DNA of 64,000 nt from contig NZ_MWQY01000013.1 of assembly GCF_002087085.1 (NCBI RefSeq), positions 62,001-126,000 of the forward strand. Direction: 5' to 3'. Shown piece after piece: positions 1 to 64,000 of this stretch; the first letter of the stretch is position 1; the number at the start of each line of letters is the position of its first letter. The position numbers were made by a program, and so were the translations under genes. The notes below the pieces were generated by a model. The model searched no databases. It was given only the letters and a program-made list of their open reading frames with translations, and had not been told where the DNA came from.

Positions 1-582
1 CTGTACCGGAATCCGGTACGGGATCTTCTCAAGATTACCGATATCGAGGTGATCCATACCTACGAAGGTCTGAGAAACGACCTGGAACGCAGCTACGCCG
101 CAGCTCTACTGGCGGAACTCGTCGCAGCCAGCTACGGAGGCGGAGGTCCGGATTACCGCTACCCCTTCGGTCTGCTGCGCCGCTGTCTGATGGTTCTGGA
201 GACCGGGGACGCCAGGGCGGGCCGCCGGACGGTGTTCCAGTTTCTGCTTCGCTTTCTGCTGCACGCCGGCTTTCTGGGATCCCCCGGGGAGTGCGGTCGC
301 TGCGGAGTCGATTTTTCCCCCTCACAGGAGGTTTTCTTCTACAGCCGGGACGGAGAACTCATGTGCGGATCCTGCGCTGTGGAAGGGTCCCTCCCGGTCT
401 CTCCGGGGGTACGGCGTCATATGGAAGGGGCTTCAAAGTTCCCCCTGTCCAGGGCCCTGGAGATCGGGACAGACACATCTCTGGAGCAGGGGCTGGTCCG
501 CCTGCTGCGGGATCTTCTTCAGATTACCCTGAATCTGCAGTTGAAGTCCTTTGAGATCTATTTCGGGTTACCCGTCGTATGA
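1..582 (+). CDS. recO: DNA repair protein RecO (5'-truncated by window edge)
   Basis: Frame is open from position 1 (LYRNPVRDLLKITDIEVIHT). It contains the FLLRFLLHAGF helix and the CxxC...CxxC zinc finger (CGRC/CGSC) typical of RecO_C. Confidence 0.85.
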   Translation: MYRNPVRDLLKITDIEVIHTYEGLRNDLERSYAAALLAELVAASYGGGGPDYRYPFGLLRRCLMVLETGDARAGRRTVFQFLLRFLLHAGFLGSPGECGRCGVDFSPSQEVFFYSRDGELMCGSCAVEGSLPVSPGVRRHMEGASKFPLSRALEIGTDTSLEQGLVRLLRDLLQITLNLQLKSFEIYFGLPVV

Positions 583-1169
583 TAAAACTGAGGCTGTTTA
601 CCGCCCTGGTGCCGGAATCGGAGCTGATTAAGGGTATCATTGCCCTTCAGAAGACCTGCCGGCGAAGCGGCATGGAGAATCTGCGGTATATAGAGACAGA
701 AAACCTGCATGTAACGGTGAATTTCCTGGGGGATACCAGTCCACAGGATCTCAGTGTTCTGCATGAAATCCTGACGGGGGGAGTTTCCGTGCTGAAATCC
801 CCGGCGTTCCGGCCCCATACCCTGGGACTTTTTCCTTCCCCCCGGCGGGCGAGGAGTATCAACCTGCTGCTGGAAGACCCTGAGGGCAGCATGGATGCCA
901 TGTTCCGGCATCTCGACGGGACCTTAAGAGGCGCAGGTTTTCCGGGGGAGAGGCGGAGCTTCCGTCCTCACATCAGTTTCGGCCGTTTCCGGAGCCGCCG
1001 GGGTGAGCTGATGGAGGAGGATTCGCTGCCCTCTTTGACCGCGGGTATCAGGAGAATTTTCCGGTGCAGTGAGCTTGTTCTGTTCCGTTCGGAACTGGGA
1101 CCGGGCGGGGCGCGCTACTATCCCGAAGGACGGTACCGCTTCGGGAACCAGACAAATTTGGGAGATTGA
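579..1169 (+). CDS. thpR: RNA 2',3'-cyclic phosphodiesterase (2H phosphoesterase)
   Basis: RLFTAL N-terminus and two HxT/S motifs (NLHVTVNFLG, FRPHISFGR), with C-terminal LFRSELGPGGARY. Confidence 0.9.
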   Translation: MIKLRLFTALVPESELIKGIIALQKTCRRSGMENLRYIETENLHVTVNFLGDTSPQDLSVLHEILTGGVSVLKSPAFRPHTLGLFPSPRRARSINLLLEDPEGSMDAMFRHLDGTLRGAGFPGERRSFRPHISFGRFRSRRGELMEEDSLPSLTAGIRRIFRCSELVLFRSELGPGGARYYPEGRYRFGNQTNLGD

Positions 1170-1175
1170 TAAGGC

Positions 1176-3332
1176 ATGGTTTGGCAGAAATATCCTATAG
1201 AGAGCGATACGGTCAGGAAGATTTCCGAGGAGTTCGGAATCGATCTTCTTCTGGCATCCATTCTGGTACGGCGGAACCTGCATCGCAGGGAGGATATAAA
1301 GTTTATCCTCGAGGACGACCTCCTCTTTACCCATAACGCCTTTCTTTTTGTCGAAATGGAGGACGCGGTGGACCGGATCCACCAGGCTCTGGAGGAAGGG
1401 GAGAAGATCCTTATCTTCGGAGACCGCGACGTGGACGGAATCACCTCCACAGTTCTTCTTACCCAGACAATCCGGGATCTCGGAGGAGATGTGCGCTGGC
1501 AGGTTCCCATGGGAGACGATCCCTACGGTCTCAACATGGAGTCGGTGGAAAGGTTCGCCGCCGATGACGGCAGCCTGATCATTACGGTGGACTGCGGCAT
1601 CTCCAACAAGCAGGAGATAGAGCGTGCCCTGGAACTTGGAATCGAGACCCTGGTGGTCGATCATCACAATCCTCCCGAGGAACTCCCCCCGGCGGTTGCC
1701 ATTATCAATCCCAAGGTGGAGGACTGCGGTTATCCCTTCCGTGACCTGGCCGGCTGCGGAGTCGCATCCAAGCTGGTCTGGGCACTTCTTTTTTCCCGCT
1801 CCCCTTTTTACAACCAGAGTGTCTGTCTTCTGAACGTAAGGCCCGGAAACGACAGCTACTTTATCGAGGCGGTCAAGCTGGTCAACCTGGTGGAGACGGA
1901 CCGGGTTGTCGAGACCCTGAATCCGGGGATGGTGGGCCTCGCGGATACCCGGCTCTACCGTTTTCTCGAGGGCGAGGAGATCCTGGTTTACGATGCTGGC
2001 CCCCAGGAGAAGATGCTCCGGAAGATCTTCGGTCCTGATACGCTCATAGCCCTGATCGATCTTAAGCCGGAGATCGAACAGGTCTTTCCCGCCCTGCGGG
2101 GCAGGGGATCGAGTCTGCTGGCCCTGCGGGAGAAAAGCCGGATCGGCAAATACGAGAATTCCCGGCTGGAAGAGATCGACGTTCTCGCGAATCTTTTCCG
2201 CAGTTTTGTTCACCGGAAGGTACCCGCCCTGAACGAGGATTTTCCCCGCTGCCTGGACCTTGTGGCCCTGGGGACACTGGCGGATCTTATGCCCCTGGTG
2301 GACGAAAACCGCATCCTGGTGCGCCAGGGGCTCAAGGTCCTGAATTCCACGGGCAGAAAAGGCCTGCGGGAACTCCTCTTCCAGAAAAACCTGCTGGGAA
2401 AACGGATCGGGACCACCGACATCGCCTGGCAGCTGAGTCCCTCGATTAACGCAACCGGGCGTCTGGGCAGGCCGGATACGGCGGTGAATCTGCTTCTGAG
2501 TGACGACGATGCGCAGCTCAAGGAGCTTGCCGAAGAGGTGGACGCCCTGAACCGGGAACGGAAGAAGCTGGGAGAAACGGTATGGTCCAGGATTCTGCCG
2601 AAGACCAGAAAGAACCTGGACGAGATGAGCGGCAATATGGTGTTTATCTCCGATTCATCCATCCACCGCGGTATTACCGGAATCATCGCCTCCCGGTTGT
2701 CCAACACCATGAAGGTCCCGGCGGTTGTTGTGGCCCACTTTGACGGCAAAGCCGTGGGATCGGTACGTTGCGACCCTCCCTTTAATGTGCGCAGCTTTCT
2801 CTCCAACTTTGAAGACCTCTTCTTTGATTACGGCGGGCACGACTGCGCCGGAGGCTTTTCCATGCCGGAGGAGCATTTTGAGAACTTTACCCACCGGGTA
2901 CGCACCTTTGCCAAGGGAATCGAACCGGTGGAGACCGTGGAAGAGCGCCTTTCCATCGATGCGGAGCTGCCGCCGGCTTATATGAAGCCGGAACTCATCA
3001 CAGTCCAGGAGAGCTTCGAACCCTACGGCGAGGCAAACCCTCCCCTGGTCTTTCTCGCCCGGGGCATGAAGATTCTGCAGGCCGACCTGATGGGGAAAAA
3101 AGAGGTGGTTCACCTGAAACTTCTTCTGGAAGGGGGTGTCCACAAGTGGCCGGCGGTCTACTGGAACGCCGCACCCCGTCTGGGCCGGGATTTTCAGATC
3201 GGGGATACCGTGGATGTGGCCTTCCGGCTGGGGAGGAACTATTTCAACAACACCGAGACCCTGCAGCTGACGGTTCTGGATCTTCACAGGCCGGAGGATG
3301 TACACCTCGTGGAAGAGAGACCTGCTGAATGA
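1176..3332 (+). CDS. recJ: ssDNA-specific exonuclease RecJ
   Basis: Motifs GDRDVDG, ITVDCG, DHH, LAGCGVA, LGTLAD, PSINATGRL, GSVR, YGGH and EPYGEANP. Confidence 0.95.
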   Translation: MVWQKYPIESDTVRKISEEFGIDLLLASILVRRNLHRREDIKFILEDDLLFTHNAFLFVEMEDAVDRIHQALEEGEKILIFGDRDVDGITSTVLLTQTIRDLGGDVRWQVPMGDDPYGLNMESVERFAADDGSLIITVDCGISNKQEIERALELGIETLVVDHHNPPEELPPAVAIINPKVEDCGYPFRDLAGCGVASKLVWALLFSRSPFYNQSVCLLNVRPGNDSYFIEAVKLVNLVETDRVVETLNPGMVGLADTRLYRFLEGEEILVYDAGPQEKMLRKIFGPDTLIALIDLKPEIEQVFPALRGRGSSLLALREKSRIGKYENSRLEEIDVLANLFRSFVHRKVPALNEDFPRCLDLVALGTLADLMPLVDENRILVRQGLKVLNSTGRKGLRELLFQKNLLGKRIGTTDIAWQLSPSINATGRLGRPDTAVNLLLSDDDAQLKELAEEVDALNRERKKLGETVWSRILPKTRKNLDEMSGNMVFISDSSIHRGITGIIASRLSNTMKVPAVVVAHFDGKAVGSVRCDPPFNVRSFLSNFEDLFFDYGGHDCAGGFSMPEEHFENFTHRVRTFAKGIEPVETVEERLSIDAELPPAYMKPELITVQESFEPYGEANPPLVFLARGMKILQADLMGKKEVVHLKLLLEGGVHKWPAVYWNAAPRLGRDFQIGDTVDVAFRLGRNYFNNTETLQLTVLDLHRPEDVHLVEERPAE

Positions 3333-4234
3333 AGCGTCTCCCCGTGTCCGTTGCGCTGCTGCTGGTTCCGCTTCTTCTGCTCTCCGCCTGGGATGTGGAT
3401 CTCTCCCTGGCGGCCCCCGGAGGGATTGTCAGCGTCGTCTCCCATGAGGGGGATGAGCTTGCCGGAGGAGCTGAACTCCGATACCAGGGACGGACTCTGA
3501 GTGCTTCGGAAGCCATAAGCACGGAGGAAAGTTACATCATCCTGCTTCCCATTCCCTGCGATCTTTCGGGATCCCTGATCGAGCTGTATGTAAGGGATGC
3601 CGGAGATGCTCTGACGAGTCTGGAGATTCCGATAGCGGTCAGGGAGTTTATCCATGAGGAGATTCCCCTGAGTATCGCCATGTCAGAGCTGCGGCAGAGT
3701 GATGATCCCAGAAAAATCGAGGAGTCCCGCCGGATGTGGGAGCTCCTCGGCCGTTTTGATCCGGCAGCTTCTCTTGCAGAGGAGGTACTCATCCTTCCCG
3801 TGGGGGAGGCCAGGAAGAGCAGCAGCTACGGTGACCGGAGACTTTTTATCTATACCGACGGAGAAAAAAGCAGGTCCCTGCATTACGGTATCGATTACGC
3901 TGTTCCGGTGGGTACCAGCGTTGCAGCAGCGGCGGGGGGGAGGGTTGTACTGGCTGCGGAGCGGATGCTCACCGGATTCTCCATCGTCCTGGAACACGGA
4001 CCGGGAATCTTCTCAATTTATTATCATCTCGATGCGCTTGCTGTTGAGGAGGGTGAGTTTGTGGAACAGGGGGATATCCTGGGTACCAGCGGTATGACGG
4101 GGCTTGCTACGGGCCCGCATCTGCACTGGGAACTGAGAATAAACCGGATCCCCGTGGATCCTCTGCTCTTTACCGCCCGCCCCTTTGTTTCCTCCGGGAC
4201 GGCATCATCCCTGAACGTGGATACTGATCCGTGA
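3329..4234 (+). CDS. M23 family metallopeptidase, exported
   Basis: Signal peptide, HYGIDY (HxxxD), YYHL and TGPHLHWE (HxH). Confidence 0.9.
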   Translation: MKRLPVSVALLLVPLLLLSAWDVDLSLAAPGGIVSVVSHEGDELAGGAELRYQGRTLSASEAISTEESYIILLPIPCDLSGSLIELYVRDAGDALTSLEIPIAVREFIHEEIPLSIAMSELRQSDDPRKIEESRRMWELLGRFDPAASLAEEVLILPVGEARKSSSYGDRRLFIYTDGEKSRSLHYGIDYAVPVGTSVAAAAGGRVVLAAERMLTGFSIVLEHGPGIFSIYYHLDALAVEEGEFVEQGDILGTSGMTGLATGPHLHWELRINRIPVDPLLFTARPFVSSGTASSLNVDTDP

Positions 4235-4236
4235 GC

Positions 4237-4265
4237 TTGACACTCCAAAGCTAATACTATTTAAT
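4237..4265 (+). promoter_or_regulatory. sigma70-type promoter for rpsU
   Basis: TTGACA (4237-4242), 17 nt spacer, TTTAAT (4260-4265). Confidence 0.65.
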
Positions 4266-4309
4266 AAAACGGACGTATGTATTCTTACTGCGAAAGGGGG
4301 TGATTTTCT

Positions 4310-4519
4310 ATCGCTAACATTCGAATAGACGAAGGCGAACCCTTGGAAAAGGCAATCAAACGTTTCAAGCGGATGGTTGAAAAAGAGGGCATTATCCGGG
4401 AATGGAAGAAACGGGAATATTATGAAAAGCCTTCCACCATTAAAAACCGCAAGAAAAAGGCCATGGAGCGCAAACAGATGAAGAAGCTCCGCAAGATTCA
4501 GGCCTCAAAGAACTACTAA
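4310..4519 (+). CDS. rpsU: 30S ribosomal protein S21 (non-canonical ATC start; not in the ORF track)
   Basis: Hand translation gives (M)[68 protein letters not shown], 69 aa, with the S21 signature [18 protein letters not shown] at 4296-4303. Confidence 0.95.
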
Positions 4520-4550
4520 ACCTAAAGAAAACGCGTAACAGCGTTAACAG

Positions 4551-4581
4551 GAGGCCTCCCTTTGTGGGGCCTCTTTCTTTT
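4551..4581 (+). terminator. intrinsic terminator after rpsU
   Basis: GAGGCCTC/GGGGCCTC stem followed by TTTCTTTT. Confidence 0.8.
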
Positions 4582-4658
4582 CCCGCCGGGAGTTCCGCTG
4601 CAGTTTCGATTGTTTGCGGGATACCTGAAGGCGATTTTCTTGACTCGGGAGGAATTAG

Positions 4659-5642
4659 ATGATAGATCTGTCGACAAACTACTTGGGTATTAATCTGCGA
4701 AATCCGATCATCGTTGCGAGTTCAGGTATGACCTCCTCGGCGGAGAAAATCGCCGAATGCGAGAAGGCCGGTGCCGGTGCGGTGGTTATCAAGAGCCTTT
4801 TTGAGGAACAGATTAACCTGGAAACCGCTGAAATGATGAAGAGTATGGACTATACGGCCCATACCGATGCCTTTGATTATTTTACCGGCACAAGTAAACA
4901 CCAGCATATAGACGAATACGTCGAACTCATTGAATCTGCAAAGTCACGGGTTTCCATTCCTGTAATCGGGAGCGTAAACTGTGTCAGCCCGGGAAGCTGG
5001 ATTGAGTACGCCGGACGCCTCGAGAAGGCGGGAATTGACGCCCTGGAGGTCAACGTCTTTATCATGCCCGCCGACGCGGAACAGGACAGCAGCAGCATTG
5101 AAGACCGCTACATAGCCATCCTCCGGGAGATCAAGCGGCATGTCTCTGTCCCTGTGTCCCTCAAGATCGGTCCCCATTTTTCCGGCCTGGCCAATGTAAT
5201 CAAGCGGTTTGAAAACAACGGTGCCAACGGGGTGGTCCTCTTTAACCGCTTCTACCGTCCCGATGTCGACATAGAGAACATGAAGATCATTCCCGCCAAG
5301 GTATACAGCGTCCAGCAGGAGATCTCCCTCTCTCTGCAGTGGATCGCCCTTCTTTCCGGGGAACTCGACATACACTTCGCCGCCGCAACGGGAATCCATG
5401 ACGGAAAAGGGGTTATCAAACAGCTCCTGGCGGGTGCCCGGGCTACCCAGCTCTGTTCCACCCTGTACCGGAACGGCATAAGCCACATTCAGCGAATCCT
5501 CGTGGAGGTCGAAGAGTGGATGAACCGTCACAATTTCAGGACGATTGACGAGTTCCGGGGAAAACTGAGCCGTGAAAACGTCAGGAATCCGGAAATATTC
5601 GAACGATCCCAGTACATCAAGGCCCTTGTAGGTATCAGCTGA
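4659..5642 (+). CDS. dihydroorotate dehydrogenase-like flavoprotein
   Basis: LRNPIIVASS, GAGAVVIKS, PVIGSVN, GVVLFNRF and ATGIHDG...LLAGA FMN TIM-barrel motifs. SD GGAGG. Confidence 0.85.
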   Translation: MIDLSTNYLGINLRNPIIVASSGMTSSAEKIAECEKAGAGAVVIKSLFEEQINLETAEMMKSMDYTAHTDAFDYFTGTSKHQHIDEYVELIESAKSRVSIPVIGSVNCVSPGSWIEYAGRLEKAGIDALEVNVFIMPADAEQDSSSIEDRYIAILREIKRHVSVPVSLKIGPHFSGLANVIKRFENNGANGVVLFNRFYRPDVDIENMKIIPAKVYSVQQEISLSLQWIALLSGELDIHFAAATGIHDGKGVIKQLLAGARATQLCSTLYRNGISHIQRILVEVEEWMNRHNFRTIDEFRGKLSRENVRNPEIFERSQYIKALVGIS

Positions 5643-5652
5643 GGGGAAGGGT

Positions 5653-6219
5653 ATGGAAGAGGAGGAAATCCTCGATCTCGTGGACGAAAATGACCGGGTA
5701 ATAGGCCAGGCCCGGCGCAGTCTTTGTCACGGGAACCCGGACTATCTGCATCGGGCGGTCCATCTGATTGTCATGAACCCGGAAAGGGAAATCTATCTCC
5801 AGCGCAGGAATCCGGATAAACAGGTCCAGCCGGATAAATGGGATACCTCCGTCGGCGGACACATTCCTTCCGGAGAAGATTATGTGGATGCCGTGTTCCG
5901 TGAAGCCGACGAGGAGCTCGGTTTACGGGATTTTGTTCCCTGTTTTATGTATCGCTACATAATGCATAATGATTTTGAGTCGGAATACGTGGGGACCTTC
6001 GTATGTGTATGCGACAGTGCATTGCGGCCCAATCCCGACGAAATTTGTGACGGACGGTTCTGGAAGGAGTCTGAGATCAGGAAATCTCTGGGCACCAGGC
6101 TATTCACTCCCAACTTTGAAGATGAATATCACCGTTTTATTCTGTGGCGCCGGAATAATCCCCGGCGTTACCGGGCCCTTTTTTCCCCGGACAGGACACA
6201 CTGCAAGGAGATAGTGTAA
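5653..6219 (+). CDS. NUDIX hydrolase (IDI/YfcD-like)
   Basis: HRAVH, LQRR, WDTSVGGH and Nudix box GE...A..READEELG. Confidence 0.9.
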   Translation: MEEEEILDLVDENDRVIGQARRSLCHGNPDYLHRAVHLIVMNPEREIYLQRRNPDKQVQPDKWDTSVGGHIPSGEDYVDAVFREADEELGLRDFVPCFMYRYIMHNDFESEYVGTFVCVCDSALRPNPDEICDGRFWKESEIRKSLGTRLFTPNFEDEYHRFILWRRNNPRRYRALFSPDRTHCKEIV

Positions 6220-7352
6220 TGGAGCAGGCAGATGAGTTTAAGGATATCAGGCCCTATCGGGACGACGAAATAAGGGAGGTCCTGTTACGAATAGCCAGGC
6301 ACCCCTGGATTGCCGAACTGGTACGGCGCTACCGCTTTCCCTATATCAGTAAAAGGGTGTTTCCCCTTGTCCGTCCGCTGGTCAGCTGGGGGCTCTCTTC
6401 AAAGGTGAAGCAGGTCAGATCTGTGGACCAGTTCCAGCGTGAGTTTATCGTCAAGCTGGTTCTGGACACTATCCGCAGAAAATCCACCGACGGCATCAGT
6501 GCTGACGGTCTCGATGCTCTCAACCGGGACACCTCCTATCTGTTTATCAGCAACCACCGGGACATAACCCTTGATCCCGCCTATATAAACTACTTCCTGG
6601 CCCTCCATGATCTGAATATAACCGAGATAGCTTTCGGTGATAATCTGATGATTAACGATCTGGTAGCGGACCTGATCCGAGTCAACCGATCCTTTATCGT
6701 ACACCGCGGATTGTCTCCCCGGGAGCAGCTGGCTTCATCCATCAGGCTTTCCCGCTATATCGACTCCCGTATACAGGAGGGGCAGTCAATCTGGATAGCC
6801 CAGCGGGAGGGCAGGGCCAAAGACGGGGATGACCGTACGAATCCGGCGGTCATCAAGATGCTCTACCTGGCTCACCGGAAGAGTGATGTTGACTATACGG
6901 AAATGGTCCGGCGTTATTGCATAGTACCGGTGGCGGTCTCCTACGAATTCGATCCCTGCGACCGGATGAAAGCCTGGGAGATCTACCGCAAGGAGAACAA
7001 AGGCACCCACTCCAAGGGAAAATTTGAAGACCTGGCCAGCATGTACGCCGGAATACAGGGCTACAAGGGGCGTATCCATTATCAGTACTGCGAACCTCTG
7101 ACCGGTGAGTATTCTTCGGAAAAAGAGGTGGCCGAAGCCATCGACAGGGCAATACACAGAGGCTACCGGCTCTGGCCGAATAATTATATCGGGTATGACC
7201 TTCTCCACGGCGGATCAAAGTATCTGGACAGGTACAGCCAGGAGGAGCTCGAAACCTTTAATGCCCGTTTCCGGCGCCTTCCCCCCCAGGTGCGGACAAA
7301 GGCCTGGGCCGCCTACGCAAAACCGGTTGAAAACCGGGAGGCTCTTGATTAA
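6219..7352 (+). CDS. glycerolipid acyltransferase (PlsC superfamily)
   Basis: SNHRDITLD (HxxxxD), WIAQREGRAKDG and IVPVAVSYEFDP. Confidence 0.85.
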   Translation: MEQADEFKDIRPYRDDEIREVLLRIARHPWIAELVRRYRFPYISKRVFPLVRPLVSWGLSSKVKQVRSVDQFQREFIVKLVLDTIRRKSTDGISADGLDALNRDTSYLFISNHRDITLDPAYINYFLALHDLNITEIAFGDNLMINDLVADLIRVNRSFIVHRGLSPREQLASSIRLSRYIDSRIQEGQSIWIAQREGRAKDGDDRTNPAVIKMLYLAHRKSDVDYTEMVRRYCIVPVAVSYEFDPCDRMKAWEIYRKENKGTHSKGKFEDLASMYAGIQGYKGRIHYQYCEPLTGEYSSEKEVAEAIDRAIHRGYRLWPNNYIGYDLLHGGSKYLDRYSQEELETFNARFRRLPPQVRTKAWAAYAKPVENREALD

Positions 7353-7354
7353 GA

Positions 7355-8452
7355 ATGATGAGAGACTCTCTTGTTCTCAAATCCCTGGAGCGTACGGGGT
7401 CCCGGCACGGCCGGGAGATAGTATTAAGCTTCACTGCTTCGATTCCCGGAGAGATGCCCGGAGAATGGATCCATCTGCCTTCGCTGAACCGGGTACGTCT
7501 GAAACCCGTAAAGGGCAGGGATGCCGACGCATCGACGGCCCGGATCAAAGGCCTGGGCAGGGACGCACTGCAGAGGGGAGATCGTTTTATCCCTCTGAAT
7601 TCCCCCGGGGTCTCTTCTAAGCGATTCTTCGGGTATCTTGACTTCCGGCCCCGTCTGCCCCTATCCGGAGAGTTTGAACGGCAGCGCGAAAAGGTCCGGT
7701 TTCGAGTCAGTGCCGCCCCGGAAAAGGGAGCGGGGATTGTCCTCCTTGAGTTTCTGCGTCCCCTGGACCTTGTGGCGGGGGAGTCTGTCAATCTCGGAGA
7801 GGGGAGATTTACCCCCCTGACTGTGCACTGTTACCGGAAAATCAGCCGGGATACCATACCCTTCAAGGCTCAGGGCTGGATGCCGAAGAGCGGAGCAGAA
7901 GTCCCCGAAGGAACCCTGAAGAGCGCCGAAACCTTTGGGGACTTTCTCTTTTTTTCTCCCTGGCTGGAATGGGTTCGGGGTGAATTGCAGGCAGAGTCCC
8001 GAAAGGAGGGGGGACTCGAAACCGGCAGAATCAGTTCTCTCCTGGGCCTTCCCCCTTACATGATTCCCGACTTATTGTCCCTCCTTGCCCGGAAGAACTG
8101 GTTTTATCCCCGGAAGGGTATTCTGCTCGATGCAGGATGGGACTATTCATCCTCACTCTCGCCCATGTCCCGGGGGATTCTGGGGCAGCTGAGGAGCGAG
8201 GGATTTTTAATGGAAAAGATCGCCGGATCTCCCCGTCACCAGGCACTGCAACTGCTGGTAAGGACCGGTCTTGCGGTGGAAATAGAAGCAGGGCTCTTTA
8301 TGGAGTCGAAGTATCAGACCGAGGTGTATCAGAAGGTTGCGGAAATCAGGTCACAGGATCCGGATACAGGTCTGTCTGAAATCGCCCGACGCACGGGACT
8401 GAAAAAACGTCTGCTTATTTCCCTGTTACAGTACGGAGATGAAAAGGAGTGA
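7355..8452 (+). CDS. hypothetical protein resembling SelB domains II-IV without the GTPase domain
   Basis: KGLGRDALQRGD resembles EF-Tu/SelB domain II. Tandem winged-helix-like segments end in GLKKRLLISLLQYGD, resembling SelB GLSRKYAIPLLEYLD. Confidence 0.55.
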   Translation: MMRDSLVLKSLERTGSRHGREIVLSFTASIPGEMPGEWIHLPSLNRVRLKPVKGRDADASTARIKGLGRDALQRGDRFIPLNSPGVSSKRFFGYLDFRPRLPLSGEFERQREKVRFRVSAAPEKGAGIVLLEFLRPLDLVAGESVNLGEGRFTPLTVHCYRKISRDTIPFKAQGWMPKSGAEVPEGTLKSAETFGDFLFFSPWLEWVRGELQAESRKEGGLETGRISSLLGLPPYMIPDLLSLLARKNWFYPRKGILLDAGWDYSSSLSPMSRGILGQLRSEGFLMEKIAGSPRHQALQLLVRTGLAVEIEAGLFMESKYQTEVYQKVAEIRSQDPDTGLSEIARRTGLKKRLLISLLQYGDEKE

Positions 8453-9114
8453 AACAACGGCAGCTGTCTGGTCTTGTTGTGTCGGGGCTGCTTGCCCTGA
8501 TCCTGGGGGCCTGTACTGCCGCCCCGCCGCGTATAGAAGGGGTATCCTGGGAGGTCTTTCGCATCCTTTCCCCCGATTCCGGATCGGTGCGTGAAGAGCT
8601 TTCCCTGTTTATCCGGGCGGAGGATGACGACGGAAGGGCGGATCTGGAAGAGCTCTACCTGCTTCATCCGGAGAGCCGCCTCTATTGGCGCCTTTTTCCT
8701 GAAACATGGGAGGAACGTACCCGGGGAAACACAACCTGGACAGGTTCATCAGGTTTTTCGGGAGTCGAAGGGGTTCCCCGGGGGGAATATCTGCTTGTCC
8801 TTCTTGACCGTGCAGGGGAACGCACAGAGGAGAGGATATTCATCGACCTGCCGCCTTTCAGCGCTTCCGCCGCTGATGAGGAGTATCCGCGACTGGTCCG
8901 GCAGGGACCGGTCTTTCTGATTGATTCATCCGAATCCGAACCCTGTTATATTCTCGGTCAGGATACCGAAGGCAGGGTGCTGGTCTCCGCAGAAACAGTG
9001 CAGGGAAGCTTCGATCCCCGGGAATACACGCAGAACGAGGCGGGAACCAATCTTGAGTGGTATGTTTTTGTCTCCGATTCCCGCGGCTGGTATAGGGGCA
9101 GCGGTCCTTACTGA
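8449..9114 (+). CDS. putative lipoprotein
   Basis: Basic n-region, hydrophobic stretch and lipobox LGAC. GTG start overlaps the previous stop, with SD AAGGAG. Confidence 0.7.
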   Translation: MKQRQLSGLVVSGLLALILGACTAAPPRIEGVSWEVFRILSPDSGSVREELSLFIRAEDDDGRADLEELYLLHPESRLYWRLFPETWEERTRGNTTWTGSSGFSGVEGVPRGEYLLVLLDRAGERTEERIFIDLPPFSASAADEEYPRLVRQGPVFLIDSSESEPCYILGQDTEGRVLVSAETVQGSFDPREYTQNEAGTNLEWYVFVSDSRGWYRGSGPY

Positions 9115-10013
9115 TTTCTCTTCCGGAGCAGGAGGTTCATGATCTTGTTGCTCCAGGAGGTACCGAAGGTTTCGGCATAGTTCCTGGCAGCCTCCTCCAT
9201 GGAGAAATCCTCACCGTACTTTTCCTTCAACTCATGCCAGTGCTTGATAATCCACATATACAGGTCCGAGGGGGTTCGTCCCGGAAAGCGCTTGTGAAGT
9301 TTGTCTCTTTTAATTACCTGAATGATAGGCCTGTAGAGGTTCCGGTACCAGGACCGGCCTGCTTCCACGAAGGGTATCTCTTCTTTCTTGTCAAGATTCA
9401 TAAAATACTTATGCCCTTGAATGTGGCGAAGCAGTTCGTAAATCCGCCCGGTCTCGGTAAAGGAGAGTTCGTGGGGACTTATTATTCTCCCCAGTTCACT
9501 TTTTGAGAAGACGTCCTGCTTTTCATAATCGATAATCGCTTTTTTGAGGTCCTGGATAGTCATCTTCGGATTGAGGCTTATCTCCGTAGTCAGACTGGTA
9601 ACCTCGGCATCGATGGCATAGACTCCCTGATGCCGGGCAACCGAAACCCGGTGATTGCCGTCTCTGACAAAATAGACTCCTCCTATCTCGTAGAGCTTGA
9701 TGGGGGGGAGGATTATATCGCTTATGTGGGCCCGGTCAATGCTCTGCCAGCGGTTTCTGACATGTTCATGCCGGGGCAGAAAGGCTTTATTGAAATCCTT
9801 GTAGCGCCCTTCGCTCCCTATTATTCTGTCCAGGGGGACCGTTTTCATTCCCTGGTAGGACTCTCCCTTGGGGTGCAGCAGGTCGCGTACGTCCTGCAGC
9901 GAGAGCAGTTCCTGTCGCTCCGGGCTAAGATAGTTGAGAATCATACCCAGGGTTGCCTTTCCCCGGGCCTTGTTGAAATCTTCCTCTGCTTTTTGGGCTA
10001 TATAGTGCTTCAC
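9108..10013 (-). CDS. ParB/Srx-like domain protein with DUF4032-like C-terminus
   Basis: VPLDRIIGS.GRYKDF, LPPIKLY...YFVRDGNHRVSVAR and FPGRTPSDLYMWI. Confidence 0.75.
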   Translation of the reverse strand: MKHYIAQKAEEDFNKARGKATLGMILNYLSPERQELLSLQDVRDLLHPKGESYQGMKTVPLDRIIGSEGRYKDFNKAFLPRHEHVRNRWQSIDRAHISDIILPPIKLYEIGGVYFVRDGNHRVSVARHQGVYAIDAEVTSLTTEISLNPKMTIQDLKKAIIDYEKQDVFSKSELGRIISPHELSFTETGRIYELLRHIQGHKYFMNLDKKEEIPFVEAGRSWYRNLYRPIIQVIKRDKLHKRFPGRTPSDLYMWIIKHWHELKEKYGEDFSMEEAARNYAETFGTSWSNKIMNLLLRKRNQ

Positions 10014-10681
10014 TCCAGTTCCTCGATATCCAGCAGCACGTGGTCATAGGCGTTGATCACGCGGGTTCGCTTATACATGGTCTCCCGTTGGGCATTGAGA
10101 TCGTAAAGATGAACATGCCCGTGGATAAGAAACCTGGGTTTAAATATATCCATAAAGAGCCGAAAAAACTGGAAACCCCGGTGGCAGGGATCCTCCTTGT
10201 CGTGAATATTTCTGGGAGGCGCATGGGTCAGCAGAATATCCAGGAACCTTCCGTAGCGCAGACGGTTCCAGAGAAGTCTTGGCAAAAGGCGGAGAGCGTA
10301 CAGGAACATGCCGATTTCGGTAAACTGGTTGTCCCCCCGGTTATACCGCATACTCCCCCCCAGTCCGGCGATCAGAATCCCCTTTATCTTTACCATTTTC
10401 CCTCCCACGTAGGTGGCCCCGTAGGAATGATAGTGATGAAAAGCCTCGGGATTCAGGCTGTAGACGTTGCGGAATTCGCTGCGATAGTCCTTTATTCTTT
10501 CCAGATTATGGTTTCCAAAGACAAAGCAGAGGGGAACATTCAGAGAAGAGACGATAAACCCATAGTATTCAAGATGGAGATCCCCCGCTGCCAGGACCAG
10601 GTGAACATCCGAGAAACGATCCTTGATGCTGTTTGAATAGACCAGGGGATCCACATGGTCTGCAACGCAGAGGACCTTCAT
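10010..10681 (-). CDS. calcineurin-like metallophosphoesterase
   Basis: Motifs VAD, AGDL, GNHN, LTHAPP and HGHVH. Start placed at MKVLCVAD. Confidence 0.9.
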   Translation of the reverse strand: MKVLCVADHVDPLVYSNSIKDRFSDVHLVLAAGDLHLEYYGFIVSSLNVPLCFVFGNHNLERIKDYRSEFRNVYSLNPEAFHHYHSYGATYVGGKMVKIKGILIAGLGGSMRYNRGDNQFTEIGMFLYALRLLPRLLWNRLRYGRFLDILLTHAPPRNIHDKEDPCHRGFQFFRLFMDIFKPRFLIHGHVHLYDLNAQRETMYKRTRVINAYDHVLLDIEELE

Positions 10682-10691
10682 ACAGGGGGCC

Positions 10692-12071
10692 TCAGCGTTT
10701 GACCGCGGCACCGGGCATCTCTATACCCTTGAGGAGCTCCTGAAGCTTGTCCTTGTCCACGAGGTCGATGGGCCGGGACTCAACAAAATCCATTGCGACC
10801 CGGGAAAAGTTGGAGCTGGATACCAGTATGCCCCGCTGTACGGAATACTTTTTCATTAATTCATGAAAATTCCTGACCGTGGATTCGGGAATCATTTCCG
10901 GAATCCGCAGAAAATGGAGCAGTCGGGGAAGTTTTCTGGTATTTCTCCAGCGGGTATCGTCATCCACGGCGATAATCTGGCAACCGTTGGGGATATCCGA
11001 AAGGTCCCGGACACGGAGTCCAAGCTGCCCGCAGGTGGCCTTGCACATCTCCTGGAACTCCTGGGATCCCGCTGTCAGGTAATCCTTGAGCCTGTCATCG
11101 GTCCGCAGGTCCTGATACTGGCTCAGTTTTTCAGCGACATCCCGGAACTGGGGTTTTTTCGAGTAGATCTTTTCCCACTGTTCCACGGCCATGTCGATTT
11201 CTCTCATCTTCTCGTAACAGAGAGCCAGAAAGTAGCGGCCGTAGATAGTCTCCATGGCCGATTCATCCCTGGACAGCTTTATCCCCCGCTCCAGTTCGGT
11301 AACCGCTTTTTCAAAGTTGTTCATGCTCATGTAGCAGCCGCCCCGTTCGATGAGGGCTTTGACCTTCATATCCGGGTCGCGCTGTGCCCTCTCAAAGGCG
11401 TGAAGGGCGGAGACATAGTCGTGATTGTCCTTCAGAAGGCGTCCGAGATAAAAATAGGCGGTATAGTTTTCGGGTTTGAATTTGATTGCAGTTTCAAGCT
11501 CGACCTTCGCTTCAACGGGCTTTTTGTTGCGATAGAGCAGATAGCCCAGCCGGTAATGGGCATTGGAGTGCCTGGGCGCGACCTCTATGGTTTTTCGGTA
11601 GAATCCGATGGCCTTATCGGACTTGTTCCGTTCCTCAAAGAGCAGGGCGGACTGGTAGTAGTAATCGGCCTCCATCGGTTCAAGGCGCATCAGGAGCAGA
11701 TACTCCTTCAAGGCCTCCTCGATCTGGCCGTAACGGGCGTAGAGCCTGGCAATACTGTTGCGAAAGTCAACCTCCGGACAGGCCCCCCCGAACTTGCCTA
11801 TCTGGTTGACGGTCTTCAGCTCCATCAGCGCCAGCTCAGGCTTGTTGTCTCCCAGATAACTCAGCCCCAGAAGGTAGTGGGCTTCACTATTTCGGGGCTC
11901 TTTTGCTATAATTTGACGCGCCATGCGTATTGCGGCTGCATACTTACCCTGCCGGTGGTATTCCACCAGAGTGGCAACCCGTTTAGGGGCGATGACGGTT
12001 TTTATGAGAAAAAAGGTAATAACCCCTATAGCTGTTCCGAAAATGATGATAAGTGCGATTATTGCCGGCAT
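10692..12071 (-). CDS. membrane-anchored TPR protein with C-terminal Mrr-like restriction endonuclease fold
   Basis: N-terminal TM helix and multiple TPRs (AHYLLG, AHYRLG). C-terminal EFQEMC...RGILVSSSNFS..AMDF...IDLVDKDKL is typical of Mrr_cat. Confidence 0.8.
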   Translation of the reverse strand: MPAIIALIIIFGTAIGVITFFLIKTVIAPKRVATLVEYHRQGKYAAAIRMARQIIAKEPRNSEAHYLLGLSYLGDNKPELALMELKTVNQIGKFGGACPEVDFRNSIARLYARYGQIEEALKEYLLLMRLEPMEADYYYQSALLFEERNKSDKAIGFYRKTIEVAPRHSNAHYRLGYLLYRNKKPVEAKVELETAIKFKPENYTAYFYLGRLLKDNHDYVSALHAFERAQRDPDMKVKALIERGGCYMSMNNFEKAVTELERGIKLSRDESAMETIYGRYFLALCYEKMREIDMAVEQWEKIYSKKPQFRDVAEKLSQYQDLRTDDRLKDYLTAGSQEFQEMCKATCGQLGLRVRDLSDIPNGCQIIAVDDDTRWRNTRKLPRLLHFLRIPEMIPESTVRNFHELMKKYSVQRGILVSSSNFSRVAMDFVESRPIDLVDKDKLQELLKGIEMPGAAVKR

Positions 12072-12094
12072 GTAAGGTTACTCCAATAAGGTGA

Positions 12095-12123
12095 AGAGTA
12101 ATCGGTTTTTGCCTGCATGTCAA
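12095..12123 (-). promoter_or_regulatory. sigma70-type promoter for the TPR-Mrr/phosphoesterase/ParB-like operon
   Basis: Minus strand TTGACA, 17 nt spacer, TACTCT. SD GGAG precedes ATG 12071. Confidence 0.7.
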
Positions 12124-12141
12124 ATCGAAGGAGGTGCTGTT

Positions 12142-12858
12142 ATTACCCTTCAAAAGTGGAAAACAGTAATGCTTCTGTTTTTTCTGCTCACCGCGGGTCT
12201 CCCCGGGCAGGAGAACAAGGGCCTGCGCACCCGTGCCGATGAGCTTCTACGGGAAAACAGACCGGCGGAGGCCCTGCCTCTCTACATTTCCGCCAAAGAG
12301 CAGAATCCCAGGGATCCTGATATATACCGAAACCTGGGCTATGTTTATGAGCTGCTGGGGGATTATGAGAATGCGGTAAAAACCTACCAGCAGGGATCAA
12401 CGGTGGCAACCCTGGACAAGGACATTTTCTACAATGCCATGGGACGCTGCCTGTTCAGGCTGGAACGCTTTGGTGAGGCGGAGGCCCAGTACGACAAGGC
12501 CCTGGATTATAACCCCTCCAATTATGCCGTTTATGTCAACCGGGCCAATGTCAGGGTTGAATTACGGGAGTATCAGAAAGCGATAAACGACTATTCCAGT
12601 TATCTCTCTCTTGAGAGAAGCCCGCAGCAGGAGACGGAAATCCGCAGGATGCTGGGGCTGCTGCAGGAGATCCTGGAAGAGGAGAAGGCCCGAATCGCCG
12701 CGGAAGATGCGAAGCGCAGGGAAGAGGAAGCCCGGCAGAAGGCACTCCTCGATTCGGTACTGAGCTCCCTGGACGATGTAGGTGAGGAGACCCAGTCCCT
12801 GAGCGCCGGTACCGAGGGCATTGAGGAACCGGATGTTATTATCGAACTTGTTGAGTGA
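12142..12858 (+). CDS. exported TPR protein (start uncertain: GTG 12091, ATT 12142 or ATG 12169)
   Basis: About 4 TPRs (IYRNLGYVY, FYNAMGRCL, VYVNRANV) plus a charged coiled-coil tail. Strong SD AAGGAGGT at 12128-12135. Confidence 0.8.
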   Translation: MTLQKWKTVMLLFFLLTAGLPGQENKGLRTRADELLRENRPAEALPLYISAKEQNPRDPDIYRNLGYVYELLGDYENAVKTYQQGSTVATLDKDIFYNAMGRCLFRLERFGEAEAQYDKALDYNPSNYAVYVNRANVRVELREYQKAINDYSSYLSLERSPQQETEIRRMLGLLQEILEEEKARIAAEDAKRREEEARQKALLDSVLSSLDDVGEETQSLSAGTEGIEEPDVIIELVE

Positions 12859-12875
12859 TCAGGTGTGAGGATTGC

Positions 12876-14735
12876 ATGAACAGAAAGATTCTTGCCGCCG
12901 GCGGCGCGGTTGTTTTGTTGTTATTACTGCTGGGAGGACTCTTTGTGTGGGCTCCCTGGAAAGGTTCAGAGGGGAAAGGCGAGGGGACTGCCGTATCCTC
13001 CCGGGAGAGCGATATACGCGCCAACACCCTGCGTCTCGCATCCGAATATTTTGAGCAGGGAGAGTACCAGCGGGCCCTGGACCTGGTGGATCAGCTCCTG
13101 CTGCAGAACCCTGACGACGATGAAGCCCGGGCCCTGAGGGATTCAGTCCTGAAAGCCCGTCGGGATGCCGAGGAACGCAAAAAAGAGGAGGATCTGGCCT
13201 CCCAGCAGGATCTTTCCGAATCCCTTTCCGACCTTTCCGCGTCTCTGCGGGAGGATAAGCTGCGTCCCACGGCCCAGCCCGTACCGCAGATGCAGCCCCG
13301 GGACGATGAAGCGGAGCGGGCGGCAGCCAGGAGTGAAGCTGAACGCAAAAAACGTGAAGAGCTTAACCGTCTTATTCAGGAGGGAGTCGCCGCCATGGAA
13401 CGTTCCTCCTACGGTGAAGCCAGAGACAAGTTCGATCAGGCCCTGGGGATCGATCCTGATGTAGCCTACGCCTATGCCATGAAGGGGGAGTCTTTCTTCC
13501 GGGAGGACTCCGAAAGCCAGAGTTCACTGAACCAGGCGGTTGCCAATGCCAACAGGGCCATTCAGAAGGATTCAAGCCTCTGGATTCCCCACAATACCCT
13601 GGGGAATATCTATGTAAAAACCCGTCGCTGGGACGACGCGATCCGCCACTTTCAGGAGGCCGCCAGGCTGAATCCCGAGAATGCGGACATACTGTTTGAA
13701 CTGGGGAAGGTCCAGTACCGGACGGGACGCTTCAGGGATGCCAAACAGTCCTTTGAAGGTGCGATTCACCTGGTTCCGGATTTCGACCGCGCCTACTTCA
13801 ATCTCGGTCTTACGGAAACCCAGCTTGGAAACACGGACAGGGCTGTTTCCGCTTTTTCCAATACGATTCATTATGATCCTGAACTGACTCCTGCCTATTT
13901 TGCCCTGGCCAATGCCTACCGCAGCAGGGGAGATCTTGTAAAGGCCGCCGAGAATTACAAGACCGCCGTCACCCGGGATCCGGAGAATGTGAATTACAAC
14001 CTCTATTACGGGATCAATCTCTTTGATCAGGAAAAGTACGAGCAGGCGGAGGCGTATTTCAGGAATGCCGCCGAACTGGACGATTCCCGGGCGGATGTCC
14101 ATTACAACCTGGCCCAGGCGTGCATAAAGCTGAACAGGGGCGGTGCCGCTCTGGAAGCTGCGGCCCAGGCGGTAAAACTGAAAGGAGATTCGCCCCTCTA
14201 CGTCTATACCCTGGGACAGGCGGCGGAACTGACGGGAAATACCGATTATGCCGTACAGGCTTACGAGAAGGCCATAGCCCTGGATCCGTCCTATATTAAG
14301 CCCCGGATCAACCTGGGCATCCTCTACGATAAACGGGGGGAGTACGACCGGGCATTGAACCATCTCCTTGCGGCCTACAAGGTGGATCCCGCATCCATCG
14401 AAGTGAACAACAACCTGGGGAATGTATATCTGCATGCGGAACTCTACAGGGACGCCATAAACCATTATAAAAAGGCCGTCGCTGCCCAGCCGAATGCCAC
14501 CCTGATGCGCTACAACCTGGCTATCGCCTATATCGAAACGGATCAGACAGCCCTGGCAAAGGAGTCCCTTTCAGAGCTGATCAAGATCGATCCCGCCTAC
14601 TGGGACGCCTACTACCGCCTCGGTATGCTGCTCTACTCCGAAGGGGAGACCGAAGGGGCCCGGGCGATCTTCAAACGGCTCCTGGAGCGTCAGCCCGCTT
14701 ATCCCCGCAGGGCGGAAATCGAGGAGCTGCTCTAA
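12876..14735 (+). CDS. membrane-anchored multi-TPR protein
   Basis: N-terminal TM helix and more than 10 TPRs (HNTLGNIY, YFNLG, INLGILY, NNNLGNVY). Confidence 0.85.
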   Translation: MNRKILAAGGAVVLLLLLLGGLFVWAPWKGSEGKGEGTAVSSRESDIRANTLRLASEYFEQGEYQRALDLVDQLLLQNPDDDEARALRDSVLKARRDAEERKKEEDLASQQDLSESLSDLSASLREDKLRPTAQPVPQMQPRDDEAERAAARSEAERKKREELNRLIQEGVAAMERSSYGEARDKFDQALGIDPDVAYAYAMKGESFFREDSESQSSLNQAVANANRAIQKDSSLWIPHNTLGNIYVKTRRWDDAIRHFQEAARLNPENADILFELGKVQYRTGRFRDAKQSFEGAIHLVPDFDRAYFNLGLTETQLGNTDRAVSAFSNTIHYDPELTPAYFALANAYRSRGDLVKAAENYKTAVTRDPENVNYNLYYGINLFDQEKYEQAEAYFRNAAELDDSRADVHYNLAQACIKLNRGGAALEAAAQAVKLKGDSPLYVYTLGQAAELTGNTDYAVQAYEKAIALDPSYIKPRINLGILYDKRGEYDRALNHLLAAYKVDPASIEVNNNLGNVYLHAELYRDAINHYKKAVAAQPNATLMRYNLAIAYIETDQTALAKESLSELIKIDPAYWDAYYRLGMLLYSEGETEGARAIFKRLLERQPAYPRRAEIEELL

Positions 14736-14748
14736 ACGTTCCTGCCGG

Positions 14749-16566
14749 TCAGGTTCGCCCCACAAGGGCGAAGAGTTCCTGTCTGCTCAGTCTGAACCAG
14801 ACGGGTCGTCCGTGGGGGCAGCGGGGATCCGGCAGTGAAAGGGCTTCCCTGGCGAGTTCCCGGGCGGATACCTCATCCAGGGATTCACCGTCCTTGATCG
14901 CCGCTTTGCAGGCCATGTCGGCATAGAGGGCGGTGAGCAGGTTCCTGATCGAGCCTCCGGCGTCGCTGAGAAAGGCTTCCAGCTCCTTTTCTACCCCCCG
15001 GTACGAAGCCGGGATGGCGGTAATGGTCAACTGCTTTTCCTCCAGTGCTCCCCGGAAACCCAGATCCGCCAGTTCGGAAAGGAGTTCGCCGTAGAACTCC
15101 CTGGGTTCCTGGTCATCTATTTCGATTTCCAGCGGCACAATAAGTCCCTGGGACTCCTGACCGGGGGCGGAAAAGCGGTTATACAGAATCCTTTCGTGGG
15201 CGGCGTGCTGATCGATCAGGTAGAGATCCTCTCCCGCCTGGCAGAGCAGAAACAGGTCAAAGGCCTGGCCCAGATAGCGGAGCTCGGCTTTCTCCCTGCC
15301 TGAGCCGGTATCATCCTGTGTATTTGGAGAAAGCCGCGGCGACGGGGATATCCCCTTCCAGGAATCGATGTTGCTCACCCGGGACAGCGGCCCACCGTCC
15401 CTCGGGGATGGAATGCTCCGGGGGGATGTCTCCGGGGAAGGGGTAAAACCGCCGGTCCCGGACCTTTCGGCTGCCGAATCCTGAAAATTCCGGGCGTCGA
15501 AACCGGAAAGATCCTGATGGCCGCTTTTCAGCGGAGAAGGACCGCCGGGAAAGGGCTCCCTTCGCGTGTATGTCTCAAGGGCCTCCTGGATGCCGCTGCT
15601 CACGGCGTGGTGCACCTCCCGTATGTTCCGTATGCGGGCCTCCCTTTTTGCGGGATGAATGTTGAAGTCAACGAGTTCAGGGTCGATCTCCAGAAAAAGC
15701 AGGGCCACCGGAAAACTCCCCCCGGGCAGCACGGAGGAGAAACCGTACTCCACCGCCTGCACCAGGGAATACTCCTGAATGCGTCGTTTATTTACATAAA
15801 CGTGAATATAACGCCGGTCCCTGCGGTAGACCGCCGGGGAGGCGTGAACGAGAGTGAAGGAGAAGCCCTGTTGGCCTGCACCGAAGGATTCCGTGAGCCT
15901 GGGAGTAAAAACCGAAGAGTAGGCCGTGGAGACCCTCTCGGTAATACCTGATGCAGGAAGGGTGAGCCTGACCTCCCCGTCATTCAGAAGCTGAAAGGTG
16001 ATCTCCGGAAAAGCCGCCGCTTTCTCGAGAAACACGGCCCTGCAGAGTCCCCCCTCCGCTTTGGCGCTTTTGAGAAAACGGCGTCTGCCGGGAAGATTAT
16101 AAAAGATGTCCGCCGCCTCCACGGTGGTCCCCCGGGGACTCCTGTGGGGTTCCAGGGAGAGCATTTCTCCGTTTTCCACCAGCAGGCGGTGCCCCTCTTC
16201 ACCGGTACTGCTGTTTATGGAGAGCTTTGCACAGGCCCCGATACTCCCCAGGGCTTCGCCCCGGAAACCGAGACTCTTCGTGTGATAGAGGTCATCTACG
16301 CTTTCGATCTTGCTTGTCGCGTGGGCATGATAGCAGAGGGCAAGGTCCTCCGCGCTCATACCGCTTCCGTTATCGCTTACCCGGATCGATCCGATTCCGC
16401 CGTTTTTGAGATCAACCTTTATGGTGTCCGCTCCGGCATCGACGGCATTATCGATAAGCTCCCGTACAATGGAAAACGGCCGGTCGATTACCTCGCCGGC
16501 CGCGATTTTTCTGGCCACATCGTCCCGCAGAAGTCTGATTCTGCGGGGCGAATCCCTGTCACTCAT
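14749..16566 (-). CDS. mutL: DNA mismatch repair endonuclease MutL
   Basis: IAAGEVIDRP, ELIDNAVDA, DNGSGM, GFRGEAL, DFNIHPAK, DQHAAHERI, ACK and CPHGRP. Confidence 0.97.
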   Translation of the reverse strand: MSDRDSPRRIRLLRDDVARKIAAGEVIDRPFSIVRELIDNAVDAGADTIKVDLKNGGIGSIRVSDNGSGMSAEDLALCYHAHATSKIESVDDLYHTKSLGFRGEALGSIGACAKLSINSSTGEEGHRLLVENGEMLSLEPHRSPRGTTVEAADIFYNLPGRRRFLKSAKAEGGLCRAVFLEKAAAFPEITFQLLNDGEVRLTLPASGITERVSTAYSSVFTPRLTESFGAGQQGFSFTLVHASPAVYRRDRRYIHVYVNKRRIQEYSLVQAVEYGFSSVLPGGSFPVALLFLEIDPELVDFNIHPAKREARIRNIREVHHAVSSGIQEALETYTRREPFPGGPSPLKSGHQDLSGFDARNFQDSAAERSGTGGFTPSPETSPRSIPSPRDGGPLSRVSNIDSWKGISPSPRLSPNTQDDTGSGREKAELRYLGQAFDLFLLCQAGEDLYLIDQHAAHERILYNRFSAPGQESQGLIVPLEIEIDDQEPREFYGELLSELADLGFRGALEEKQLTITAIPASYRGVEKELEAFLSDAGGSIRNLLTALYADMACKAAIKDGESLDEVSARELAREALSLPDPRCPHGRPVWFRLSRQELFALVGRT

Positions 16567-16581
16567 ATGCTCGTCCTGTTA

Positions 16582-18681
16582 TCAGAAGCTGACCCTCGTT
16601 TCGATTGAAACTGCAAAGTCCGCCTCCTTGTTTCCAGCCTCATCCTCGCTCACGAAGTTGGTCACCACTGCGGCGATCTGCAGGTTCGGGGCGAAGGAGT
16701 AGACCAATTCTCCGAAAAGGGCGGTCCGCTCGTCAAAAAGGCTGTTGCTTTCGATTCCGTCCACAAAACCGACGGTGTCCATTCCCAGGGAAGCGCTTAC
16801 CGGGATAAAGGGTATCCGGGGAACCGTCGCCATAAGGTGGAACAGGTCCGCCGTATCGTCGAATCCCTCATCGTCCCAGGCCCAGCGGTAGCCGGCTTCA
16901 AGCATCAGCAGGTTTTCAAGCTCGAATCCCGCCTGGCCATAGATCCCCCGGGTAACCTCCTGCAGTGAGGAGGAGAGGGGTATAAGCTCACCAAGGTCCC
17001 GGGCATACTGTTCCCGCTGTCTCTCGTAGGTGGGACCGTAGAAACCATGGGCAAAAAGTCCCTTGTTGTACTGGTACTCCAGGCGGTAGTTCAGTATGGA
17101 CAGATTACCGAAGATGCCGGAAGCCCAGCCGTAGTTCTGCAGCCGCTCAAGAAGATTGTCCTCGGAATCGTCATAGATAAAATCGGACTGCCATCCCGCG
17201 GAAACTGTTCCAAAGCTTCCCGTGTAATCCTCCCGGTAGTAGGGAAGCATGGTGCCGATGTCGGCAAAACCGACCAGGGAGAAGTTGTCCCGTTCCATAA
17301 GGGGGAACTCCGTATCCAGGGCGGTATGCAGAAAGAGGGGATCCCCCGCCTTGTCGTCCAGATCAGCTGCCGGGGCGATATCTGTCACCGAGGAGATGCC
17401 GAAACCCAGGGGAAGAGTCCGTCCCAGAGGGCGATAGCCGATGCGGCCTCCCATGATCTCCGGTTCTGCCAGATCGTTGAAGACCGATTCGATGGTCCAT
17501 TTATCGGCGTTGAATCCGGTGTTCAGACCAACCCTGCGAATGGCGGGAAAGTCGGTGTCATTGGCAAAACGGTTTATGATGATGCCGTGGCCGAGGGTCA
17601 CATTGTTGACGTTTCCGGCCTTCAGGAAGAAGGGGTCCCGGTTGTCGCCGTATTCAATGTAACGGATTTTCAGTACCAGGTCCTTCAGGGCGTCCCGGGC
17701 GGCATCGGCACTGTTGTCCTGGTCCGTACCGAAGGACCATTCGTAGTTGTCGTCCGGTTTGTACCAGTCTTCGGGATCGAAAAGGTCGGTATTGTAAATG
17801 ATAGGCAGGTACAGACCAAGTTTGAAATCCCCGATGTTGAATGCGGGCTGCAGAATGAATTTCGAGAAGGTGAGCCCGTCGATGGTGACCGTACCGATCT
17901 CCATTCCGAGATGCTCCGAAAGGTAGCGCATGAAGGCGCTCTCTTCGGCGGGTTCACTGATCTCCGGTTCGGGTTCGGGCTCTGCAGCAGGTTCTGAATC
18001 GCTGCCGGTCTCGACGGCGGGGGGCTGATACCCCGGTACTTCCGCCGGCACAAGGGCTTCAAACTGCAGGTCCCGGTAGAGGGCCGCGAAGTTCTCGGTG
18101 CTCAAGGCAAGGGCCTCAAAGGAAGGTGCCAGGGCGTCGGCAAACTGCCCGGCTCCCAGTCTGAGGGATTCTCCGCTTGTGAGGCTGGTATAGTCAATCT
18201 CTCCTTCAAAGACAAAGGCGCTGTCAGAGGCGGAAGGTATAACCTCGAGGCCGAAGTCGGTACCCCGGATACCCGCGACTGCCGAGGGAGTCTGGATGGA
18301 GTAGTTGTTGCGCTTGAAAAGGCCGAATTTCGCAGCGATGGCCCGCAGTTTGCCGCCGAAAAGGGTAAACTCGTTGGCGGACTGTTCATCCTTCTGCAGA
18401 CTCTCTATTACAAACTCGGTATTGCTTGAGAGGCGAATGATGGAACCATTGGGATCAAGACGGATCTCTGCGGCGGTCCGGCCGGTCTTTATCCGGTCAC
18501 CGGGCATAAGATCCATGCCGTAGAAGATTTCCTCTATGCGGTTGCCGTCTATGTCAAAGACCTGGATCTCGTACTCATCTCCGAAATATTCCAGTACCGC
18601 TGTCGGTTCCTCCGTTTCCTGGGGAAACATGACAAGAGGCAAGAGGAGCATTATTGATGCAGCAAGCAGCAGATTCTTCAT
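16582..18681 (-). CDS. exported FecR-domain protein with C-terminal putative beta-barrel
   Basis: Signal peptide, FecR motif GDRIKT...IQTPSAVAGIRGTDF, Pro/Glu linker, amphipathic strands and terminal Phe (RVSF). Confidence 0.7.
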   Translation of the reverse strand: MKNLLLAASIMLLLPLVMFPQETEEPTAVLEYFGDEYEIQVFDIDGNRIEEIFYGMDLMPGDRIKTGRTAAEIRLDPNGSIIRLSSNTEFVIESLQKDEQSANEFTLFGGKLRAIAAKFGLFKRNNYSIQTPSAVAGIRGTDFGLEVIPSASDSAFVFEGEIDYTSLTSGESLRLGAGQFADALAPSFEALALSTENFAALYRDLQFEALVPAEVPGYQPPAVETGSDSEPAAEPEPEPEISEPAEESAFMRYLSEHLGMEIGTVTIDGLTFSKFILQPAFNIGDFKLGLYLPIIYNTDLFDPEDWYKPDDNYEWSFGTDQDNSADAARDALKDLVLKIRYIEYGDNRDPFFLKAGNVNNVTLGHGIIINRFANDTDFPAIRRVGLNTGFNADKWTIESVFNDLAEPEIMGGRIGYRPLGRTLPLGFGISSVTDIAPAADLDDKAGDPLFLHTALDTEFPLMERDNFSLVGFADIGTMLPYYREDYTGSFGTVSAGWQSDFIYDDSEDNLLERLQNYGWASGIFGNLSILNYRLEYQYNKGLFAHGFYGPTYERQREQYARDLGELIPLSSSLQEVTRGIYGQAGFELENLLMLEAGYRWAWDDEGFDDTADLFHLMATVPRIPFIPVSASLGMDTVGFVDGIESNSLFDERTALFGELVYSFAPNLQIAAVVTNFVSEDEAGNKEADFAVSIETRVSF

Positions 18682-18691
18682 ACCGTCCTCC

Positions 18692-20035
18692 TTAGAACGA
18701 AAAGTCCACCGAGGTGGTCAGGGTCGCGGTGGTAATCCAGGGATCCTCTCCGGCTGCAGCCGAAAGCGGGTTGTGACGCAGGGTATATCCCAGGGTTATC
18801 AGGGCATTTCCCGTCTTGTAGTTCAGGTCCGCTCCAAGCACGGTGTTTTCCGGCCTGGAGAAGTCGTCCAGCCCCTTGATGTAACGTTTATTGTAGCTCA
18901 GGTCAAAGTAGATCCCCGGCAGAAGGCCCTCGCCGATGGAGAGGCTGGCATTGACCTGGGGGTACTCGATATCCTGGTCGGGTTCGCCGAAGCCGCCCTC
19001 CACACTGGTGAGAAAAACCACTGTATCCTGCAGGAAGGAAAAACCGAGGCTTCCGTACCATCCGGCGTAGGCTGGAATATCGATATCGCCGTTGTACACT
19101 GCGTATTTCTCTTCCCGGTAAAGATCGTACTGCCCGTCAAAGTAGACGGGAACAAAGTTCTCTCCCAGAAAACGGAGCTGGGCACCGTACAGGATGTACC
19201 GAATGAGCCGGCCGCCGGCCCCGACCATACCCCCGTAGGCCTCGTCCTGGAAAACCAGGTCCCCGAAGGCCGCGAGACTTACTGTCGGTTTGTCCAGGAT
19301 AGGCTGTCGCAGGTCCACCCCGAACATCTGTACCATGTCCGGCTCTCCGGAGATAAAATCGTATTGGGCATCGGGAATCCTGTCTGCTGCAAAGGTTGTC
19401 CCCAGCTGAAGCTCGGGAAGCAGGGGCAGGGAGGTCCCGGCCAGGGGGCGGGCGTAAATCCGGGCGCCGATTACATCCGCCAGGGCAAGGTTCCCGACGA
19501 AGGTTTCAAGCCCCACATAGGGAAAACCGAACAGCCCCCCGTCCACATCCAGGCTCAGCCCTATAATCCTGGTGTCGGGCAGAAACTGGGTATTCGCATA
19601 TCCCCCCATGATAAAGCCGTTCCCCAGAGTCCCGTCCTCGATGGAACCCAGTTTGGCGTAAAAATCGTCCCCCTTCTGTCCGTAGCGGACATAACTGAAT
19701 ATGGGCAGATATTTTTCGAGAACATTTTCATCGTCATCCAGGACCCAGTCTTCCTCCCGGATTTCGCCGCCGCTGTCGGTAAAGCGGAAATGGAGGGGAA
19801 TCCAGAGCCCAAGGCCCAGCTTGCCGTAGGAGAAATCGGGTTTCAGCACCAGACGCTGATAGGCCACAGACTCGCCGTCTTCCTGAAAACTGACCGCTCC
19901 CAGGTCGATCCCGAGGCCGAAATCAAAGGAGGGCTCCGAATCAGGAGATTCCGTTTCCTGGGCTGTCAGGAAAGTAGCGGCTCCAAAAAGTGTTATGATG
20001 GCAATTATACGTTTCAGTCTGCTGGAAATTATCAT
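18692..20035 (-). CDS. putative outer-membrane beta-barrel protein, paralog of the C-terminal part of 16582-18681
   Basis: Signal peptide, shared block YVRYG...LGNGFIMGGYAN..F.P..R.IGL, terminal VDFSF. SD AAGGAGG. Confidence 0.65.
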   Translation of the reverse strand: MIISSRLKRIIAIITLFGAATFLTAQETESPDSEPSFDFGLGIDLGAVSFQEDGESVAYQRLVLKPDFSYGKLGLGLWIPLHFRFTDSGGEIREEDWVLDDDENVLEKYLPIFSYVRYGQKGDDFYAKLGSIEDGTLGNGFIMGGYANTQFLPDTRIIGLSLDVDGGLFGFPYVGLETFVGNLALADVIGARIYARPLAGTSLPLLPELQLGTTFAADRIPDAQYDFISGEPDMVQMFGVDLRQPILDKPTVSLAAFGDLVFQDEAYGGMVGAGGRLIRYILYGAQLRFLGENFVPVYFDGQYDLYREEKYAVYNGDIDIPAYAGWYGSLGFSFLQDTVVFLTSVEGGFGEPDQDIEYPQVNASLSIGEGLLPGIYFDLSYNKRYIKGLDDFSRPENTVLGADLNYKTGNALITLGYTLRHNPLSAAAGEDPWITTATLTTSVDFSF

Positions 20036-20084
20036 TCATGCCCTCCTTTAATCCGACTATCTTTGTCCGAATACTCCATTGTCT

Positions 20085-20112
20085 ATTATACTTCACTTTT
20101 GTAAAAGTACAA
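20085..20112 (-). promoter_or_regulatory. sigma70-type promoter for 20035-16582-mutL
   Basis: Minus strand TTGTAC, 16 nt spacer, TATAAT. Confidence 0.55.
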
Positions 20113-20161
20113 TTACTCCCGGAACATTCCCGGCCCCACGCAGGGCTCCTGAATCCGGAAA

Positions 20162-23100
20162 TCAGAAGCTGAATTCTCCCACAACACCCGTCTCCAGGGC
20201 ATAATAGGTCAGGTTGTCGCTGTTGCTTCCGCTGATTGGGGTATGCCTGAACCCGAAGGCCAGGTAGACCTCGATGCTGCCCTGTCCTCCGAAGGTAATG
20301 CCCGTGGCGTGTTTGATGCTCATGGTCCTTGACCAGGTTTCCCCTTCCACGGGGCTGAGTTCCCAGTCCAGCGTTTCCCGATGCCGCAGGTGTTTGTCCG
20401 CCGGGGGCATGTTGAGGCCTCCCAGGGGAAGGGAAAAATTGAAAGCCATAGCCTGAAACCAGGTTGCCTTGAGGCTTCCGCTCCAGGCCGGGCGATCATC
20501 CTCATTGGAAAAACTGAGATTATTGCTGAGGGCATACTCGGTCAGCCCCGGCCCGAAGAGCATTATCTCGTTCCGGTAGCGCCATGAAAAGTCAAGGTCG
20601 TCGTCATAGTGGGTGGAAAGCTGGAAGCTGCTGGAAAACTGGTCCGATTCGTACCAGCGGAAAAAAGGGTAGGCCCCGAGGCTGCCGAAAAGATTGATAG
20701 CCGTCATGCGGGCTGTAGTATCCGTCCCAAGAGAGCTTGTCACCGAATCATAACTGCGCTCATAGCTGCGGCTGACCTCGAAAGCCAGATAGGAGGGGAC
20801 CAGCAGATCGATGAGGCGGGAAGAAAACCGCCGTTCCAGGGATATCCCCGTTACGGGTGAGTAGTCGGCGGCATCAAAGCCTGCGGTACCGTCCCGGAAG
20901 GCTCCGAGGGCGGAATCCCGGGTGATCTCGACTACCGGAGGAGCGGAGAAAAAATAGTCCTGGTCTCCCGCCGTATCTGCCCATGACGAAGCATCTGTGG
21001 AAAACCCCTTCTCTTTTTGGGTATCTCCGGGACTGAATTCACCGCTGAAATCCCGGCGGTAATACAGGGAATAATCGAGGCTGTTGAAATTCTCGGGGAA
21101 TAGGGCTCCGCTGAAATTCAGTTCCAGCCCCATGCTGTCCAGCTCCTTGCGGGGATCTGTTCCATAACGCGAGTTCTCTGCTGAAGGAAGAATTCTTACC
21201 GAATAGTCGTCTCCCCATCGGGTTTCCATGGGAAGAAAAAGGCCGGAGGAGCGGTCCGTGGGCAAAAGCTCTTCCTGGTAGATCAGCAGCCTGGTCCCCT
21301 GGATCCATCCGTCGCCGTAGAAGGAGTGGAAATCCACCCCCGGGTCGCCAAGGGTGTTGGTAAGGTTCAGGAGGGGGCTGAAGGAAAAACCTTCGAAGGG
21401 GTTGATCTCCGCCTCTGTTTTCCATGTCTGGCTGAGGGTATCGTCATTGTAGGCGGCCCGGGAAGTAAACCCGGCGCTTGCCCCGGTAAGGTTCAGCTTC
21501 AGGCTGTTCTGTTTGGTAAAACTGAAGTCCTCCTGTACCGGATCATGGGTGTAGCTGTCTTCCATCTGAAGGGGACCGTCTTCCGGAATGGTGATGGTAT
21601 GACTTCCTGAGACCTGGGGTCCGGAGTCATCCTCCCTGATGTTGAGACTGAGGCGGGCCCGGGAATAGAGGCTGGAGAAAGCGGCCTCGTTATAGACCCG
21701 GTAGACCCGGCCGTCGGCGGGGGTAAATCCGGAAGCGAAGCCCGAAGAGGCAACCCGGGAGTTTCCGGACCAGCTGAAATTACCAAAAAGGGGAAATCCC
21801 TTTACCCTCAGAATATCTCCATCCTTTGAATAGCGGGCGGAGCTCAGGACGCCGAGATCACTGGATAGGACGGGATCGCTTATATGGAGCTCGTCGAGGA
21901 AAACAACACCGCCGCCAGCGTTCGCGATACTGAAGGTCGCCTGTCTGGCGATGATGTTTGTACTGCCCGAGACAACAGCCGAGGAGATGCTTCCTCCCTC
22001 GACGGAGACTTTGCCGCTTTTCATGTTGACACTGACTTCGCTCCAGGAAGAGGACTGTTCAATATCCGCCAGTTCCACCCGGTACTCTCCCTCATCCCCC
22101 TTCAGGGTGAGGCTCAGATCGGCTGAAATCGGGCTGTGAAGACGGTAGTAAAAGCGCAGGGTTTCGTAGGAGTCCAGGGGGACCTCCGGGACCGGGCCGA
22201 CGGCAGCTCCGTCCGTTCCAGTCCATTCCAGGCGCAGTACCTTCTGGTCCTCGTCGCCGTCATTGAAACGGTCTTCCACCAGGTCGTAGGCGGCGTACAG
22301 GGGGACAGCGGGAGCCTCAGCGGGGTCGAGGTCGTATTCCGAAACCTCCCCGGTTTCGGATGCTGAGTTGCCTGGGACAAAGGAACTTCCGTGGAAGCGA
22401 AGCTCCCCGACAAGCAGTCTGCCGCTGGTAACGGCGACTGCATCAAGAAGAATCTGTACGGCCCGGGTTGCAGCCAGCTGTGCCCGGTCGGTCCCGGAGA
22501 GGGGTATGTAGACCTCCCGCCAGGGCCCGGCCGGCAGGAGACTGACGGAGTGTTCGAGAACCTGGGTATCCGTCTCCCGGTTGAGAAGTCCGTTACCGTC
22601 GGCGTCCTCGCTCTCCTCCGTCCCGTTGCCGAACTCCCCCCGAGGACCTGCGCCTCCACCGCCAACCGAGAGGGTGTAACCCGTGGGAGCATGGGTGTAG
22701 GCAAAGCCGGAATCATAGGGACCGTTCTCTTCATCCAGGTTCCTGTCGCCGTCAAGGTCCTCCGAGACCGATCCGGCCCGGAGAGTCATGTTGACAGCGG
22801 TCTCATCTCCGATGAGCCTGTACTTGAAGGAGATGCCCGCCGCCCCCGAAAGATCCAGACTGCCCCCGGGGGCGCTTATCTGGGCTCCCACCCATTCGGT
22901 GTTGTCCAGATCGTAATCAATTACGGCGACGATGCCTTCGATGTCGTCGTCTTCCGCCTTGGCAACGGAAGGACCGATGGGATTCCCGTCGGCAAAGGCA
23001 TAGACCTGTTCTCCCGGGGGAGACCAGTCGTACTCCCGTAAAGTGCTGCCGCCGGTGGAGAGGTACTGGTAGTAGTCGGTATAGGGCATCTCTCCCAGGT

Positions 23101-24769
23101 CGGCCCGGTCGAAGGCTGTACTCGGTGCCGCGGGAAAGAGGGTGTGGCCGCTGATACCGAAATCCACGGTTCCCCGGTTCATGCCTCCCAGGCGCAGGTA
23201 GCCCCGGGTGTCGTGGGTCCCCACGGAAAGGCCGCCGTTTACGCTGATACCCCAGTCCTCTGCCTGGTAGTCCGCCCCTGCGGCAGCAAGGATGCTGCCC
23301 GGGGCCTCGGCATACTCTTCACTGTAACCCTGGGAGTCCATGTTCCAGCGGACACCGATGTCTCCCCGGAGGCTCAGCTCGGGAATGTTCTTCCAGGGCT
23401 GAAATGTATTGGTGGAGACGAAAAGCAGGTCAGCTCCGGAAGCCCCGTCGTCTGGAAGTTCATAGCTGACCTCCACGGTATCGCTTTCGAACACGGGAAA
23501 GGGAAAGTCAAGAGTGCCGTCATCCAGGCGGGTAAAACGAGTCTCGTTTCGCCCGTTGATGGTGACGCGCACCGATCCCTGTATCGCATTCCTGGGAACA
23601 CTGATGGAGGCGGTACCGATAACCCGTTCGTAGAGCAGTATGTAGGGCACCAGGGGATCGTAGCCGGCGGCTCCCGGGTAAATTTGAGGCAGCAGGCCTT
23701 CCAGAGGTTTTTTTTCGCTTGCTCCCTGCCGGAGGGTGATGATACCGGCCCCGTACTCCCCGGTAAAGACCGCCACAGCCTCGAGCTCCCCGGAGGGGCG
23801 CAGTTCCACCTTCACAGTTTTACCGGGACGCGCATTGGGGGCGGGGTAGACCGCAAGGAACTCCAGATCCGAGGGGCTTCCGTCCTCGTAGAGGAGCAGG
23901 AAGGGAATCCCCCCGACAGTCAGATCTGCAGTATAGGGTGCGGATCCTCCCTGTTCGTAGTATATCAGAACCCGCCCTGCCGGGGCCTCAGAGAGGCTCA
24001 CGAAGCCCTGCTCCGCAGAGACCGCCGCCTCAAAGTCGGAGGCCCGCGTGTAGCGTCTTCCGTCACCGTCCACGAGCTCACCGTTCCTGTCTTCCAGATA
24101 GACAGCGGCGTTTTCAATGTCCTCGTGGTTCAGCAGAAAGTAGCGGCCCCGGATAAAATCCGCCGGATTCAGATACACCTCTTCTGTCTCCGAGGTCCCT
24201 GCGTAGGTCCTGGTTACCCTGGAGGTCCGCTGGTAGCGAAGGAGGAGTTCGTGGCGGCTGCGTTCGGTCTCCAGGGTGGCAGAGGCCCCCAGGGCGCCTT
24301 CGGGGTGTTCACCCGGATCGATAAGAGGCGTCGAATCGATGGCGGTACCGGTATTTCCCAGGCGGACCCGCCGGACAAGCTCTCCCTCCCGTCCTTCGTA
24401 GCCCAGCAGGTAGGTGTTGAAGGAGGAGTCTCCGGTTATGGTGCTTTCAAAGAAATAACGCTCCATGAGCCAGAGGGAGAGGGTCAGGTCCGGCAGCTGG
24501 TTGAACATGAAGCCGGAACTGAAGCCCGGTACGGAGGGGGTCTCGGGAGATGGAGTTCCCCAGATGCCTCCGAGGCTGGTGGAGATGTTCCAGCTTCCCG
24601 CCAGAAAAAGATCGACGTCGGCATCTCCCAGACTGGTGGAAAAGAGCGCCTCCGGGGCTTCATCCTCCGGCAGCGGGACGGAGTCTTCGCCGACGGCAAC
24701 CCGGGCGGCGGCAAAGGTGAGGAGAAGTACCAGCATCAGTGTCGTCTTGCTAAGATCTATTCCCTGCAT
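20162..24769 (-). CDS. large exported protein, SprA-like outer-membrane protein
   Basis: Signal peptide, colinear SprA-like motifs (see findings), beta-rich C-terminus and terminal GEFSF. Confidence 0.6.
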   Translation of the reverse strand: MQGIDLSKTTLMLVLLLTFAAARVAVGEDSVPLPEDEAPEALFSTSLGDADVDLFLAGSWNISTSLGGIWGTPSPETPSVPGFSSGFMFNQLPDLTLSLWLMERYFFESTITGDSSFNTYLLGYEGREGELVRRVRLGNTGTAIDSTPLIDPGEHPEGALGASATLETERSRHELLLRYQRTSRVTRTYAGTSETEEVYLNPADFIRGRYFLLNHEDIENAAVYLEDRNGELVDGDGRRYTRASDFEAAVSAEQGFVSLSEAPAGRVLIYYEQGGSAPYTADLTVGGIPFLLLYEDGSPSDLEFLAVYPAPNARPGKTVKVELRPSGELEAVAVFTGEYGAGIITLRQGASEKKPLEGLLPQIYPGAAGYDPLVPYILLYERVIGTASISVPRNAIQGSVRVTINGRNETRFTRLDDGTLDFPFPVFESDTVEVSYELPDDGASGADLLFVSTNTFQPWKNIPELSLRGDIGVRWNMDSQGYSEEYAEAPGSILAAAGADYQAEDWGISVNGGLSVGTHDTRGYLRLGGMNRGTVDFGISGHTLFPAAPSTAFDRADLGEMPYTDYYQYLSTGGSTLREYDWSPPGEQVYAFADGNPIGPSVAKAEDDDIEGIVAVIDYDLDNTEWVGAQISAPGGSLDLSGAAGISFKYRLIGDETAVNMTLRAGSVSEDLDGDRNLDEENGPYDSGFAYTHAPTGYTLSVGGGGAGPRGEFGNGTEESEDADGNGLLNRETDTQVLEHSVSLLPAGPWREVYIPLSGTDRAQLAATRAVQILLDAVAVTSGRLLVGELRFHGSSFVPGNSASETGEVSEYDLDPAEAPAVPLYAAYDLVEDRFNDGDEDQKVLRLEWTGTDGAAVGPVPEVPLDSYETLRFYYRLHSPISADLSLTLKGDEGEYRVELADIEQSSSWSEVSVNMKSGKVSVEGGSISSAVVSGSTNIIARQATFSIANAGGGVVFLDELHISDPVLSSDLGVLSSARYSKDGDILRVKGFPLFGNFSWSGNSRVASSGFASGFTPADGRVYRVYNEAAFSSLYSRARLSLNIREDDSGPQVSGSHTITIPEDGPLQMEDSYTHDPVQEDFSFTKQNSLKLNLTGASAGFTSRAAYNDDTLSQTWKTEAEINPFEGFSFSPLLNLTNTLGDPGVDFHSFYGDGWIQGTRLLIYQEELLPTDRSSGLFLPMETRWGDDYSVRILPSAENSRYGTDPRKELDSMGLELNFSGALFPENFNSLDYSLYYRRDFSGEFSPGDTQKEKGFSTDASSWADTAGDQDYFFSAPPVVEITRDSALGAFRDGTAGFDAADYSPVTGISLERRFSSRLIDLLVPSYLAFEVSRSYERSYDSVTSSLGTDTTARMTAINLFGSLGAYPFFRWYESDQFSSSFQLSTHYDDDLDFSWRYRNEIMLFGPGLTEYALSNNLSFSNEDDRPAWSGSLKATWFQAMAFNFSLPLGGLNMPPADKHLRHRETLDWELSPVEGETWSRTMSIKHATGITFGGQGSIEVYLAFGFRHTPISGSNSDNLTYYALETGVVGEFSF

Positions 24770-24829
24770 TACTCTATAGATGCAAACAATACCACACACC
24801 GACCGTTTTGTAGAGGATTTACGAATAGA

Positions 24830-25117
24830 ATGGTAGTTTCCATGATTCAGGTGGTCTTTGAACTGCCCGAGGCGACGTCTCTGAAGGAGAAACGCCAGAC
24901 CCTGCGGTCCCTGAAGGACCGCTTAATCAGGAAGTACAAGGTTTCGGTGGCGGAGATCGATCTGCAGGATTCCCTCTCCTTCTGTCATATCGGCGCGGCC
25001 TATGTCACCAATTCCCGGGAGATCGGAGAGCGGGTGATGCAGCGGGTCGCCGATTTTGTGGAAGACACCATACCCGGGCGGGTCCATAACATCGCCGTTC
25101 ACAGCGAACGTTTTTAA
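24830..25117 (+). CDS. DUF503 (YlxP-like) protein
   Basis: MVVSM...SLKEKR...LKDRL..KYKVSVAEID. This is the real 3' part of the track's 657-aa ORF. Confidence 0.88.
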   Translation: MVVSMIQVVFELPEATSLKEKRQTLRSLKDRLIRKYKVSVAEIDLQDSLSFCHIGAAYVTNSREIGERVMQRVADFVEDTIPGRVHNIAVHSERF

Positions 25118-25557
25118 ATTTCCTGGTCCTCGTTTTCGTTGTGGATGTCCACCGCCTCCTTGACCGCGCCGATGCAGAGGTTGAAGTCCTTCAGGGTCTC
25201 CTTGAGGGAGTAGAAATTGAGTCCCGCAAAGTAGATTTTCGAGAAGACTGAAAAGGAGATCTCCTCTTCCTTGCTGATATTGATATAGCATCCGAATTCG
25301 TAGCAGATTTTCAGCATCTCCACCAGGCGGCGCTGAAGGAATTCCGAGGTTTCCGGAGGAAAAGCGAAGGTGTAGGCTATCTCGAGGAACTTGTTGTCCA
25401 TGTCGATGTAGAACTCTCCGGCGGCTCCGTCACCTCCCTCGAATCCGGCGATGTAGGAGGCCTCGTCCCCGGAGTTATCGAAGACTTCGTAGCCCAGTTC
25501 CTTGAATAGTACGTTTACCCGTTGAATCCGTTCGCGCATAAGTTTAGAGTATTTCAT
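25114..25557 (-). CDS. hypothetical protein, possibly YbjN/chaperone-like fold
   Basis: 147-aa ORF with an alpha/beta pattern reminiscent of YbjN. Upstream TTGAAG-17-TACAGT. Confidence 0.6.
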   Translation of the reverse strand: MKYSKLMRERIQRVNVLFKELGYEVFDNSGDEASYIAGFEGGDGAAGEFYIDMDNKFLEIAYTFAFPPETSEFLQRRLVEMLKICYEFGCYINISKEEEISFSVFSKIYFAGLNFYSLKETLKDFNLCIGAVKEAVDIHNENEDQEI

Positions 25558-25626
25558 GGCTGTCTCTCATTGGGGCTACTGTAGTATCTTTTGGTCCCTT
25601 CTTCAAGGCGAGTCCCTGATCGCTTG

Positions 25627-26949
25627 TCATTCTCCGAAGAGGCCGGTCATTATTTTCGGTATATACGGGGCTGCAGTGCGGGCGATGCCGGGGGGCAGAA
25701 AGAGCCGGACCTTGCGCAGAGACCTGGTGAATCCTTCAACCACGGAGGTTGAAAAAACCGATCCGCTGGAAGCGAAGGGCAGGAAGCTGTCGTTCCGGTA
25801 GATTAACAGATCCACCTCAAAGGATATGGGCTCAGGGATATCGAGAATCACCTCCCAGGCTTCAATCCCCGTATCGTATTCTTCCCGCAGAATCGAAGCT
25901 ATGCGGTTTTCCAGGTCCATCCGGGCATTCAGGTCCGTAGCCTGTTTGTGCAGCCGGGGATCGAAGGGGCATTCGAAGGCGGTTTTCAGGAGCCGGCGTT
26001 CAAAGACCATTCTGGCCAGCTGGTAGTAGCTTCTCTCCCGTATGGCCAGGGTCCGATAGAAACCTGCGTCGTCCAGGCCGTAGAGCGCCTCCTGGTCGAG
26101 GTCGTTCTCCGTCAGTCCCAGAAGCACCGCTTTCTTTATCATCGCCGTGGCAATGCGTACGGTGCGGTGCCAGTAGACGCTGCGGTACATCTGATACTTG
26201 GCAAAGAGCAGGCTCTCCACGGAACCGAGTCCCCGTTCATCCAGGGCCAGGGCGGAGGCTGTCGGAATGATCTTGTCGATAAAGAAGTCCGTGTCCTGTA
26301 TGCCGTAGGGAACACCGCAGAAGAAGGCGTCCCGGTTCAGGTAATCCAGCTTGTCCGGGTCCAGCACTCCGGAGAGAATCCTGCGGAAAAAGAGGATCTC
26401 TCCGTTGTTGTGATGATCCATCCCCTCATCCACAATGGCGGCTACCACATAGGGTTCCACCCCCACATCCTCCCGCAGCACCCGCTGGAAGGGGGGAGTC
26501 ATGACCAGCCGTCCGGTGAGGACTTCATGATCCAGCAGGGGAAGGTCCTTGAAGGAATGGGTATAGGGAAAGTGTCCCAGATCGTGGAGCAGGGAGGCGC
26601 ATAAAAATGCCTTGACCCCTTCGAGACTGACAGGAGGGCTTCGCCGGTCGACGCTGATGTGACGGATTATCCGCTTGGCAAGGTGAAAAACCCCGAGGCT
26701 GTGGTTCAGACGGGTATGGGTGGCCCCTGGATACACCAGGTAGGCCGGGCCCAGCTGACGGATGCCCGCCAGTTTCTGGAACTCCCCCAGGGAGATCAGT
26801 TTTTTCAGTGCCGGGGTCAGATAGATGTTCTGCCACAGGGGATCCCGGATGGCCTCGGTGTAATCGCTGCTCAGATGTTCAAGGATTTTTTGACGAGTCT
26901 GCTGTTCTATTCCCACGTTTATTCCTTTAGAGCTGCCCTTTTTTCTCAA
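25627..26949 (-). CDS. HD-domain phosphohydrolase (dNTP triphosphohydrolase-like)
   Basis: IRQLG..YLVYPGATHTRLNHSLG, LLHDLGH, DPDKLDYL.RD and MYRSVYWH. Confidence 0.9.
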   Translation of the reverse strand: MRKKGSSKGINVGIEQQTRQKILEHLSSDYTEAIRDPLWQNIYLTPALKKLISLGEFQKLAGIRQLGPAYLVYPGATHTRLNHSLGVFHLAKRIIRHISVDRRSPPVSLEGVKAFLCASLLHDLGHFPYTHSFKDLPLLDHEVLTGRLVMTPPFQRVLREDVGVEPYVVAAIVDEGMDHHNNGEILFFRRILSGVLDPDKLDYLNRDAFFCGVPYGIQDTDFFIDKIIPTASALALDERGLGSVESLLFAKYQMYRSVYWHRTVRIATAMIKKAVLLGLTENDLDQEALYGLDDAGFYRTLAIRERSYYQLARMVFERRLLKTAFECPFDPRLHKQATDLNARMDLENRIASILREEYDTGIEAWEVILDIPEPISFEVDLLIYRNDSFLPFASSGSVFSTSVVEGFTRSLRKVRLFLPPGIARTAAPYIPKIMTGLFGE

Positions 26950-26988
26950 AACAGTCTACTCCGGGGTTTTTCCTTCTGTCCAGTGTGT

Positions 26989-27018
26989 TTGACAGAACCG
27001 GGGCTATGGGGATACCAT
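26989..27018 (+). promoter_or_regulatory. sigma70-type promoter
   Basis: TTGACA (26989-26994), 18 nt spacer, TACCAT (27013-27018). Confidence 0.6.
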
Positions 27019-27025
27019 TTTGAGG

Positions 27026-27676
27026 ATGGACAGACTGTATGGCATGTTCCTTATCGTGATTCTTGCAGGCCTTCTTGGTTCGGGATGCAGCCGCAACCGG
27101 AGTGCCGACGAAGGACGGCCCGACACCGCGTCGGTTTCCGCGGCGGAACGGGCTGAGATCGCTGAACTTCAGTCAGAAACGACGCCTCCTCCGCCACCGC
27201 AGGAGCCGCGCAGGAGTTCGTCCTCCGAAGAACGAAGCCGGGCAAGGACGGTTTCAGCTGCTTTTTTTGCTGTTGATGATACGGGATTTTCCCTCAGGAG
27301 TCCTGAGGTTTTCGACTACGAGATCGGACGCCTTGAGCGACGGATACCTGAAGGTCTTGCTTCCTGCCTTGTACTGCTTGGAAGCGACCTGCCTGGGGAG
27401 TACCTGGCTCCGGAATGGCGCGCACATCTGAACCGTCAGTCCGAACAGTTTGAACGGCAGCCTGTAGGCTTTCGCGTCTCTGCGGACGACGGGGAGGGGG
27501 CCCTGAATACCCGTTTCAAGGCTCTCTGGAACGACAGCATGGTAATCGGGTTTGTGAGGGCCCGGAACGGGGAGGATGGCAGGTATCTGCTTGAGGATCT
27601 CGGGATAGAGAAAAGACTGGAAAAGCCGTACCCGAACATGGAGATTCCGCCTCCCCTGGCGGATACTGTATACTGA
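27026..27676 (+). CDS. putative lipoprotein
   Basis: MDRLYGMFLIVILAGLLGSG-C signal/lipobox followed by a Pro/Ser-rich linker. Confidence 0.7.
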   Translation: MDRLYGMFLIVILAGLLGSGCSRNRSADEGRPDTASVSAAERAEIAELQSETTPPPPPQEPRRSSSSEERSRARTVSAAFFAVDDTGFSLRSPEVFDYEIGRLERRIPEGLASCLVLLGSDLPGEYLAPEWRAHLNRQSEQFERQPVGFRVSADDGEGALNTRFKALWNDSMVIGFVRARNGEDGRYLLEDLGIEKRLEKPYPNMEIPPPLADTVY

Positions 27677-27705
27677 TACCGGATAAACGAAGTGACAGGA
27701 GAAAA

Positions 27706-28959
27706 ATGATGGGAACCCCCGTAGGCCGTGTGGAGCGAGAGTTTGTACTGAATAATGTGGCGGAAAAGAAGATATCCCTCAGGGTTCACGGATACAAGAA
27801 AACCCGCCAGGCCATTGTGCTCAGAATCGAAGAGGATGTACTGGTTCTGTACAATGATACGGAGGGATGGAGTGATTTCTCCGCCAAAGAGGAGATCCGC
27901 GTATTTTTTTCCTACTTCGGACACGTAATGACTTTTCCCAGCCGCGTAAAGAGTGCCGACGACTATCTGAGTATAGAAATCCCCGGAGAAATGATAAAGA
28001 ACCTGCAGCGAAAATACGAGCGCATTGCCCTGCCGCCGGGAACAATGGTCAGCTTTGCGGTGGAGAATATCACCTACGAACTTACCTTTCCCAAGACGGA
28101 AGAGTACAACCCGGCGGAACAGCCCGCTTACGGGGATGCTTTTCCCCAGGAATCACTGGATAAACTGATGGCGGGGGCTGCTAAAAAGATCAGCGAGTTC
28201 AAGGCGAATTACCGGATTCAGATGTTCCGGGACCGGGGGCCGAAGGGCTGGGAAGAGGAGATAATTACCCGCACCGGAAAGTCGCTGTTTGTCTCCCCCA
28301 TCAAGGCGGGGGTACCGAAAACAGATCCCGATATGTCCGGGAGGATCCTCACCAAGGCCCAGGCTCTGGCTCCGGAATACAATATCAATCTCTCGGAGCT
28401 CCTGGGCAGCGAAGCCGAACTGGATGAAAGGTTTTCCCAGCTGTCGGATAAGGACATCGTTGCAGTAATCTACTGCCCCCTGATCTATCACGATTATGTG
28501 ATCGGCTATATTCATGTCTGGTCGGAGCATGTCACCCTGGGAATAGAGGTTTTTGAATATCTCTACCAGTTTTCAAAGGTGCTCGTATATGCCCTGAAAA
28601 ATCACGCCTACTTCGATAATATTGAAAGGCAGAAAGGGGAGTATGCAGCCGAGATCCTCGATATCTCCGCCTCTGGACTCCTGTTTACTCATACGTCCCG
28701 GGAGCTTCATGAACGGCTTGTCCTCTATACCGACCTTGATCTGTTTTTACGTATGGGACCGAGGAAGATGGTTATCGGTTCCCGCATTATGAGAAAATAT
28801 CAGGATAACAAGCAGACTTATTACGGATGTCAGTTTCTGGACCTGAAGCCGGAGGATTTTCGCTTTCTTTTTGATTCAATTTACGGGCGGGAGCTGACCC
28901 CGGAAGACGAGGAGCTGTGGGAAGGCGGCGCAGAACCGCCGAAACTTACCTTCACCTAG
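27706..28959 (+). CDS. PilZ-domain c-di-GMP receptor with internal GAF-like insert
   Basis: QRKYER (RxxxR) and DISASG (DxSxxG) motifs, C-terminal YGCQF. SD AGGAG. Confidence 0.8.
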   Translation: MMGTPVGRVEREFVLNNVAEKKISLRVHGYKKTRQAIVLRIEEDVLVLYNDTEGWSDFSAKEEIRVFFSYFGHVMTFPSRVKSADDYLSIEIPGEMIKNLQRKYERIALPPGTMVSFAVENITYELTFPKTEEYNPAEQPAYGDAFPQESLDKLMAGAAKKISEFKANYRIQMFRDRGPKGWEEEIITRTGKSLFVSPIKAGVPKTDPDMSGRILTKAQALAPEYNINLSELLGSEAELDERFSQLSDKDIVAVIYCPLIYHDYVIGYIHVWSEHVTLGIEVFEYLYQFSKVLVYALKNHAYFDNIERQKGEYAAEILDISASGLLFTHTSRELHERLVLYTDLDLFLRMGPRKMVIGSRIMRKYQDNKQTYYGCQFLDLKPEDFRFLFDSIYGRELTPEDEELWEGGAEPPKLTFT

Positions 28960-29002
28960 CAGGGACGTATCAAGGACTCGCTGTATTGATCCGAAAATGT
29001 AG

Positions 29003-31708
29003 TTGAAAATGTTTCGCATTATTCTGGAGCTGAATGATTTTTATCTTCTCAGAAAAATGAAGGCCCGTCTGATGGGAGAGGTCTCCGAGGGCTTTTCTTC
29101 CCTCTATCCCGGGTTGTCCGCATTCCGTGTCGAGGGGGCGGCCCTGGTCCTGGAGGCCGGGGATATCGCGGCGGATTATCTGGTGGAAGGTCTTTATCGT
29201 TTTTACCAGGAGCTTCTGAAAAAGCGTCTGCTTTTGCACGGATTCTTCATCGGGGTTGATTATTCTCCTTCGAAGGAATTCAGCATACATCCCGATGGAA
29301 AGTGGAGTGTTCTCTCCCCCGGGCTTGATTCCCTTTCCCTGACGGAAAGCGCCAACGAGGTGCTTATGCCGTTTGTCTGCACCGAGGGCAGCGGACCGCT
29401 GCTGAGGGTAACCGGAATCAGCGATGCTTCCGCCGAAAAGGCGCAGCCTTTTCATGGTTTTGCAGAAGGTGAAAACCTCGCTCTGATACATGAGATCTTT
29501 CAGTCCTGGAAGGACTCCCGCCGGAAAGGACGGCCCTTTTTTATACATTCCCTCAACCCCGCCGAGCAGTATCGTCTGGCAGTCTCCGTGGCTGATGAGG
29601 CGGGAGAGGCGGAGAACCTGCCTCTCATAGATCTGAACTATCCCTGGCGTTCACCCTGCGGGGCCTTTCTAGGGGCCTTCGGCCCTGGTCAGGATCTCTC
29701 GCTTGCCTCTGAGGTACCGGAAGAATCACGGGAAGAGTGGAGGGAGCTGGGAGAAGGATTATTCCGGGGAGAGGATCTCTTCTGCGAGCAGGATGCCCTC
29801 TCCTGGTTGAGCAGGACTTTTCCCGCCTACGCCGGGGGAGCGAGGAAGCGGGGTGTTGTTCCCGTTGTCCTGCTGACCGGTGCGGAGAGAATGAACCGTG
29901 TCGCCCGGCGTATAGTGGAAGGTATTCTGGCCCCTCTGCATGAGCGGGGCATTCTGTTCTGTCTGCTTCTGGGAGCCCGTCCGCCCCGTTATAAGCGATC
30001 ATCCTGCAATTTTACAGAGTTCCGACGGGCTCCGCACAAGGGAAGGCAGACGGATTTGTATCGGCTCTACTCGGGACTAAAGGATGACGAGAAGAAAAGC
30101 ATCTCTGCTGCAGCACTTTTTGCCCCTTTTCTGCCGGCTGCCGATCTTCTGAGCTGTCTGTACAGGACCGGTTCCCCCAGGCAGAAGATCGATACACTTT
30201 TCGCGAAACTTGTCGCCTCCGGCGGAGCGTTCAGAACGTGGAGGTATTTCTTTCCCCTTCTGAAGCTGCCGTACCGCTTGTCCCGTGAAGATTTTCAGCG
30301 GAGGGGAATAAACGAACTTCTCTCGTTTTCCGGTGGAATGAATCCGGCTCCCTTCGGACTCGAATACGCCGCCATTGCGGCCATGCTCTCTCCGGATCAC
30401 GCCGTTTCCCTGTTCGTTCCTCTTCTGCGGGTGGTTTACGGATTTGGGGGCGATAAGTCGCTTCCGGTACTGTTCAGCGTTTTTGGCCTGCTGAAAGGGC
30501 GGCACAGGCGTCTTTTCCGTATCGCCGGGTTCCTTATGGGACGGGAAACTGCGTACGCCGAACCTGAGGATACCGCAGGGGCGGAAGACGAATATGAGAG
30601 TGAGATCGACTCCCTGGTGGATATTGTTTCGGTGGGAAATATGCTTTTCCGCGGGGACCACAGTTCCGCCCTGAGTCGGGCCAAGAATGTGCTTTTCCGT
30701 GTACAGGAGAAACAGAGTCCCTGCCATGTTGCCCGTGCCCAGCTCTCCGTTGGATCTTCCATGCTCTGCATGGGAAGAGTGGAAGAGGCAAACGACTACT
30801 TTTCTCTGGCCTACGAAACCAGCAAATCCTGCTCCAATACGACTGACAGGATGGAATCGTGTATACGACGGGGTATATCCCTCTTTTTGTTCGGAAATTA
30901 TTCCCGGGCCGATCGGCAGCTGTCCGACGGTATTCGTATCGCAGGGGGATACTGTCGCGGGGATTCCCTGCTGTTCGCCCACTTTCTCAAGGGCCGCATT
31001 GCCTTTACCCTTGGACGTTATGCCGCTGCGGAGGAGCTGTTCTGGAAATGCCTCTCCATTGCAACGGTACTTGGAGAACCCCATCAGTTGTTTTATGCCT
31101 GGCTGGGGCGTTCCATGATTTACAGCGGCCGCCTGCGGGAGGGGACCGGGATTCTGGCACAGCTTCCTCGAACCGCGGAGGTTCTGTATTACACAGCGGA
31201 GGGAAAGCTCTTCGAGGGAGATATCCCCTGTGCCCTGGATCTGGCCCGACGCAGCGAAAGGACTATCCGCATCGAAACCCCGCCGGTCGGCTGTTTCGGC
31301 AGATACACCTGGCAGAACGGTTACAGCAACGTCGAGGACTGCGCCTTTCACGGACCCGACGGAAGACGGGTGCTTTTCAACTGTGTAAGCGCTTTTCGCT
31401 GGTACCTGGAGAGCCTCGGCGGAAACCCTCAGGCCGGTCGTATGGTACTTGAGCAGATCACCAGGGAAGAAAAACTGGGCGAGCTCGATCCCTATTATCA
31501 TTTCTATTACCTGGTTCATGCCCTTCTTATTCCCGAGGATACCCACAATGAATCCCTGGAACGGATAACCTATGTAAGCAAGGGCTTGAAGTACCTGCAG
31601 CGGATCGGGTCGGTCATCGATGATGTATCTTCCAGGCTGGATTTCATTAATAAAAGTCACTGGAACAGGATGCTGATGGATATAGCAAGGAATGAGAAAC
31701 TGGCGTGA
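29003..31708 (+). CDS. large hypothetical protein with C-terminal TPR-like repeats
   Basis: 901-aa ORF with helical repeats (GRVEEANDYF, GNYSRAD, GRYAAAEE). Confidence 0.65.
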   Translation: MKMFRIILELNDFYLLRKMKARLMGEVSEGFSSLYPGLSAFRVEGAALVLEAGDIAADYLVEGLYRFYQELLKKRLLLHGFFIGVDYSPSKEFSIHPDGKWSVLSPGLDSLSLTESANEVLMPFVCTEGSGPLLRVTGISDASAEKAQPFHGFAEGENLALIHEIFQSWKDSRRKGRPFFIHSLNPAEQYRLAVSVADEAGEAENLPLIDLNYPWRSPCGAFLGAFGPGQDLSLASEVPEESREEWRELGEGLFRGEDLFCEQDALSWLSRTFPAYAGGARKRGVVPVVLLTGAERMNRVARRIVEGILAPLHERGILFCLLLGARPPRYKRSSCNFTEFRRAPHKGRQTDLYRLYSGLKDDEKKSISAAALFAPFLPAADLLSCLYRTGSPRQKIDTLFAKLVASGGAFRTWRYFFPLLKLPYRLSREDFQRRGINELLSFSGGMNPAPFGLEYAAIAAMLSPDHAVSLFVPLLRVVYGFGGDKSLPVLFSVFGLLKGRHRRLFRIAGFLMGRETAYAEPEDTAGAEDEYESEIDSLVDIVSVGNMLFRGDHSSALSRAKNVLFRVQEKQSPCHVARAQLSVGSSMLCMGRVEEANDYFSLAYETSKSCSNTTDRMESCIRRGISLFLFGNYSRADRQLSDGIRIAGGYCRGDSLLFAHFLKGRIAFTLGRYAAAEELFWKCLSIATVLGEPHQLFYAWLGRSMIYSGRLREGTGILAQLPRTAEVLYYTAEGKLFEGDIPCALDLARRSERTIRIETPPVGCFGRYTWQNGYSNVEDCAFHGPDGRRVLFNCVSAFRWYLESLGGNPQAGRMVLEQITREEKLGELDPYYHFYYLVHALLIPEDTHNESLERITYVSKGLKYLQRIGSVIDDVSSRLDFINKSHWNRMLMDIARNEKLA

Positions 31709-31735
31709 AACCGGGAAAAACTCTCGGGAGGATGC

Positions 31736-31764
31736 TTGACACATGCCCTTTGCATTGCTATAGT
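31736..31764 (+). promoter_or_regulatory. tRNA promoter
   Basis: TTGACA, 17 nt spacer, TATAGT, with extended -10 TG. Confidence 0.85.
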
Positions 31765-31781
31765 ACCGCTACATTTTTAGA

Positions 31782-31854
31782 GGTGGCGTAGCTCAGTCGG
31801 TAGAGCAAACGGCTCATATCCGTTCGGTCAGGGGTTCAAGTCCCTTCGCCACTA
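31782..31854 (+). tRNA. tRNA-Met (CAT), probably elongator; CCA not encoded
   Basis: Acceptor GGTGGCG/CGCCACT, D arm GCTC/GAGC, anticodon arm AACGG-CTCATAT-CCGTT, T loop GTTCAAG. It lacks the initiator 3GC pairs and the C1:A72 mismatch. Confidence 0.95.
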
Positions 31855-31858
31855 ACGG

Positions 31859-31894
31859 CCGGTAATTCCTTTTTGGACTTGCCGGTTTTTTTTT
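31859..31894 (+). terminator. intrinsic terminator after tRNA
   Basis: CCGGTAATTCC/GGACTTGCCGG stem followed by a T9 run. Confidence 0.8.
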
Positions 31895-31935
31895 ATCCGT
31901 ATACCATGGACCCAGTCTGTTTTGAGGAGTCTCCC

Positions 31936-32709
31936 ATGCTCGGGTTCTGCATTAAAAAAACCTTTTTTGATATCTGGGATAATCTTTTTCTACTGCTGTT
32001 GATTAACATCGGCTTCATTCTGATGCTGGGCGTCGTCATTTATCTGCCGTCTCTGCTGAGCTTTTCTCCCTTTCTGTCGATTTTCGGCCTTTCCCTGGGA
32101 ATCCTGCTTTTTTCAGTCTATCTCGGCGGGGCGGTTAAAATGACAAAGGAGATGTCGGATTTTCGTTCCGTATCCATAAGCTCCCTTCCCCGATACATAA
32201 GGGATAATCTGATACCCTCACTGGCGATCGGCGGCATCGCTATCCTTCAGGTCGTTCTTTTTTCCGTGATTTTTCCCTTTTACATGAATATCGGAGGAAT
32301 TATCGGCCTGGGAGTGGCTTCCCTTCTTTTCTGGACAAGTTTTATCTGGTGGCTTGCAAGCCAATATTACTGGCCCCTTTACTGTCGTCTGGAGAGAAAT
32401 ATCGGGAAATCCCTGAAAAAGTCGGTCCTGCTCTTTTTCGACAATACGGGATTTACCCTGTTCCTGGGGCTGGGCAGTCTTTTCCTGCTGGTGATTTCGG
32501 GCTTTACCGCCTTTCTGGTTCCCGGTTTTGCCGCGATTCTCCTCTGGCATCAGGTCGCGTTCAAGCTGCGCCTCTACAAGTACGATTATCTTGAAGAGAA
32601 TCCGGGGGCTGATCGGAAGCGTATCCCCTGGGCCGTACTTGTCCAGGAGGATCGGGAAAAGCTGGGTCCCCGCAGCCTTAAGGGCATGATCTTTCCCTGG
32701 AAGGAATAA
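31936..32709 (+). CDS. integral membrane protein (DUF624/YesL-like)
   Basis: About 6 hydrophobic helices. SD GAGGAG precedes ATG 31936; TTGCCG-17-TACCAT at 31879-31907. Confidence 0.75.
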   Translation: MLGFCIKKTFFDIWDNLFLLLLINIGFILMLGVVIYLPSLLSFSPFLSIFGLSLGILLFSVYLGGAVKMTKEMSDFRSVSISSLPRYIRDNLIPSLAIGGIAILQVVLFSVIFPFYMNIGGIIGLGVASLLFWTSFIWWLASQYYWPLYCRLERNIGKSLKKSVLLFFDNTGFTLFLGLGSLFLLVISGFTAFLVPGFAAILLWHQVAFKLRLYKYDYLEENPGADRKRIPWAVLVQEDREKLGPRSLKGMIFPWKE

Positions 32710-32718
32710 GCTGCGCGC

Positions 32719-34221
32719 CTAGTCCGGCCCCGGGGAAATAAGGGCTTCCTCGATCTCAGGAGCTCTGTCCAGCTGGTTCGACTCCCATAGGTACAACACA
32801 AGCCGTGCCGCCCGGTGGTATATGGCGGTACGTATGCTTGTCTCGATATGGGCCAGGGCAAAGGGGCTGACAAAGCTGAAGGCCAGAGCCGCAGGATGGT
32901 AGCGCGCCTTCAGGGTTTTCTGCAGACGGCGGATCCTGCCGGCAATACCGGCAACCCGTAAGCCGCGGCGGGCGCCGGTAAAGATTCCCCTGATAAGTTC
33001 ATCCTCCGTCAGTTCGTTGATCCGTACCGCAAATTCCAAGGATATTCGTCCAAGGGTGCTTCTGATACCCGGGGCGGAATAGAGCCGGGACAGCAGCAGG
33101 ACCGAGCTGAAGTAGCCGCCGGCAATTATCTCCCTGAGTCGCAGCTCTTCAAAGGACGGGACTTTTTGCGGCGCATAGTGTTCTGCCGCGGATTGCCAGA
33201 GGGCCTTGATCCCCTCGATGAAACCCGGAGAGCTCCCCGGGGAACTCAGAACCTGCCGCCGGGCCGCCAGAACCGCGGCATTCTTCAGTCTTCTGAGTAT
33301 GCGTCCCGTTCTGGCGCCCGGTCTGCTCCGGGTTTCCCCGCTTTTAAGGGCATCCTCGATATGGTGGTCCGTCTCGATCCCAAGATCCCGGAGCACCGCA
33401 TTGACCCGCTGGGCGCCTTCTTCAAAAAGTATGGACTGCTCATCCCAGTTCTCCGGATTAAGGATCTCCTCCAGCCTGCGTCCTGCGTTGATTATCTCCT
33501 TTTTTTTCAGGGATTGTATGCGACCGGCGATGAGCGGATTTTCTCCTCCGTAGAGGTAAATGCCGTAATAGCTTATCCGTAAAAGCACAAGGGCATAGAG
33601 ATAGCGAAAGCTTCCGTCAAAAAGAATGCCCGTTATCATGGAGCGGACGAGATACAGAATCAGCATGGGAAGCCCGACAAGGGGGATCAGGGCGATCCGC
33701 AGTAATGGAAAAAGCAGCCGGACTCTTGAAAGCTGACGGATAAGCGGCAGACCCATGATACGGGAATAGGCCCGGCTGATGTTCCCCGCCCGGAGGAGCC
33801 ATTTCAGGCGGGTTCCGTAGAGTTTTCTCAGGAGGGGTCTGCGATGTATGTCGGCGTAGATATCGGAAAAGGCCAGCATGGCCACCTCCGCAGCATTCCG
33901 GACACTGAAGGAAAAGCGCAGCTGGTCACGGGCTTCCCCATCCGGGCCGGTGCGGATCTCCTGCAGGGAGAGGAGTATCTCCCGGATGTCCCGGGCAATC
34001 TCGTATTTCGGAGTAAAAAGCGTCGTCAGGCGGGCCCGGACGGTCTTTTCGGCTGCGCTGAAGCTGGCGAGCTCCGCCTCTTTCCATCCTGCTTCCATTT
34101 CCCTGAGCCGCCGGGGAAGCAGGTGCCGCCGGGCCAGCAGAAGAACAATCTGCACCACGGCGAAACGCATGCAGAGGGGAACAAGAAGCAGGGGAAGCAG
34201 CATCCACAAGTACTCCGGCAT
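32719..34221 (-). CDS. hypothetical membrane protein
   Basis: Long ORF with several hydrophobic segments. Start moved to ATG 34221 on promoter geometry. Confidence 0.7.
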   Translation of the reverse strand: MPEYLWMLLPLLLVPLCMRFAVVQIVLLLARRHLLPRRLREMEAGWKEAELASFSAAEKTVRARLTTLFTPKYEIARDIREILLSLQEIRTGPDGEARDQLRFSFSVRNAAEVAMLAFSDIYADIHRRPLLRKLYGTRLKWLLRAGNISRAYSRIMGLPLIRQLSRVRLLFPLLRIALIPLVGLPMLILYLVRSMITGILFDGSFRYLYALVLLRISYYGIYLYGGENPLIAGRIQSLKKKEIINAGRRLEEILNPENWDEQSILFEEGAQRVNAVLRDLGIETDHHIEDALKSGETRSRPGARTGRILRRLKNAAVLAARRQVLSSPGSSPGFIEGIKALWQSAAEHYAPQKVPSFEELRLREIIAGGYFSSVLLLSRLYSAPGIRSTLGRISLEFAVRINELTEDELIRGIFTGARRGLRVAGIAGRIRRLQKTLKARYHPAALAFSFVSPFALAHIETSIRTAIYHRAARLVLYLWESNQLDRAPEIEEALISPGPD

Positions 34222-34227
34222 GAACCC

Positions 34228-34256
34228 ATTGTATCCGCTGAAAAAGAGGGTAGCAA
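34228..34256 (-). promoter_or_regulatory. sigma70-type promoter (leaderless geometry)
   Basis: Minus strand TTGCTA, 17 nt, TACAAT, 6 nt, ATG. Confidence 0.7.
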
Positions 34257-34260
34257 CAGC

Positions 34261-34302
34261 TTGATTCACGCATCGATGTATACTAAACTAATGTTAAGTA
34301 TA
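34261..34302 (+). promoter_or_regulatory. dnaE2 promoter overlapped by a palindromic operator
   Basis: TTGATT-17-TAAACT. Inverted repeat TATACT-AAAC-TAAT-GTTA-AGTATA at 34279-34302. Confidence 0.6.
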
Positions 34303-37300
34303 TGAAGCGGGAAACTCCTCTGCCATCACTCCATTGCCGTTCCCATTACAGCCTGCTGGCGGGACCTCTGTCGCCGGAGGATATCTGCCGCAGGGCCGCG
34401 GAGGAGGGTGCGGAGAGCGTCGGCATGGTGGACAGGGCAAACCTGTACGGGCTTCCCGCCTTGTATCGGGCCGCCGGGCGCTACAATCTCAAGGCTGTGG
34501 CGGGGGTGGAATTCGCCTCTCCCGGTTCATCCCGGGACTCTCTCCCTCTCTTTACCTTTTATCCCCTGAACCGGGAAGGTTTTGCCCGCCTCAACCGCCT
34601 GATAAGCCGGTTTGCCGACTCTTCTTCAGACCCCGTGGAGCTCCTTTTGAAGGAGGGCTGGGAGGGAGGCAGGGTGGCGGTATTCCGGCCGGAACTTTTT
34701 CCACGGCTGCTGGAAAGGAGCCGTCGCGGTCTTGTCGCTGCCCTGGTCTGGGGCCTGCCCTTCCGCGCGATGCTGACAGAGGCCCGGAGACTGCGTATTC
34801 CTCCCCTGGCGCTGAACGCGGCGCTCTACGCAACGGAGGAAGAACGGCGGCTCTACCGTATTCTTCGGGCCATCGACGAGAACCGCAGCATTCAGAGAAA
34901 CCGGGGAGCAGAACAGGAGGGGCTTCCCCCCGCATGGCGCCGGCGCTGTTCCCCCGCACAGATGGCGGCCTTTTTTTCCTCCCTGCCGGATGCCCTGTAT
35001 CAGGCCCGTCTGCTGGCCGGGGACGCCGCATCGTCCCTCTTTCCGGACAGCTACGTCTTTCCCTCCTTTCAGGGCATGCGGCCCGAGGAGGAGTATCAGC
35101 GCCTCCGGGGCCTGTGCATGCGGGGTGTCCGCCGACGCTACGGATCTCTGACCCCTGCCGTCCGCCGACGCCTGGACTACGAACTGGATATCATCAGGCG
35201 CAAGGGCTTTGCCGGATACTTCCTGGTGGTGCAGGACATCGTCGCCCGTTGTCCCCGGACCTGCGGACGGGGAAGTTCCGCCGCCAGCATTGTTTCGTAC
35301 CTTCTTGAGATAACCCATGTTGACCCTCTGGCCTGTGACCTCTTTTTCGAACGCTTTCTGAATATGGGACGCATGGATCCTCCGGACATAGATGTGGATT
35401 TTCCCTGGGACGAAAGGGAAAAGACCCTGGACTACGTCTTCGCTGCGTATGCCGGGCAGGCGGGAATGGTGGCGGACCATGTTACCTTCGGGTCCCGGTC
35501 GGCGCTGCGGGAGTCCGCCAGGGCCTTCGGATTGCCTGAACCGGATATAGGGCCCCTCGCCGAAGCTTTCCGCATGGGGGAATCCGGACTGCCTCCCTAC
35601 CTCGAGGCGACCGCCAAAGGGCTTCTCGGTATCCCCCGGCATCTTGGAACCCACCCCGGGGGGGTGGTAATCAGTCCCGGACCCATAACCGATTATACCC
35701 ATGTCGGGACTTCTCCCCTGGGCCGGCCGTTGATCGCCTGGGAAAAGGAGGGAACCGAGGATGCGGGGCTGGTCAAGATCGATCTTTTGGGAAACAGGTC
35801 CCTGGGGGTGCTCCGGGATGTACTGACCCTGACCGCTCCCCTGCGGGCCGGGGCCGGGGAGCCTCCCCTGGAGTGGAGCAGCTTCAATCCTCTGGAGGAT
35901 ACCCGTACCAGGGAGATGATCGAAGCGGGGGATACCCTGGGGGTCTTCTACGTGGAGTCCCCAGCCACGCGGCAGCTTCTGAAAAAGATGCGGTGCGGCG
36001 ATTATCCCCATCTCGTTATCGCCAGTTCCATTATCCGCCCCGCCGCCAACCGCTACATCAATGCTTTTCTCCGGCGACTGCGGGGAGCGGTTCATGATTC
36101 CCTGCATCCGGCGGTGGATGAGGTTCTGGCGGAGACCCGGGGCATCATGGTTTACCAGGAGGACGTTGCCCGGGTGGCCATTGCGGTCTGCGGTTACAGC
36201 CCTGCTGAGGCGGACAGCCTGCGCAAGGTACTGTCAAAGAAGGACCGCTCCCTTCGGCTGCCGGCCTTTCGCGAGGAGTTTATCCGCCGGGGCCGCAGCC
36301 GGGGGGTCGCCCCGAAGGTGCTGGAGGAACTCTGGGAAGGGATCCTCTCCTTCGAAGGATATTCCTTCTGCAAAGCCCACAGCGCTTCCTACGCCCTGGT
36401 CTCCTACCGCCTGGCCTGGCTCAAGGCGCGGTATCCCCTGGAGTTCTTCTGCGCCGTCATCAACAACGGCGGGGGGTTCTATTCCCGGCAGGTCTATCTC
36501 AACGCCCTCTCCAGGGCGGGTTTTCCCCTCCTTCCGCCGGATGTGAACCGGAGCGCAGGGCCCTATACGGTAGAGCGCCGGGAGTACCCGGGGGGTGCTC
36601 TGAGAACCGGACTTCTTCAGCTCAAGGGGGTGGAGGATTCCTTTATCAGGAAACTTCTGGATGAACGCCACCGCCGGGGACCCTTTGCCGATTTTCAGGA
36701 TTTTCTTATGCGCCTCAATCCTCCGCTGCCGGATATCCGCGGACTGATCCGTTCCGGTTCCCTGGACGGAATCGCTGCCGGAGTACACCGGCCGGGACTT
36801 TTCTGGTACTATTTTCACGTATCAAAGCATCCCGAGCTCTTTATTGCACCTGCAGCCCCGGCATCCCTGGGGGATTACCCCGGAGAGGTAAAACTGCAGG
36901 ATGAGCTGGAGACCCTGGGACTGCTGGTAAGCCGGCATCCGGCGGAACTTCTTCGGATTCCGGAGGGGATGTACGATTGTGATGTTATTCTGACGGGTTC
37001 GGGCAGCATTCCGGAGTTCCCGGGAAAACGGATCGCCATACCTTCGGTTCTCGTTACCGGCAAGGAGGTGCGGACCAGGACAAAAAAAGAGATGTGTTTC
37101 CTGAGTTTCGAGGACCTGGAGGGAATTTATGAGACCGTGCTTTTTCCCGAGGTCTACCGGCGTCTGTATCCCCGTATCTGCAGATTCTGCGCCTTTCTGG
37201 TTACCGGTACGGTGGAACAGGAGTTCGGGGTTTTTCAGCTCAGGGTGGAAGAGCTGGAGCCTCTGGACGCTGCTCCCCTTGATTCACCGAAACAGGTGTG

Positions 37301-37403
37301 TCAATATTGGCCCAGGAGCAGCCTGGAACATGAAAGTTGGAATAATCTGCGTAGCCTCGACGGAAACGGAGGGAGCGACTTTTCTGGAGCTCTTGTCCGA
37401 TAA
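34302..37403 (+). CDS. dnaE2: DNA polymerase III alpha subunit, DnaE2-like (probably accessory/error-prone)
   Basis: PHP LHCRSHYSLL, GRGSSAASIVSYLL, FERFL, catalytic PPDIDVDF, HPGGVV, KIDLLG, YSFCKAHS and a C-terminal OB fold. Confidence 0.85.
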   Translation: MKRETPLPSLHCRSHYSLLAGPLSPEDICRRAAEEGAESVGMVDRANLYGLPALYRAAGRYNLKAVAGVEFASPGSSRDSLPLFTFYPLNREGFARLNRLISRFADSSSDPVELLLKEGWEGGRVAVFRPELFPRLLERSRRGLVAALVWGLPFRAMLTEARRLRIPPLALNAALYATEEERRLYRILRAIDENRSIQRNRGAEQEGLPPAWRRRCSPAQMAAFFSSLPDALYQARLLAGDAASSLFPDSYVFPSFQGMRPEEEYQRLRGLCMRGVRRRYGSLTPAVRRRLDYELDIIRRKGFAGYFLVVQDIVARCPRTCGRGSSAASIVSYLLEITHVDPLACDLFFERFLNMGRMDPPDIDVDFPWDEREKTLDYVFAAYAGQAGMVADHVTFGSRSALRESARAFGLPEPDIGPLAEAFRMGESGLPPYLEATAKGLLGIPRHLGTHPGGVVISPGPITDYTHVGTSPLGRPLIAWEKEGTEDAGLVKIDLLGNRSLGVLRDVLTLTAPLRAGAGEPPLEWSSFNPLEDTRTREMIEAGDTLGVFYVESPATRQLLKKMRCGDYPHLVIASSIIRPAANRYINAFLRRLRGAVHDSLHPAVDEVLAETRGIMVYQEDVARVAIAVCGYSPAEADSLRKVLSKKDRSLRLPAFREEFIRRGRSRGVAPKVLEELWEGILSFEGYSFCKAHSASYALVSYRLAWLKARYPLEFFCAVINNGGGFYSRQVYLNALSRAGFPLLPPDVNRSAGPYTVERREYPGGALRTGLLQLKGVEDSFIRKLLDERHRRGPFADFQDFLMRLNPPLPDIRGLIRSGSLDGIAAGVHRPGLFWYYFHVSKHPELFIAPAAPASLGDYPGEVKLQDELETLGLLVSRHPAELLRIPEGMYDCDVILTGSGSIPEFPGKRIAIPSVLVTGKEVRTRTKKEMCFLSFEDLEGIYETVLFPEVYRRLYPRICRFCAFLVTGTVEQEFGVFQLRVEELEPLDAAPLDSPKQVCQYWPRSSLEHESWNNLRSLDGNGGSDFSGALVR

Positions 37404-38229
37404 GGGAGTCTCTGCGGAACTGCTGCATGTTTACAGCGGCTGGGAAAAGCGGGTCGGCATCTGGATCGATTCCTGCACCCACTTCATGGTCCTGCCGGAG
37501 AACCCCGATTTCTCCGCACCCTGGTTCAACTATCTGGCAGGATTCTGCAGCGGCTCCAGCCGCGGTCTGCTGATATTCAGTATGGCCGGTCTTCCTCCCC
37601 ATTTTTCCGACTTCCCTGCGGTCTCCGATGCCGAGGCCATGATACGTCACTGGTTGCAGGAAAAGCAGTCCTGGGAGAAGTCTGAGGATATCCGCATGGC
37701 AAAGGAGGCCCTGGCAGCGGCGGGTCTTTTTTATCATCCCGAAGATCTCGCCCGGATGGCGGCTGCGGGCGAACAGGAGACTGTGGAACTCTTTATGCGC
37801 TCCGGAATGTCCGCGGATACCCGAAACCGCCGGGGGGTACCCCTGCTTTCCCTCGCAGTCCGGGGGGGACACCGGCATCTTGTGGAATACCTGCTGTCCC
37901 GGGGCTGCGATATAGATGCCGAAAGCGGAGACCGGGGCAATACAGCTTTAATGGATGCCGCTGCTGAGGGAGAACTGGAAATCGCCGAGATCCTGATTCG
38001 TACCGGCGCCGGTCTGGATGTTACGAGCCGTAACGGGCAGACAGCCTTGATTCTTGCCGTGGGGCAGGGGAATCTGAAAATCGCCGCGCTGTTGATAAAG
38101 GCAGGTTCCGCCCTTGATATCCGTGATTCCCTTGGTATGTCGGCCTACGATTATGCGAAGCTCTTCCGGCACGGGGAACTCCTCAGCCTGATGGATTCCC
38201 GCAGCACCCGGGAATCAACGGAACACTGA
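37330..38229 (+). CDS. ankyrin repeat protein with N-terminal alpha/beta (TIR-like) domain
   Basis: Ankyrin repeats GVPLLSLAV, GNTALMDAA, GQTALILAV and GMSAYDYA. Start placed at MKVGII with SD AGGAG upstream. Confidence 0.85.
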   Translation: MKVGIICVASTETEGATFLELLSDKGVSAELLHVYSGWEKRVGIWIDSCTHFMVLPENPDFSAPWFNYLAGFCSGSSRGLLIFSMAGLPPHFSDFPAVSDAEAMIRHWLQEKQSWEKSEDIRMAKEALAAAGLFYHPEDLARMAAAGEQETVELFMRSGMSADTRNRRGVPLLSLAVRGGHRHLVEYLLSRGCDIDAESGDRGNTALMDAAAEGELEIAEILIRTGAGLDVTSRNGQTALILAVGQGNLKIAALLIKAGSALDIRDSLGMSAYDYAKLFRHGELLSLMDSRSTRESTEH

Positions 38230-38261
38230 CATGACGAAGGTCCGGGACACGACTGTGAATC

Positions 38262-38290
38262 TTGACAAGCGGCTGTGCCGGAAGTAACTT
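38262..38290 (+). promoter_or_regulatory. sigma70-type promoter
   Basis: TTGACA, 17 nt spacer, TAACTT. Confidence 0.6.
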
Positions 38291-38298
38291 GAAGACGT

Positions 38299-39084
38299 AT
38301 GGAGAAGCAGAGGCGGGCCTATCTGTTCCATTTTTCACGAAAGGACGGCAGGTCCTTCTTTCTGGATCCTTTTCAGGACCCCAACGAGGTTATGCCTGTT
38401 CTTGAAAGCTGCGAGCTTATCGGTCTGTATGGTAACGAACCGAAGGTCGAAGCTGTTACCTGGTTTCGCAACGAGCTCTATCGCAAGGTGGAGTCTGCCG
38501 TTAAGGTATGGGTGGCCGAACGGCGTTTTATTCCCCGTTTTCTGGTCAGTTCCGCCCTTTTCCTTCTGGTATACCTGTTCCTGAGTCTTGTTATCCGTGA
38601 TCCCCTGCCGATGGTGGATGAGCTCCTGGTAGCCCTGGGAGTATCCGCTGCACTCTATGTATTTCTTTCCCGCCGTGATTTGAGCTCCGCCTGGTCGTCA
38701 AAAAAGCGGGCGGAACTCCGGGGCAAGGTGGATTCCATCTATTTTGAGGAAGACCAGTTTGTCAGGGAAGTCGAAAAAAACCTCCATCGCCTCGAAACGG
38801 GGAGCCCGCAGCAGGTTCTGGAATCAATAATCCTATCCACCGACAGCTTCTATGCCCATCTGAATGCAGAAGCAGCTTCGCAGCTCGCCCGCTATATTGA
38901 ACAGAAGCTGGGGAGCAGGGAGCTTAAGCGGCAGGAGAAGAAGATCCGCGCCCTCCTCAGGGCCAAACGGGGCAACGATAAGCGGGAGATAGAATCGTTG
39001 AGCAGACAGTTTTCTGCAAAGAAGATCGATCTGTCCCTCTTTGCCGTGTATCACGGGATTAAAAGTTCCTCGAACAAAGGCTGA
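38299..39084 (+). CDS. hypothetical membrane protein (helical hairpin)
   Basis: 261-aa ORF with two TM segments around RDPLPMVDEL. Confidence 0.7.
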   Translation: MEKQRRAYLFHFSRKDGRSFFLDPFQDPNEVMPVLESCELIGLYGNEPKVEAVTWFRNELYRKVESAVKVWVAERRFIPRFLVSSALFLLVYLFLSLVIRDPLPMVDELLVALGVSAALYVFLSRRDLSSAWSSKKRAELRGKVDSIYFEEDQFVREVEKNLHRLETGSPQQVLESIILSTDSFYAHLNAEAASQLARYIEQKLGSRELKRQEKKIRALLRAKRGNDKREIESLSRQFSAKKIDLSLFAVYHGIKSSSNKG

Positions 39085-40335
39085 TCAGCTGTTCTCGTCG
39101 TCCAGCAGGGTATTGATACCCGTGAGTTCTTCCTGGAGTCGAAGGCTGGTAAGGACGGTATCAAGGTTCTCCGACGCCGGGGTAAAATCCGGATCAAGTT
39201 CCAGAACAGCCTGCCAGTGGCGGACCGCAAGCCGAAGGTCGCCCCGGGCATAGGCTTCAAGCCCGGCTATGTACTGCTCTTCCACCATCTGCTGACGGGC
39301 ATACCGTCCCCGGTCGCCCAGATCCATGGACGCTACCACACTAATCCGGTCCAGGGGAGCGGACACCTGGGTATCGAGACCCAGGGTATAGTTGATATTG
39401 AAGGCCATATCGCTGGTCAGAAGTTCAGTTCCCAGGGAGAACCTCGGGTTGCCTCCGCGATAATGAAATCCGCTCTGCAGGGAGAAGAAATTGGTTACCG
39501 CCAGGTCCATGCCCGTGGCAATGTACCAGTTTTCCGCAGGAACATCAGGCTGCAGACTGAAGGGGTAATTGAAATCCGTCGTCAGAGTCAGGGGTCTGAA
39601 GGGTGAATAGGCTATACCCAGGGACGCTTCTGTGGGAAGCGCTTCTCCGTCCGTACTGATTCCCAGATTACGTGCCACAAGACCGACTGCAAAGTTACTC
39701 TCCCGGGCAACATAGGGTTTCATAAAATTAAAGCGGGTCAGAAGTCCGATATCGGCCAGTAATCCGAAGGCTGACTGGCCCGGTTCAATTACCTCAGGGA
39801 TATGACGATAGGCTGTTTTTAAATTTGCCCCCAGGGCGAGACCTTCATAATCGTAGCTGGAAAAGAAGTTATAGGAGATATTCGCCGTAGCCAGGGTCTC
39901 GGAGTAGTAGATGCTGGCCTGGGTGTCTCCCCAGTCATTGTATTCGGTAAAGGGTACGTACAGGAACTTTCCACCGAAACCGTAGCCCAGATTCTCGTTG
40001 CGCATGGTAAAGACGGCGCTGTCGATGGATGTATCGGCGATCCACGCATTATGGGCCAGGGCTATCTGGGTTCTGTCCAGCAGAGCACTGGCCGCCGGAT
40101 TGGCTTCGAGGTAGGAAAAATCATTTGCCAGTGCGGTAAAGGCAGTTCCCATGGCTTCGTAGCGTCCGCCTATGGGAATCTGGAGGATGGGAAAGACCGT
40201 CAGGCCGGTGTTGGGGTCTGCAAAGGATTCGGAAAAGTCAAAATAACTGTCGAAAAAACCTTCTCCCGAAGCGGAAAAAGGTACAGTCAGAAGGAGGAGA
40301 AATATTGTAGCCCTCAGCATGATTGTTCTCTGCAT
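39085..40335 (-). CDS. UPF0164 family protein (PorV/FadL-like outer-membrane barrel with C-terminal TPR-like helices)
   Basis: Signal peptide, IPIGGRYEAMGTAFTALAND....NPA motif, amphipathic strands and C-terminal GLEAY..G.L..A...W...L..DP. Confidence 0.85.
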   Translation of the reverse strand: MQRTIMLRATIFLLLLTVPFSASGEGFFDSYFDFSESFADPNTGLTVFPILQIPIGGRYEAMGTAFTALANDFSYLEANPAASALLDRTQIALAHNAWIADTSIDSAVFTMRNENLGYGFGGKFLYVPFTEYNDWGDTQASIYYSETLATANISYNFFSSYDYEGLALGANLKTAYRHIPEVIEPGQSAFGLLADIGLLTRFNFMKPYVARESNFAVGLVARNLGISTDGEALPTEASLGIAYSPFRPLTLTTDFNYPFSLQPDVPAENWYIATGMDLAVTNFFSLQSGFHYRGGNPRFSLGTELLTSDMAFNINYTLGLDTQVSAPLDRISVVASMDLGDRGRYARQQMVEEQYIAGLEAYARGDLRLAVRHWQAVLELDPDFTPASENLDTVLTSLRLQEELTGINTLLDDENS

Positions 40336-40511
40336 AGCAGCTGCCTTTTGCGAATATACCACCAATTCCGGGAGAATACTATATTTTCGGCACTTTGCAG
40401 TCCCGGGTCAAGTCAATCTCCCCTCAAGAACCCAATCGGCCTTCATATTGGGAATCTGGGTATACTGCCCCTCCAAATATGCCGATAATGTGGTACATTC
40501 AGTACGAAGAA

Positions 40512-43500
40512 ATGGTTATCGGATCGAGACTTAGACGCGGCCTACTGCATATTCTCCTCGTGGTACTTCTCCTAATGGGCGCGGGACCCCTCCATGCCGC
40601 CGGAAAACCGGAACAGGATCCTCTGCTGGAGGCACGGGAAGCCTACGAGGCCCGGGATTACAACCGTGCAATTCTGCTTACTGCAGAGGTAATGAAGGAG
40701 TATCCTGACTATTTTGATGAGGCTCAGTCCCTGATCCGGGCCATTCGCGGTGCCAAGATCAGGTACAACAATACCTTTGCCGACCTCATTGATCTGTATC
40801 AGGATGCCCTCCGGAACAGGGACGACGCCGGGCTTTCCGAGTCCTATACCATAATCAAGGATCTTGAAGAACTCGATCCCTATCCCAACGAGGAGACTGC
40901 GGAGGGACTGGTCCGGGCCCGGGAGGCCACCGGAAACGTGTACAACAGAATCCGGTATACGAACATAATGGATCAGGCTCTGGAACAGATCAGGAGCGGA
41001 GAATTCTTTCAGGCCGTTACAACCTATATGGGGGGCTTCAATCTGGCCCTGGACATCTTCCGGGACAAGAACTACGGCGAAGAGCCTGAAGCCGAAGCTG
41101 ACCGTTTAAGAACCCAGGCTGCTGTTCTTGGAGAAGAGTTCACAACGTATCAGGACGCCCTGGCCGCCGCCGGCAGTTTTATCGACCAGCTGAGTCCGGA
41201 TAGTACTCTTGATCAGCTTCGGGTCTGGGCGGAGGATTTTTCAGCCGAGTATGAGAACCTTTCTGACCTTCGCTGGCGTATTCAGGGAGTTATGCGGGGT
41301 CTTGAAGTTCTCAGGCTCCTTATCCTGAACGAATACGCAGAGGACACCGAAGACGAGATTTACCACCTTGCCTATCTTATCCTTCTGCACCGTGGAAGAA
41401 GCGCCGTTGAGGAGGAACTGGGAGTAAACGAAGGTATCCTCGGCGCCGTGGATGGCCGCTGGGACAAGGGCCTTGAGTCTGCATCGGCGGCCTTCCGTGA
41501 GATACTGTCTCTCCTCAACGAACAGGCCCATACTTTGTATACACAGCAGCGCTTCAGCGAATCCCTCGGGGTTTTTCAGCGCCTGGCCTCCGTGGCAGGG
41601 ATTGTAGAAGAGCTTGCACAGCTGTGGCGGGCTCAGATTGCCCCTGCTCCGGAACCGGGAACTCCGGAACCCGATTACCGGCGGCTCCTGGAATCCGGTG
41701 AGGCCCCGGACTATTTAAAATACTATTACGATCTGGAAACCTATGCCCGTATTCTCGGGGAGAACGCCGTCGATTCCGTGGAGCTCGCCGGCCTTGGAGC
41801 CGTGTTCCGGGAGCAGGCGGAGATCCTGAGTGGAACCGCAGATGTCGATCTGGATACCGTCGCCGAATCCCGGGATTTCTTTGACCAGCGCGCCGGTATC
41901 CTTGGCCCCCTGGCTGTGTCGCTGCAGGAGAGAAAGAGCATTCCCCTTCTGGAAGATGAATACCGGGAATTAAACGTGCGGCGGCTCGGGGAACATGAAG
42001 AGCGTATAGCGATGTTGGATACTCTTTACCGGAACAGCAGCGAAGAGTTCATGCTGATCTATACCGAGAGGCGGGAAAGGGAGCTGGAAGCACGACTCGC
42101 GTCTCTGCGGGAACTCGAAACCGCCGGGGACAGTTCCCTTGCGGGGGAAGAGATTCTCTTCCAGGGAGATTCCTTCCTTGCCCGTTACCCGGACCGGGCC
42201 CTGGAGAACTACTCGCTCCTGAATGAAGGGGCGGAAAATCTGCTGGAGGATAATCAGGGTTTTCTGGCTGAGCTGAGGGAGCTTCCCCAGTGGCTTCAGA
42301 ACCGGGAGAGCATCGCCGCGAGTATTGCCGGTGTCTCGGATCGCGAGGAGACTGTCTCCGGGCTCCTTCTCCGGTCGGAACAAAAATCGGAAGAGGCGGT
42401 GGAGCTGATTCGGATTGCCCGGCAGAGCCGCCTGGATGGTGAACGGCGCTATGCCGAAGCCCAGGCCAGGGTCCGCAGCCGTCAGTTCAACGTCAACAAT
42501 CCCAATGCTGTCGAAAACGCCATCAGTGATTCCCGGGACTTTTTTCTTGCATCCCTGCAGCAGCAGTACGATCAGCTTCTTGATCACCGTACCGATGCGA
42601 TTCCCGGGAACAGTGATAATTATGATATTCAGAGTCTCCTTTCCGAACTGGCCCAGGCCAAGCGGGATTACTTTTTACCCCAGCGGGATGCGGCCCTTGC
42701 GGAAGCACGACAGCTTATCCGGCAGCAGGATTTCGAACAGGCGAGCATCGTGCTGAACCGGGCGGAAGACTACCATCGCCAGCTCGATTCCGAGGATTAT
42801 CCGGAAATTGTCCGTCTGCAGGAGTTTGTTGACCGGGCCATCAATACCTCCAGTGCCTGGTACATCAGCAAGACCGATCCTCTCTATGCCGAGATGAGCC
42901 AGCTGCTGAACCTGGCCCGCCGGGATTATCTGACCGCCCTGGAGCGGGTACGAGGGGGGCAGCGTTCCGGCGTCGAGACGCTCCTTGCGAGTGCGGAGGA
43001 AAAGCTCGCGGCGGTGCAGAATACCTTCCCGCAGAATCTGGAGGTCGGTATTCTGCAGCTGCAGATTCAGCTTCTCCGCAGCGGGGACCCGGCGGAACAG
43101 AACAGGATCATAGCAGAAAAGTTTGACCAGGCCCGTTCCGCCTTCAATGCCGGGGATTACCAGAGATCCCTGGCCCTGGCCAAGGCTCTTCAGGCCATCC
43201 GTCCCGGGTATCCCGGACTGGAATCCCTGATCGTGGAGGGGGAGATCGCCACGGGACAGAGGGTACGGGAGCCCGATCCGGCGGATGTCCGGGCCGCCGA
43301 AGCTCTTTACACGGAAGCGAACAGCATCTGGCAGAATCGTATCCAGGACCAGTATCCCGCTGCTCTGGAATCGATACAGGAGGCCATCGCCCGCTATACC
43401 CCCTTCAATCCTCCGAACCGGTATCTCGATCTGAAACAGCAGCTTGAAATTCGGGTAGACACGAGTACTGCAGCCATCCTCTCAGCTGCGGACCAGCTCC

Positions 43501-43643
43501 AGTACCAGTCTGCTCTGAAGGCCTATCAGCAGGGCAATTTTGTCCAGGCGAAACTTATTGTTGACCAGCTTATCCAAAAAGGCCAGAATGCCCGTAATCC
43601 CAGGCTGCTGGATCTGAGGAGAAGGATTGAATCGCGCTTGTGA
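40512..43643 (+). CDS. large exported alpha-helical/TPR-like protein
   Basis: Signal peptide (LHA-AG) and long helical repeats. The stop overlaps the next start. Confidence 0.75.
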   Translation: MVIGSRLRRGLLHILLVVLLLMGAGPLHAAGKPEQDPLLEAREAYEARDYNRAILLTAEVMKEYPDYFDEAQSLIRAIRGAKIRYNNTFADLIDLYQDALRNRDDAGLSESYTIIKDLEELDPYPNEETAEGLVRAREATGNVYNRIRYTNIMDQALEQIRSGEFFQAVTTYMGGFNLALDIFRDKNYGEEPEAEADRLRTQAAVLGEEFTTYQDALAAAGSFIDQLSPDSTLDQLRVWAEDFSAEYENLSDLRWRIQGVMRGLEVLRLLILNEYAEDTEDEIYHLAYLILLHRGRSAVEEELGVNEGILGAVDGRWDKGLESASAAFREILSLLNEQAHTLYTQQRFSESLGVFQRLASVAGIVEELAQLWRAQIAPAPEPGTPEPDYRRLLESGEAPDYLKYYYDLETYARILGENAVDSVELAGLGAVFREQAEILSGTADVDLDTVAESRDFFDQRAGILGPLAVSLQERKSIPLLEDEYRELNVRRLGEHEERIAMLDTLYRNSSEEFMLIYTERRERELEARLASLRELETAGDSSLAGEEILFQGDSFLARYPDRALENYSLLNEGAENLLEDNQGFLAELRELPQWLQNRESIAASIAGVSDREETVSGLLLRSEQKSEEAVELIRIARQSRLDGERRYAEAQARVRSRQFNVNNPNAVENAISDSRDFFLASLQQQYDQLLDHRTDAIPGNSDNYDIQSLLSELAQAKRDYFLPQRDAALAEARQLIRQQDFEQASIVLNRAEDYHRQLDSEDYPEIVRLQEFVDRAINTSSAWYISKTDPLYAEMSQLLNLARRDYLTALERVRGGQRSGVETLLASAEEKLAAVQNTFPQNLEVGILQLQIQLLRSGDPAEQNRIIAEKFDQARSAFNAGDYQRSLALAKALQAIRPGYPGLESLIVEGEIATGQRVREPDPADVRAAEALYTEANSIWQNRIQDQYPAALESIQEAIARYTPFNPPNRYLDLKQQLEIRVDTSTAAILSAADQLQYQSALKAYQQGNFVQAKLIVDQLIQKGQNARNPRLLDLRRRIESRL

Positions 43644-46600
43644 TGAATAGAAGATTTCCGTCCATACCTGCAACGATAATCCTCGCTGCTCTCGTACTCC
43701 TTCTGCCCCAGGTACAGCTTCTTGCCCAGGAACGGATCTACTGGGATGACTCCCGCGTCCTGGGACTTGAGAGTCCTCGTTTTCCCCAGGCAGGTTCCTC
43801 GTATCAGGGCATTGTGGTTATGGCCCACGAGTACGAGTACAGCGGACAGGACCAGGGTAGGGCCTACATCTCCACGGCGTACAGCAGCGACAGTCTCCAG
43901 TGGGAGACCCACTCCAGGGTACTGGGACCTTTTTCCTTCAGCGGCGATGAGTCTCCCATAGCCTCCCTTGCGGTCACTGCCGGAGGCGAGGTCTACCTGG
44001 CTGTGGCGGAAGATGAATCGACCATCGGAATCTACCAGTCCCGGAATCAGGGCGGAAGTTTTTCGAGAATAAGCAGCATTACCGCACCGGTTTCCGCGAT
44101 TGTGGCCCCCCGACTCTTTCTCAATTCCCGGGGCGAGTTTGTCCTTTTTGTTTCCCGGGACGTCGGGACCGGTGCAGGCCTGGGCAGCTACCTGGGAATC
44201 TTCTATACCAGCTCCGAAAACGGCTCACAATGGGAAGCCTTTCGCCCCCTGACCACGGGAAATACCCTCCGGGAGACCTATCTGCCTTTTCTTGCCGGAT
44301 ACGGAGGGCGGGATTATGTCGTTTTTCAGGCCTTCAAGACCGGCGGTCCCGGGGGAAATCCCCCGTCGAGTTATCAGCTCTATATGGCAAGCAGTTTCGA
44401 CGGAGGCAGGAGCTGGGGCCAACCTGAACTGATTACCGATTTCCCTGAACCGGAAAACCTGGGAGAGGAAGCGGGGTGGGAATATTATGATAACCAGAGG
44501 CCCGCTATCCTTGTCGACGGCGAAAGGACCTTTGTGTCCTGGGAACGCCGTTACGCCCGTTCCCGGACACGAAATATCTACCTCGCCGAGCTGAACGGTT
44601 CGGGGAATACTGAAAACGTGGTGAGGATACGAAGCGACCGGGACAGCATATCTCCCAGGATGGTAAAGGCCGGAGACCGCTATTTTGTCAGCTGGTATGA
44701 GGGGAGTGAACAGGATATGACCCTGCGCCTGGCGGAGGGGCGCAAGATTCCCAACGTGGGAATTGACTGGTACTATCAGGAAGGGGCGGGAACGGAGTAT
44801 CTCTTTGCAGATGACCGGCCGGACAGTTCCACCTTCGCGGTTCCCCTGGTTTTCCGCCAGCGTCTGCACCTTGTATGGGAGAACGATACCTATCGGGGAA
44901 CGGAACTTGCGGATTCCCGTCTGATCTATCGGGGACCGGATATCTACACCGCGTCGCCCAGTGTCCGGGGGGTGAACTTTATCGGCGGCGAGCCTGTTTC
45001 CAGAGACAACTTTACCATCGCCTGGAGTGAGCCCCGGGATTCCTCCGGAATTGCAGGATATAACTATATCTTCAGCCGGTCGGAAACAGAACGTCCCGGG
45101 CGTCGGCTGTCTCACTTCCGGGATGAAAATCTATCGACTACCCGGTCCCTGGAGGAAGACGGCCGCTGGTATTTTCATATTATCGCCCAGGATTATGCGG
45201 GCAACTGGTCGGAACCGTCATCACTGCTGATACAGCGGGATACGACAGCTCCTGATACACCTGTGTTTCTTCCTCCGGAAACCGACAGTTCCGGTTTTCT
45301 TCTGTCCAATACCCGGACCATTGAATGGCGTGCTTCTCCCCAGGAGGACACTGCCGGCTACACCTACACATATACCCTGCTCGACCCGGCAGGACGTGCA
45401 GTGGATCCGGAGCAGGTGCGCCCGGCGCTGCCGCCGCGACGCATTGTTACCACTTCTCCGGAGGCCTCCTTTTTTAACCGCGACAACGGTACCTGGATGC
45501 TTTCCGTTGCGGCGGTGGATCGAGTCGGCAATATCAGCGAGCCCGCGGCTCTTGTATTCCGTCTGAACAAGTACATCCCCATAACCCTTATTAATGAGAT
45601 TGAAGCTGAGCGGGACGAGGTGGGACGCTCCATCCTGACCATACGAGGCCGGGGTTTTACCGCGGACGGACAGATCGAACGGATCATCCTGGACCGGGAC
45701 GCCAATCCTCCCTACGATTATATCTACACCCTGGAGGGCGGATCCTATAAGCTCAGCGGGAACCGTCTGATCGAGGATTTCGTCGTTGAGGACATTGATG
45801 AGGGGCTTTACGGTATAGGGCTTGATCACTCACGACGGGGTATAAAGTGGTCTGATCAATCCCTCTACTTTGAACCCACCGGGGTGGTCAAGTTCGGCGA
45901 TTTTACCTATACGCCGCCGTCGAGATTTACTCTGTTTGCCTGGGATTATTTCGGGATGTCCGTTAATGCCCTGGTCACTTTGCTCATTTTGACGGGGCTT
46001 GCCGTTGCGCTGGGGCTGACCATTTTCATGCTCCGGGGAGTCCTGGCGGAGAACGCGCGTATTCAGAGGGACATCGAGACAATTGTATCCGGCAGACTCC
46101 TGACCGGCCCCGAATACAGGAAGAGGATAGTAGAGATGAAGAGAAAGGGTCTTGGCCTGAGAATAAAATTTGTGCTGCTTATAACGGTACTCATTCTGAT
46201 CGTTGTGATGATGGTAGCCGTTTCTCTTGGCTATTACATGATAGAAAGCCGTCAGCGGACCCTGGCACAGGGGCTGGAGGAGAGGGCCTCGCTGCTTCTT
46301 GAGAGTCTTGCGGTGGGAGCCCGGGAACCGATTGACAGCAATGACCAGGAGAGCATGTTTTCCCTGGTCGGCCAGGTAGAAGCCATGGCCGATGCCACGG
46401 GAGTCATCATTACCGGCCGATCCGTCTCCGATCCCGCCGGTCAGATTCATGCTCTCTGGGCGGCGTCCCATCCCGAGGAACTCCTGGAATCCCTGAGCGG
46501 TCAGATTCGCATCGACTACCGGGAGAAGGATGCAGCCTCGGAGGCTCCCCGGACCTTTGCGCTCATCGATGCTGACGAGCTTGAATCCTACCGGGACCGT

Positions 46601-48532
46601 TACGATGTTCTTGTAACCCCTTTTTACGGGCGTTCCGTCTATACCGACAATCTCAGCTCCGAGGAGGAGCGAATCGCCGGGCAGGTGGACCGGGAACTCT
46701 CCTCGGAAATTCTGAGTATCGAGGAGGACATCCGGGCAATGCAGCAGGAGCAGCTGGTGCTTGAATCCCTGAACCGTGGTCTTTCCGTCAGTGCCGACCA
46801 GCGACGGTTTATTCAGGACCGCTTTCCCTCCTTTGAGGATCCCGAGGCGCGTAATCTGCGTCTTGCCCAGATAAATACCGATGTCGTTCAGTTTAACCGG
46901 GCCAGAACGGCGCTTATCCGGGAGACGGGCAATATTCTCAACAGTGTGCCCGCTTTTAATCCCGAAGAGTTCAACACCTCCACCGGAGAGTATACCTTCT
47001 ACCGGCCCATAGTCGGGCCCCGGCAGGTTCCGGACCAGGGCATAGGTGCAGAGCAGGACAGCGGTTACTTCTATCGCGGAATGGTCCGGCTGACTGTATC
47101 CACCGAGAATATTGTACGGCAGATAGTTGATTCCCAGAGCACCCTTATAACGATAACCGGCGTCGTCGCCCTGGTTTCTGCTTTGATCGGTGTTATAGGA
47201 GCTCTCATTCTGGCTACGATTATCATTACACCCATCAACCGTCTGGTTCAGGGGGTTGAGATTATACGGGATACTGTGGACAAGGAGCAGCTGGAGAATC
47301 ACGTGGTGGACACCAGAACTCGGGATGAACTGTCGGGGCTCGCCCAGACCATCAACGAGATGACCCGGGGACTCGTGGAAGCCGCGAAAGCGAACAAGGA
47401 ACTCACTCTGGGAAAGGAGATCCAGAAGATGTTTCTTCCCCTGGTTACCGATCAGAACGGTCGCAAATTGACCACCGCCTCCTTTGAAGATGATTTTATC
47501 CAGGTCTACGGATACTACGAGGGGGCTGACGCCCTTTCCGGTGACTATTTTGACCATATCGACCTGAAAAACGGGTATCACGCCTTCATAAAATGCGACG
47601 TCGCCGGTCACGGAGCCTCGGCATCGCTGATTATGGTCGAGGTGGCCACGATCTTTACCAGTTACTTCAAACGCTATGTGGGACAGAAACCGCAGCTTCA
47701 GATATCCGAACTGGTGAGCTCCATTAACGAACTGCTGGAGGAACGTCAGTTCCGGGGGAAATTTGCCGCCCTTATTGTGGGTCTCCTTGAAGCATCAAGC
47801 GGAAAAATCCATCTGTGTCACGCGGGAGACAACCTGGTACACATCTACGAAGAAAAGAAACACGGACTCTCTCTGCTCAAGCTGCCGGAAACCCCGGCGG
47901 CGGGGGTATTCGGCAGAGACCTTATAGATATGCGCGGGGGATACCCCAAGGTGGTTCATCAGCTCAACAAGGGTGATACGGTTCTCTTTTTTACTGACGG
48001 CATCGAAGAGAGTCATCACCGACTCCGCGGAGAGAACCTCGAGGTGAGGAGTTACCAGGATTTTCCAGAAAAGATGCGGGCGGAGGATGCACGGCTGGTG
48101 GATCAGGGCTTCAAGGAAATCAAACCGGAAGAGCCCTACGAGGAGTTTGATCTGAAACGCGTAAACATGGTAATAGAGGCGGCCATGAACCGGGAAAGCT
48201 TCGAACTGAAACGTCGCATGGATGCGGTGATCAAGGAGCCCCTCGTCTTCGATTTCTCCAGTCTGGAGGGGTCCACCGAAGAGATGGTAACCGCCCTGAT
48301 AGCGGTAGAGAAGGTCTATCGGCTGGTACCGGATCCGGCAGCCACTGAACGCGACCGGGTCCGGGTTGACCGGAAGATCGACACCTTTCTGCAAAAACAC
48401 TTTTCCGCCTACTATCGCTATTTTCGTAATCCCCTGGAGGATAGTTCCTTTCCGGAATATGTCTGGTTCTCTCACCTGAAGGAAGATGAGCAGGACGATG
48501 ACCTCACGATAATTGCGGTGAAGCGCAAGTGA
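43640..48532 (+). CDS. membrane sensor: Asp-box propeller plus Ig/FN3-like domains, 3 TM, HAMP, SpoIIE/PP2C phosphatase
   Basis: Asp boxes SRNQGGSF and SFDGGRSW. HAMP PINRL...DELSGLAQTINEM. PP2C motifs SGDYFD, CDVAGHG, FTDGIEE and DDDLT. Confidence 0.9.
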   Translation: MMNRRFPSIPATIILAALVLLLPQVQLLAQERIYWDDSRVLGLESPRFPQAGSSYQGIVVMAHEYEYSGQDQGRAYISTAYSSDSLQWETHSRVLGPFSFSGDESPIASLAVTAGGEVYLAVAEDESTIGIYQSRNQGGSFSRISSITAPVSAIVAPRLFLNSRGEFVLFVSRDVGTGAGLGSYLGIFYTSSENGSQWEAFRPLTTGNTLRETYLPFLAGYGGRDYVVFQAFKTGGPGGNPPSSYQLYMASSFDGGRSWGQPELITDFPEPENLGEEAGWEYYDNQRPAILVDGERTFVSWERRYARSRTRNIYLAELNGSGNTENVVRIRSDRDSISPRMVKAGDRYFVSWYEGSEQDMTLRLAEGRKIPNVGIDWYYQEGAGTEYLFADDRPDSSTFAVPLVFRQRLHLVWENDTYRGTELADSRLIYRGPDIYTASPSVRGVNFIGGEPVSRDNFTIAWSEPRDSSGIAGYNYIFSRSETERPGRRLSHFRDENLSTTRSLEEDGRWYFHIIAQDYAGNWSEPSSLLIQRDTTAPDTPVFLPPETDSSGFLLSNTRTIEWRASPQEDTAGYTYTYTLLDPAGRAVDPEQVRPALPPRRIVTTSPEASFFNRDNGTWMLSVAAVDRVGNISEPAALVFRLNKYIPITLINEIEAERDEVGRSILTIRGRGFTADGQIERIILDRDANPPYDYIYTLEGGSYKLSGNRLIEDFVVEDIDEGLYGIGLDHSRRGIKWSDQSLYFEPTGVVKFGDFTYTPPSRFTLFAWDYFGMSVNALVTLLILTGLAVALGLTIFMLRGVLAENARIQRDIETIVSGRLLTGPEYRKRIVEMKRKGLGLRIKFVLLITVLILIVVMMVAVSLGYYMIESRQRTLAQGLEERASLLLESLAVGAREPIDSNDQESMFSLVGQVEAMADATGVIITGRSVSDPAGQIHALWAASHPEELLESLSGQIRIDYREKDAASEAPRTFALIDADELESYRDRYDVLVTPFYGRSVYTDNLSSEEERIAGQVDRELSSEILSIEEDIRAMQQEQLVLESLNRGLSVSADQRRFIQDRFPSFEDPEARNLRLAQINTDVVQFNRARTALIRETGNILNSVPAFNPEEFNTSTGEYTFYRPIVGPRQVPDQGIGAEQDSGYFYRGMVRLTVSTENIVRQIVDSQSTLITITGVVALVSALIGVIGALILATIIITPINRLVQGVEIIRDTVDKEQLENHVVDTRTRDELSGLAQTINEMTRGLVEAAKANKELTLGKEIQKMFLPLVTDQNGRKLTTASFEDDFIQVYGYYEGADALSGDYFDHIDLKNGYHAFIKCDVAGHGASASLIMVEVATIFTSYFKRYVGQKPQLQISELVSSINELLEERQFRGKFAALIVGLLEASSGKIHLCHAGDNLVHIYEEKKHGLSLLKLPETPAAGVFGRDLIDMRGGYPKVVHQLNKGDTVLFFTDGIEESHHRLRGENLEVRSYQDFPEKMRAEDARLVDQGFKEIKPEEPYEEFDLKRVNMVIEAAMNRESFELKRRMDAVIKEPLVFDFSSLEGSTEEMVTALIAVEKVYRLVPDPAATERDRVRVDRKIDTFLQKHFSAYYRYFRNPLEDSSFPEYVWFSHLKEDEQDDDLTIIAVKRK

Positions 48533-48539
48533 GGTGCAC

Positions 48540-49118
48540 GTGAAGAGCAGGGAGGAGCTGTTCGTCTCCCTCTGCCTCTCTCCCTGGTCTCTGGGTTTGA
48601 AACAGGCTCTTCGGGGAGAGGGGACCCTGGGCGGAATGCTGTCCCGGGCTGAGAGAACGATGGAGCTGTACCCTTTCCCTGCAGCCCCTGCCGAGCAGCT
48701 CCCTGCCTGGAGCTACTGGCTTCTTGACGGGTGCTGCGGATACGGCAGGGAGCCTGAAATCGGGAAAGATGCAAAAGCCCTTATCCTTGACTGCTCCCTG
48801 GCCCGGGTTCGTCTGTTTAAACCTTTCAGGAGTTCCGGTACCGGTTCCGATTCCGGGAATCAGACAGGGGCAGGGGAAGGGATTATCCGGGGTGACGGGG
48901 AGGAGCTTGTACGGCTGTTGGTTGCCCCCGGGTCTGACGGCAGCCTCGTAATCAGGCGGCGGGATGCGCATGTACCCTGGATCTTTCCCGAGGGGGACGG
49001 ACTCCATTATTACAACAGTAAAAATAAATCGGTGATCCTGCCGTCCGGCCTTATTGACGAAGCCTTGAATTTTGCCGATGCTGTTGTAAAAGTTAGCTTG
49101 GAGTATGGAATGCAATGA
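48540..49118 (+). CDS. hypothetical protein
   Basis: In-operon ORF with SD GAGGT before GTG. The stop overlaps the next ATG. Confidence 0.55.
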   Translation: MKSREELFVSLCLSPWSLGLKQALRGEGTLGGMLSRAERTMELYPFPAAPAEQLPAWSYWLLDGCCGYGREPEIGKDAKALILDCSLARVRLFKPFRSSGTGSDSGNQTGAGEGIIRGDGEELVRLLVAPGSDGSLVIRRRDAHVPWIFPEGDGLHYYNSKNKSVILPSGLIDEALNFADAVVKVSLEYGMQ

Positions 49119-49546
49119 AAACCGCCCGATTCTACTGTGAAAACTGCGGCCGGGCTGTTCCCTTTGATGCCCGAATGTGCCCCCACTGCGGTAAGAACTT
49201 CGATGCTGTCAAATGCCCGGTGTGTAACTACACTGGTATGCCCGGCGAGTTTCTGCAGGGCTGTCCGGAGTGCGGATATCTGACTCCGGAACAGAAGGAA
49301 GAGCGGGATGCGGCACTGTCTCGGGGCGGACGGATAAAAGGCGCTGCGGATCCAATCCCTGCCCGCCGGGACCGGGGCAGAAACAGGGAAATCGGGCTGA
49401 AGATGGAACGGAAAGAGAGGGATGAGGTTCTTTTTTCAGAAACAAAAGCGCCAAAGAAGCGGATTATCCATTCCCTGGTCTATTTTCTCATTCTTGTGCT
49501 GCTTTCCGGGACCCTCGTATCAATGCTCGTCGTTCTCTTTCTCTAA
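49115..49546 (+). CDS. double zinc-ribbon protein with C-terminal TM anchor
   Basis: Four CxxC motifs (CENC, CPHC, CPVC, CPEC) and a hydrophobic tail. Confidence 0.8.
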   Translation: MKTARFYCENCGRAVPFDARMCPHCGKNFDAVKCPVCNYTGMPGEFLQGCPECGYLTPEQKEERDAALSRGGRIKGAADPIPARRDRGRNREIGLKMERKERDEVLFSETKAPKKRIIHSLVYFLILVLLSGTLVSMLVVLFL

Positions 49547-50668
49547 AGCCAGACTGTGTCGATAATGGAGCAGCAGGGGAAGAAGGCTCTTTTCTCCCTC
49601 TGCGTCGAGCCGGTACAGATGGCTCGGACATCGGCAGTCTGAGCATCCGAATCCCGTTATACTGCTCTCCGCAATCTGCGCTACATCCCGGGCAAGCCGG
49701 CATTCCAGGTCTGTCCTTGTGCTGCGCACCGGAAAAACCTCCAGATAATCTGCCTCTTTGACCAGATAATCTATATGCCAGTGAAGTCTTTTCCGGCGCC
49801 TCAGATGACGTGCCGTACGCTTTTCCAGGTTCTTTAAGGCGGAACCCGCATATACATAGGTGCCTTTCTCAAACTTCAGTTTTCCCAGCGCACCGATCTC
49901 CAGTGTGCGGGGGTAATCAAGTCTGAGGGATAGCAGATAAACCCCGGAGTCTTCCTTTGCGGCCGTGCATGGACCTGTGTCCACCGGAATCTCCGGCTTC
50001 GCCAGGACCGCCTCTCCCCGGACAGAACAGTCTATCGACGCTGCACGGAATTCGACAACTCCACGGGATTCGAGTACCGCAATGGAAAAAGCGGGATCGG
50101 TATGTATCCCCGGAACCAGCTTTCGGGCAGAGGGGTTTGCGATAACGAAGAGTACCAGTGCAGCATATGTTCCTGCCGCTGCAATAGAGGCGAGTTCCCG
50201 GACATGACGCGTCCCGCGGATTGTAGGGGCGTCGGGAAACATTGCAATTCCCTCCTCCACAAGACTGCAGGATTTGACCTCCACCAGGGTCTCGCATCCG
50301 GGAGATCTGATGAGAAAATCGAAACGGCTTTGTCCAAAGGTGAATTCAGGCCGTATCTCGTAAGCCTCTGGAAAGAGTCCCGGCATGATCAGTTCCCTGG
50401 CGATTCTGTTTGCACCGGCAGAAAAGAGGGGAACGATCGTACCGTTGTAGTTTACCGCTGCCAGGGAGTAGGCGGTTTTTCTGTTCTTTCCTGCATGATG
50501 TTCAAAAAAGCATTCCCGACCGGGTACCAGGAGTTCCCGCATCCTTCCCGGATTCGGACAGTGGGCGCGTATTTCGCCGCTTTCTGTTCGGGCAATGATG
50601 GTAAAGCGGTTGGGTCGGTGCAGGAACTCGCCCCTCAGGGAGGGGCGGAAGAGTTGTATTTTATTCAA
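49520..50668 (-). CDS. sfsA: SfsA nuclease fused to DUF123 (GIY-YIG/Uri-type) domain
   Basis: RPNRF, HCPNPGRM.ELL, SRFDF, EVKS, FPDAPT.RG.RH. Then GVYLL...YVYAGSA...HWHIDYL...GFGCSDCRCPSHL. Confidence 0.9.
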   Translation of the reverse strand: MNKIQLFRPSLRGEFLHRPNRFTIIARTESGEIRAHCPNPGRMRELLVPGRECFFEHHAGKNRKTAYSLAAVNYNGTIVPLFSAGANRIARELIMPGLFPEAYEIRPEFTFGQSRFDFLIRSPGCETLVEVKSCSLVEEGIAMFPDAPTIRGTRHVRELASIAAAGTYAALVLFVIANPSARKLVPGIHTDPAFSIAVLESRGVVEFRAASIDCSVRGEAVLAKPEIPVDTGPCTAAKEDSGVYLLSLRLDYPRTLEIGALGKLKFEKGTYVYAGSALKNLEKRTARHLRRRKRLHWHIDYLVKEADYLEVFPVRSTRTDLECRLARDVAQIAESSITGFGCSDCRCPSHLYRLDAEGEKSLLPLLLHYRHSLALEKENDEH

Positions 50669-52553
50669 ACAGTTCCTGGATTTCCCGGCGGTACAGATCG
50701 TCCACCACGTTTCTGCGGATCTTCATTGTCTGGGTCAGCTCCCGGCCGACTTCGAAGGGATGAGAAAGCAGCTTGAAACGGAAAATCCGCTCAAAGTGCT
50801 TGAATCCCTGATTACTGTTTACCAGGGACTGAATTTCGTCATGCATTATTTCGGAAATTTCCGGATCATCCAGAAGTTCGTCGGCATCGACATAGGCTAT
50901 GCCCCTTTTCCTGGCCTGCTGCTCCAGGGCTTCCCTGTTCGGGACAATAAGGGCACCCAGGAATTTCTGGTCCTGGCCGACAACCATGGCCTGATCAATC
51001 AGTTCCGAACGGGTCAGCTGGTCTTCGATGGGAACGGGTTCTATATTTTCTCCCCCCAGAAGGACGATGGTCTCCTTGGCCCGGCCGATAATCTTGAGCT
51101 CGTGTTTGTGGGTCATGACTGCGATATCACCGGTGTTGAGCCAGCCGTCCCTGAGTACCTCTGCGCTTGCCTCCGGGCGCTTGTAGTAGCCCTGCATTAT
51201 CTGCTCGCTTTTGACATAGAGCACGCCCTTTTTTCCAGGCTGGACCAGGGCCCCGTCGTTGTCGATGAGCCGGTATTCGATATCCGGCAGCAGCGGGCCG
51301 ATAGTTCCGGGAACCGGTTTCGAGAACATGCGAACCGACAGAACAGGTGCAGTCTCGGTGAGTCCGTAGCCTTCCAGGATCTTTATGCCCGCGGCCTGAA
51401 AAAACCGGTCCACGTGAGGAGGCAGGGCCCCGCCGCCGGATACCCCGGCCCGGAAGTTGCTTCCCAGTTTCTGCTTGATCTTTTTGAAAACCAGCAGGTC
51501 CCCCAGCAGTTTGACCGGGGTCAGAAGCAGGAAGGGCAGTATCGCCAGGGAAAAATCCACCCATCGGGATCTCTTTACAAACTGCGGTATCAATCCGCGA
51601 ACCATGGTCAGCAGGGTAAAGTGAGTCTGACCAACGGTCAGGAAAAAGTAGAAGAGACTCTTCTTGATATTGCTTCCCTTGTTGACATTGCGCAGGACCG
51701 CCGCCCGGATGGCTTCCCAGATTCTCGGAACCGATGTCATCCAGTGGGGGTTCGTTGCCGCCATGTCCGCAAGCATGATGGCTCCAACGGGTTTGGAATA
51801 GATGATCGAGCAGGCTCGGTTTATAACCATATATTCGATGGCCCGTTCGTAGGAGTGCCACGAGGGGAGAACACTGAAAAAGCGTTCCCCCGGACGCAGG
51901 GGAATGAATTCATAGATCCGGTCGAGCTGAAAAATGTAGGAGCGGTTGGTCAGGACCACGCCCTTTGGTTCTCCCGTGGTACCGGAGGTATAGATTATGG
52001 TGACGACATCATCGATTTCCCCTCTTTCCATGGAGGACTCGAACAGAGCGTCCCCATCCTCCCGCCGGGAACCCCTCTCCAGGATGTCCTGGAAGGAGTA
52101 TACCTGCACTCCCGGAATCGAGAGATCCTCCGGGGGGTCATAGCTGATCAGGATCTCCAGCTTGGGGAGCTTCTCTTTTTTTGAAGCAACCTTCTCTCCC
52201 TGGGCGGCATTCTCCACAAAGACTATGCGACAGTCGGCATGGGCCAGGATGTACGCGAACTCTTCGGCGGTGGAATCGGAGCCCCGGGGTACATCGATCG
52301 CCCCCAGAGTAATAATTGCAAGGTCGCTGATAAGCCATTCTTTGCGATTATCCGAGAGAATCCCGACGTGATCTCCCCGCCGGATACTGAGTTCTTCAAG
52401 CCCCGCCGTGAGGTCCCTGACCAGGTGGTAGAGCTGCTGATAGCTGATGGAAGAAAACTCGGTACCACCGTTTTTACTGAACAAGGCGGGGTTGTCTCCG
52501 TAACGGTCGACCACCGTCTTGAAGCGACGAATGAGGGTATCCTGATTGTCCAT
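50661..52553 (-). CDS. long-chain fatty acid--CoA ligase
   Basis: IYTSGTTGEPKG, EGYGLTE, GWLNTGD and IIGRAKE...GGENIEP. Confidence 0.93.
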   Translation of the reverse strand: MDNQDTLIRRFKTVVDRYGDNPALFSKNGGTEFSSISYQQLYHLVRDLTAGLEELSIRRGDHVGILSDNRKEWLISDLAIITLGAIDVPRGSDSTAEEFAYILAHADCRIVFVENAAQGEKVASKKEKLPKLEILISYDPPEDLSIPGVQVYSFQDILERGSRREDGDALFESSMERGEIDDVVTIIYTSGTTGEPKGVVLTNRSYIFQLDRIYEFIPLRPGERFFSVLPSWHSYERAIEYMVINRACSIIYSKPVGAIMLADMAATNPHWMTSVPRIWEAIRAAVLRNVNKGSNIKKSLFYFFLTVGQTHFTLLTMVRGLIPQFVKRSRWVDFSLAILPFLLLTPVKLLGDLLVFKKIKQKLGSNFRAGVSGGGALPPHVDRFFQAAGIKILEGYGLTETAPVLSVRMFSKPVPGTIGPLLPDIEYRLIDNDGALVQPGKKGVLYVKSEQIMQGYYKRPEASAEVLRDGWLNTGDIAVMTHKHELKIIGRAKETIVLLGGENIEPVPIEDQLTRSELIDQAMVVGQDQKFLGALIVPNREALEQQARKRGIAYVDADELLDDPEISEIMHDEIQSLVNSNQGFKHFERIFRFKLLSHPFEVGRELTQTMKIRRNVVDDLYRREIQELFE

Positions 52554-52635
52554 TCACACTCCTTCTGAAAGATTAAACGGTATCATGCAGCACAGAGGGT
52601 GTCAACGAAATGCAATTTCAAAGCAGCCTGACCGC

Positions 52636-54342
52636 CTACCAGGCGAGGTAGTTTTTCAGGGTATTGATCATGATGGCGGGAGTCAGAATCTCCGGCAACA
52701 GTACCGGTTCTTCCCGTCCGGGCGGATAGAGGGCGTAGACCGGTACCCCGGCTTTATTGAAATCTTTAATCCATTTATCAATCTCTTCATTCCTGTTGGT
52801 GTAATCGCCGTAGAAACGGACAACCCCGAGTTCTTCGAAGCTGGCGTTTACATCATCCCGGGAAAAAACCGTCAATTGATTCGTCTTGCAGGTCAGGCAC
52901 CAGTCCGCGGTAAACTGGATGAATACCGGCTTGCCTTCCGCCCGGGCAGTCCCCACAGCCTCGGAGGAGAAGCTGTTCCATCCTTCGGGTACATCCGCGG
53001 CAGTTACGGCAGGATTCTCTCCGGTGGTGCCGGATACCGGCAGTACGGCCAGACTTGCCGCTATCCCGGCAGCCAGGGCAAGGCTCGTTAGGGTCCGAAA
53101 CCAGGAGCGCCTGGAGGGACGACCGAAACGACCCCACAGCCAGACAAGGCTGGTAATTCCCAGCAGCAGGAAGAGCAGCAGGCTCGTATGCTCGCTGCCG
53201 AGCTGCTTTACGAGAATTCCGAAGAGCCACGCGGCGGTTGCAAGGAGGAGAAGCCCCATGGCCTCCTTGAAACCGTTCATCCAGGGACCCGGTTTGGGCA
53301 GGCGGCGGATAAGGGAAGGGAAGAACCCGATCAGAGTGAAGGGGAGGGCAAGACCCGCGCCCACGGCGGCGAAAATGAGCAGGATGACCGGTCCGCTCTG
53401 GGAGAAAGCGAAGCCCAGGGCTGTTCCCAGAAAGGGGGCCGTACAGGGAGTCGCCAGAAGTACCGTAAAGACGCCCCCTGCAAAGGAGCCCGGATATCCC
53501 CCCCCGCCGGCGGTCTTCGTCATGCCGGGACCCGCGGTAAAGGTGAGAATCCAGACATCAAAAAGAGAGAGGGCAAAAACGACCAGTACGATAATCAGGG
53601 TAAAAATATAGTAGGGGTTCTGGAACTGGAAACCCCAGCCCACGGCTTCGCCGGCGCTTTTCAAGAGGACCACCAGTATCCCCATTACAAGGAGACTCAG
53701 GACCACGCCGGCTCCGAAGCTGAGGGCATGATTGCGGATCTTCCGACGGTTTTCATCGCTTTGACGGAGAAGACCCAGGGCCTTGATGGAGAGTACCGGC
53801 AGAACGCAGGGCATTACATTGAGAAGAAGTCCTCCGATGAAGGCGAGGAGCAGGTAAAAAAGGATGCCTCCGAAAGCTCCTGCTTCGCCTGTCGTTTTCT
53901 CCGGGATTCTTTCACCCGAGGCCTCCGCATTCAGAGTGAACACCTCTTCCTCCGGAAAGAGGCACAGCCCGTCGTCCTGACAGAGCTGGTAGAAGACCCT
54001 GAGCTCCTCCGGGGCAGCCCCGCCTTCATCTCCATATAAGGGTGCCGAAAGGCTTACCGTACCCCGGTATTTTACCTCAGCCGTTTCCGGATCCGACTCA
54101 GTGGAAGATGCGGAATAGCTTATCTCACCAAGGCGGTATGCGCTATTTTCCGAGAGGCTCATGCCGAAGAATTCGGGATCCCCGCTCTGGTAGTGTCCGT
54201 CGGGGATCCTCAGCTGAACCTCCACATGGCCGATTTCTCCCTGATCCGGGGCTTTATAGCCGGTGAGTTCGGCGATTTCGGCCGTCAAGCCCTGGCTGAA
54301 GAGTAGTAAAAGTATGAGTACAAAAAGCCGCTGGCGAAGCAT
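52636..54342 (-). CDS. dsbD: protein-disulfide reductase DsbD family
   Basis: N-domain QLC....CL, TM domain LNVMPCVLP and ATPCTAP, thioredoxin FTADWCLTC. Confidence 0.92.
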   Translation of the reverse strand: MLRQRLFVLILLLLFSQGLTAEIAELTGYKAPDQGEIGHVEVQLRIPDGHYQSGDPEFFGMSLSENSAYRLGEISYSASSTESDPETAEVKYRGTVSLSAPLYGDEGGAAPEELRVFYQLCQDDGLCLFPEEEVFTLNAEASGERIPEKTTGEAGAFGGILFYLLLAFIGGLLLNVMPCVLPVLSIKALGLLRQSDENRRKIRNHALSFGAGVVLSLLVMGILVVLLKSAGEAVGWGFQFQNPYYIFTLIIVLVVFALSLFDVWILTFTAGPGMTKTAGGGGYPGSFAGGVFTVLLATPCTAPFLGTALGFAFSQSGPVILLIFAAVGAGLALPFTLIGFFPSLIRRLPKPGPWMNGFKEAMGLLLLATAAWLFGILVKQLGSEHTSLLLFLLLGITSLVWLWGRFGRPSRRSWFRTLTSLALAAGIAASLAVLPVSGTTGENPAVTAADVPEGWNSFSSEAVGTARAEGKPVFIQFTADWCLTCKTNQLTVFSRDDVNASFEELGVVRFYGDYTNRNEEIDKWIKDFNKAGVPVYALYPPGREEPVLLPEILTPAIMINTLKNYLAW

Positions 54343-54355
54343 TGCGTATGTCTCT

Positions 54356-54925
54356 CTATTCCGAGCTCAGGTCCCGCAGAAGGGCCGTTATGTCACTGCC
54401 GTTCCATTCATATGCACCGACCAGCCGGGCGATTACCTGGCCCTGCTTGTTAATTATGTAGCTGGTGGGGATGCTGCCGGTACGGTAGAAACCCGGAACC
54501 GCCGATGCTGTTTCGTCGAAGAAAACCGGAAAGGTATAGCCCTCCCGGGCGACGTATTCGTCCACCTTCTCCTTTGTTTCCCTCGTGTCCCTGGCTGAAA
54601 CCGCGAGTATGGTAAACCCATCATCCTTGAGCTCCTGGTAGAGCTCTTCCATGGCGGGCATCTCCGCGCGACAGGGGGGGCACCAGGTGGCCCAGAAATT
54701 CAGAAGCACCACTTGTCCACGGAAAGACGAAAGGGATACCTCCTTACCTTCGAGGTCCGGAACTGTAAAGTCCGGCGCATCGATGGGCCGGGGCGGAACA
54801 CCAAAACCAAGGCGGTAAAACCGCTCGGTCATGGGGTCGAGATCGGGAGTGTTCTCCTGGGCGCTCAATCCTGCGAAGGATGTCAAAAGTAGAATGGCGA
54901 GCATTATACCTGTCGTTTGTCTCAT
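54356..54925 (-). CDS. TlpA-family thiol:disulfide oxidoreductase
   Basis: Signal peptide, APDF, LNFWATWCPPCRAEMP and cis-Pro IPTSY. Confidence 0.93.
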   Translation of the reverse strand: MRQTTGIMLAILLLTSFAGLSAQENTPDLDPMTERFYRLGFGVPPRPIDAPDFTVPDLEGKEVSLSSFRGQVVLLNFWATWCPPCRAEMPAMEELYQELKDDGFTILAVSARDTRETKEKVDEYVAREGYTFPVFFDETASAVPGFYRTGSIPTSYIINKQGQVIARLVGAYEWNGSDITALLRDLSSE

Positions 54926-54971
54926 ATATAGAACTCCTTATATAGAATATAGACAGAAGAGGGCGGCAGGT

Positions 54972-55652
54972 TCAACCGAAATCTGACACAAGAGAAAGAA
55001 GAAGAACGGAAAAGTTATACAGGCCATGCCCCAGGGCAACGGTGTGCAGGCTGCGGCGGTACCTGAAAATAAACAGAAGCACCGCCCCTATCAGGGCAGT
55101 TCCCAGGGCCGGTATCGGTCCCTGATAGAGATGACCGGAAGCAAAGAGCACGATTCCGATAACAGCGGCCCAGGCCCGGGACAGACCGATCTTTCTGAGC
55201 TGTCCATCCAGGTAGGAGCGGAAGAAGAGCTCCTCCCAGTATCCTGTTGTCAGGGAGGTGATCAGGACAAGGGGAAGCATGGCGGCGTTATGCAGTTTCC
55301 AGTCAATTCCTACAGCGTCCTCGGCGGGCCCGGAAAGAAAGAGGCTTGAAATCAGCAGTAAGGGAAGCAGTGCGGCCCAGACGGCGATTCCCGATAGAAT
55401 ACCGAAGGGAATATCCTTCCAGTGGATAGAGGTCAGGCGGTAGGGAACCCACCAGTGATGTCCTTTACGGCAGAGCAGGAACAGAAGCAGGGCGATCATC
55501 GGGAGGGTCTGCAGGAGATACATGCCGTGAAAAGCGGCGGAATTGAAGATGAGGGGATCCACTTCCTGATTCTGAAAGATATAGCCGGGAAGAAAAAAAG
55601 CGGCAAAGAGAAGTATCAACTCCAGGATATCTGACTTCTTATACCTCAGCAT
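54972..55652 (-). CDS. CPBP (Abi/CAAX) intramembrane protease
   Basis: EELFFR, FASGHLYQG and HGLYN motifs. Confidence 0.9.
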   Translation of the reverse strand: MLRYKKSDILELILLFAAFFLPGYIFQNQEVDPLIFNSAAFHGMYLLQTLPMIALLLFLLCRKGHHWWVPYRLTSIHWKDIPFGILSGIAVWAALLPLLLISSLFLSGPAEDAVGIDWKLHNAAMLPLVLITSLTTGYWEELFFRSYLDGQLRKIGLSRAWAAVIGIVLFASGHLYQGPIPALGTALIGAVLLFIFRYRRSLHTVALGHGLYNFSVLLLSLVSDFG

Positions 55653-55796
55653 GCATGAAATGTTTGGTAAAATCCGGGAAAATCCGTTATAATCCTTTGA
55701 CATAATATGAATCCTGAGGGCTTGATAACTGATTGCATAATATCAGGGTTTATACCATAGTATATAAGGAATATTATTGAAAGCGGAAAGTATGCA

Positions 55797-56834
55797 ATGA
55801 TAGTGATGCTGGTGGTTTTTCTTGTCATCGTTCTTCTCTTTATTCTTTTCCTCAGACACGCGGGAGGGGGAAGTTTTCCCTGGATTCACTTTTATACCAA
55901 AGGCAAGGAATCGGGCTTCTCTTTCCGGGAGATTAATCTTCTGCGCAAGGTGGCGGTCCATAACCATCTGGATAACCCTATTTCCCTTTTCTGGTCGATT
56001 CGTCAGCTCGATCGTTCGATCAGGGGAGTCATGCTGCGTTTCAGAACGGAGGGACGGGAAAATGACGAAAGCAGCATCCTCTTCATAAACAAGCTCTTTG
56101 ATTTCCGTAAAAAGGTTGAACTCTCTCTGCCGAAGTATACCCTCGGTCTCAAGACAACCAGAAAACTGACGACTCACCAACGTTTAAAAATAACCCTTCC
56201 CGGGGTCGGAACCTACAACTCCTCGGTGGTGGAGAACCTGCGGCGCTACATGGCTATCTCCTATCCTGAAGGTCCGAAGCTTCCTCCCGGGGCAAGCTGG
56301 AGGGGACAGAAAATTAATGTCTATTTCTGGCGGGCAGAGGATGCCGGGTATGTTTTTGAAACAAAGGTGCTGGAAGACTTTATCGAACAGAAGTACCCGA
56401 TTCTCCATGTCGCCCACTCGGACAATCTGATCCGCAGTCAGAAGAGGCGCTCGGTGCGGGTGGAGGTCCGGAAACCGGCCTTTCTCTATCCCCTGTCGTC
56501 GATCTCCCAGGCCAACGAAAACGAAGAGCAGACCAGCGGTCTGCGCTGCCGGCTGATAGATGTTTCAGAAGACGGAGCCGCAGCCCTGGTCGGCGGACGC
56601 GCAAAGGTCGGACTTGCTGTGAAGCTGCAGTTCAAGCTGACCAGTACCACCATTGTCATGTGCGGCGTCGTAAAGGGTGTTACCTATAATCAGAAAAAAA
56701 ACCAGTCTGTGCTGCATATCCAGGCGGTACCCTTGAGTCTGCGTCAGCGGAACAGAATGCTCTCCTATGTCTATAACATCTTTCAGGAACGGGAGCCCAA
56801 GGCCCGGCCGAGAACGGTACCGGCGTATGGCTGA
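55797..56834 (+). CDS. membrane-anchored flagellar-brake-like PilZN-PilZ protein
   Basis: N-terminal TM, QKRRSVRV (RxxxR) and DVSEDG (DxSxxG). Confidence 0.85.
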   Translation: MIVMLVVFLVIVLLFILFLRHAGGGSFPWIHFYTKGKESGFSFREINLLRKVAVHNHLDNPISLFWSIRQLDRSIRGVMLRFRTEGRENDESSILFINKLFDFRKKVELSLPKYTLGLKTTRKLTTHQRLKITLPGVGTYNSSVVENLRRYMAISYPEGPKLPPGASWRGQKINVYFWRAEDAGYVFETKVLEDFIEQKYPILHVAHSDNLIRSQKRRSVRVEVRKPAFLYPLSSISQANENEEQTSGLRCRLIDVSEDGAAALVGGRAKVGLAVKLQFKLTSTTIVMCGVVKGVTYNQKKNQSVLHIQAVPLSLRQRNRMLSYVYNIFQEREPKARPRTVPAYG

Positions 56835-56848
56835 AAAGAGAGGAGCGG

Positions 56849-58057
56849 ATGAAGAATAAACTGTACCTGCGTCTTTTTTTCGCCCTTGGAATCCTGCTCT
56901 GGGCGGGGATGTTTCTGTGCGCCCAGGAAGCTGAAGAAGATCCTCTGGTGGGCGCATTCCGGGAGAATTTTTCCCGGGCCAATGATGAGACAAAACTGGA
57001 TATCCTGCGGGATTCCGTCAATTACGGCTCCGATCAGATGGGCCCGCTCTATCGCCAGGCCCTGGAATACGTGGTGAATAATTCTGACAATCTTGTCCAG
57101 AACGTCCGGCTGCAGCAACTGGCCCTGGTCTCCGCTCAGCTTGCCGGACTGTCCGGCTATAAGCCCGCCGCTGTGCCCCTGTGGGAACTCTTCGAGGTCT
57201 ACAGCGAAACCGGGGTTCGGATTGCGGTTCTCGACGCATTGAAAGCGCAGAAGCTCGGCAGTGAACAGATCTTCCTGTCCCTGAACCGCTGGATTGAACG
57301 GCAGATCTCGGTATTCCGCGCCGGCGGAGGAATCAATACCCAGGTTGTCTCGGAGGCTGTACTCACCCTTTCGGGATATAGAGATCCGCGAAGTTTTCCC
57401 CAGCTGCTCTCCTTGACGGTCCTTGGCCTCTCCCAGGAAATCAGCTCCCGTGCCCAGGCGGGACTTAATTCTCTGGAGGGAGATTACGCCCGGATGGCCC
57501 GGGAGGTCATTGAGGGCTATCCCCCGGAAGAAAAACTCGTGGCCCTCCGGACCGCTGTAAATCGGGATGATCTGACGGCGGAGCAGCGTGCATCGGTCTG
57601 TATGGCCGCCCTTGAAGTGGGCAATAATCTGGCCGTATCCGATCCAGCCAATGCCGGCACCATCAGGGAACTCAGGGGCCTCGCTGTCAGGGTATTACGG
57701 GAACTCCGCTGGGCAGAGGCCAGCGGCCTGATCATTCAGCATTTTGATCTCTGCATTCAGGAACTGGATCGCGGTATCGGATCAAAATCAGCACTTCTGG
57801 AAGCCATTGCCGCCCTGGGTGCCATGGGTACCCGTGAAGCAGCAGTGCGTCTCGCCTTGTATTTAGATGTTATAAACTCCTTCGTGGAAAACAATCAGGG
57901 ATACGACGAACAGATAACCCTGGCTGTGGTCCGCAATCTCGGGGAGTTGAAGTCAAAGGCGGGACTCAATGCACTGCTCTATCTGGGATACCTGGATTAC
58001 TCAAAAACAATTCGGGACGCGGGGGAAGAAGCCCGCCTCGCGATTCTCGGTCAGTAA
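56849..58057 (+). CDS. exported HEAT-repeat protein
   Basis: Signal peptide and HEAT-like helices (AIAALGAMG, VVRNLGEL). SD GAGGAG. Confidence 0.75.
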   Translation: MKNKLYLRLFFALGILLWAGMFLCAQEAEEDPLVGAFRENFSRANDETKLDILRDSVNYGSDQMGPLYRQALEYVVNNSDNLVQNVRLQQLALVSAQLAGLSGYKPAAVPLWELFEVYSETGVRIAVLDALKAQKLGSEQIFLSLNRWIERQISVFRAGGGINTQVVSEAVLTLSGYRDPRSFPQLLSLTVLGLSQEISSRAQAGLNSLEGDYARMAREVIEGYPPEEKLVALRTAVNRDDLTAEQRASVCMAALEVGNNLAVSDPANAGTIRELRGLAVRVLRELRWAEASGLIIQHFDLCIQELDRGIGSKSALLEAIAALGAMGTREAAVRLALYLDVINSFVENNQGYDEQITLAVVRNLGELKSKAGLNALLYLGYLDYSKTIRDAGEEARLAILGQ

Positions 58058-59480
58058 TCGCCGCTGTACAGCAGATCTTTTCGCCCTCTTCTGGCTTCTG
58101 CTGGCAGCAACTTCAATCTGCACAATTCTTTCCGGTCCCCTCGCGGGGTTCTGGTCTGCCCTGTTTCTGGCCGCCCTGGGGGTCACACTCCGGAGCCGGA
58201 ATATGGTTTTTTATTCTTGTCTCATCCTGATTCTCTCGTTCTTTATCTCCTTTCAGGCAGAAAAGCGGCAGCTATGGATCGGACTTGAAGGTCCGGAGTT
58301 TCTGGAGGTCAGAAGCCTTCGAGATTCACGTCCCGCAGGAGAGGGGTCGCTCCACTTTTTCGAACTGATTCGTGTCTACGATCGCCGGGGAAACAGGGCC
58401 GAAGCCCGGGGGGAGTTTCTCGGATGGAGCCGTGACAGGCTGGATCTTCCCTGGGGGGCGGAACTCCTGGTACGCAGCTCCGGAATACCGGGCAGGGAGG
58501 CCTTCGGCGGACTTGTCACTGTTGAGCCGCAGGATACTGCCGCAGGGGTTTCGGAAGCTTTCAGACTGCGAAATTCCTGGAGGCAGGGACTGCTCTATCG
58601 CCTTGACAGACTTCCGCCTCAGGCCTCGGTATTGATGGAGGCCCTCCTGTTCGGTTCAAAACAGCGGCTTCTGTCTCCCCTGGAGGAGGGCTTTCGTGCC
58701 ATCGGCTGCAGTCATCTCCTGGCGCTCTCGGGGATGCACCTGGCCGTTATCATGGCAGTCGGGGCAGGACTGTTCGGCCTCATCCTGAGGAAACCGGTGG
58801 CCCGCTTTCTCGTTCTGCTAATTCTTCCCTGGTATCTCTTTCTGGTCGGTCCATCTCCGGCTCTTCTGAGGGCTGGGATAATGTTCAGCTGTACCGTTCT
58901 GATTCCCCGGTCCACCCGCAGAATCCGTACCCGGGAGCTGCTGCTGCAGAGCTTTGTGTTTCTTCTTCTTATAAAGCCGGATTATCTTTTTGACCGGGGT
59001 TTTCAGTACTCCTATGCAGCCCTTGCGGGTATGATAAGCCTTACGCCGCTGGTTCTGAAATTCGCCGCCCGCATTCTGCCCTATTCCATAGCTGCCGGTT
59101 TTTCCACCGGTGTATCTGCCTACCTGGGATCATTGCCGGTCTCGTTGCTGGCTTATGGTACAACAAACCCCGCTGGGATTATCGCAACCCTGATTCTTTC
59201 GCCCCTCATCTGGCTCTATCTTGCCGGAGGAATCCTCTTTTTTCTGCTTCCCGGTTCCGACATGGTATACCAGGGGGGGAGGTTATTTTTCTGGCTGCTC
59301 TACAGTGGGATACGGGGAATCGTTGAACTCTTCTCACGTGCTTCTCCCTTTACTCTGTTGCCGGTCCCGGCCGCTGTTCTGGCACTGGGAGCAGGACTTG
59401 TCATTACGGTGCAATTGATCTATTCCTGCCTCCGCTTTACAATGCCCGAACCTGACGGTCGGGAGGCATGGAGTGAGTGA
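57969..59480 (+). CDS. comEC: ComEC/Rec2 competence protein (start uncertain; no beta-lactamase domain)
   Basis: G.SHLLALSGMHL, LRAGIM and GFQYSYAA, with many TM helices. Confidence 0.85.
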   Translation: MHCSIWDTWITQKQFGTRGKKPASRFSVSNRRCTADLFALFWLLLAATSICTILSGPLAGFWSALFLAALGVTLRSRNMVFYSCLILILSFFISFQAEKRQLWIGLEGPEFLEVRSLRDSRPAGEGSLHFFELIRVYDRRGNRAEARGEFLGWSRDRLDLPWGAELLVRSSGIPGREAFGGLVTVEPQDTAAGVSEAFRLRNSWRQGLLYRLDRLPPQASVLMEALLFGSKQRLLSPLEEGFRAIGCSHLLALSGMHLAVIMAVGAGLFGLILRKPVARFLVLLILPWYLFLVGPSPALLRAGIMFSCTVLIPRSTRRIRTRELLLQSFVFLLLIKPDYLFDRGFQYSYAALAGMISLTPLVLKFAARILPYSIAAGFSTGVSAYLGSLPVSLLAYGTTNPAGIIATLILSPLIWLYLAGGILFFLLPGSDMVYQGGRLFFWLLYSGIRGIVELFSRASPFTLLPVPAAVLALGAGLVITVQLIYSCLRFTMPEPDGREAWSE

Positions 59481-60345
59481 CCTGAATCTATGGGACTCGA
59501 AACAGAAGATCCGCGCCCTTTTGGAGGAGAAGGGGATACAACTGAAAAAACGGTTCGGACAGAATTTTCTTCTGGATCCCAATCATCGTCGACGGATACT
59601 CTCCGCTCTGGAGCTCCCGGCGGGAGCAAAGGTGTGGGAGATCGGACCCGGTATCGGTTCTCTGACCCACGGACTCCTCGAAATGACCGGAGATCTGACG
59701 GTTTTTGAGATCGACCACGGTCTGATCCGGATACTGAAGGATCTGTTCGGTTCTTCCATCAGCATTGTGGAAGGAGATTTCCTCAGGACCTTTCGGGATA
59801 CCGCCAGGAATTCTTCCCTTCCCCGGCGGATCATCGGTAATCTTCCCTATTCTTCCGGATCTGTAATGATAGGATCCCTGGTGGAAGAGGATCTTCTTCC
59901 GGATGTAGCGGTCTTTACCCTTCAGAAGGAGGTGGCCGACCGGATGCTTGCTCAGCCGGGAGGAAAGGACTACTCCGCATTCAGTCTTGTCTGTCAGCTC
60001 AGGAACAGAGTGGAAAAGATCTGTGATGTGGGAGGGGCTGCTTTTTTTCCTCCTCCCCAGGTCGTATCCAGTGTTGTACGTCTCCGGCGGCGTCCGGATG
60101 CACCTGAAGGACCCCAGCAGGATTATTTTACCGCCGTCCACGATCTGTTCCGTTCCCGCCGCAAGACTGCCGCCAATAATCTGAAAGGCGGAGGCCTCAA
60201 AAGCCGGTATTCCTGGGAAAGCATGAAAAATGCTGCAGAGCTGTCCGGGCTTGATCTGGGAAGACGGGGGGAGACCTTTTCCAGGGATGAAGTACTCAGC
60301 TTCACCAGGGCTCTTTCGGATTTCCAAAGCCCGGAGGCAAGCTGA
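59473..60345 (+). CDS. rsmA: 16S rRNA dimethyltransferase RsmA/KsgA
   Basis: KKRFGQNFL, EIGPGIGSLT, EID, GNLPY, LQKEVA, FFPPP.V.S and RRKT. Confidence 0.97.
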   Translation: MSDLNLWDSKQKIRALLEEKGIQLKKRFGQNFLLDPNHRRRILSALELPAGAKVWEIGPGIGSLTHGLLEMTGDLTVFEIDHGLIRILKDLFGSSISIVEGDFLRTFRDTARNSSLPRRIIGNLPYSSGSVMIGSLVEEDLLPDVAVFTLQKEVADRMLAQPGGKDYSAFSLVCQLRNRVEKICDVGGAAFFPPPQVVSSVVRLRRRPDAPEGPQQDYFTAVHDLFRSRRKTAANNLKGGGLKSRYSWESMKNAAELSGLDLGRRGETFSRDEVLSFTRALSDFQSPEAS

Positions 60346-60465
60346 GTCCCTCCGCTTTTCCATTAAAAGGGCGGCTCTGAAAATGTGCTTATTCCCATAT
60401 CCTGCGCCGTCAGGATTTCCCGCGGTTCCTTGTACGGAAATACACTGTTTTATAAGGACCTTTCA

Positions 60466-60494
60466 TTGATTTTTCAGCCTTCCTCCTCTATACT
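60466..60494 (+). promoter_or_regulatory. sigma70-type promoter
   Basis: TTGATT, 17 nt spacer, TATACT. SD AGGAG before ATG 60528. Confidence 0.7.
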
Positions 60495-60527
60495 CGACCC
60501 AGCAAAAACAGAAAGCAGGAGAAGGGA

Positions 60528-61391
60528 ATGAAATCCAGGCTTCCTATCTATTTCTTATATTCCGTTATAATTGGTCTGATGCTCTTTGCTTGTGCCTCAA
60601 CCGAAAGTGTCACTGAAGAACCTGCCGCAGCGGAGCCCCTCGAGCGTGAAGAACCGAAGGTGGAGGTGGTTTCGATTCCGGTGCTGCAGAGTGAAATCGT
60701 CTATATGGGCGAAGATGTTCTGGAATCTGAAAAGTCCTACACCTACGAAGGGGAACGACTTGTGTCTGTACAGGTCATGAACTCCTTTGGTGAAAAGATC
60801 GAAGAGATCCGCTACGAGTACGCCGGCGGGGATCAACCTGAAAAACGTTTCGTATACGGTTCCGACGGGAAGCTTTCCTCCATGCGGATATATTCCTACG
60901 ACAGCCGGGGAAAGCTGGTTCGGGAAGAGTTGTATAATCGGAACGAACAGCTGCAGACTATCTCCGAGTACGAATACAACCAGGAAGGTGATCGCCTTCG
61001 CTGGAGCGTAAAGGATGGCGGAGGTTCTCTGATGGCGTATACCGAATACCGGTATGAGGCGGGCAACAATACCCGGATCGACACCTTCTCTGCGGACGGG
61101 GTCCTGCGGGACTATTTTGTACGCAGCTTTGAAGGGAACAAGTTGAAGCTGGAGGAGAAATTTGACGACAAGGGTGCCCCCGCCGGCAGGGTGGAGTATG
61201 ATTATTCCGCCGGACGTCTGGAAAGGAAGGATGTTTTTCGGCCCAACGGTTCTTTGGAACGGAGTGTGGAGTACGAGTATGACGACAAGGGAAGCGTAGT
61301 CAGGGAAACCTATCTCCGTGCCGATGACACGGTGGAACAGCTTATCGTCCGCAGTTTCAGCTATCGTGAAGAAGAACGCCCGATTGAATAG
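60528..61391 (+). CDS. lipoprotein with YD/RHS-like beta-hairpin repeats
   Basis: Lipobox LFAC and repeated YxYxxxG units at about 24-aa spacing. Confidence 0.8.
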   Translation: MKSRLPIYFLYSVIIGLMLFACASTESVTEEPAAAEPLEREEPKVEVVSIPVLQSEIVYMGEDVLESEKSYTYEGERLVSVQVMNSFGEKIEEIRYEYAGGDQPEKRFVYGSDGKLSSMRIYSYDSRGKLVREELYNRNEQLQTISEYEYNQEGDRLRWSVKDGGGSLMAYTEYRYEAGNNTRIDTFSADGVLRDYFVRSFEGNKLKLEEKFDDKGAPAGRVEYDYSAGRLERKDVFRPNGSLERSVEYEYDDKGSVVRETYLRADDTVEQLIVRSFSYREEERPIE

Positions 61392-61439
61392 TATGCGTTA
61401 TAGAGTGTGTAGAAGAGATAGTCGAGGAGAAAGATTACA

Positions 61440-62615
61440 ATGTTGTTGGTAAGAAGAAACCTGCTCGTTTTAGCCCTTGTTCTGTTTTCCCCAATTCTGT
61501 TTGCCAATGAGGTTACCGCCGTCTGGACGCGCCTTTACGGTACCGCCGCGACTACTGAGCAGAAACTGGCTATCATGACAAATATAGTGGAACAGCACAG
61601 TCGCGAAATGATCCCCGTTCTTCAGGACGCCCTGGAACAGGAAGTGAACAACCTTGAGAATATCTCAGGTTCCACCCAGCGTGATCGGGTATACAGCCTC
61701 ATGCGTATGATCGTGGATGAACTTGGGGACCTGAAGGCCACAGCCTCAGCCGATGTCCTGTCCGCGGTTTCCGAGGAGGTTTCCGACCCCTTTCTTCAGG
61801 CCGCCGCCATCAGGGCCCTTGGAAAGATCGGCGCTACAGGGAACGCCCAGGAGATCGCGTTCCGGCTCCGTAATATAAATCTCGGAATAACGGAATTCAC
61901 CGCCAGGGAAGAGGTGGAAACCATTGTTTCCGCCTGCGTGGAAACAATGGAGCTTCTGCGCCGCCCCGTGGGCTTCAGTCCCGTCTTTTTCACCGCCATC
62001 GGCAGGTATAGCGCCCCGGTAATCCAGCGGGCTGAACGGGCCATGGTCAACATGATCGATGACCCCACGGACCTGCTGCTTGAGATTCTGACCTATGAGA
62101 GCGACTTTGCCATCAAGTACCAGGTGCTTCTTGTGGGCGACCGATCGAAAGCCCCGGAGGAACGCAAGGCTTTTCTGGCCAAGGAGGCCCTTGACCAGGG
62201 ACTCAAGTTCGAGACCTCCGATCGCCGGCAGCAGATTTCGTTAAGTAACCTGAGAACCAAGGCCGCCAACATGCTGAAACAGTATGCCGGTGCTGATGAT
62301 GAGGCCTTTATTCTTCTTGATCAGATGGTGAGGAAAAGCTTCTCCATGACCGAGTCTCTTACCGCTCTGGAAGCCCTCGGGGCCTCCGGGAGCGATGCCG
62401 CAGCGAGACTCCTGGCTGCCTATCTCGGCGAACTGAATTCACGGCGAAAAGAGGGATACACCTTCAGTAATGAAAATATTGTTCGTGCTACCATAAACGC
62501 CCTGGGCAATATCGGCAGCCCCATCGGGCGCCCAGCGCTTATCGAGGTGGAGTTTTCCAACTGGTCCGGTGATACCCGCCGGCTCGCCCGCAGTGCTCTG
62601 GATAAACTGAAATAG
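61440..62615 (+). CDS. exported HEAT-repeat protein
   Basis: Signal peptide (LFA-NE), AAIRALGKIG and TINALGNIG. SD GAGGAG. Confidence 0.8.
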   Translation: MLLVRRNLLVLALVLFSPILFANEVTAVWTRLYGTAATTEQKLAIMTNIVEQHSREMIPVLQDALEQEVNNLENISGSTQRDRVYSLMRMIVDELGDLKATASADVLSAVSEEVSDPFLQAAAIRALGKIGATGNAQEIAFRLRNINLGITEFTAREEVETIVSACVETMELLRRPVGFSPVFFTAIGRYSAPVIQRAERAMVNMIDDPTDLLLEILTYESDFAIKYQVLLVGDRSKAPEERKAFLAKEALDQGLKFETSDRRQQISLSNLRTKAANMLKQYAGADDEAFILLDQMVRKSFSMTESLTALEALGASGSDAAARLLAAYLGELNSRRKEGYTFSNENIVRATINALGNIGSPIGRPALIEVEFSNWSGDTRRLARSALDKLK

Positions 62616-62632
62616 AAAACCTTCAGAAAACG

Positions 62633-62673
62633 AAAAAGCGGAGTCTCCATGATCGGAGAACTCCGCTTTTTTT
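62633..62673. terminator. bidirectional intrinsic terminator
   Basis: AAAAAGCGGAGT-CTCC/GGAG-A-ACTCCGCTTTTTTT between convergent genes. Confidence 0.9.
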
Positions 62674-62690
62674 ATTCCACAGCAAATGGA

Positions 62691-63566
62691 CTATAATCCG
62701 AGCTTTTTCATTGCCTTTTCCACAACCTTCCTGCTTTCCGGTTTCAGCGGGACAAGGGGCAGACGGTAGGATTCCCGCATTTTTCCCTGAACTGCCAGGG
62801 CGTATTTAACCGGAACCGGGTTGGTTTCGACGAAGAGGGCTCCGAAGAAGTCCAGCAGAGCGTAATGCTCATTCCTGGCCTCGGCCATATCTCCGGCAAG
62901 CCCTTTGGCAATCATCCTGGAAAGCCTGTCGGGGATAACATTACTTGCGACAGAAACCACTCCCTGCCCTCCAAGAGCTACAAAGGGGAAGGCCCAGGCA
63001 TCATCTCCGGAAAGCACCGAGAAGTCCTCAGGGGATTCCGAGATAATCCTCATTATCTGAGCCAGGGAGCCGGAGGCTTCCTTGATGCCTGCAATGTTGG
63101 GATGTTTTGCAAGCCGCAGGATTGTCTCCGCCTCCACGTTCTGCGCACAGCGGCCGGGAATGTTGTAGAGGATGTGGGGAACCTCAACGGCATCGGCCAC
63201 TGCGGAAAAGTGGGCATAGAAGCCTTCCTGCCCCGGTTTGTTGTAGTAGGGGGCTACCTGCAGCGTGGCATCGGCCCCCAGCTCTACTGCCCGCCGGGAC
63301 ATGTCGATCGCTTCCTGGGTGGCGTTGGAACCTGTACCGGCGATTACCGGGACCCGCTTCTTTGCCTGGTCCACAACGACGCCGATGGCGTGAACGTGTT
63401 CCTCGTGGCTCAAGGTAGCGCTCTCCCCGGTTGTTCCCATGGGTACGAGTCCAGCTACACCTCCGGCGATCTGGGCTTCCACGTGGTCGCGCAGGGCAGC
63501 TTCGTCCAGGCTGCCGTCGCTGTTAAAAGGCGTCACGAGAGCCGTAAAGACTCCTTCAAATTTCAT
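62691..63566 (-). CDS. dapA: 4-hydroxy-tetrahydrodipicolinate synthase
   Basis: ALVTPF, GTTGES, PYYNKP, LYNIPGR, GIKEAS, SGDD and NPVPVK. Confidence 0.97.
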   Translation of the reverse strand: MKFEGVFTALVTPFNSDGSLDEAALRDHVEAQIAGGVAGLVPMGTTGESATLSHEEHVHAIGVVVDQAKKRVPVIAGTGSNATQEAIDMSRRAVELGADATLQVAPYYNKPGQEGFYAHFSAVADAVEVPHILYNIPGRCAQNVEAETILRLAKHPNIAGIKEASGSLAQIMRIISESPEDFSVLSGDDAWAFPFVALGGQGVVSVASNVIPDRLSRMIAKGLAGDMAEARNEHYALLDFFGALFVETNPVPVKYALAVQGKMRESYRLPLVPLKPESRKVVEKAMKKLGL

Positions 63567-63578
63567 CTTGGTCCTCCC

Positions 63579-64000
63579 TTAGCTGGGTAAAATATCGCGG
63601 ATAAAATCATCCACCGAAAAGAAGCCGGTTTTCCCCGAGAGCCACTCGACTCCCCGGACGGCCCCCAGGGCAAAGCCCTTTCGGTTCCGCGCGGTATGGA
63701 TTATTTCTATACTGTCGGCCTCGGAATCCAGGGTAACCTGGTGTATCCCCGGAATGGCTCCTCCCCGTACCGAACCTACATGAAGCTCGTCATCCCGGAT
63801 TGCCCGGTTCAGGGTCTCTGTCTGGATGCTCTTTTTGCGGTCCAGGTTCTGCAGAATCTTTTCGGCAATCGTCAGAGCGGTCCCTGAAGGAGAGTCTTTT
63901 TTTCTTTTGTGGTGATACTCATTCACCATGATGTCGTACTCTTCGATACCGTTTATCAGGGCGGCGGCCCGGCTCACAAGGTCAAAAAAGAGGTTTGCCC
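63579..64000 (-). CDS. dapB: 4-hydroxy-tetrahydrodipicolinate reductase (5' part outside window)
   Basis: EYHHKRKKDSPSGTA, VRGG.IPG.H and H.A..R.GFA.GA. Confidence 0.95.
   Translation of the reverse strand, partial: ANLFFDLVSRAAALINGIEEYDIMVNEYHHKRKKDSPSGTALTIAEKILQNLDRKKSIQTETLNRAIRDDELHVGSVRGGAIPGIHQVTLDSEADSIEIIHTARNRKGFALGAVRGVEWLSGKTGFFSVDDFIRDILPS

What the first reader, a model, noticed from the sequence alone, without database searches (positions are those of the whole stretch)
20162..24769. SprA-like (type IX secretion translocon-like) giant outer-membrane protein in a spirochaete
Seen: a 1535-aa protein with a signal peptide, a terminal Phe and these motifs in order: LGYEGREGELVRRVRLGN, LNPADFIRGRYFLL, EWVGAQIS...LDLS....ISF, GSVSEDLDGD, EDADGNGLL, WREVYIPL. 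Recalled knowledge: Bacteroidota SprA/Sov has a colinear series, approximately LxYxGxEDxIIxxIEAGN, xDYxxNRHFFL, WGGIxR...DF....IEF, GxISED, EDxNxNxxL, WxQFRIP. It forms a very large barrel translocon of roughly 2400 aa. Inference: this is a shortened SprA homologue. T9SS is described mainly in the FCB group, so a spirochaetal version could be an uncharacterised outer-membrane translocon.
Basis: partly seen in the sequence, partly recalled or inferred. Interest (0 to 1): 0.8.

Follow-up and report, generated by a model that had tools for sequence, protein, structure and literature searches.

The report
Shortened SprA-like translocon in a spirochaete

Summary
Window 20162-24769 (-) is an intact 1535-aa ORF with a signal peptide, a terminal Phe and all six quoted motifs.

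The family occurs in 143 of 301 Spirochaetota genomes sampled. It co-occurs with PorV/PorQ-family barrels (127 both, 16 and 16 single, 142 neither) and with T9SS-type C-terminal domains (102/41/17/141).

The window's genome has one PorV-like gene (39085-40365), one giant protein (>2575 aa) with such a domain, and no GldL/M/N or PorU above cut-off. A fold of the PorV-like protein with that domain scored 0.83 against 0.00 for controls, possibly from memory of a solved complex.

Best reading: a reduced type-IX-like export route without the known motor. Homology is near certain; function is inferred. I found no paper describing it.

The parts
20162..24769 (-). SprA-like gene, 1535 aa (stop codon 20162-20164). 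A GTG 30 nt upstream at 24799 is an alternative start.
   Evidence: homology; fold
24689..24769 (-). Signal-peptide-like N-terminus (about residues 1-27). The cleavage site was not computed.
   Evidence: read from the translation
24125..24547 (-). N-terminal conserved region (residues 75-215) with the GYEG...GN and RGRYFLL motifs. This is the part that weakly matches TIGR04189 directly and where the hhalign match to SprA starts.
21845..23212 (-). Central region (about residues 520-975) with beta-sandwich, CBM-like inserts and the acidic GxxxEDLDGD / EDxxGNG motifs.
20165..21952 (-). C-terminal run of long beta-strands (about residues 940-1535) ending in Phe. It aligns to the C-terminal barrel of SprA as far as SprA residue 2401.
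   Evidence: DSSP strings; VIA ranges
18692..20035 (-). orf447: signal peptide, porin-like predicted barrel, ends in Phe, 126 bp downstream of the SprA-like gene. Conserved neighbour.
16582..18681 (-). 699-aa protein: N-terminal FecR domain, Pro/Glu-rich linker, and a C-terminal barrel paralogous to orf447. Ends in Phe; 10 bp after orf447 and 15 bp before mutL.
39085..40365 (-). PorV/PorQ-family-like outer-membrane protein (Pfam UPF0164). The start is probably the ATG at 40335. It has a helical C-terminal tail.
   Evidence: co-occurrence; complex

Best explanation
The gene encodes a divergent, shortened member of the SprA/Sov superfamily, the giant single-chain outer-membrane barrel that is the protein-conducting channel of type IX secretion. 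This part is shown by profile and fold. The rest is inferred. After Sec export and insertion into the outer membrane, the barrel acts as a translocon for proteins that end in a T9SS-type Ig-like C-terminal domain. In this genome that is apparently one giant protein of more than 2575 aa. A PorV/PorQ-family barrel, also encoded in the window at 39085-40365, binds that domain and collects the cargo, as PorV does in Bacteroidota. The GldKLMN/PorKLMN motor and the PorU sortase were not found, so the route is either energised by something unknown or is passive. The two paralogous barrels encoded just downstream (orf447 and the FecR-barrel protein) are candidate accessory subunits of unknown role.
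For: Homology:
- hhalign of A2 (69 family members) against P0174 gave 98.0 %, E 1.7e-13, 912 columns. P0174 scores 438 bits on TIGR04189, cut-off 200.
- hhalign of A2 against 20 Gemmatimonadota SprA sequences gave 99.4 %, E 1.9e-21, 928 columns.
- TIGR04189 hits the orthologous 1734-2344-aa ORFs in 26 of 41 panel genomes, down to E 5.4e-23. Seven full ORFs score 73.5-128.5 bits.

Fold:
- The C-terminal model (pLDDT 87.2) has SprA as its four top hits, E 7.8e-27 to 7.7e-21; the next is 3.2e-7. It aligns to SprA residues 746-2401.

Context:
- Co-occurrence with the PorV/PorQ family in 301 genomes: 127 both, 16 SprA-like only, 16 PorV-family only, 142 neither.
- Co-occurrence with TIGR04183 C-terminal domains: 102 / 41 / 17 / 141.
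- The giant protein's relatives occur in 28 of 61 class genomes, always together with the SprA-like gene: 28 / 11 / 0 / 22.
- In other lineages, genes for proteins with this C-terminal domain are followed directly by PorV/PorQ-family genes. I saw 18 such pairs; two PorV-like ORFs score 185 and 173 bits against a cut-off of 90.
- Predicted complex of the window's PorV-like protein with the last 106 residues of the giant protein: score 0.83, best of 3 controls 0.00. The mark was reached by 51 of 78 solved complexes and 2 of 108 mismatched pairs. Partner pLDDT was at least 82 and contact agreement at least 84 %.
Against: - Direct family searches fail for this protein: Pfam gives nothing at E<=1, TIGR04189 gives 9.6 bits, and PDB sequence and profile searches find no SprA. 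0 of 29 family members hit any Pfam family at E<=0.01.
- The hhalign match covers residues 75-1054 only.
- Motor and sortase were not found above cut-off in the window's genome: GldM none, GldL 19 bits against 68.3, GldN none, GldK 85 bits against 350, PorU only OmpA-like tails. GldM and GldL were also 0 of 41 above cut-off in the panel. No T9SS-positive control genome was available.
- The only C-terminal domain of this type in the genome scores 23.4 bits against a cut-off of 23. It matches FlgD_ig better, at 36.1 bits, so it may be a generic Ig-like domain.
- The window's PorV-like protein is below the family cut-off (78.8 against 90).
- The co-occurrence counts are phylogenetically structured, and the negative genomes tend to be small.
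- The complex pass may reflect memory of the solved PorV-CTD complex (8GL6).
- The orf447 family co-occurs only partly with the SprA-like family: 79 / 64 / 51 / 107.
Confidence: 0.6

Rival explanations
1. It is an SprA-superfamily barrel recruited to another outer-membrane task, such as surface display of lipoproteins or envelope biogenesis. It would work with the adjacent orf447 and FecR-barrel proteins rather than with a PorV-like shuttle and cargo carrying a T9SS-type C-terminal domain.
For: - The order SprA-like, orf447-family barrel, FecR-barrel is kept in 16 of the 25 related loci, namely those with enough downstream DNA.
- The order recurs in distant families: the L047 locus ends in MutL as in the window, and L046, L049 and L050 have a distant orf447-family barrel directly downstream (A5 hmmsearch E 2e-8 and 3e-8).
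- In 2 of 7 other loci the SprA-like gene sits in a tight same-strand cluster with lolCE and lolD.
- No motor was found.
Against: - Phyletic coupling is much tighter with the PorV/PorQ family (127/16/16/142) than with the orf447 family (79/64/51/107).
- The giant protein is never seen without the SprA-like gene.
- Lol adjacency was seen in only 2 of 7 loci.
- The small genomes of family f5 had no match (0 of 6).
Confidence: 0.25
2. It is part of a complete, canonical T9SS whose motor and attachment components are simply too divergent, or unassembled, to be seen.
For: - The genome is 97 % complete in 79 contigs.
- The GldM and GldN searches had no positive control ('nothing rang anywhere').
- A weak GldL-like hit of 19 bits exists.
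Against: - The same tool found divergent SprA, PorV-family and C-terminal-domain matches across the phylum.
- GldM and GldL were 0 of 41 above cut-off even in genomes with dozens of cargo/PorV-like cassettes.
Confidence: 0.1
3. It is a giant barrel that resembles SprA only by convergence, or a decaying relic without function.
For: Direct sequence searches give no significant SprA hit.
Against: - Profile-profile E 1.9e-21 over 928 colinear columns.
- Intermediate spirochaetal forms hit TIGR04189 directly.
- The ORF is intact, with conserved motifs, and the family is present in 87 of 126 genera sampled.
- Both models have pLDDT 87.
Confidence: 0.03

Closest known systems
SprA/Sov, the T9SS outer-membrane translocon of Bacteroidota (PDB 6H3I, 6H3J, 8GL6, 8GL8; TIGR04189; Pfam SprA_N PF14349)
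   Same: - Signal peptide and C-terminal Phe.
- Colinear conserved motifs.
- Colinear fold from near the N-terminus (residue 50 aligns to SprA 133) to the last residue (1535 aligns to SprA 2401).
- Profile-profile homology.
   Different: - About 870 residues shorter than the 2403-aa Flavobacterium protein (that length is recalled; the aligned ranges come). The shortening is spread over all three thirds.
- Far below the curated family cut-offs.
- Encoded in a genome where GldKLMN and PorU were not found.
- Followed by two paralogous barrels that I do not know from described T9SS loci (recalled).
Gemmatimonadota SprA (about 2000 aa; P0174 and relatives)
   Same: This is the closest sequence bridge. 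It was the first non-family hit of the profile search, and it is a true TIGR04189 member.
   Different: 16-19 % identity over the aligned columns. Those proteins carry Pfam SprA_N; this one does not.
PorV/PorQ family (NF033709) and the treponemal UPF0164 (PF03687) outer-membrane proteins
   Same: The window ORF 39085-40365 scores 187.6 bits on UPF0164 and 78.8 bits on PorV_fam over profile positions 2-308. It is predicted to bind a T9SS-type C-terminal domain.
   Different: It is below the PorV_fam cut-off of 90 and is not a PorV or PorQ equivalog. It has an added helical C-terminal tail.
Leptospira ImpL63 (NF047543) and FecR-domain lipoproteins such as LipL45
   Same: orf447 and the barrel half of the 699-aa protein weakly match ImpL63 (E 1.3e-6 and 8.7e-5). 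The FecR domain matches LipL45 and Lsa33.
   Different: Scores are far below the cut-offs. The function of these leptospiral proteins is itself unclear (recalled).

Membership tests
SprA/Sov family (TIGR04189 / PF14349) | Scores above the curated family cut-off | tested here: not met
   TIGR04189 9.6 bits, E 0.11, against a cut-off of 200. Pfam gave no hit at E<=1. 0 of 29 relatives hit Pfam.
SprA/Sov family (TIGR04189 / PF14349) | Remote homology to true SprA by profile-profile comparison | tested here: met
   99.4 %, E 1.9e-21, 928 columns. 98.0 % against a single true SprA.
SprA/Sov family (TIGR04189 / PF14349) | Fold matches solved SprA over most of its length | tested here: met
SprA/Sov family (TIGR04189 / PF14349) | Closed 36-strand barrel with extracellular cap and lateral opening | tested here: inconclusive
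   Only two overlapping 1200-residue pieces could be folded. I counted about 36 strands of 10 or more residues in the DSSP lists, some of them in the sandwich inserts. No coordinates were available to count barrel strands.
SprA/Sov family (TIGR04189 / PF14349) | Sec signal peptide and C-terminal aromatic beta-signal | tested here: met
   Read from the translation. The terminal F is kept in the family consensus.
Type IX secretion system | GldL/PorL and GldM/PorM motor | tested here: inconclusive
   Not found above cut-off in the window's genome, which is 97 % complete. 0 of 41 panel genomes above cut-off. The searches had no positive control.
Type IX secretion system | GldK/PorK and GldN/PorN ring | tested here: inconclusive
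   GldK: 85 bits against 350, C-terminal half of the profile only; it also rings in Bacillus and Caulobacter. GldN: none, with no positive control.
Type IX secretion system | PorV shuttle | tested here: inconclusive
   PorV equivalog: none. PorV/PorQ subfamily: 78.8 bits against 90 for window 39085-40365. Predicted binding to the C-terminal domain scored 0.83 against 0.00 for controls.
Type IX secretion system | Cargo with a type A C-terminal sorting domain (TIGR04183) | tested here: met
   One protein, 23.4 bits against a cut-off of 23, at the very C-terminus of an ORF of more than 2575 aa. The same domain also scores 36.1 bits on FlgD_ig. phmmer found no second copy.
Type IX secretion system | PorU sortase | tested here: inconclusive
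   Only 21.9 and 14.6 bits, on OmpA-like C-terminal tails.

The most novel reading that the evidence does not exclude
Spirochaetota carry a phylum-wide export route related to type IX secretion but lacking its known motor. It consists of a shortened SprA-like translocon, a PorV/PorQ-like shuttle and cargo ending in a T9SS-type C-terminal domain. In the window's class it is reduced to one translocon, one shuttle and one giant surface protein. In other classes it is expanded to dozens of cargo-plus-shuttle gene cassettes. It also has new accessory barrels (the orf447 and FecR-barrel family). This would mean that the SprA translocon can work without GldLM, and that type IX-like secretion is older or more mobile than its FCB-group distribution suggests.
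Probability: 0.45. Interest if true: 0.9.

Novelty: new variant of a known kind. Interest (0 to 1): 0.78.

Why it matters
Type IX secretion is treated as a hallmark of Bacteroidota and their FCB relatives. Its translocon is thought to depend on the GldLM/PorLM motor. How spirochaetes move large proteins across their outer membrane is poorly understood.

A conserved SprA homologue in about half of the sampled Spirochaetota would give that question a concrete candidate machine. It tracks PorV-like barrels and proteins with the T9SS-type C-terminal domain, yet has no recognisable motor. That would also give the T9SS field a natural minimal system for testing what the translocon can do by itself.

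The family includes host-associated treponemes: one homologue is named 'Treponema sp.' by its source. A large surface-exposed barrel is therefore also of interest for outer-membrane proteomics.

Tried and rejected
- Direct Pfam, NCBIfam and PDB sequence searches with the protein gave nothing usable. PDB profile searches with A1 and A2 found no SprA, only a weak CBM11 hit.
I scanned 29 of the 69 against Pfam instead and got 0 hits.
- The search for related loci with A2 failed because the alignment has no conserved stretch. I repeated it with A1.
- The notes of earlier sessions were closed.
- The PDB profile search with the orf447 family (A5) gave only a chance-level hit, so its fold class rests on Atlas look-alikes: porin-like, plus a FecR-fused cluster named for Fidelibacterota.
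- phmmer of the giant protein's C-terminal domain against all ORFs of the genome found no second cargo.
- The two PorU 'hits' are OmpA-like tails.
- RNA evidence: short contigs from 4 metatranscriptomic libraries of 3 studies lie at 95 % identity or more on parts of the SprA-like, orf447 and FecR-barrel genes. Depth is low and DNA carry-over is not excluded. I treat it as a weak hint, and parts without cover mean nothing.
- Promoter and terminator scans gave consensus matches only.
- Literature: six full-text searches and passages read in four papers turned up no description of a spirochaetal SprA homologue. The nearest was a preprint calling a Brachyspira protein 'PorV/PorQ family' (10.1101/2025.01.03.631275, passages only). 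Subscription papers and supplements were not seen.
Full report
**Observation.** The minus strand of the window carries one long ORF, 20162..24799 from a GTG or 20162..24769 from the first ATG. The ATG form is 1535 aa. It starts with a hydrophobic signal-peptide-like segment and ends in ...GEFSF. They coincide with invariant or nearly invariant columns of a 10-member and a 69-member family alignment. An exhaustive phmmer search with residues 337-1535 found 449 cluster representatives at E<=1e-3 and 168 at E<=1e-30, almost all 1500-1700 aa.

**Is it an SprA homologue? Direct searches.** Direct searches say little:
- Pfam gave no hit at E<=1.
- NCBIfam TIGR04189 (SprA/Sov) gave only 9.6 bits, E 0.11, against a cut-off of 200, although at the equivalent N-terminal position (residues 42-215 against profile 87-258).
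- PDB sequence and profile searches found no SprA.
- 0 of 29 family members, out of the 69 I had, hit any Pfam family at E<=0.01.

**Is it an SprA homologue? Deeper comparisons.** These are clear.
- A profile search with the 69-member alignment returned 21 family members and, as the only outsider, a 2025-aa protein with Pfam SprA_N (E 0.089 for a database of 5.8 billion sequences). That protein scores 438 bits on TIGR04189.
- hhalign of the family profile against it gave 98.0 % probability, E 1.7e-13, 912 columns.
- Against an alignment of 20 of its relatives gathered, several of which their sources name SprA of Gemmatimonadetes, hhalign gave 99.4 %, E 1.9e-21 and 928 columns. Family positions 75-1054 align to SprA positions 194-1379.
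- There is also a chain of intermediates. In a panel of 41 Spirochaetota genomes, TIGR04189 itself hits the orthologous ORFs (1734-2344 aa) in 26, down to E 5.4e-23. Seven such full ORFs score 73.5-128.5 bits. None reaches the equivalog cut-off of 200.
- The language-model Atlas gave a lead in the same direction: 25 of the 30 nearest clusters belong to a set in which a minority of members (12 % in the row shown) carry SprA_N.

**Fold.** The protein exceeds the 1200-residue limit, so I folded residues 30-1229 and residues 336-1535, each with 68 homologues as alignment. Both models are confident: pLDDT 87.6 with pTM 0.77, and pLDDT 87.2 with pTM 0.60.
- Foldseek against the PDB puts the four SprA entries (8GL6, 8GL8, 6H3I, 6H3J) on top for both. 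For the N-terminal piece, E is 3.7e-40 to 1.3e-26 with TM 0.45-0.55 by query, and the next hit is 3e-9. For the C-terminal piece, E is 7.8e-27 to 7.7e-21 and the next hit is 3.2e-7.
- Taken together the protein is colinear with SprA from about residue 50 to its last residue, and it is shorter in every third.
- The middle (about residues 520-975) holds CBM-like beta-sandwiches. The last 600 residues are an almost unbroken run of long strands.
- Barrel closure, strand number and a lateral opening could not be tested because no full-length model or coordinates were available.

**Distribution.** The 25 related loci from species genomes are Spirochaetaceae or Spirochaetales MAGs, Marispirochaeta and Alkalispirochaeta. 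One contig is filed under Myxococcota but has spirochaete-like synteny. In a sample of 301 Spirochaetota genomes the family profile matches 143, in 87 of 126 genera, with ORFs of 1137-2113 aa. Four families had almost none: 0 of 6, 0 of 45, 1 of 38 and 0 of 7. The window's genome has a single copy.

**T9SS parts in the window's genome** (4.2 Mb, 79 contigs, 97 % complete).
- Not found above cut-off: SprA equivalog, GldM, GldL (19 bits against 68.3), PorV equivalog, GldK (85 bits against 350, a partial match that also rings in unrelated control genomes), GldN, and PorU (only OmpA-like tails). The GldM and GldN searches rang in no control genome, so they lack a positive control.
- Found, first: one T9SS type A C-terminal domain (TIGR04183, 23.4 bits against 23) at the very end of an ORF of more than 2575 aa that runs off its contig. 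Pfam calls the same domain FlgD_ig at 36.1 bits. No second copy turned up.
- Found, second: inside the window itself, a 426-aa outer-membrane protein at 39085-40365 (-). It scores 187.6 bits on Pfam UPF0164 and 78.8 bits (cut-off 90) on the PorV/PorQ family over profile positions 2-308.

**Phylum-level context.**
- TIGR04183 domains occur in 119 of 301 genomes, 109 of them above cut-off. Against the SprA-like family the counts are 102 both, 41 SprA-like only, 17 domain only and 141 neither. At the level of the first 30 families listed, they are 16, 3, 4 and 7.
- PorV/PorQ-family proteins occur in 143 of 301 genomes, 74 above cut-off. They are coupled more tightly still: 127 both, 16 and 16 single, 142 neither.
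- In the domain-rich lineages there are dozens of PorV-like genes of about 320 aa per genome (up to 34 hits). By comparing coordinates across, I saw 18 cases in which a PorV-like gene lies directly downstream of the domain end of a cargo gene on the same strand. Two such PorV-like ORFs score 185 and 173 bits on NF033709 (cut-off 90), and one neighbour carries TIGR04183 at 27.5 bits.
- GldM and GldL are 0 of 41 above cut-off in a panel that includes 23 domain-rich genomes.
- In the window's own class the giant protein has relatives in 28 of 61 genomes, conserved to the last residue, with ORFs of 2260-4569 aa where complete. The SprA-like family is in 39 of the same 61. The overlap is 28 both, 11 SprA-like only, 0 giant only and 22 neither.
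- All these counts are phylogenetically structured and the negative genomes tend to be small. They show association, not dependence.

**A direct test of one inferred step.** I folded the window's PorV-like protein (residues 30-426) with the last 106 residues of the giant protein. The score was 0.83 (three runs: 0.83, 0.84, 0.83) against 0.00 for the best of 3 controls. That mark was reached by 51 of 78 solved complexes and 2 of 108 mismatched pairs. Partner pLDDT was at least 82 and contact agreement at least 84 %. A PorV-CTD complex has been solved (8GL6), so the pass may be memory of that likeness. It shows that the pair looks like PorV with its cargo domain, not that it binds.

**Neighbours.** Downstream on the same strand lie three genes:
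- orf447 (126 bp gap; signal peptide, ends in Phe; no Pfam family; porin-like by Atlas).
- A 699-aa protein with a FecR domain, a Pro/Glu-rich linker and a barrel half paralogous to orf447 (E 1e-20).
- mutL.

The gaps between the last three are 10 and 15 bp. This order is kept in 16 of the 25 related loci, those with enough downstream DNA. It recurs in a distant family as SprA-like, a small barrel, FecR-barrel, then MutL in L047. In three further distant loci a 364-404-aa barrel follows the SprA-like gene directly; two of the three score E 2e-8 and 3e-8 against the orf447-family profile, and the third is their close relative by phmmer. At genome level the two families overlap only partly (79/64/51/107), and in several genomes the barrel pair lies elsewhere. 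In 2 of 7 other loci the SprA-like gene is packed with lolCE and lolD. These neighbours are candidate accessory parts, and they are the basis of the main rival reading.

**Expression.** Short contigs from four metatranscriptomic libraries of three studies match parts of all three genes at 95 % identity or more. Depth is low and DNA carry-over cannot be excluded.

**Verdict.** The protein is a divergent, shortened member of the SprA superfamily; I put homology above 0.95. It fails the curated family thresholds, so I do not file it as an SprA equivalog. The genome does not show a canonical T9SS. The most likely function (about 0.6) is an outer-membrane translocon for proteins ending in a T9SS-type C-terminal domain, working with a PorV-like shuttle and without the known motor.

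Six full-text searches and the passages I read found no description of this. Subscription papers and supplements were not seen. I rate it a new variant of a known kind.

Noticed in passing
window 16582-20035 (-): Two paralogous predicted outer-membrane barrels, both ending in Phe, one fused to an N-terminal FecR domain. Both weakly match Leptospira ImpL63 (NF047543). An Atlas structural neighbour is a FecR-fused cluster named for Fidelibacterota.
   Followed up: partly
G004, G006, G020, G034, G046, G058, G069, G078, G079 (e.g. L036, L037): Some Spirochaetota lineages carry dozens of cassettes in which a gene for a protein with a T9SS-type C-terminal domain is followed by a PorV/PorQ-family gene. 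GldL and GldM were not found above cut-off in them.
   Followed up: partly
L048:2408-11128 (-) and L051:6815-15496 (+): In two distant Spirochaetota genomes the SprA-like gene is packed on the same strand with lolCE and lolD (lipoprotein-release ABC transporter).
   Followed up: no
G015, G042, G065, G085, G205, G215, G284: One genus of 2.8-Mb genomes has a short 1137-1141-aa form that matches only the N-terminal (about 5-529) and C-terminal (about 1211-1604) parts of the family profile. It seems to lack the central inserts.
   Followed up: no
L014 (contig filed as a Myxococcota MAG): The contig has the spirochaete-like order of HD-domain gene, orf147, then SprA-like N-terminus (41-59 % identity). 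The SprA-like match stops at residue 238 although the contig goes on. This may be a mis-binned contig or a disrupted gene.
   Followed up: no
G000:C56:208531-216258 (L031:5532-13259, -): A giant ORF of more than 2575 aa runs off the contig end. The only recognised domain is the C-terminal Ig-like one. Same-genus relatives are 3958 and 4569 aa.
   Followed up: partly
window 25114-25557 (-) and 25627-26949 (-): A conserved 147-aa ORF and an HD-domain protein lie upstream of the SprA-like gene in 21 of 25 related loci. In most other loci about 2.5-3 kb of extra DNA separates them from the SprA-like gene. The overlapping 122-aa ORF 24923-25291 is poorly conserved and probably spurious.
   Followed up: no
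window 43640-48532 (+), 37129-38229 (+), 27706-28959 (+): A 1630-aa protein with BNR-like, HAMP and SpoIIE (PP2C) parts; an ankyrin-repeat protein; and a DUF1577-PilZ protein.
   Followed up: no
window 23144-25117 (+): A 657-aa ORF lies antisense to the SprA-like gene. It is most likely a shadow frame of this 55-61 % G+C stretch.
   Followed up: no
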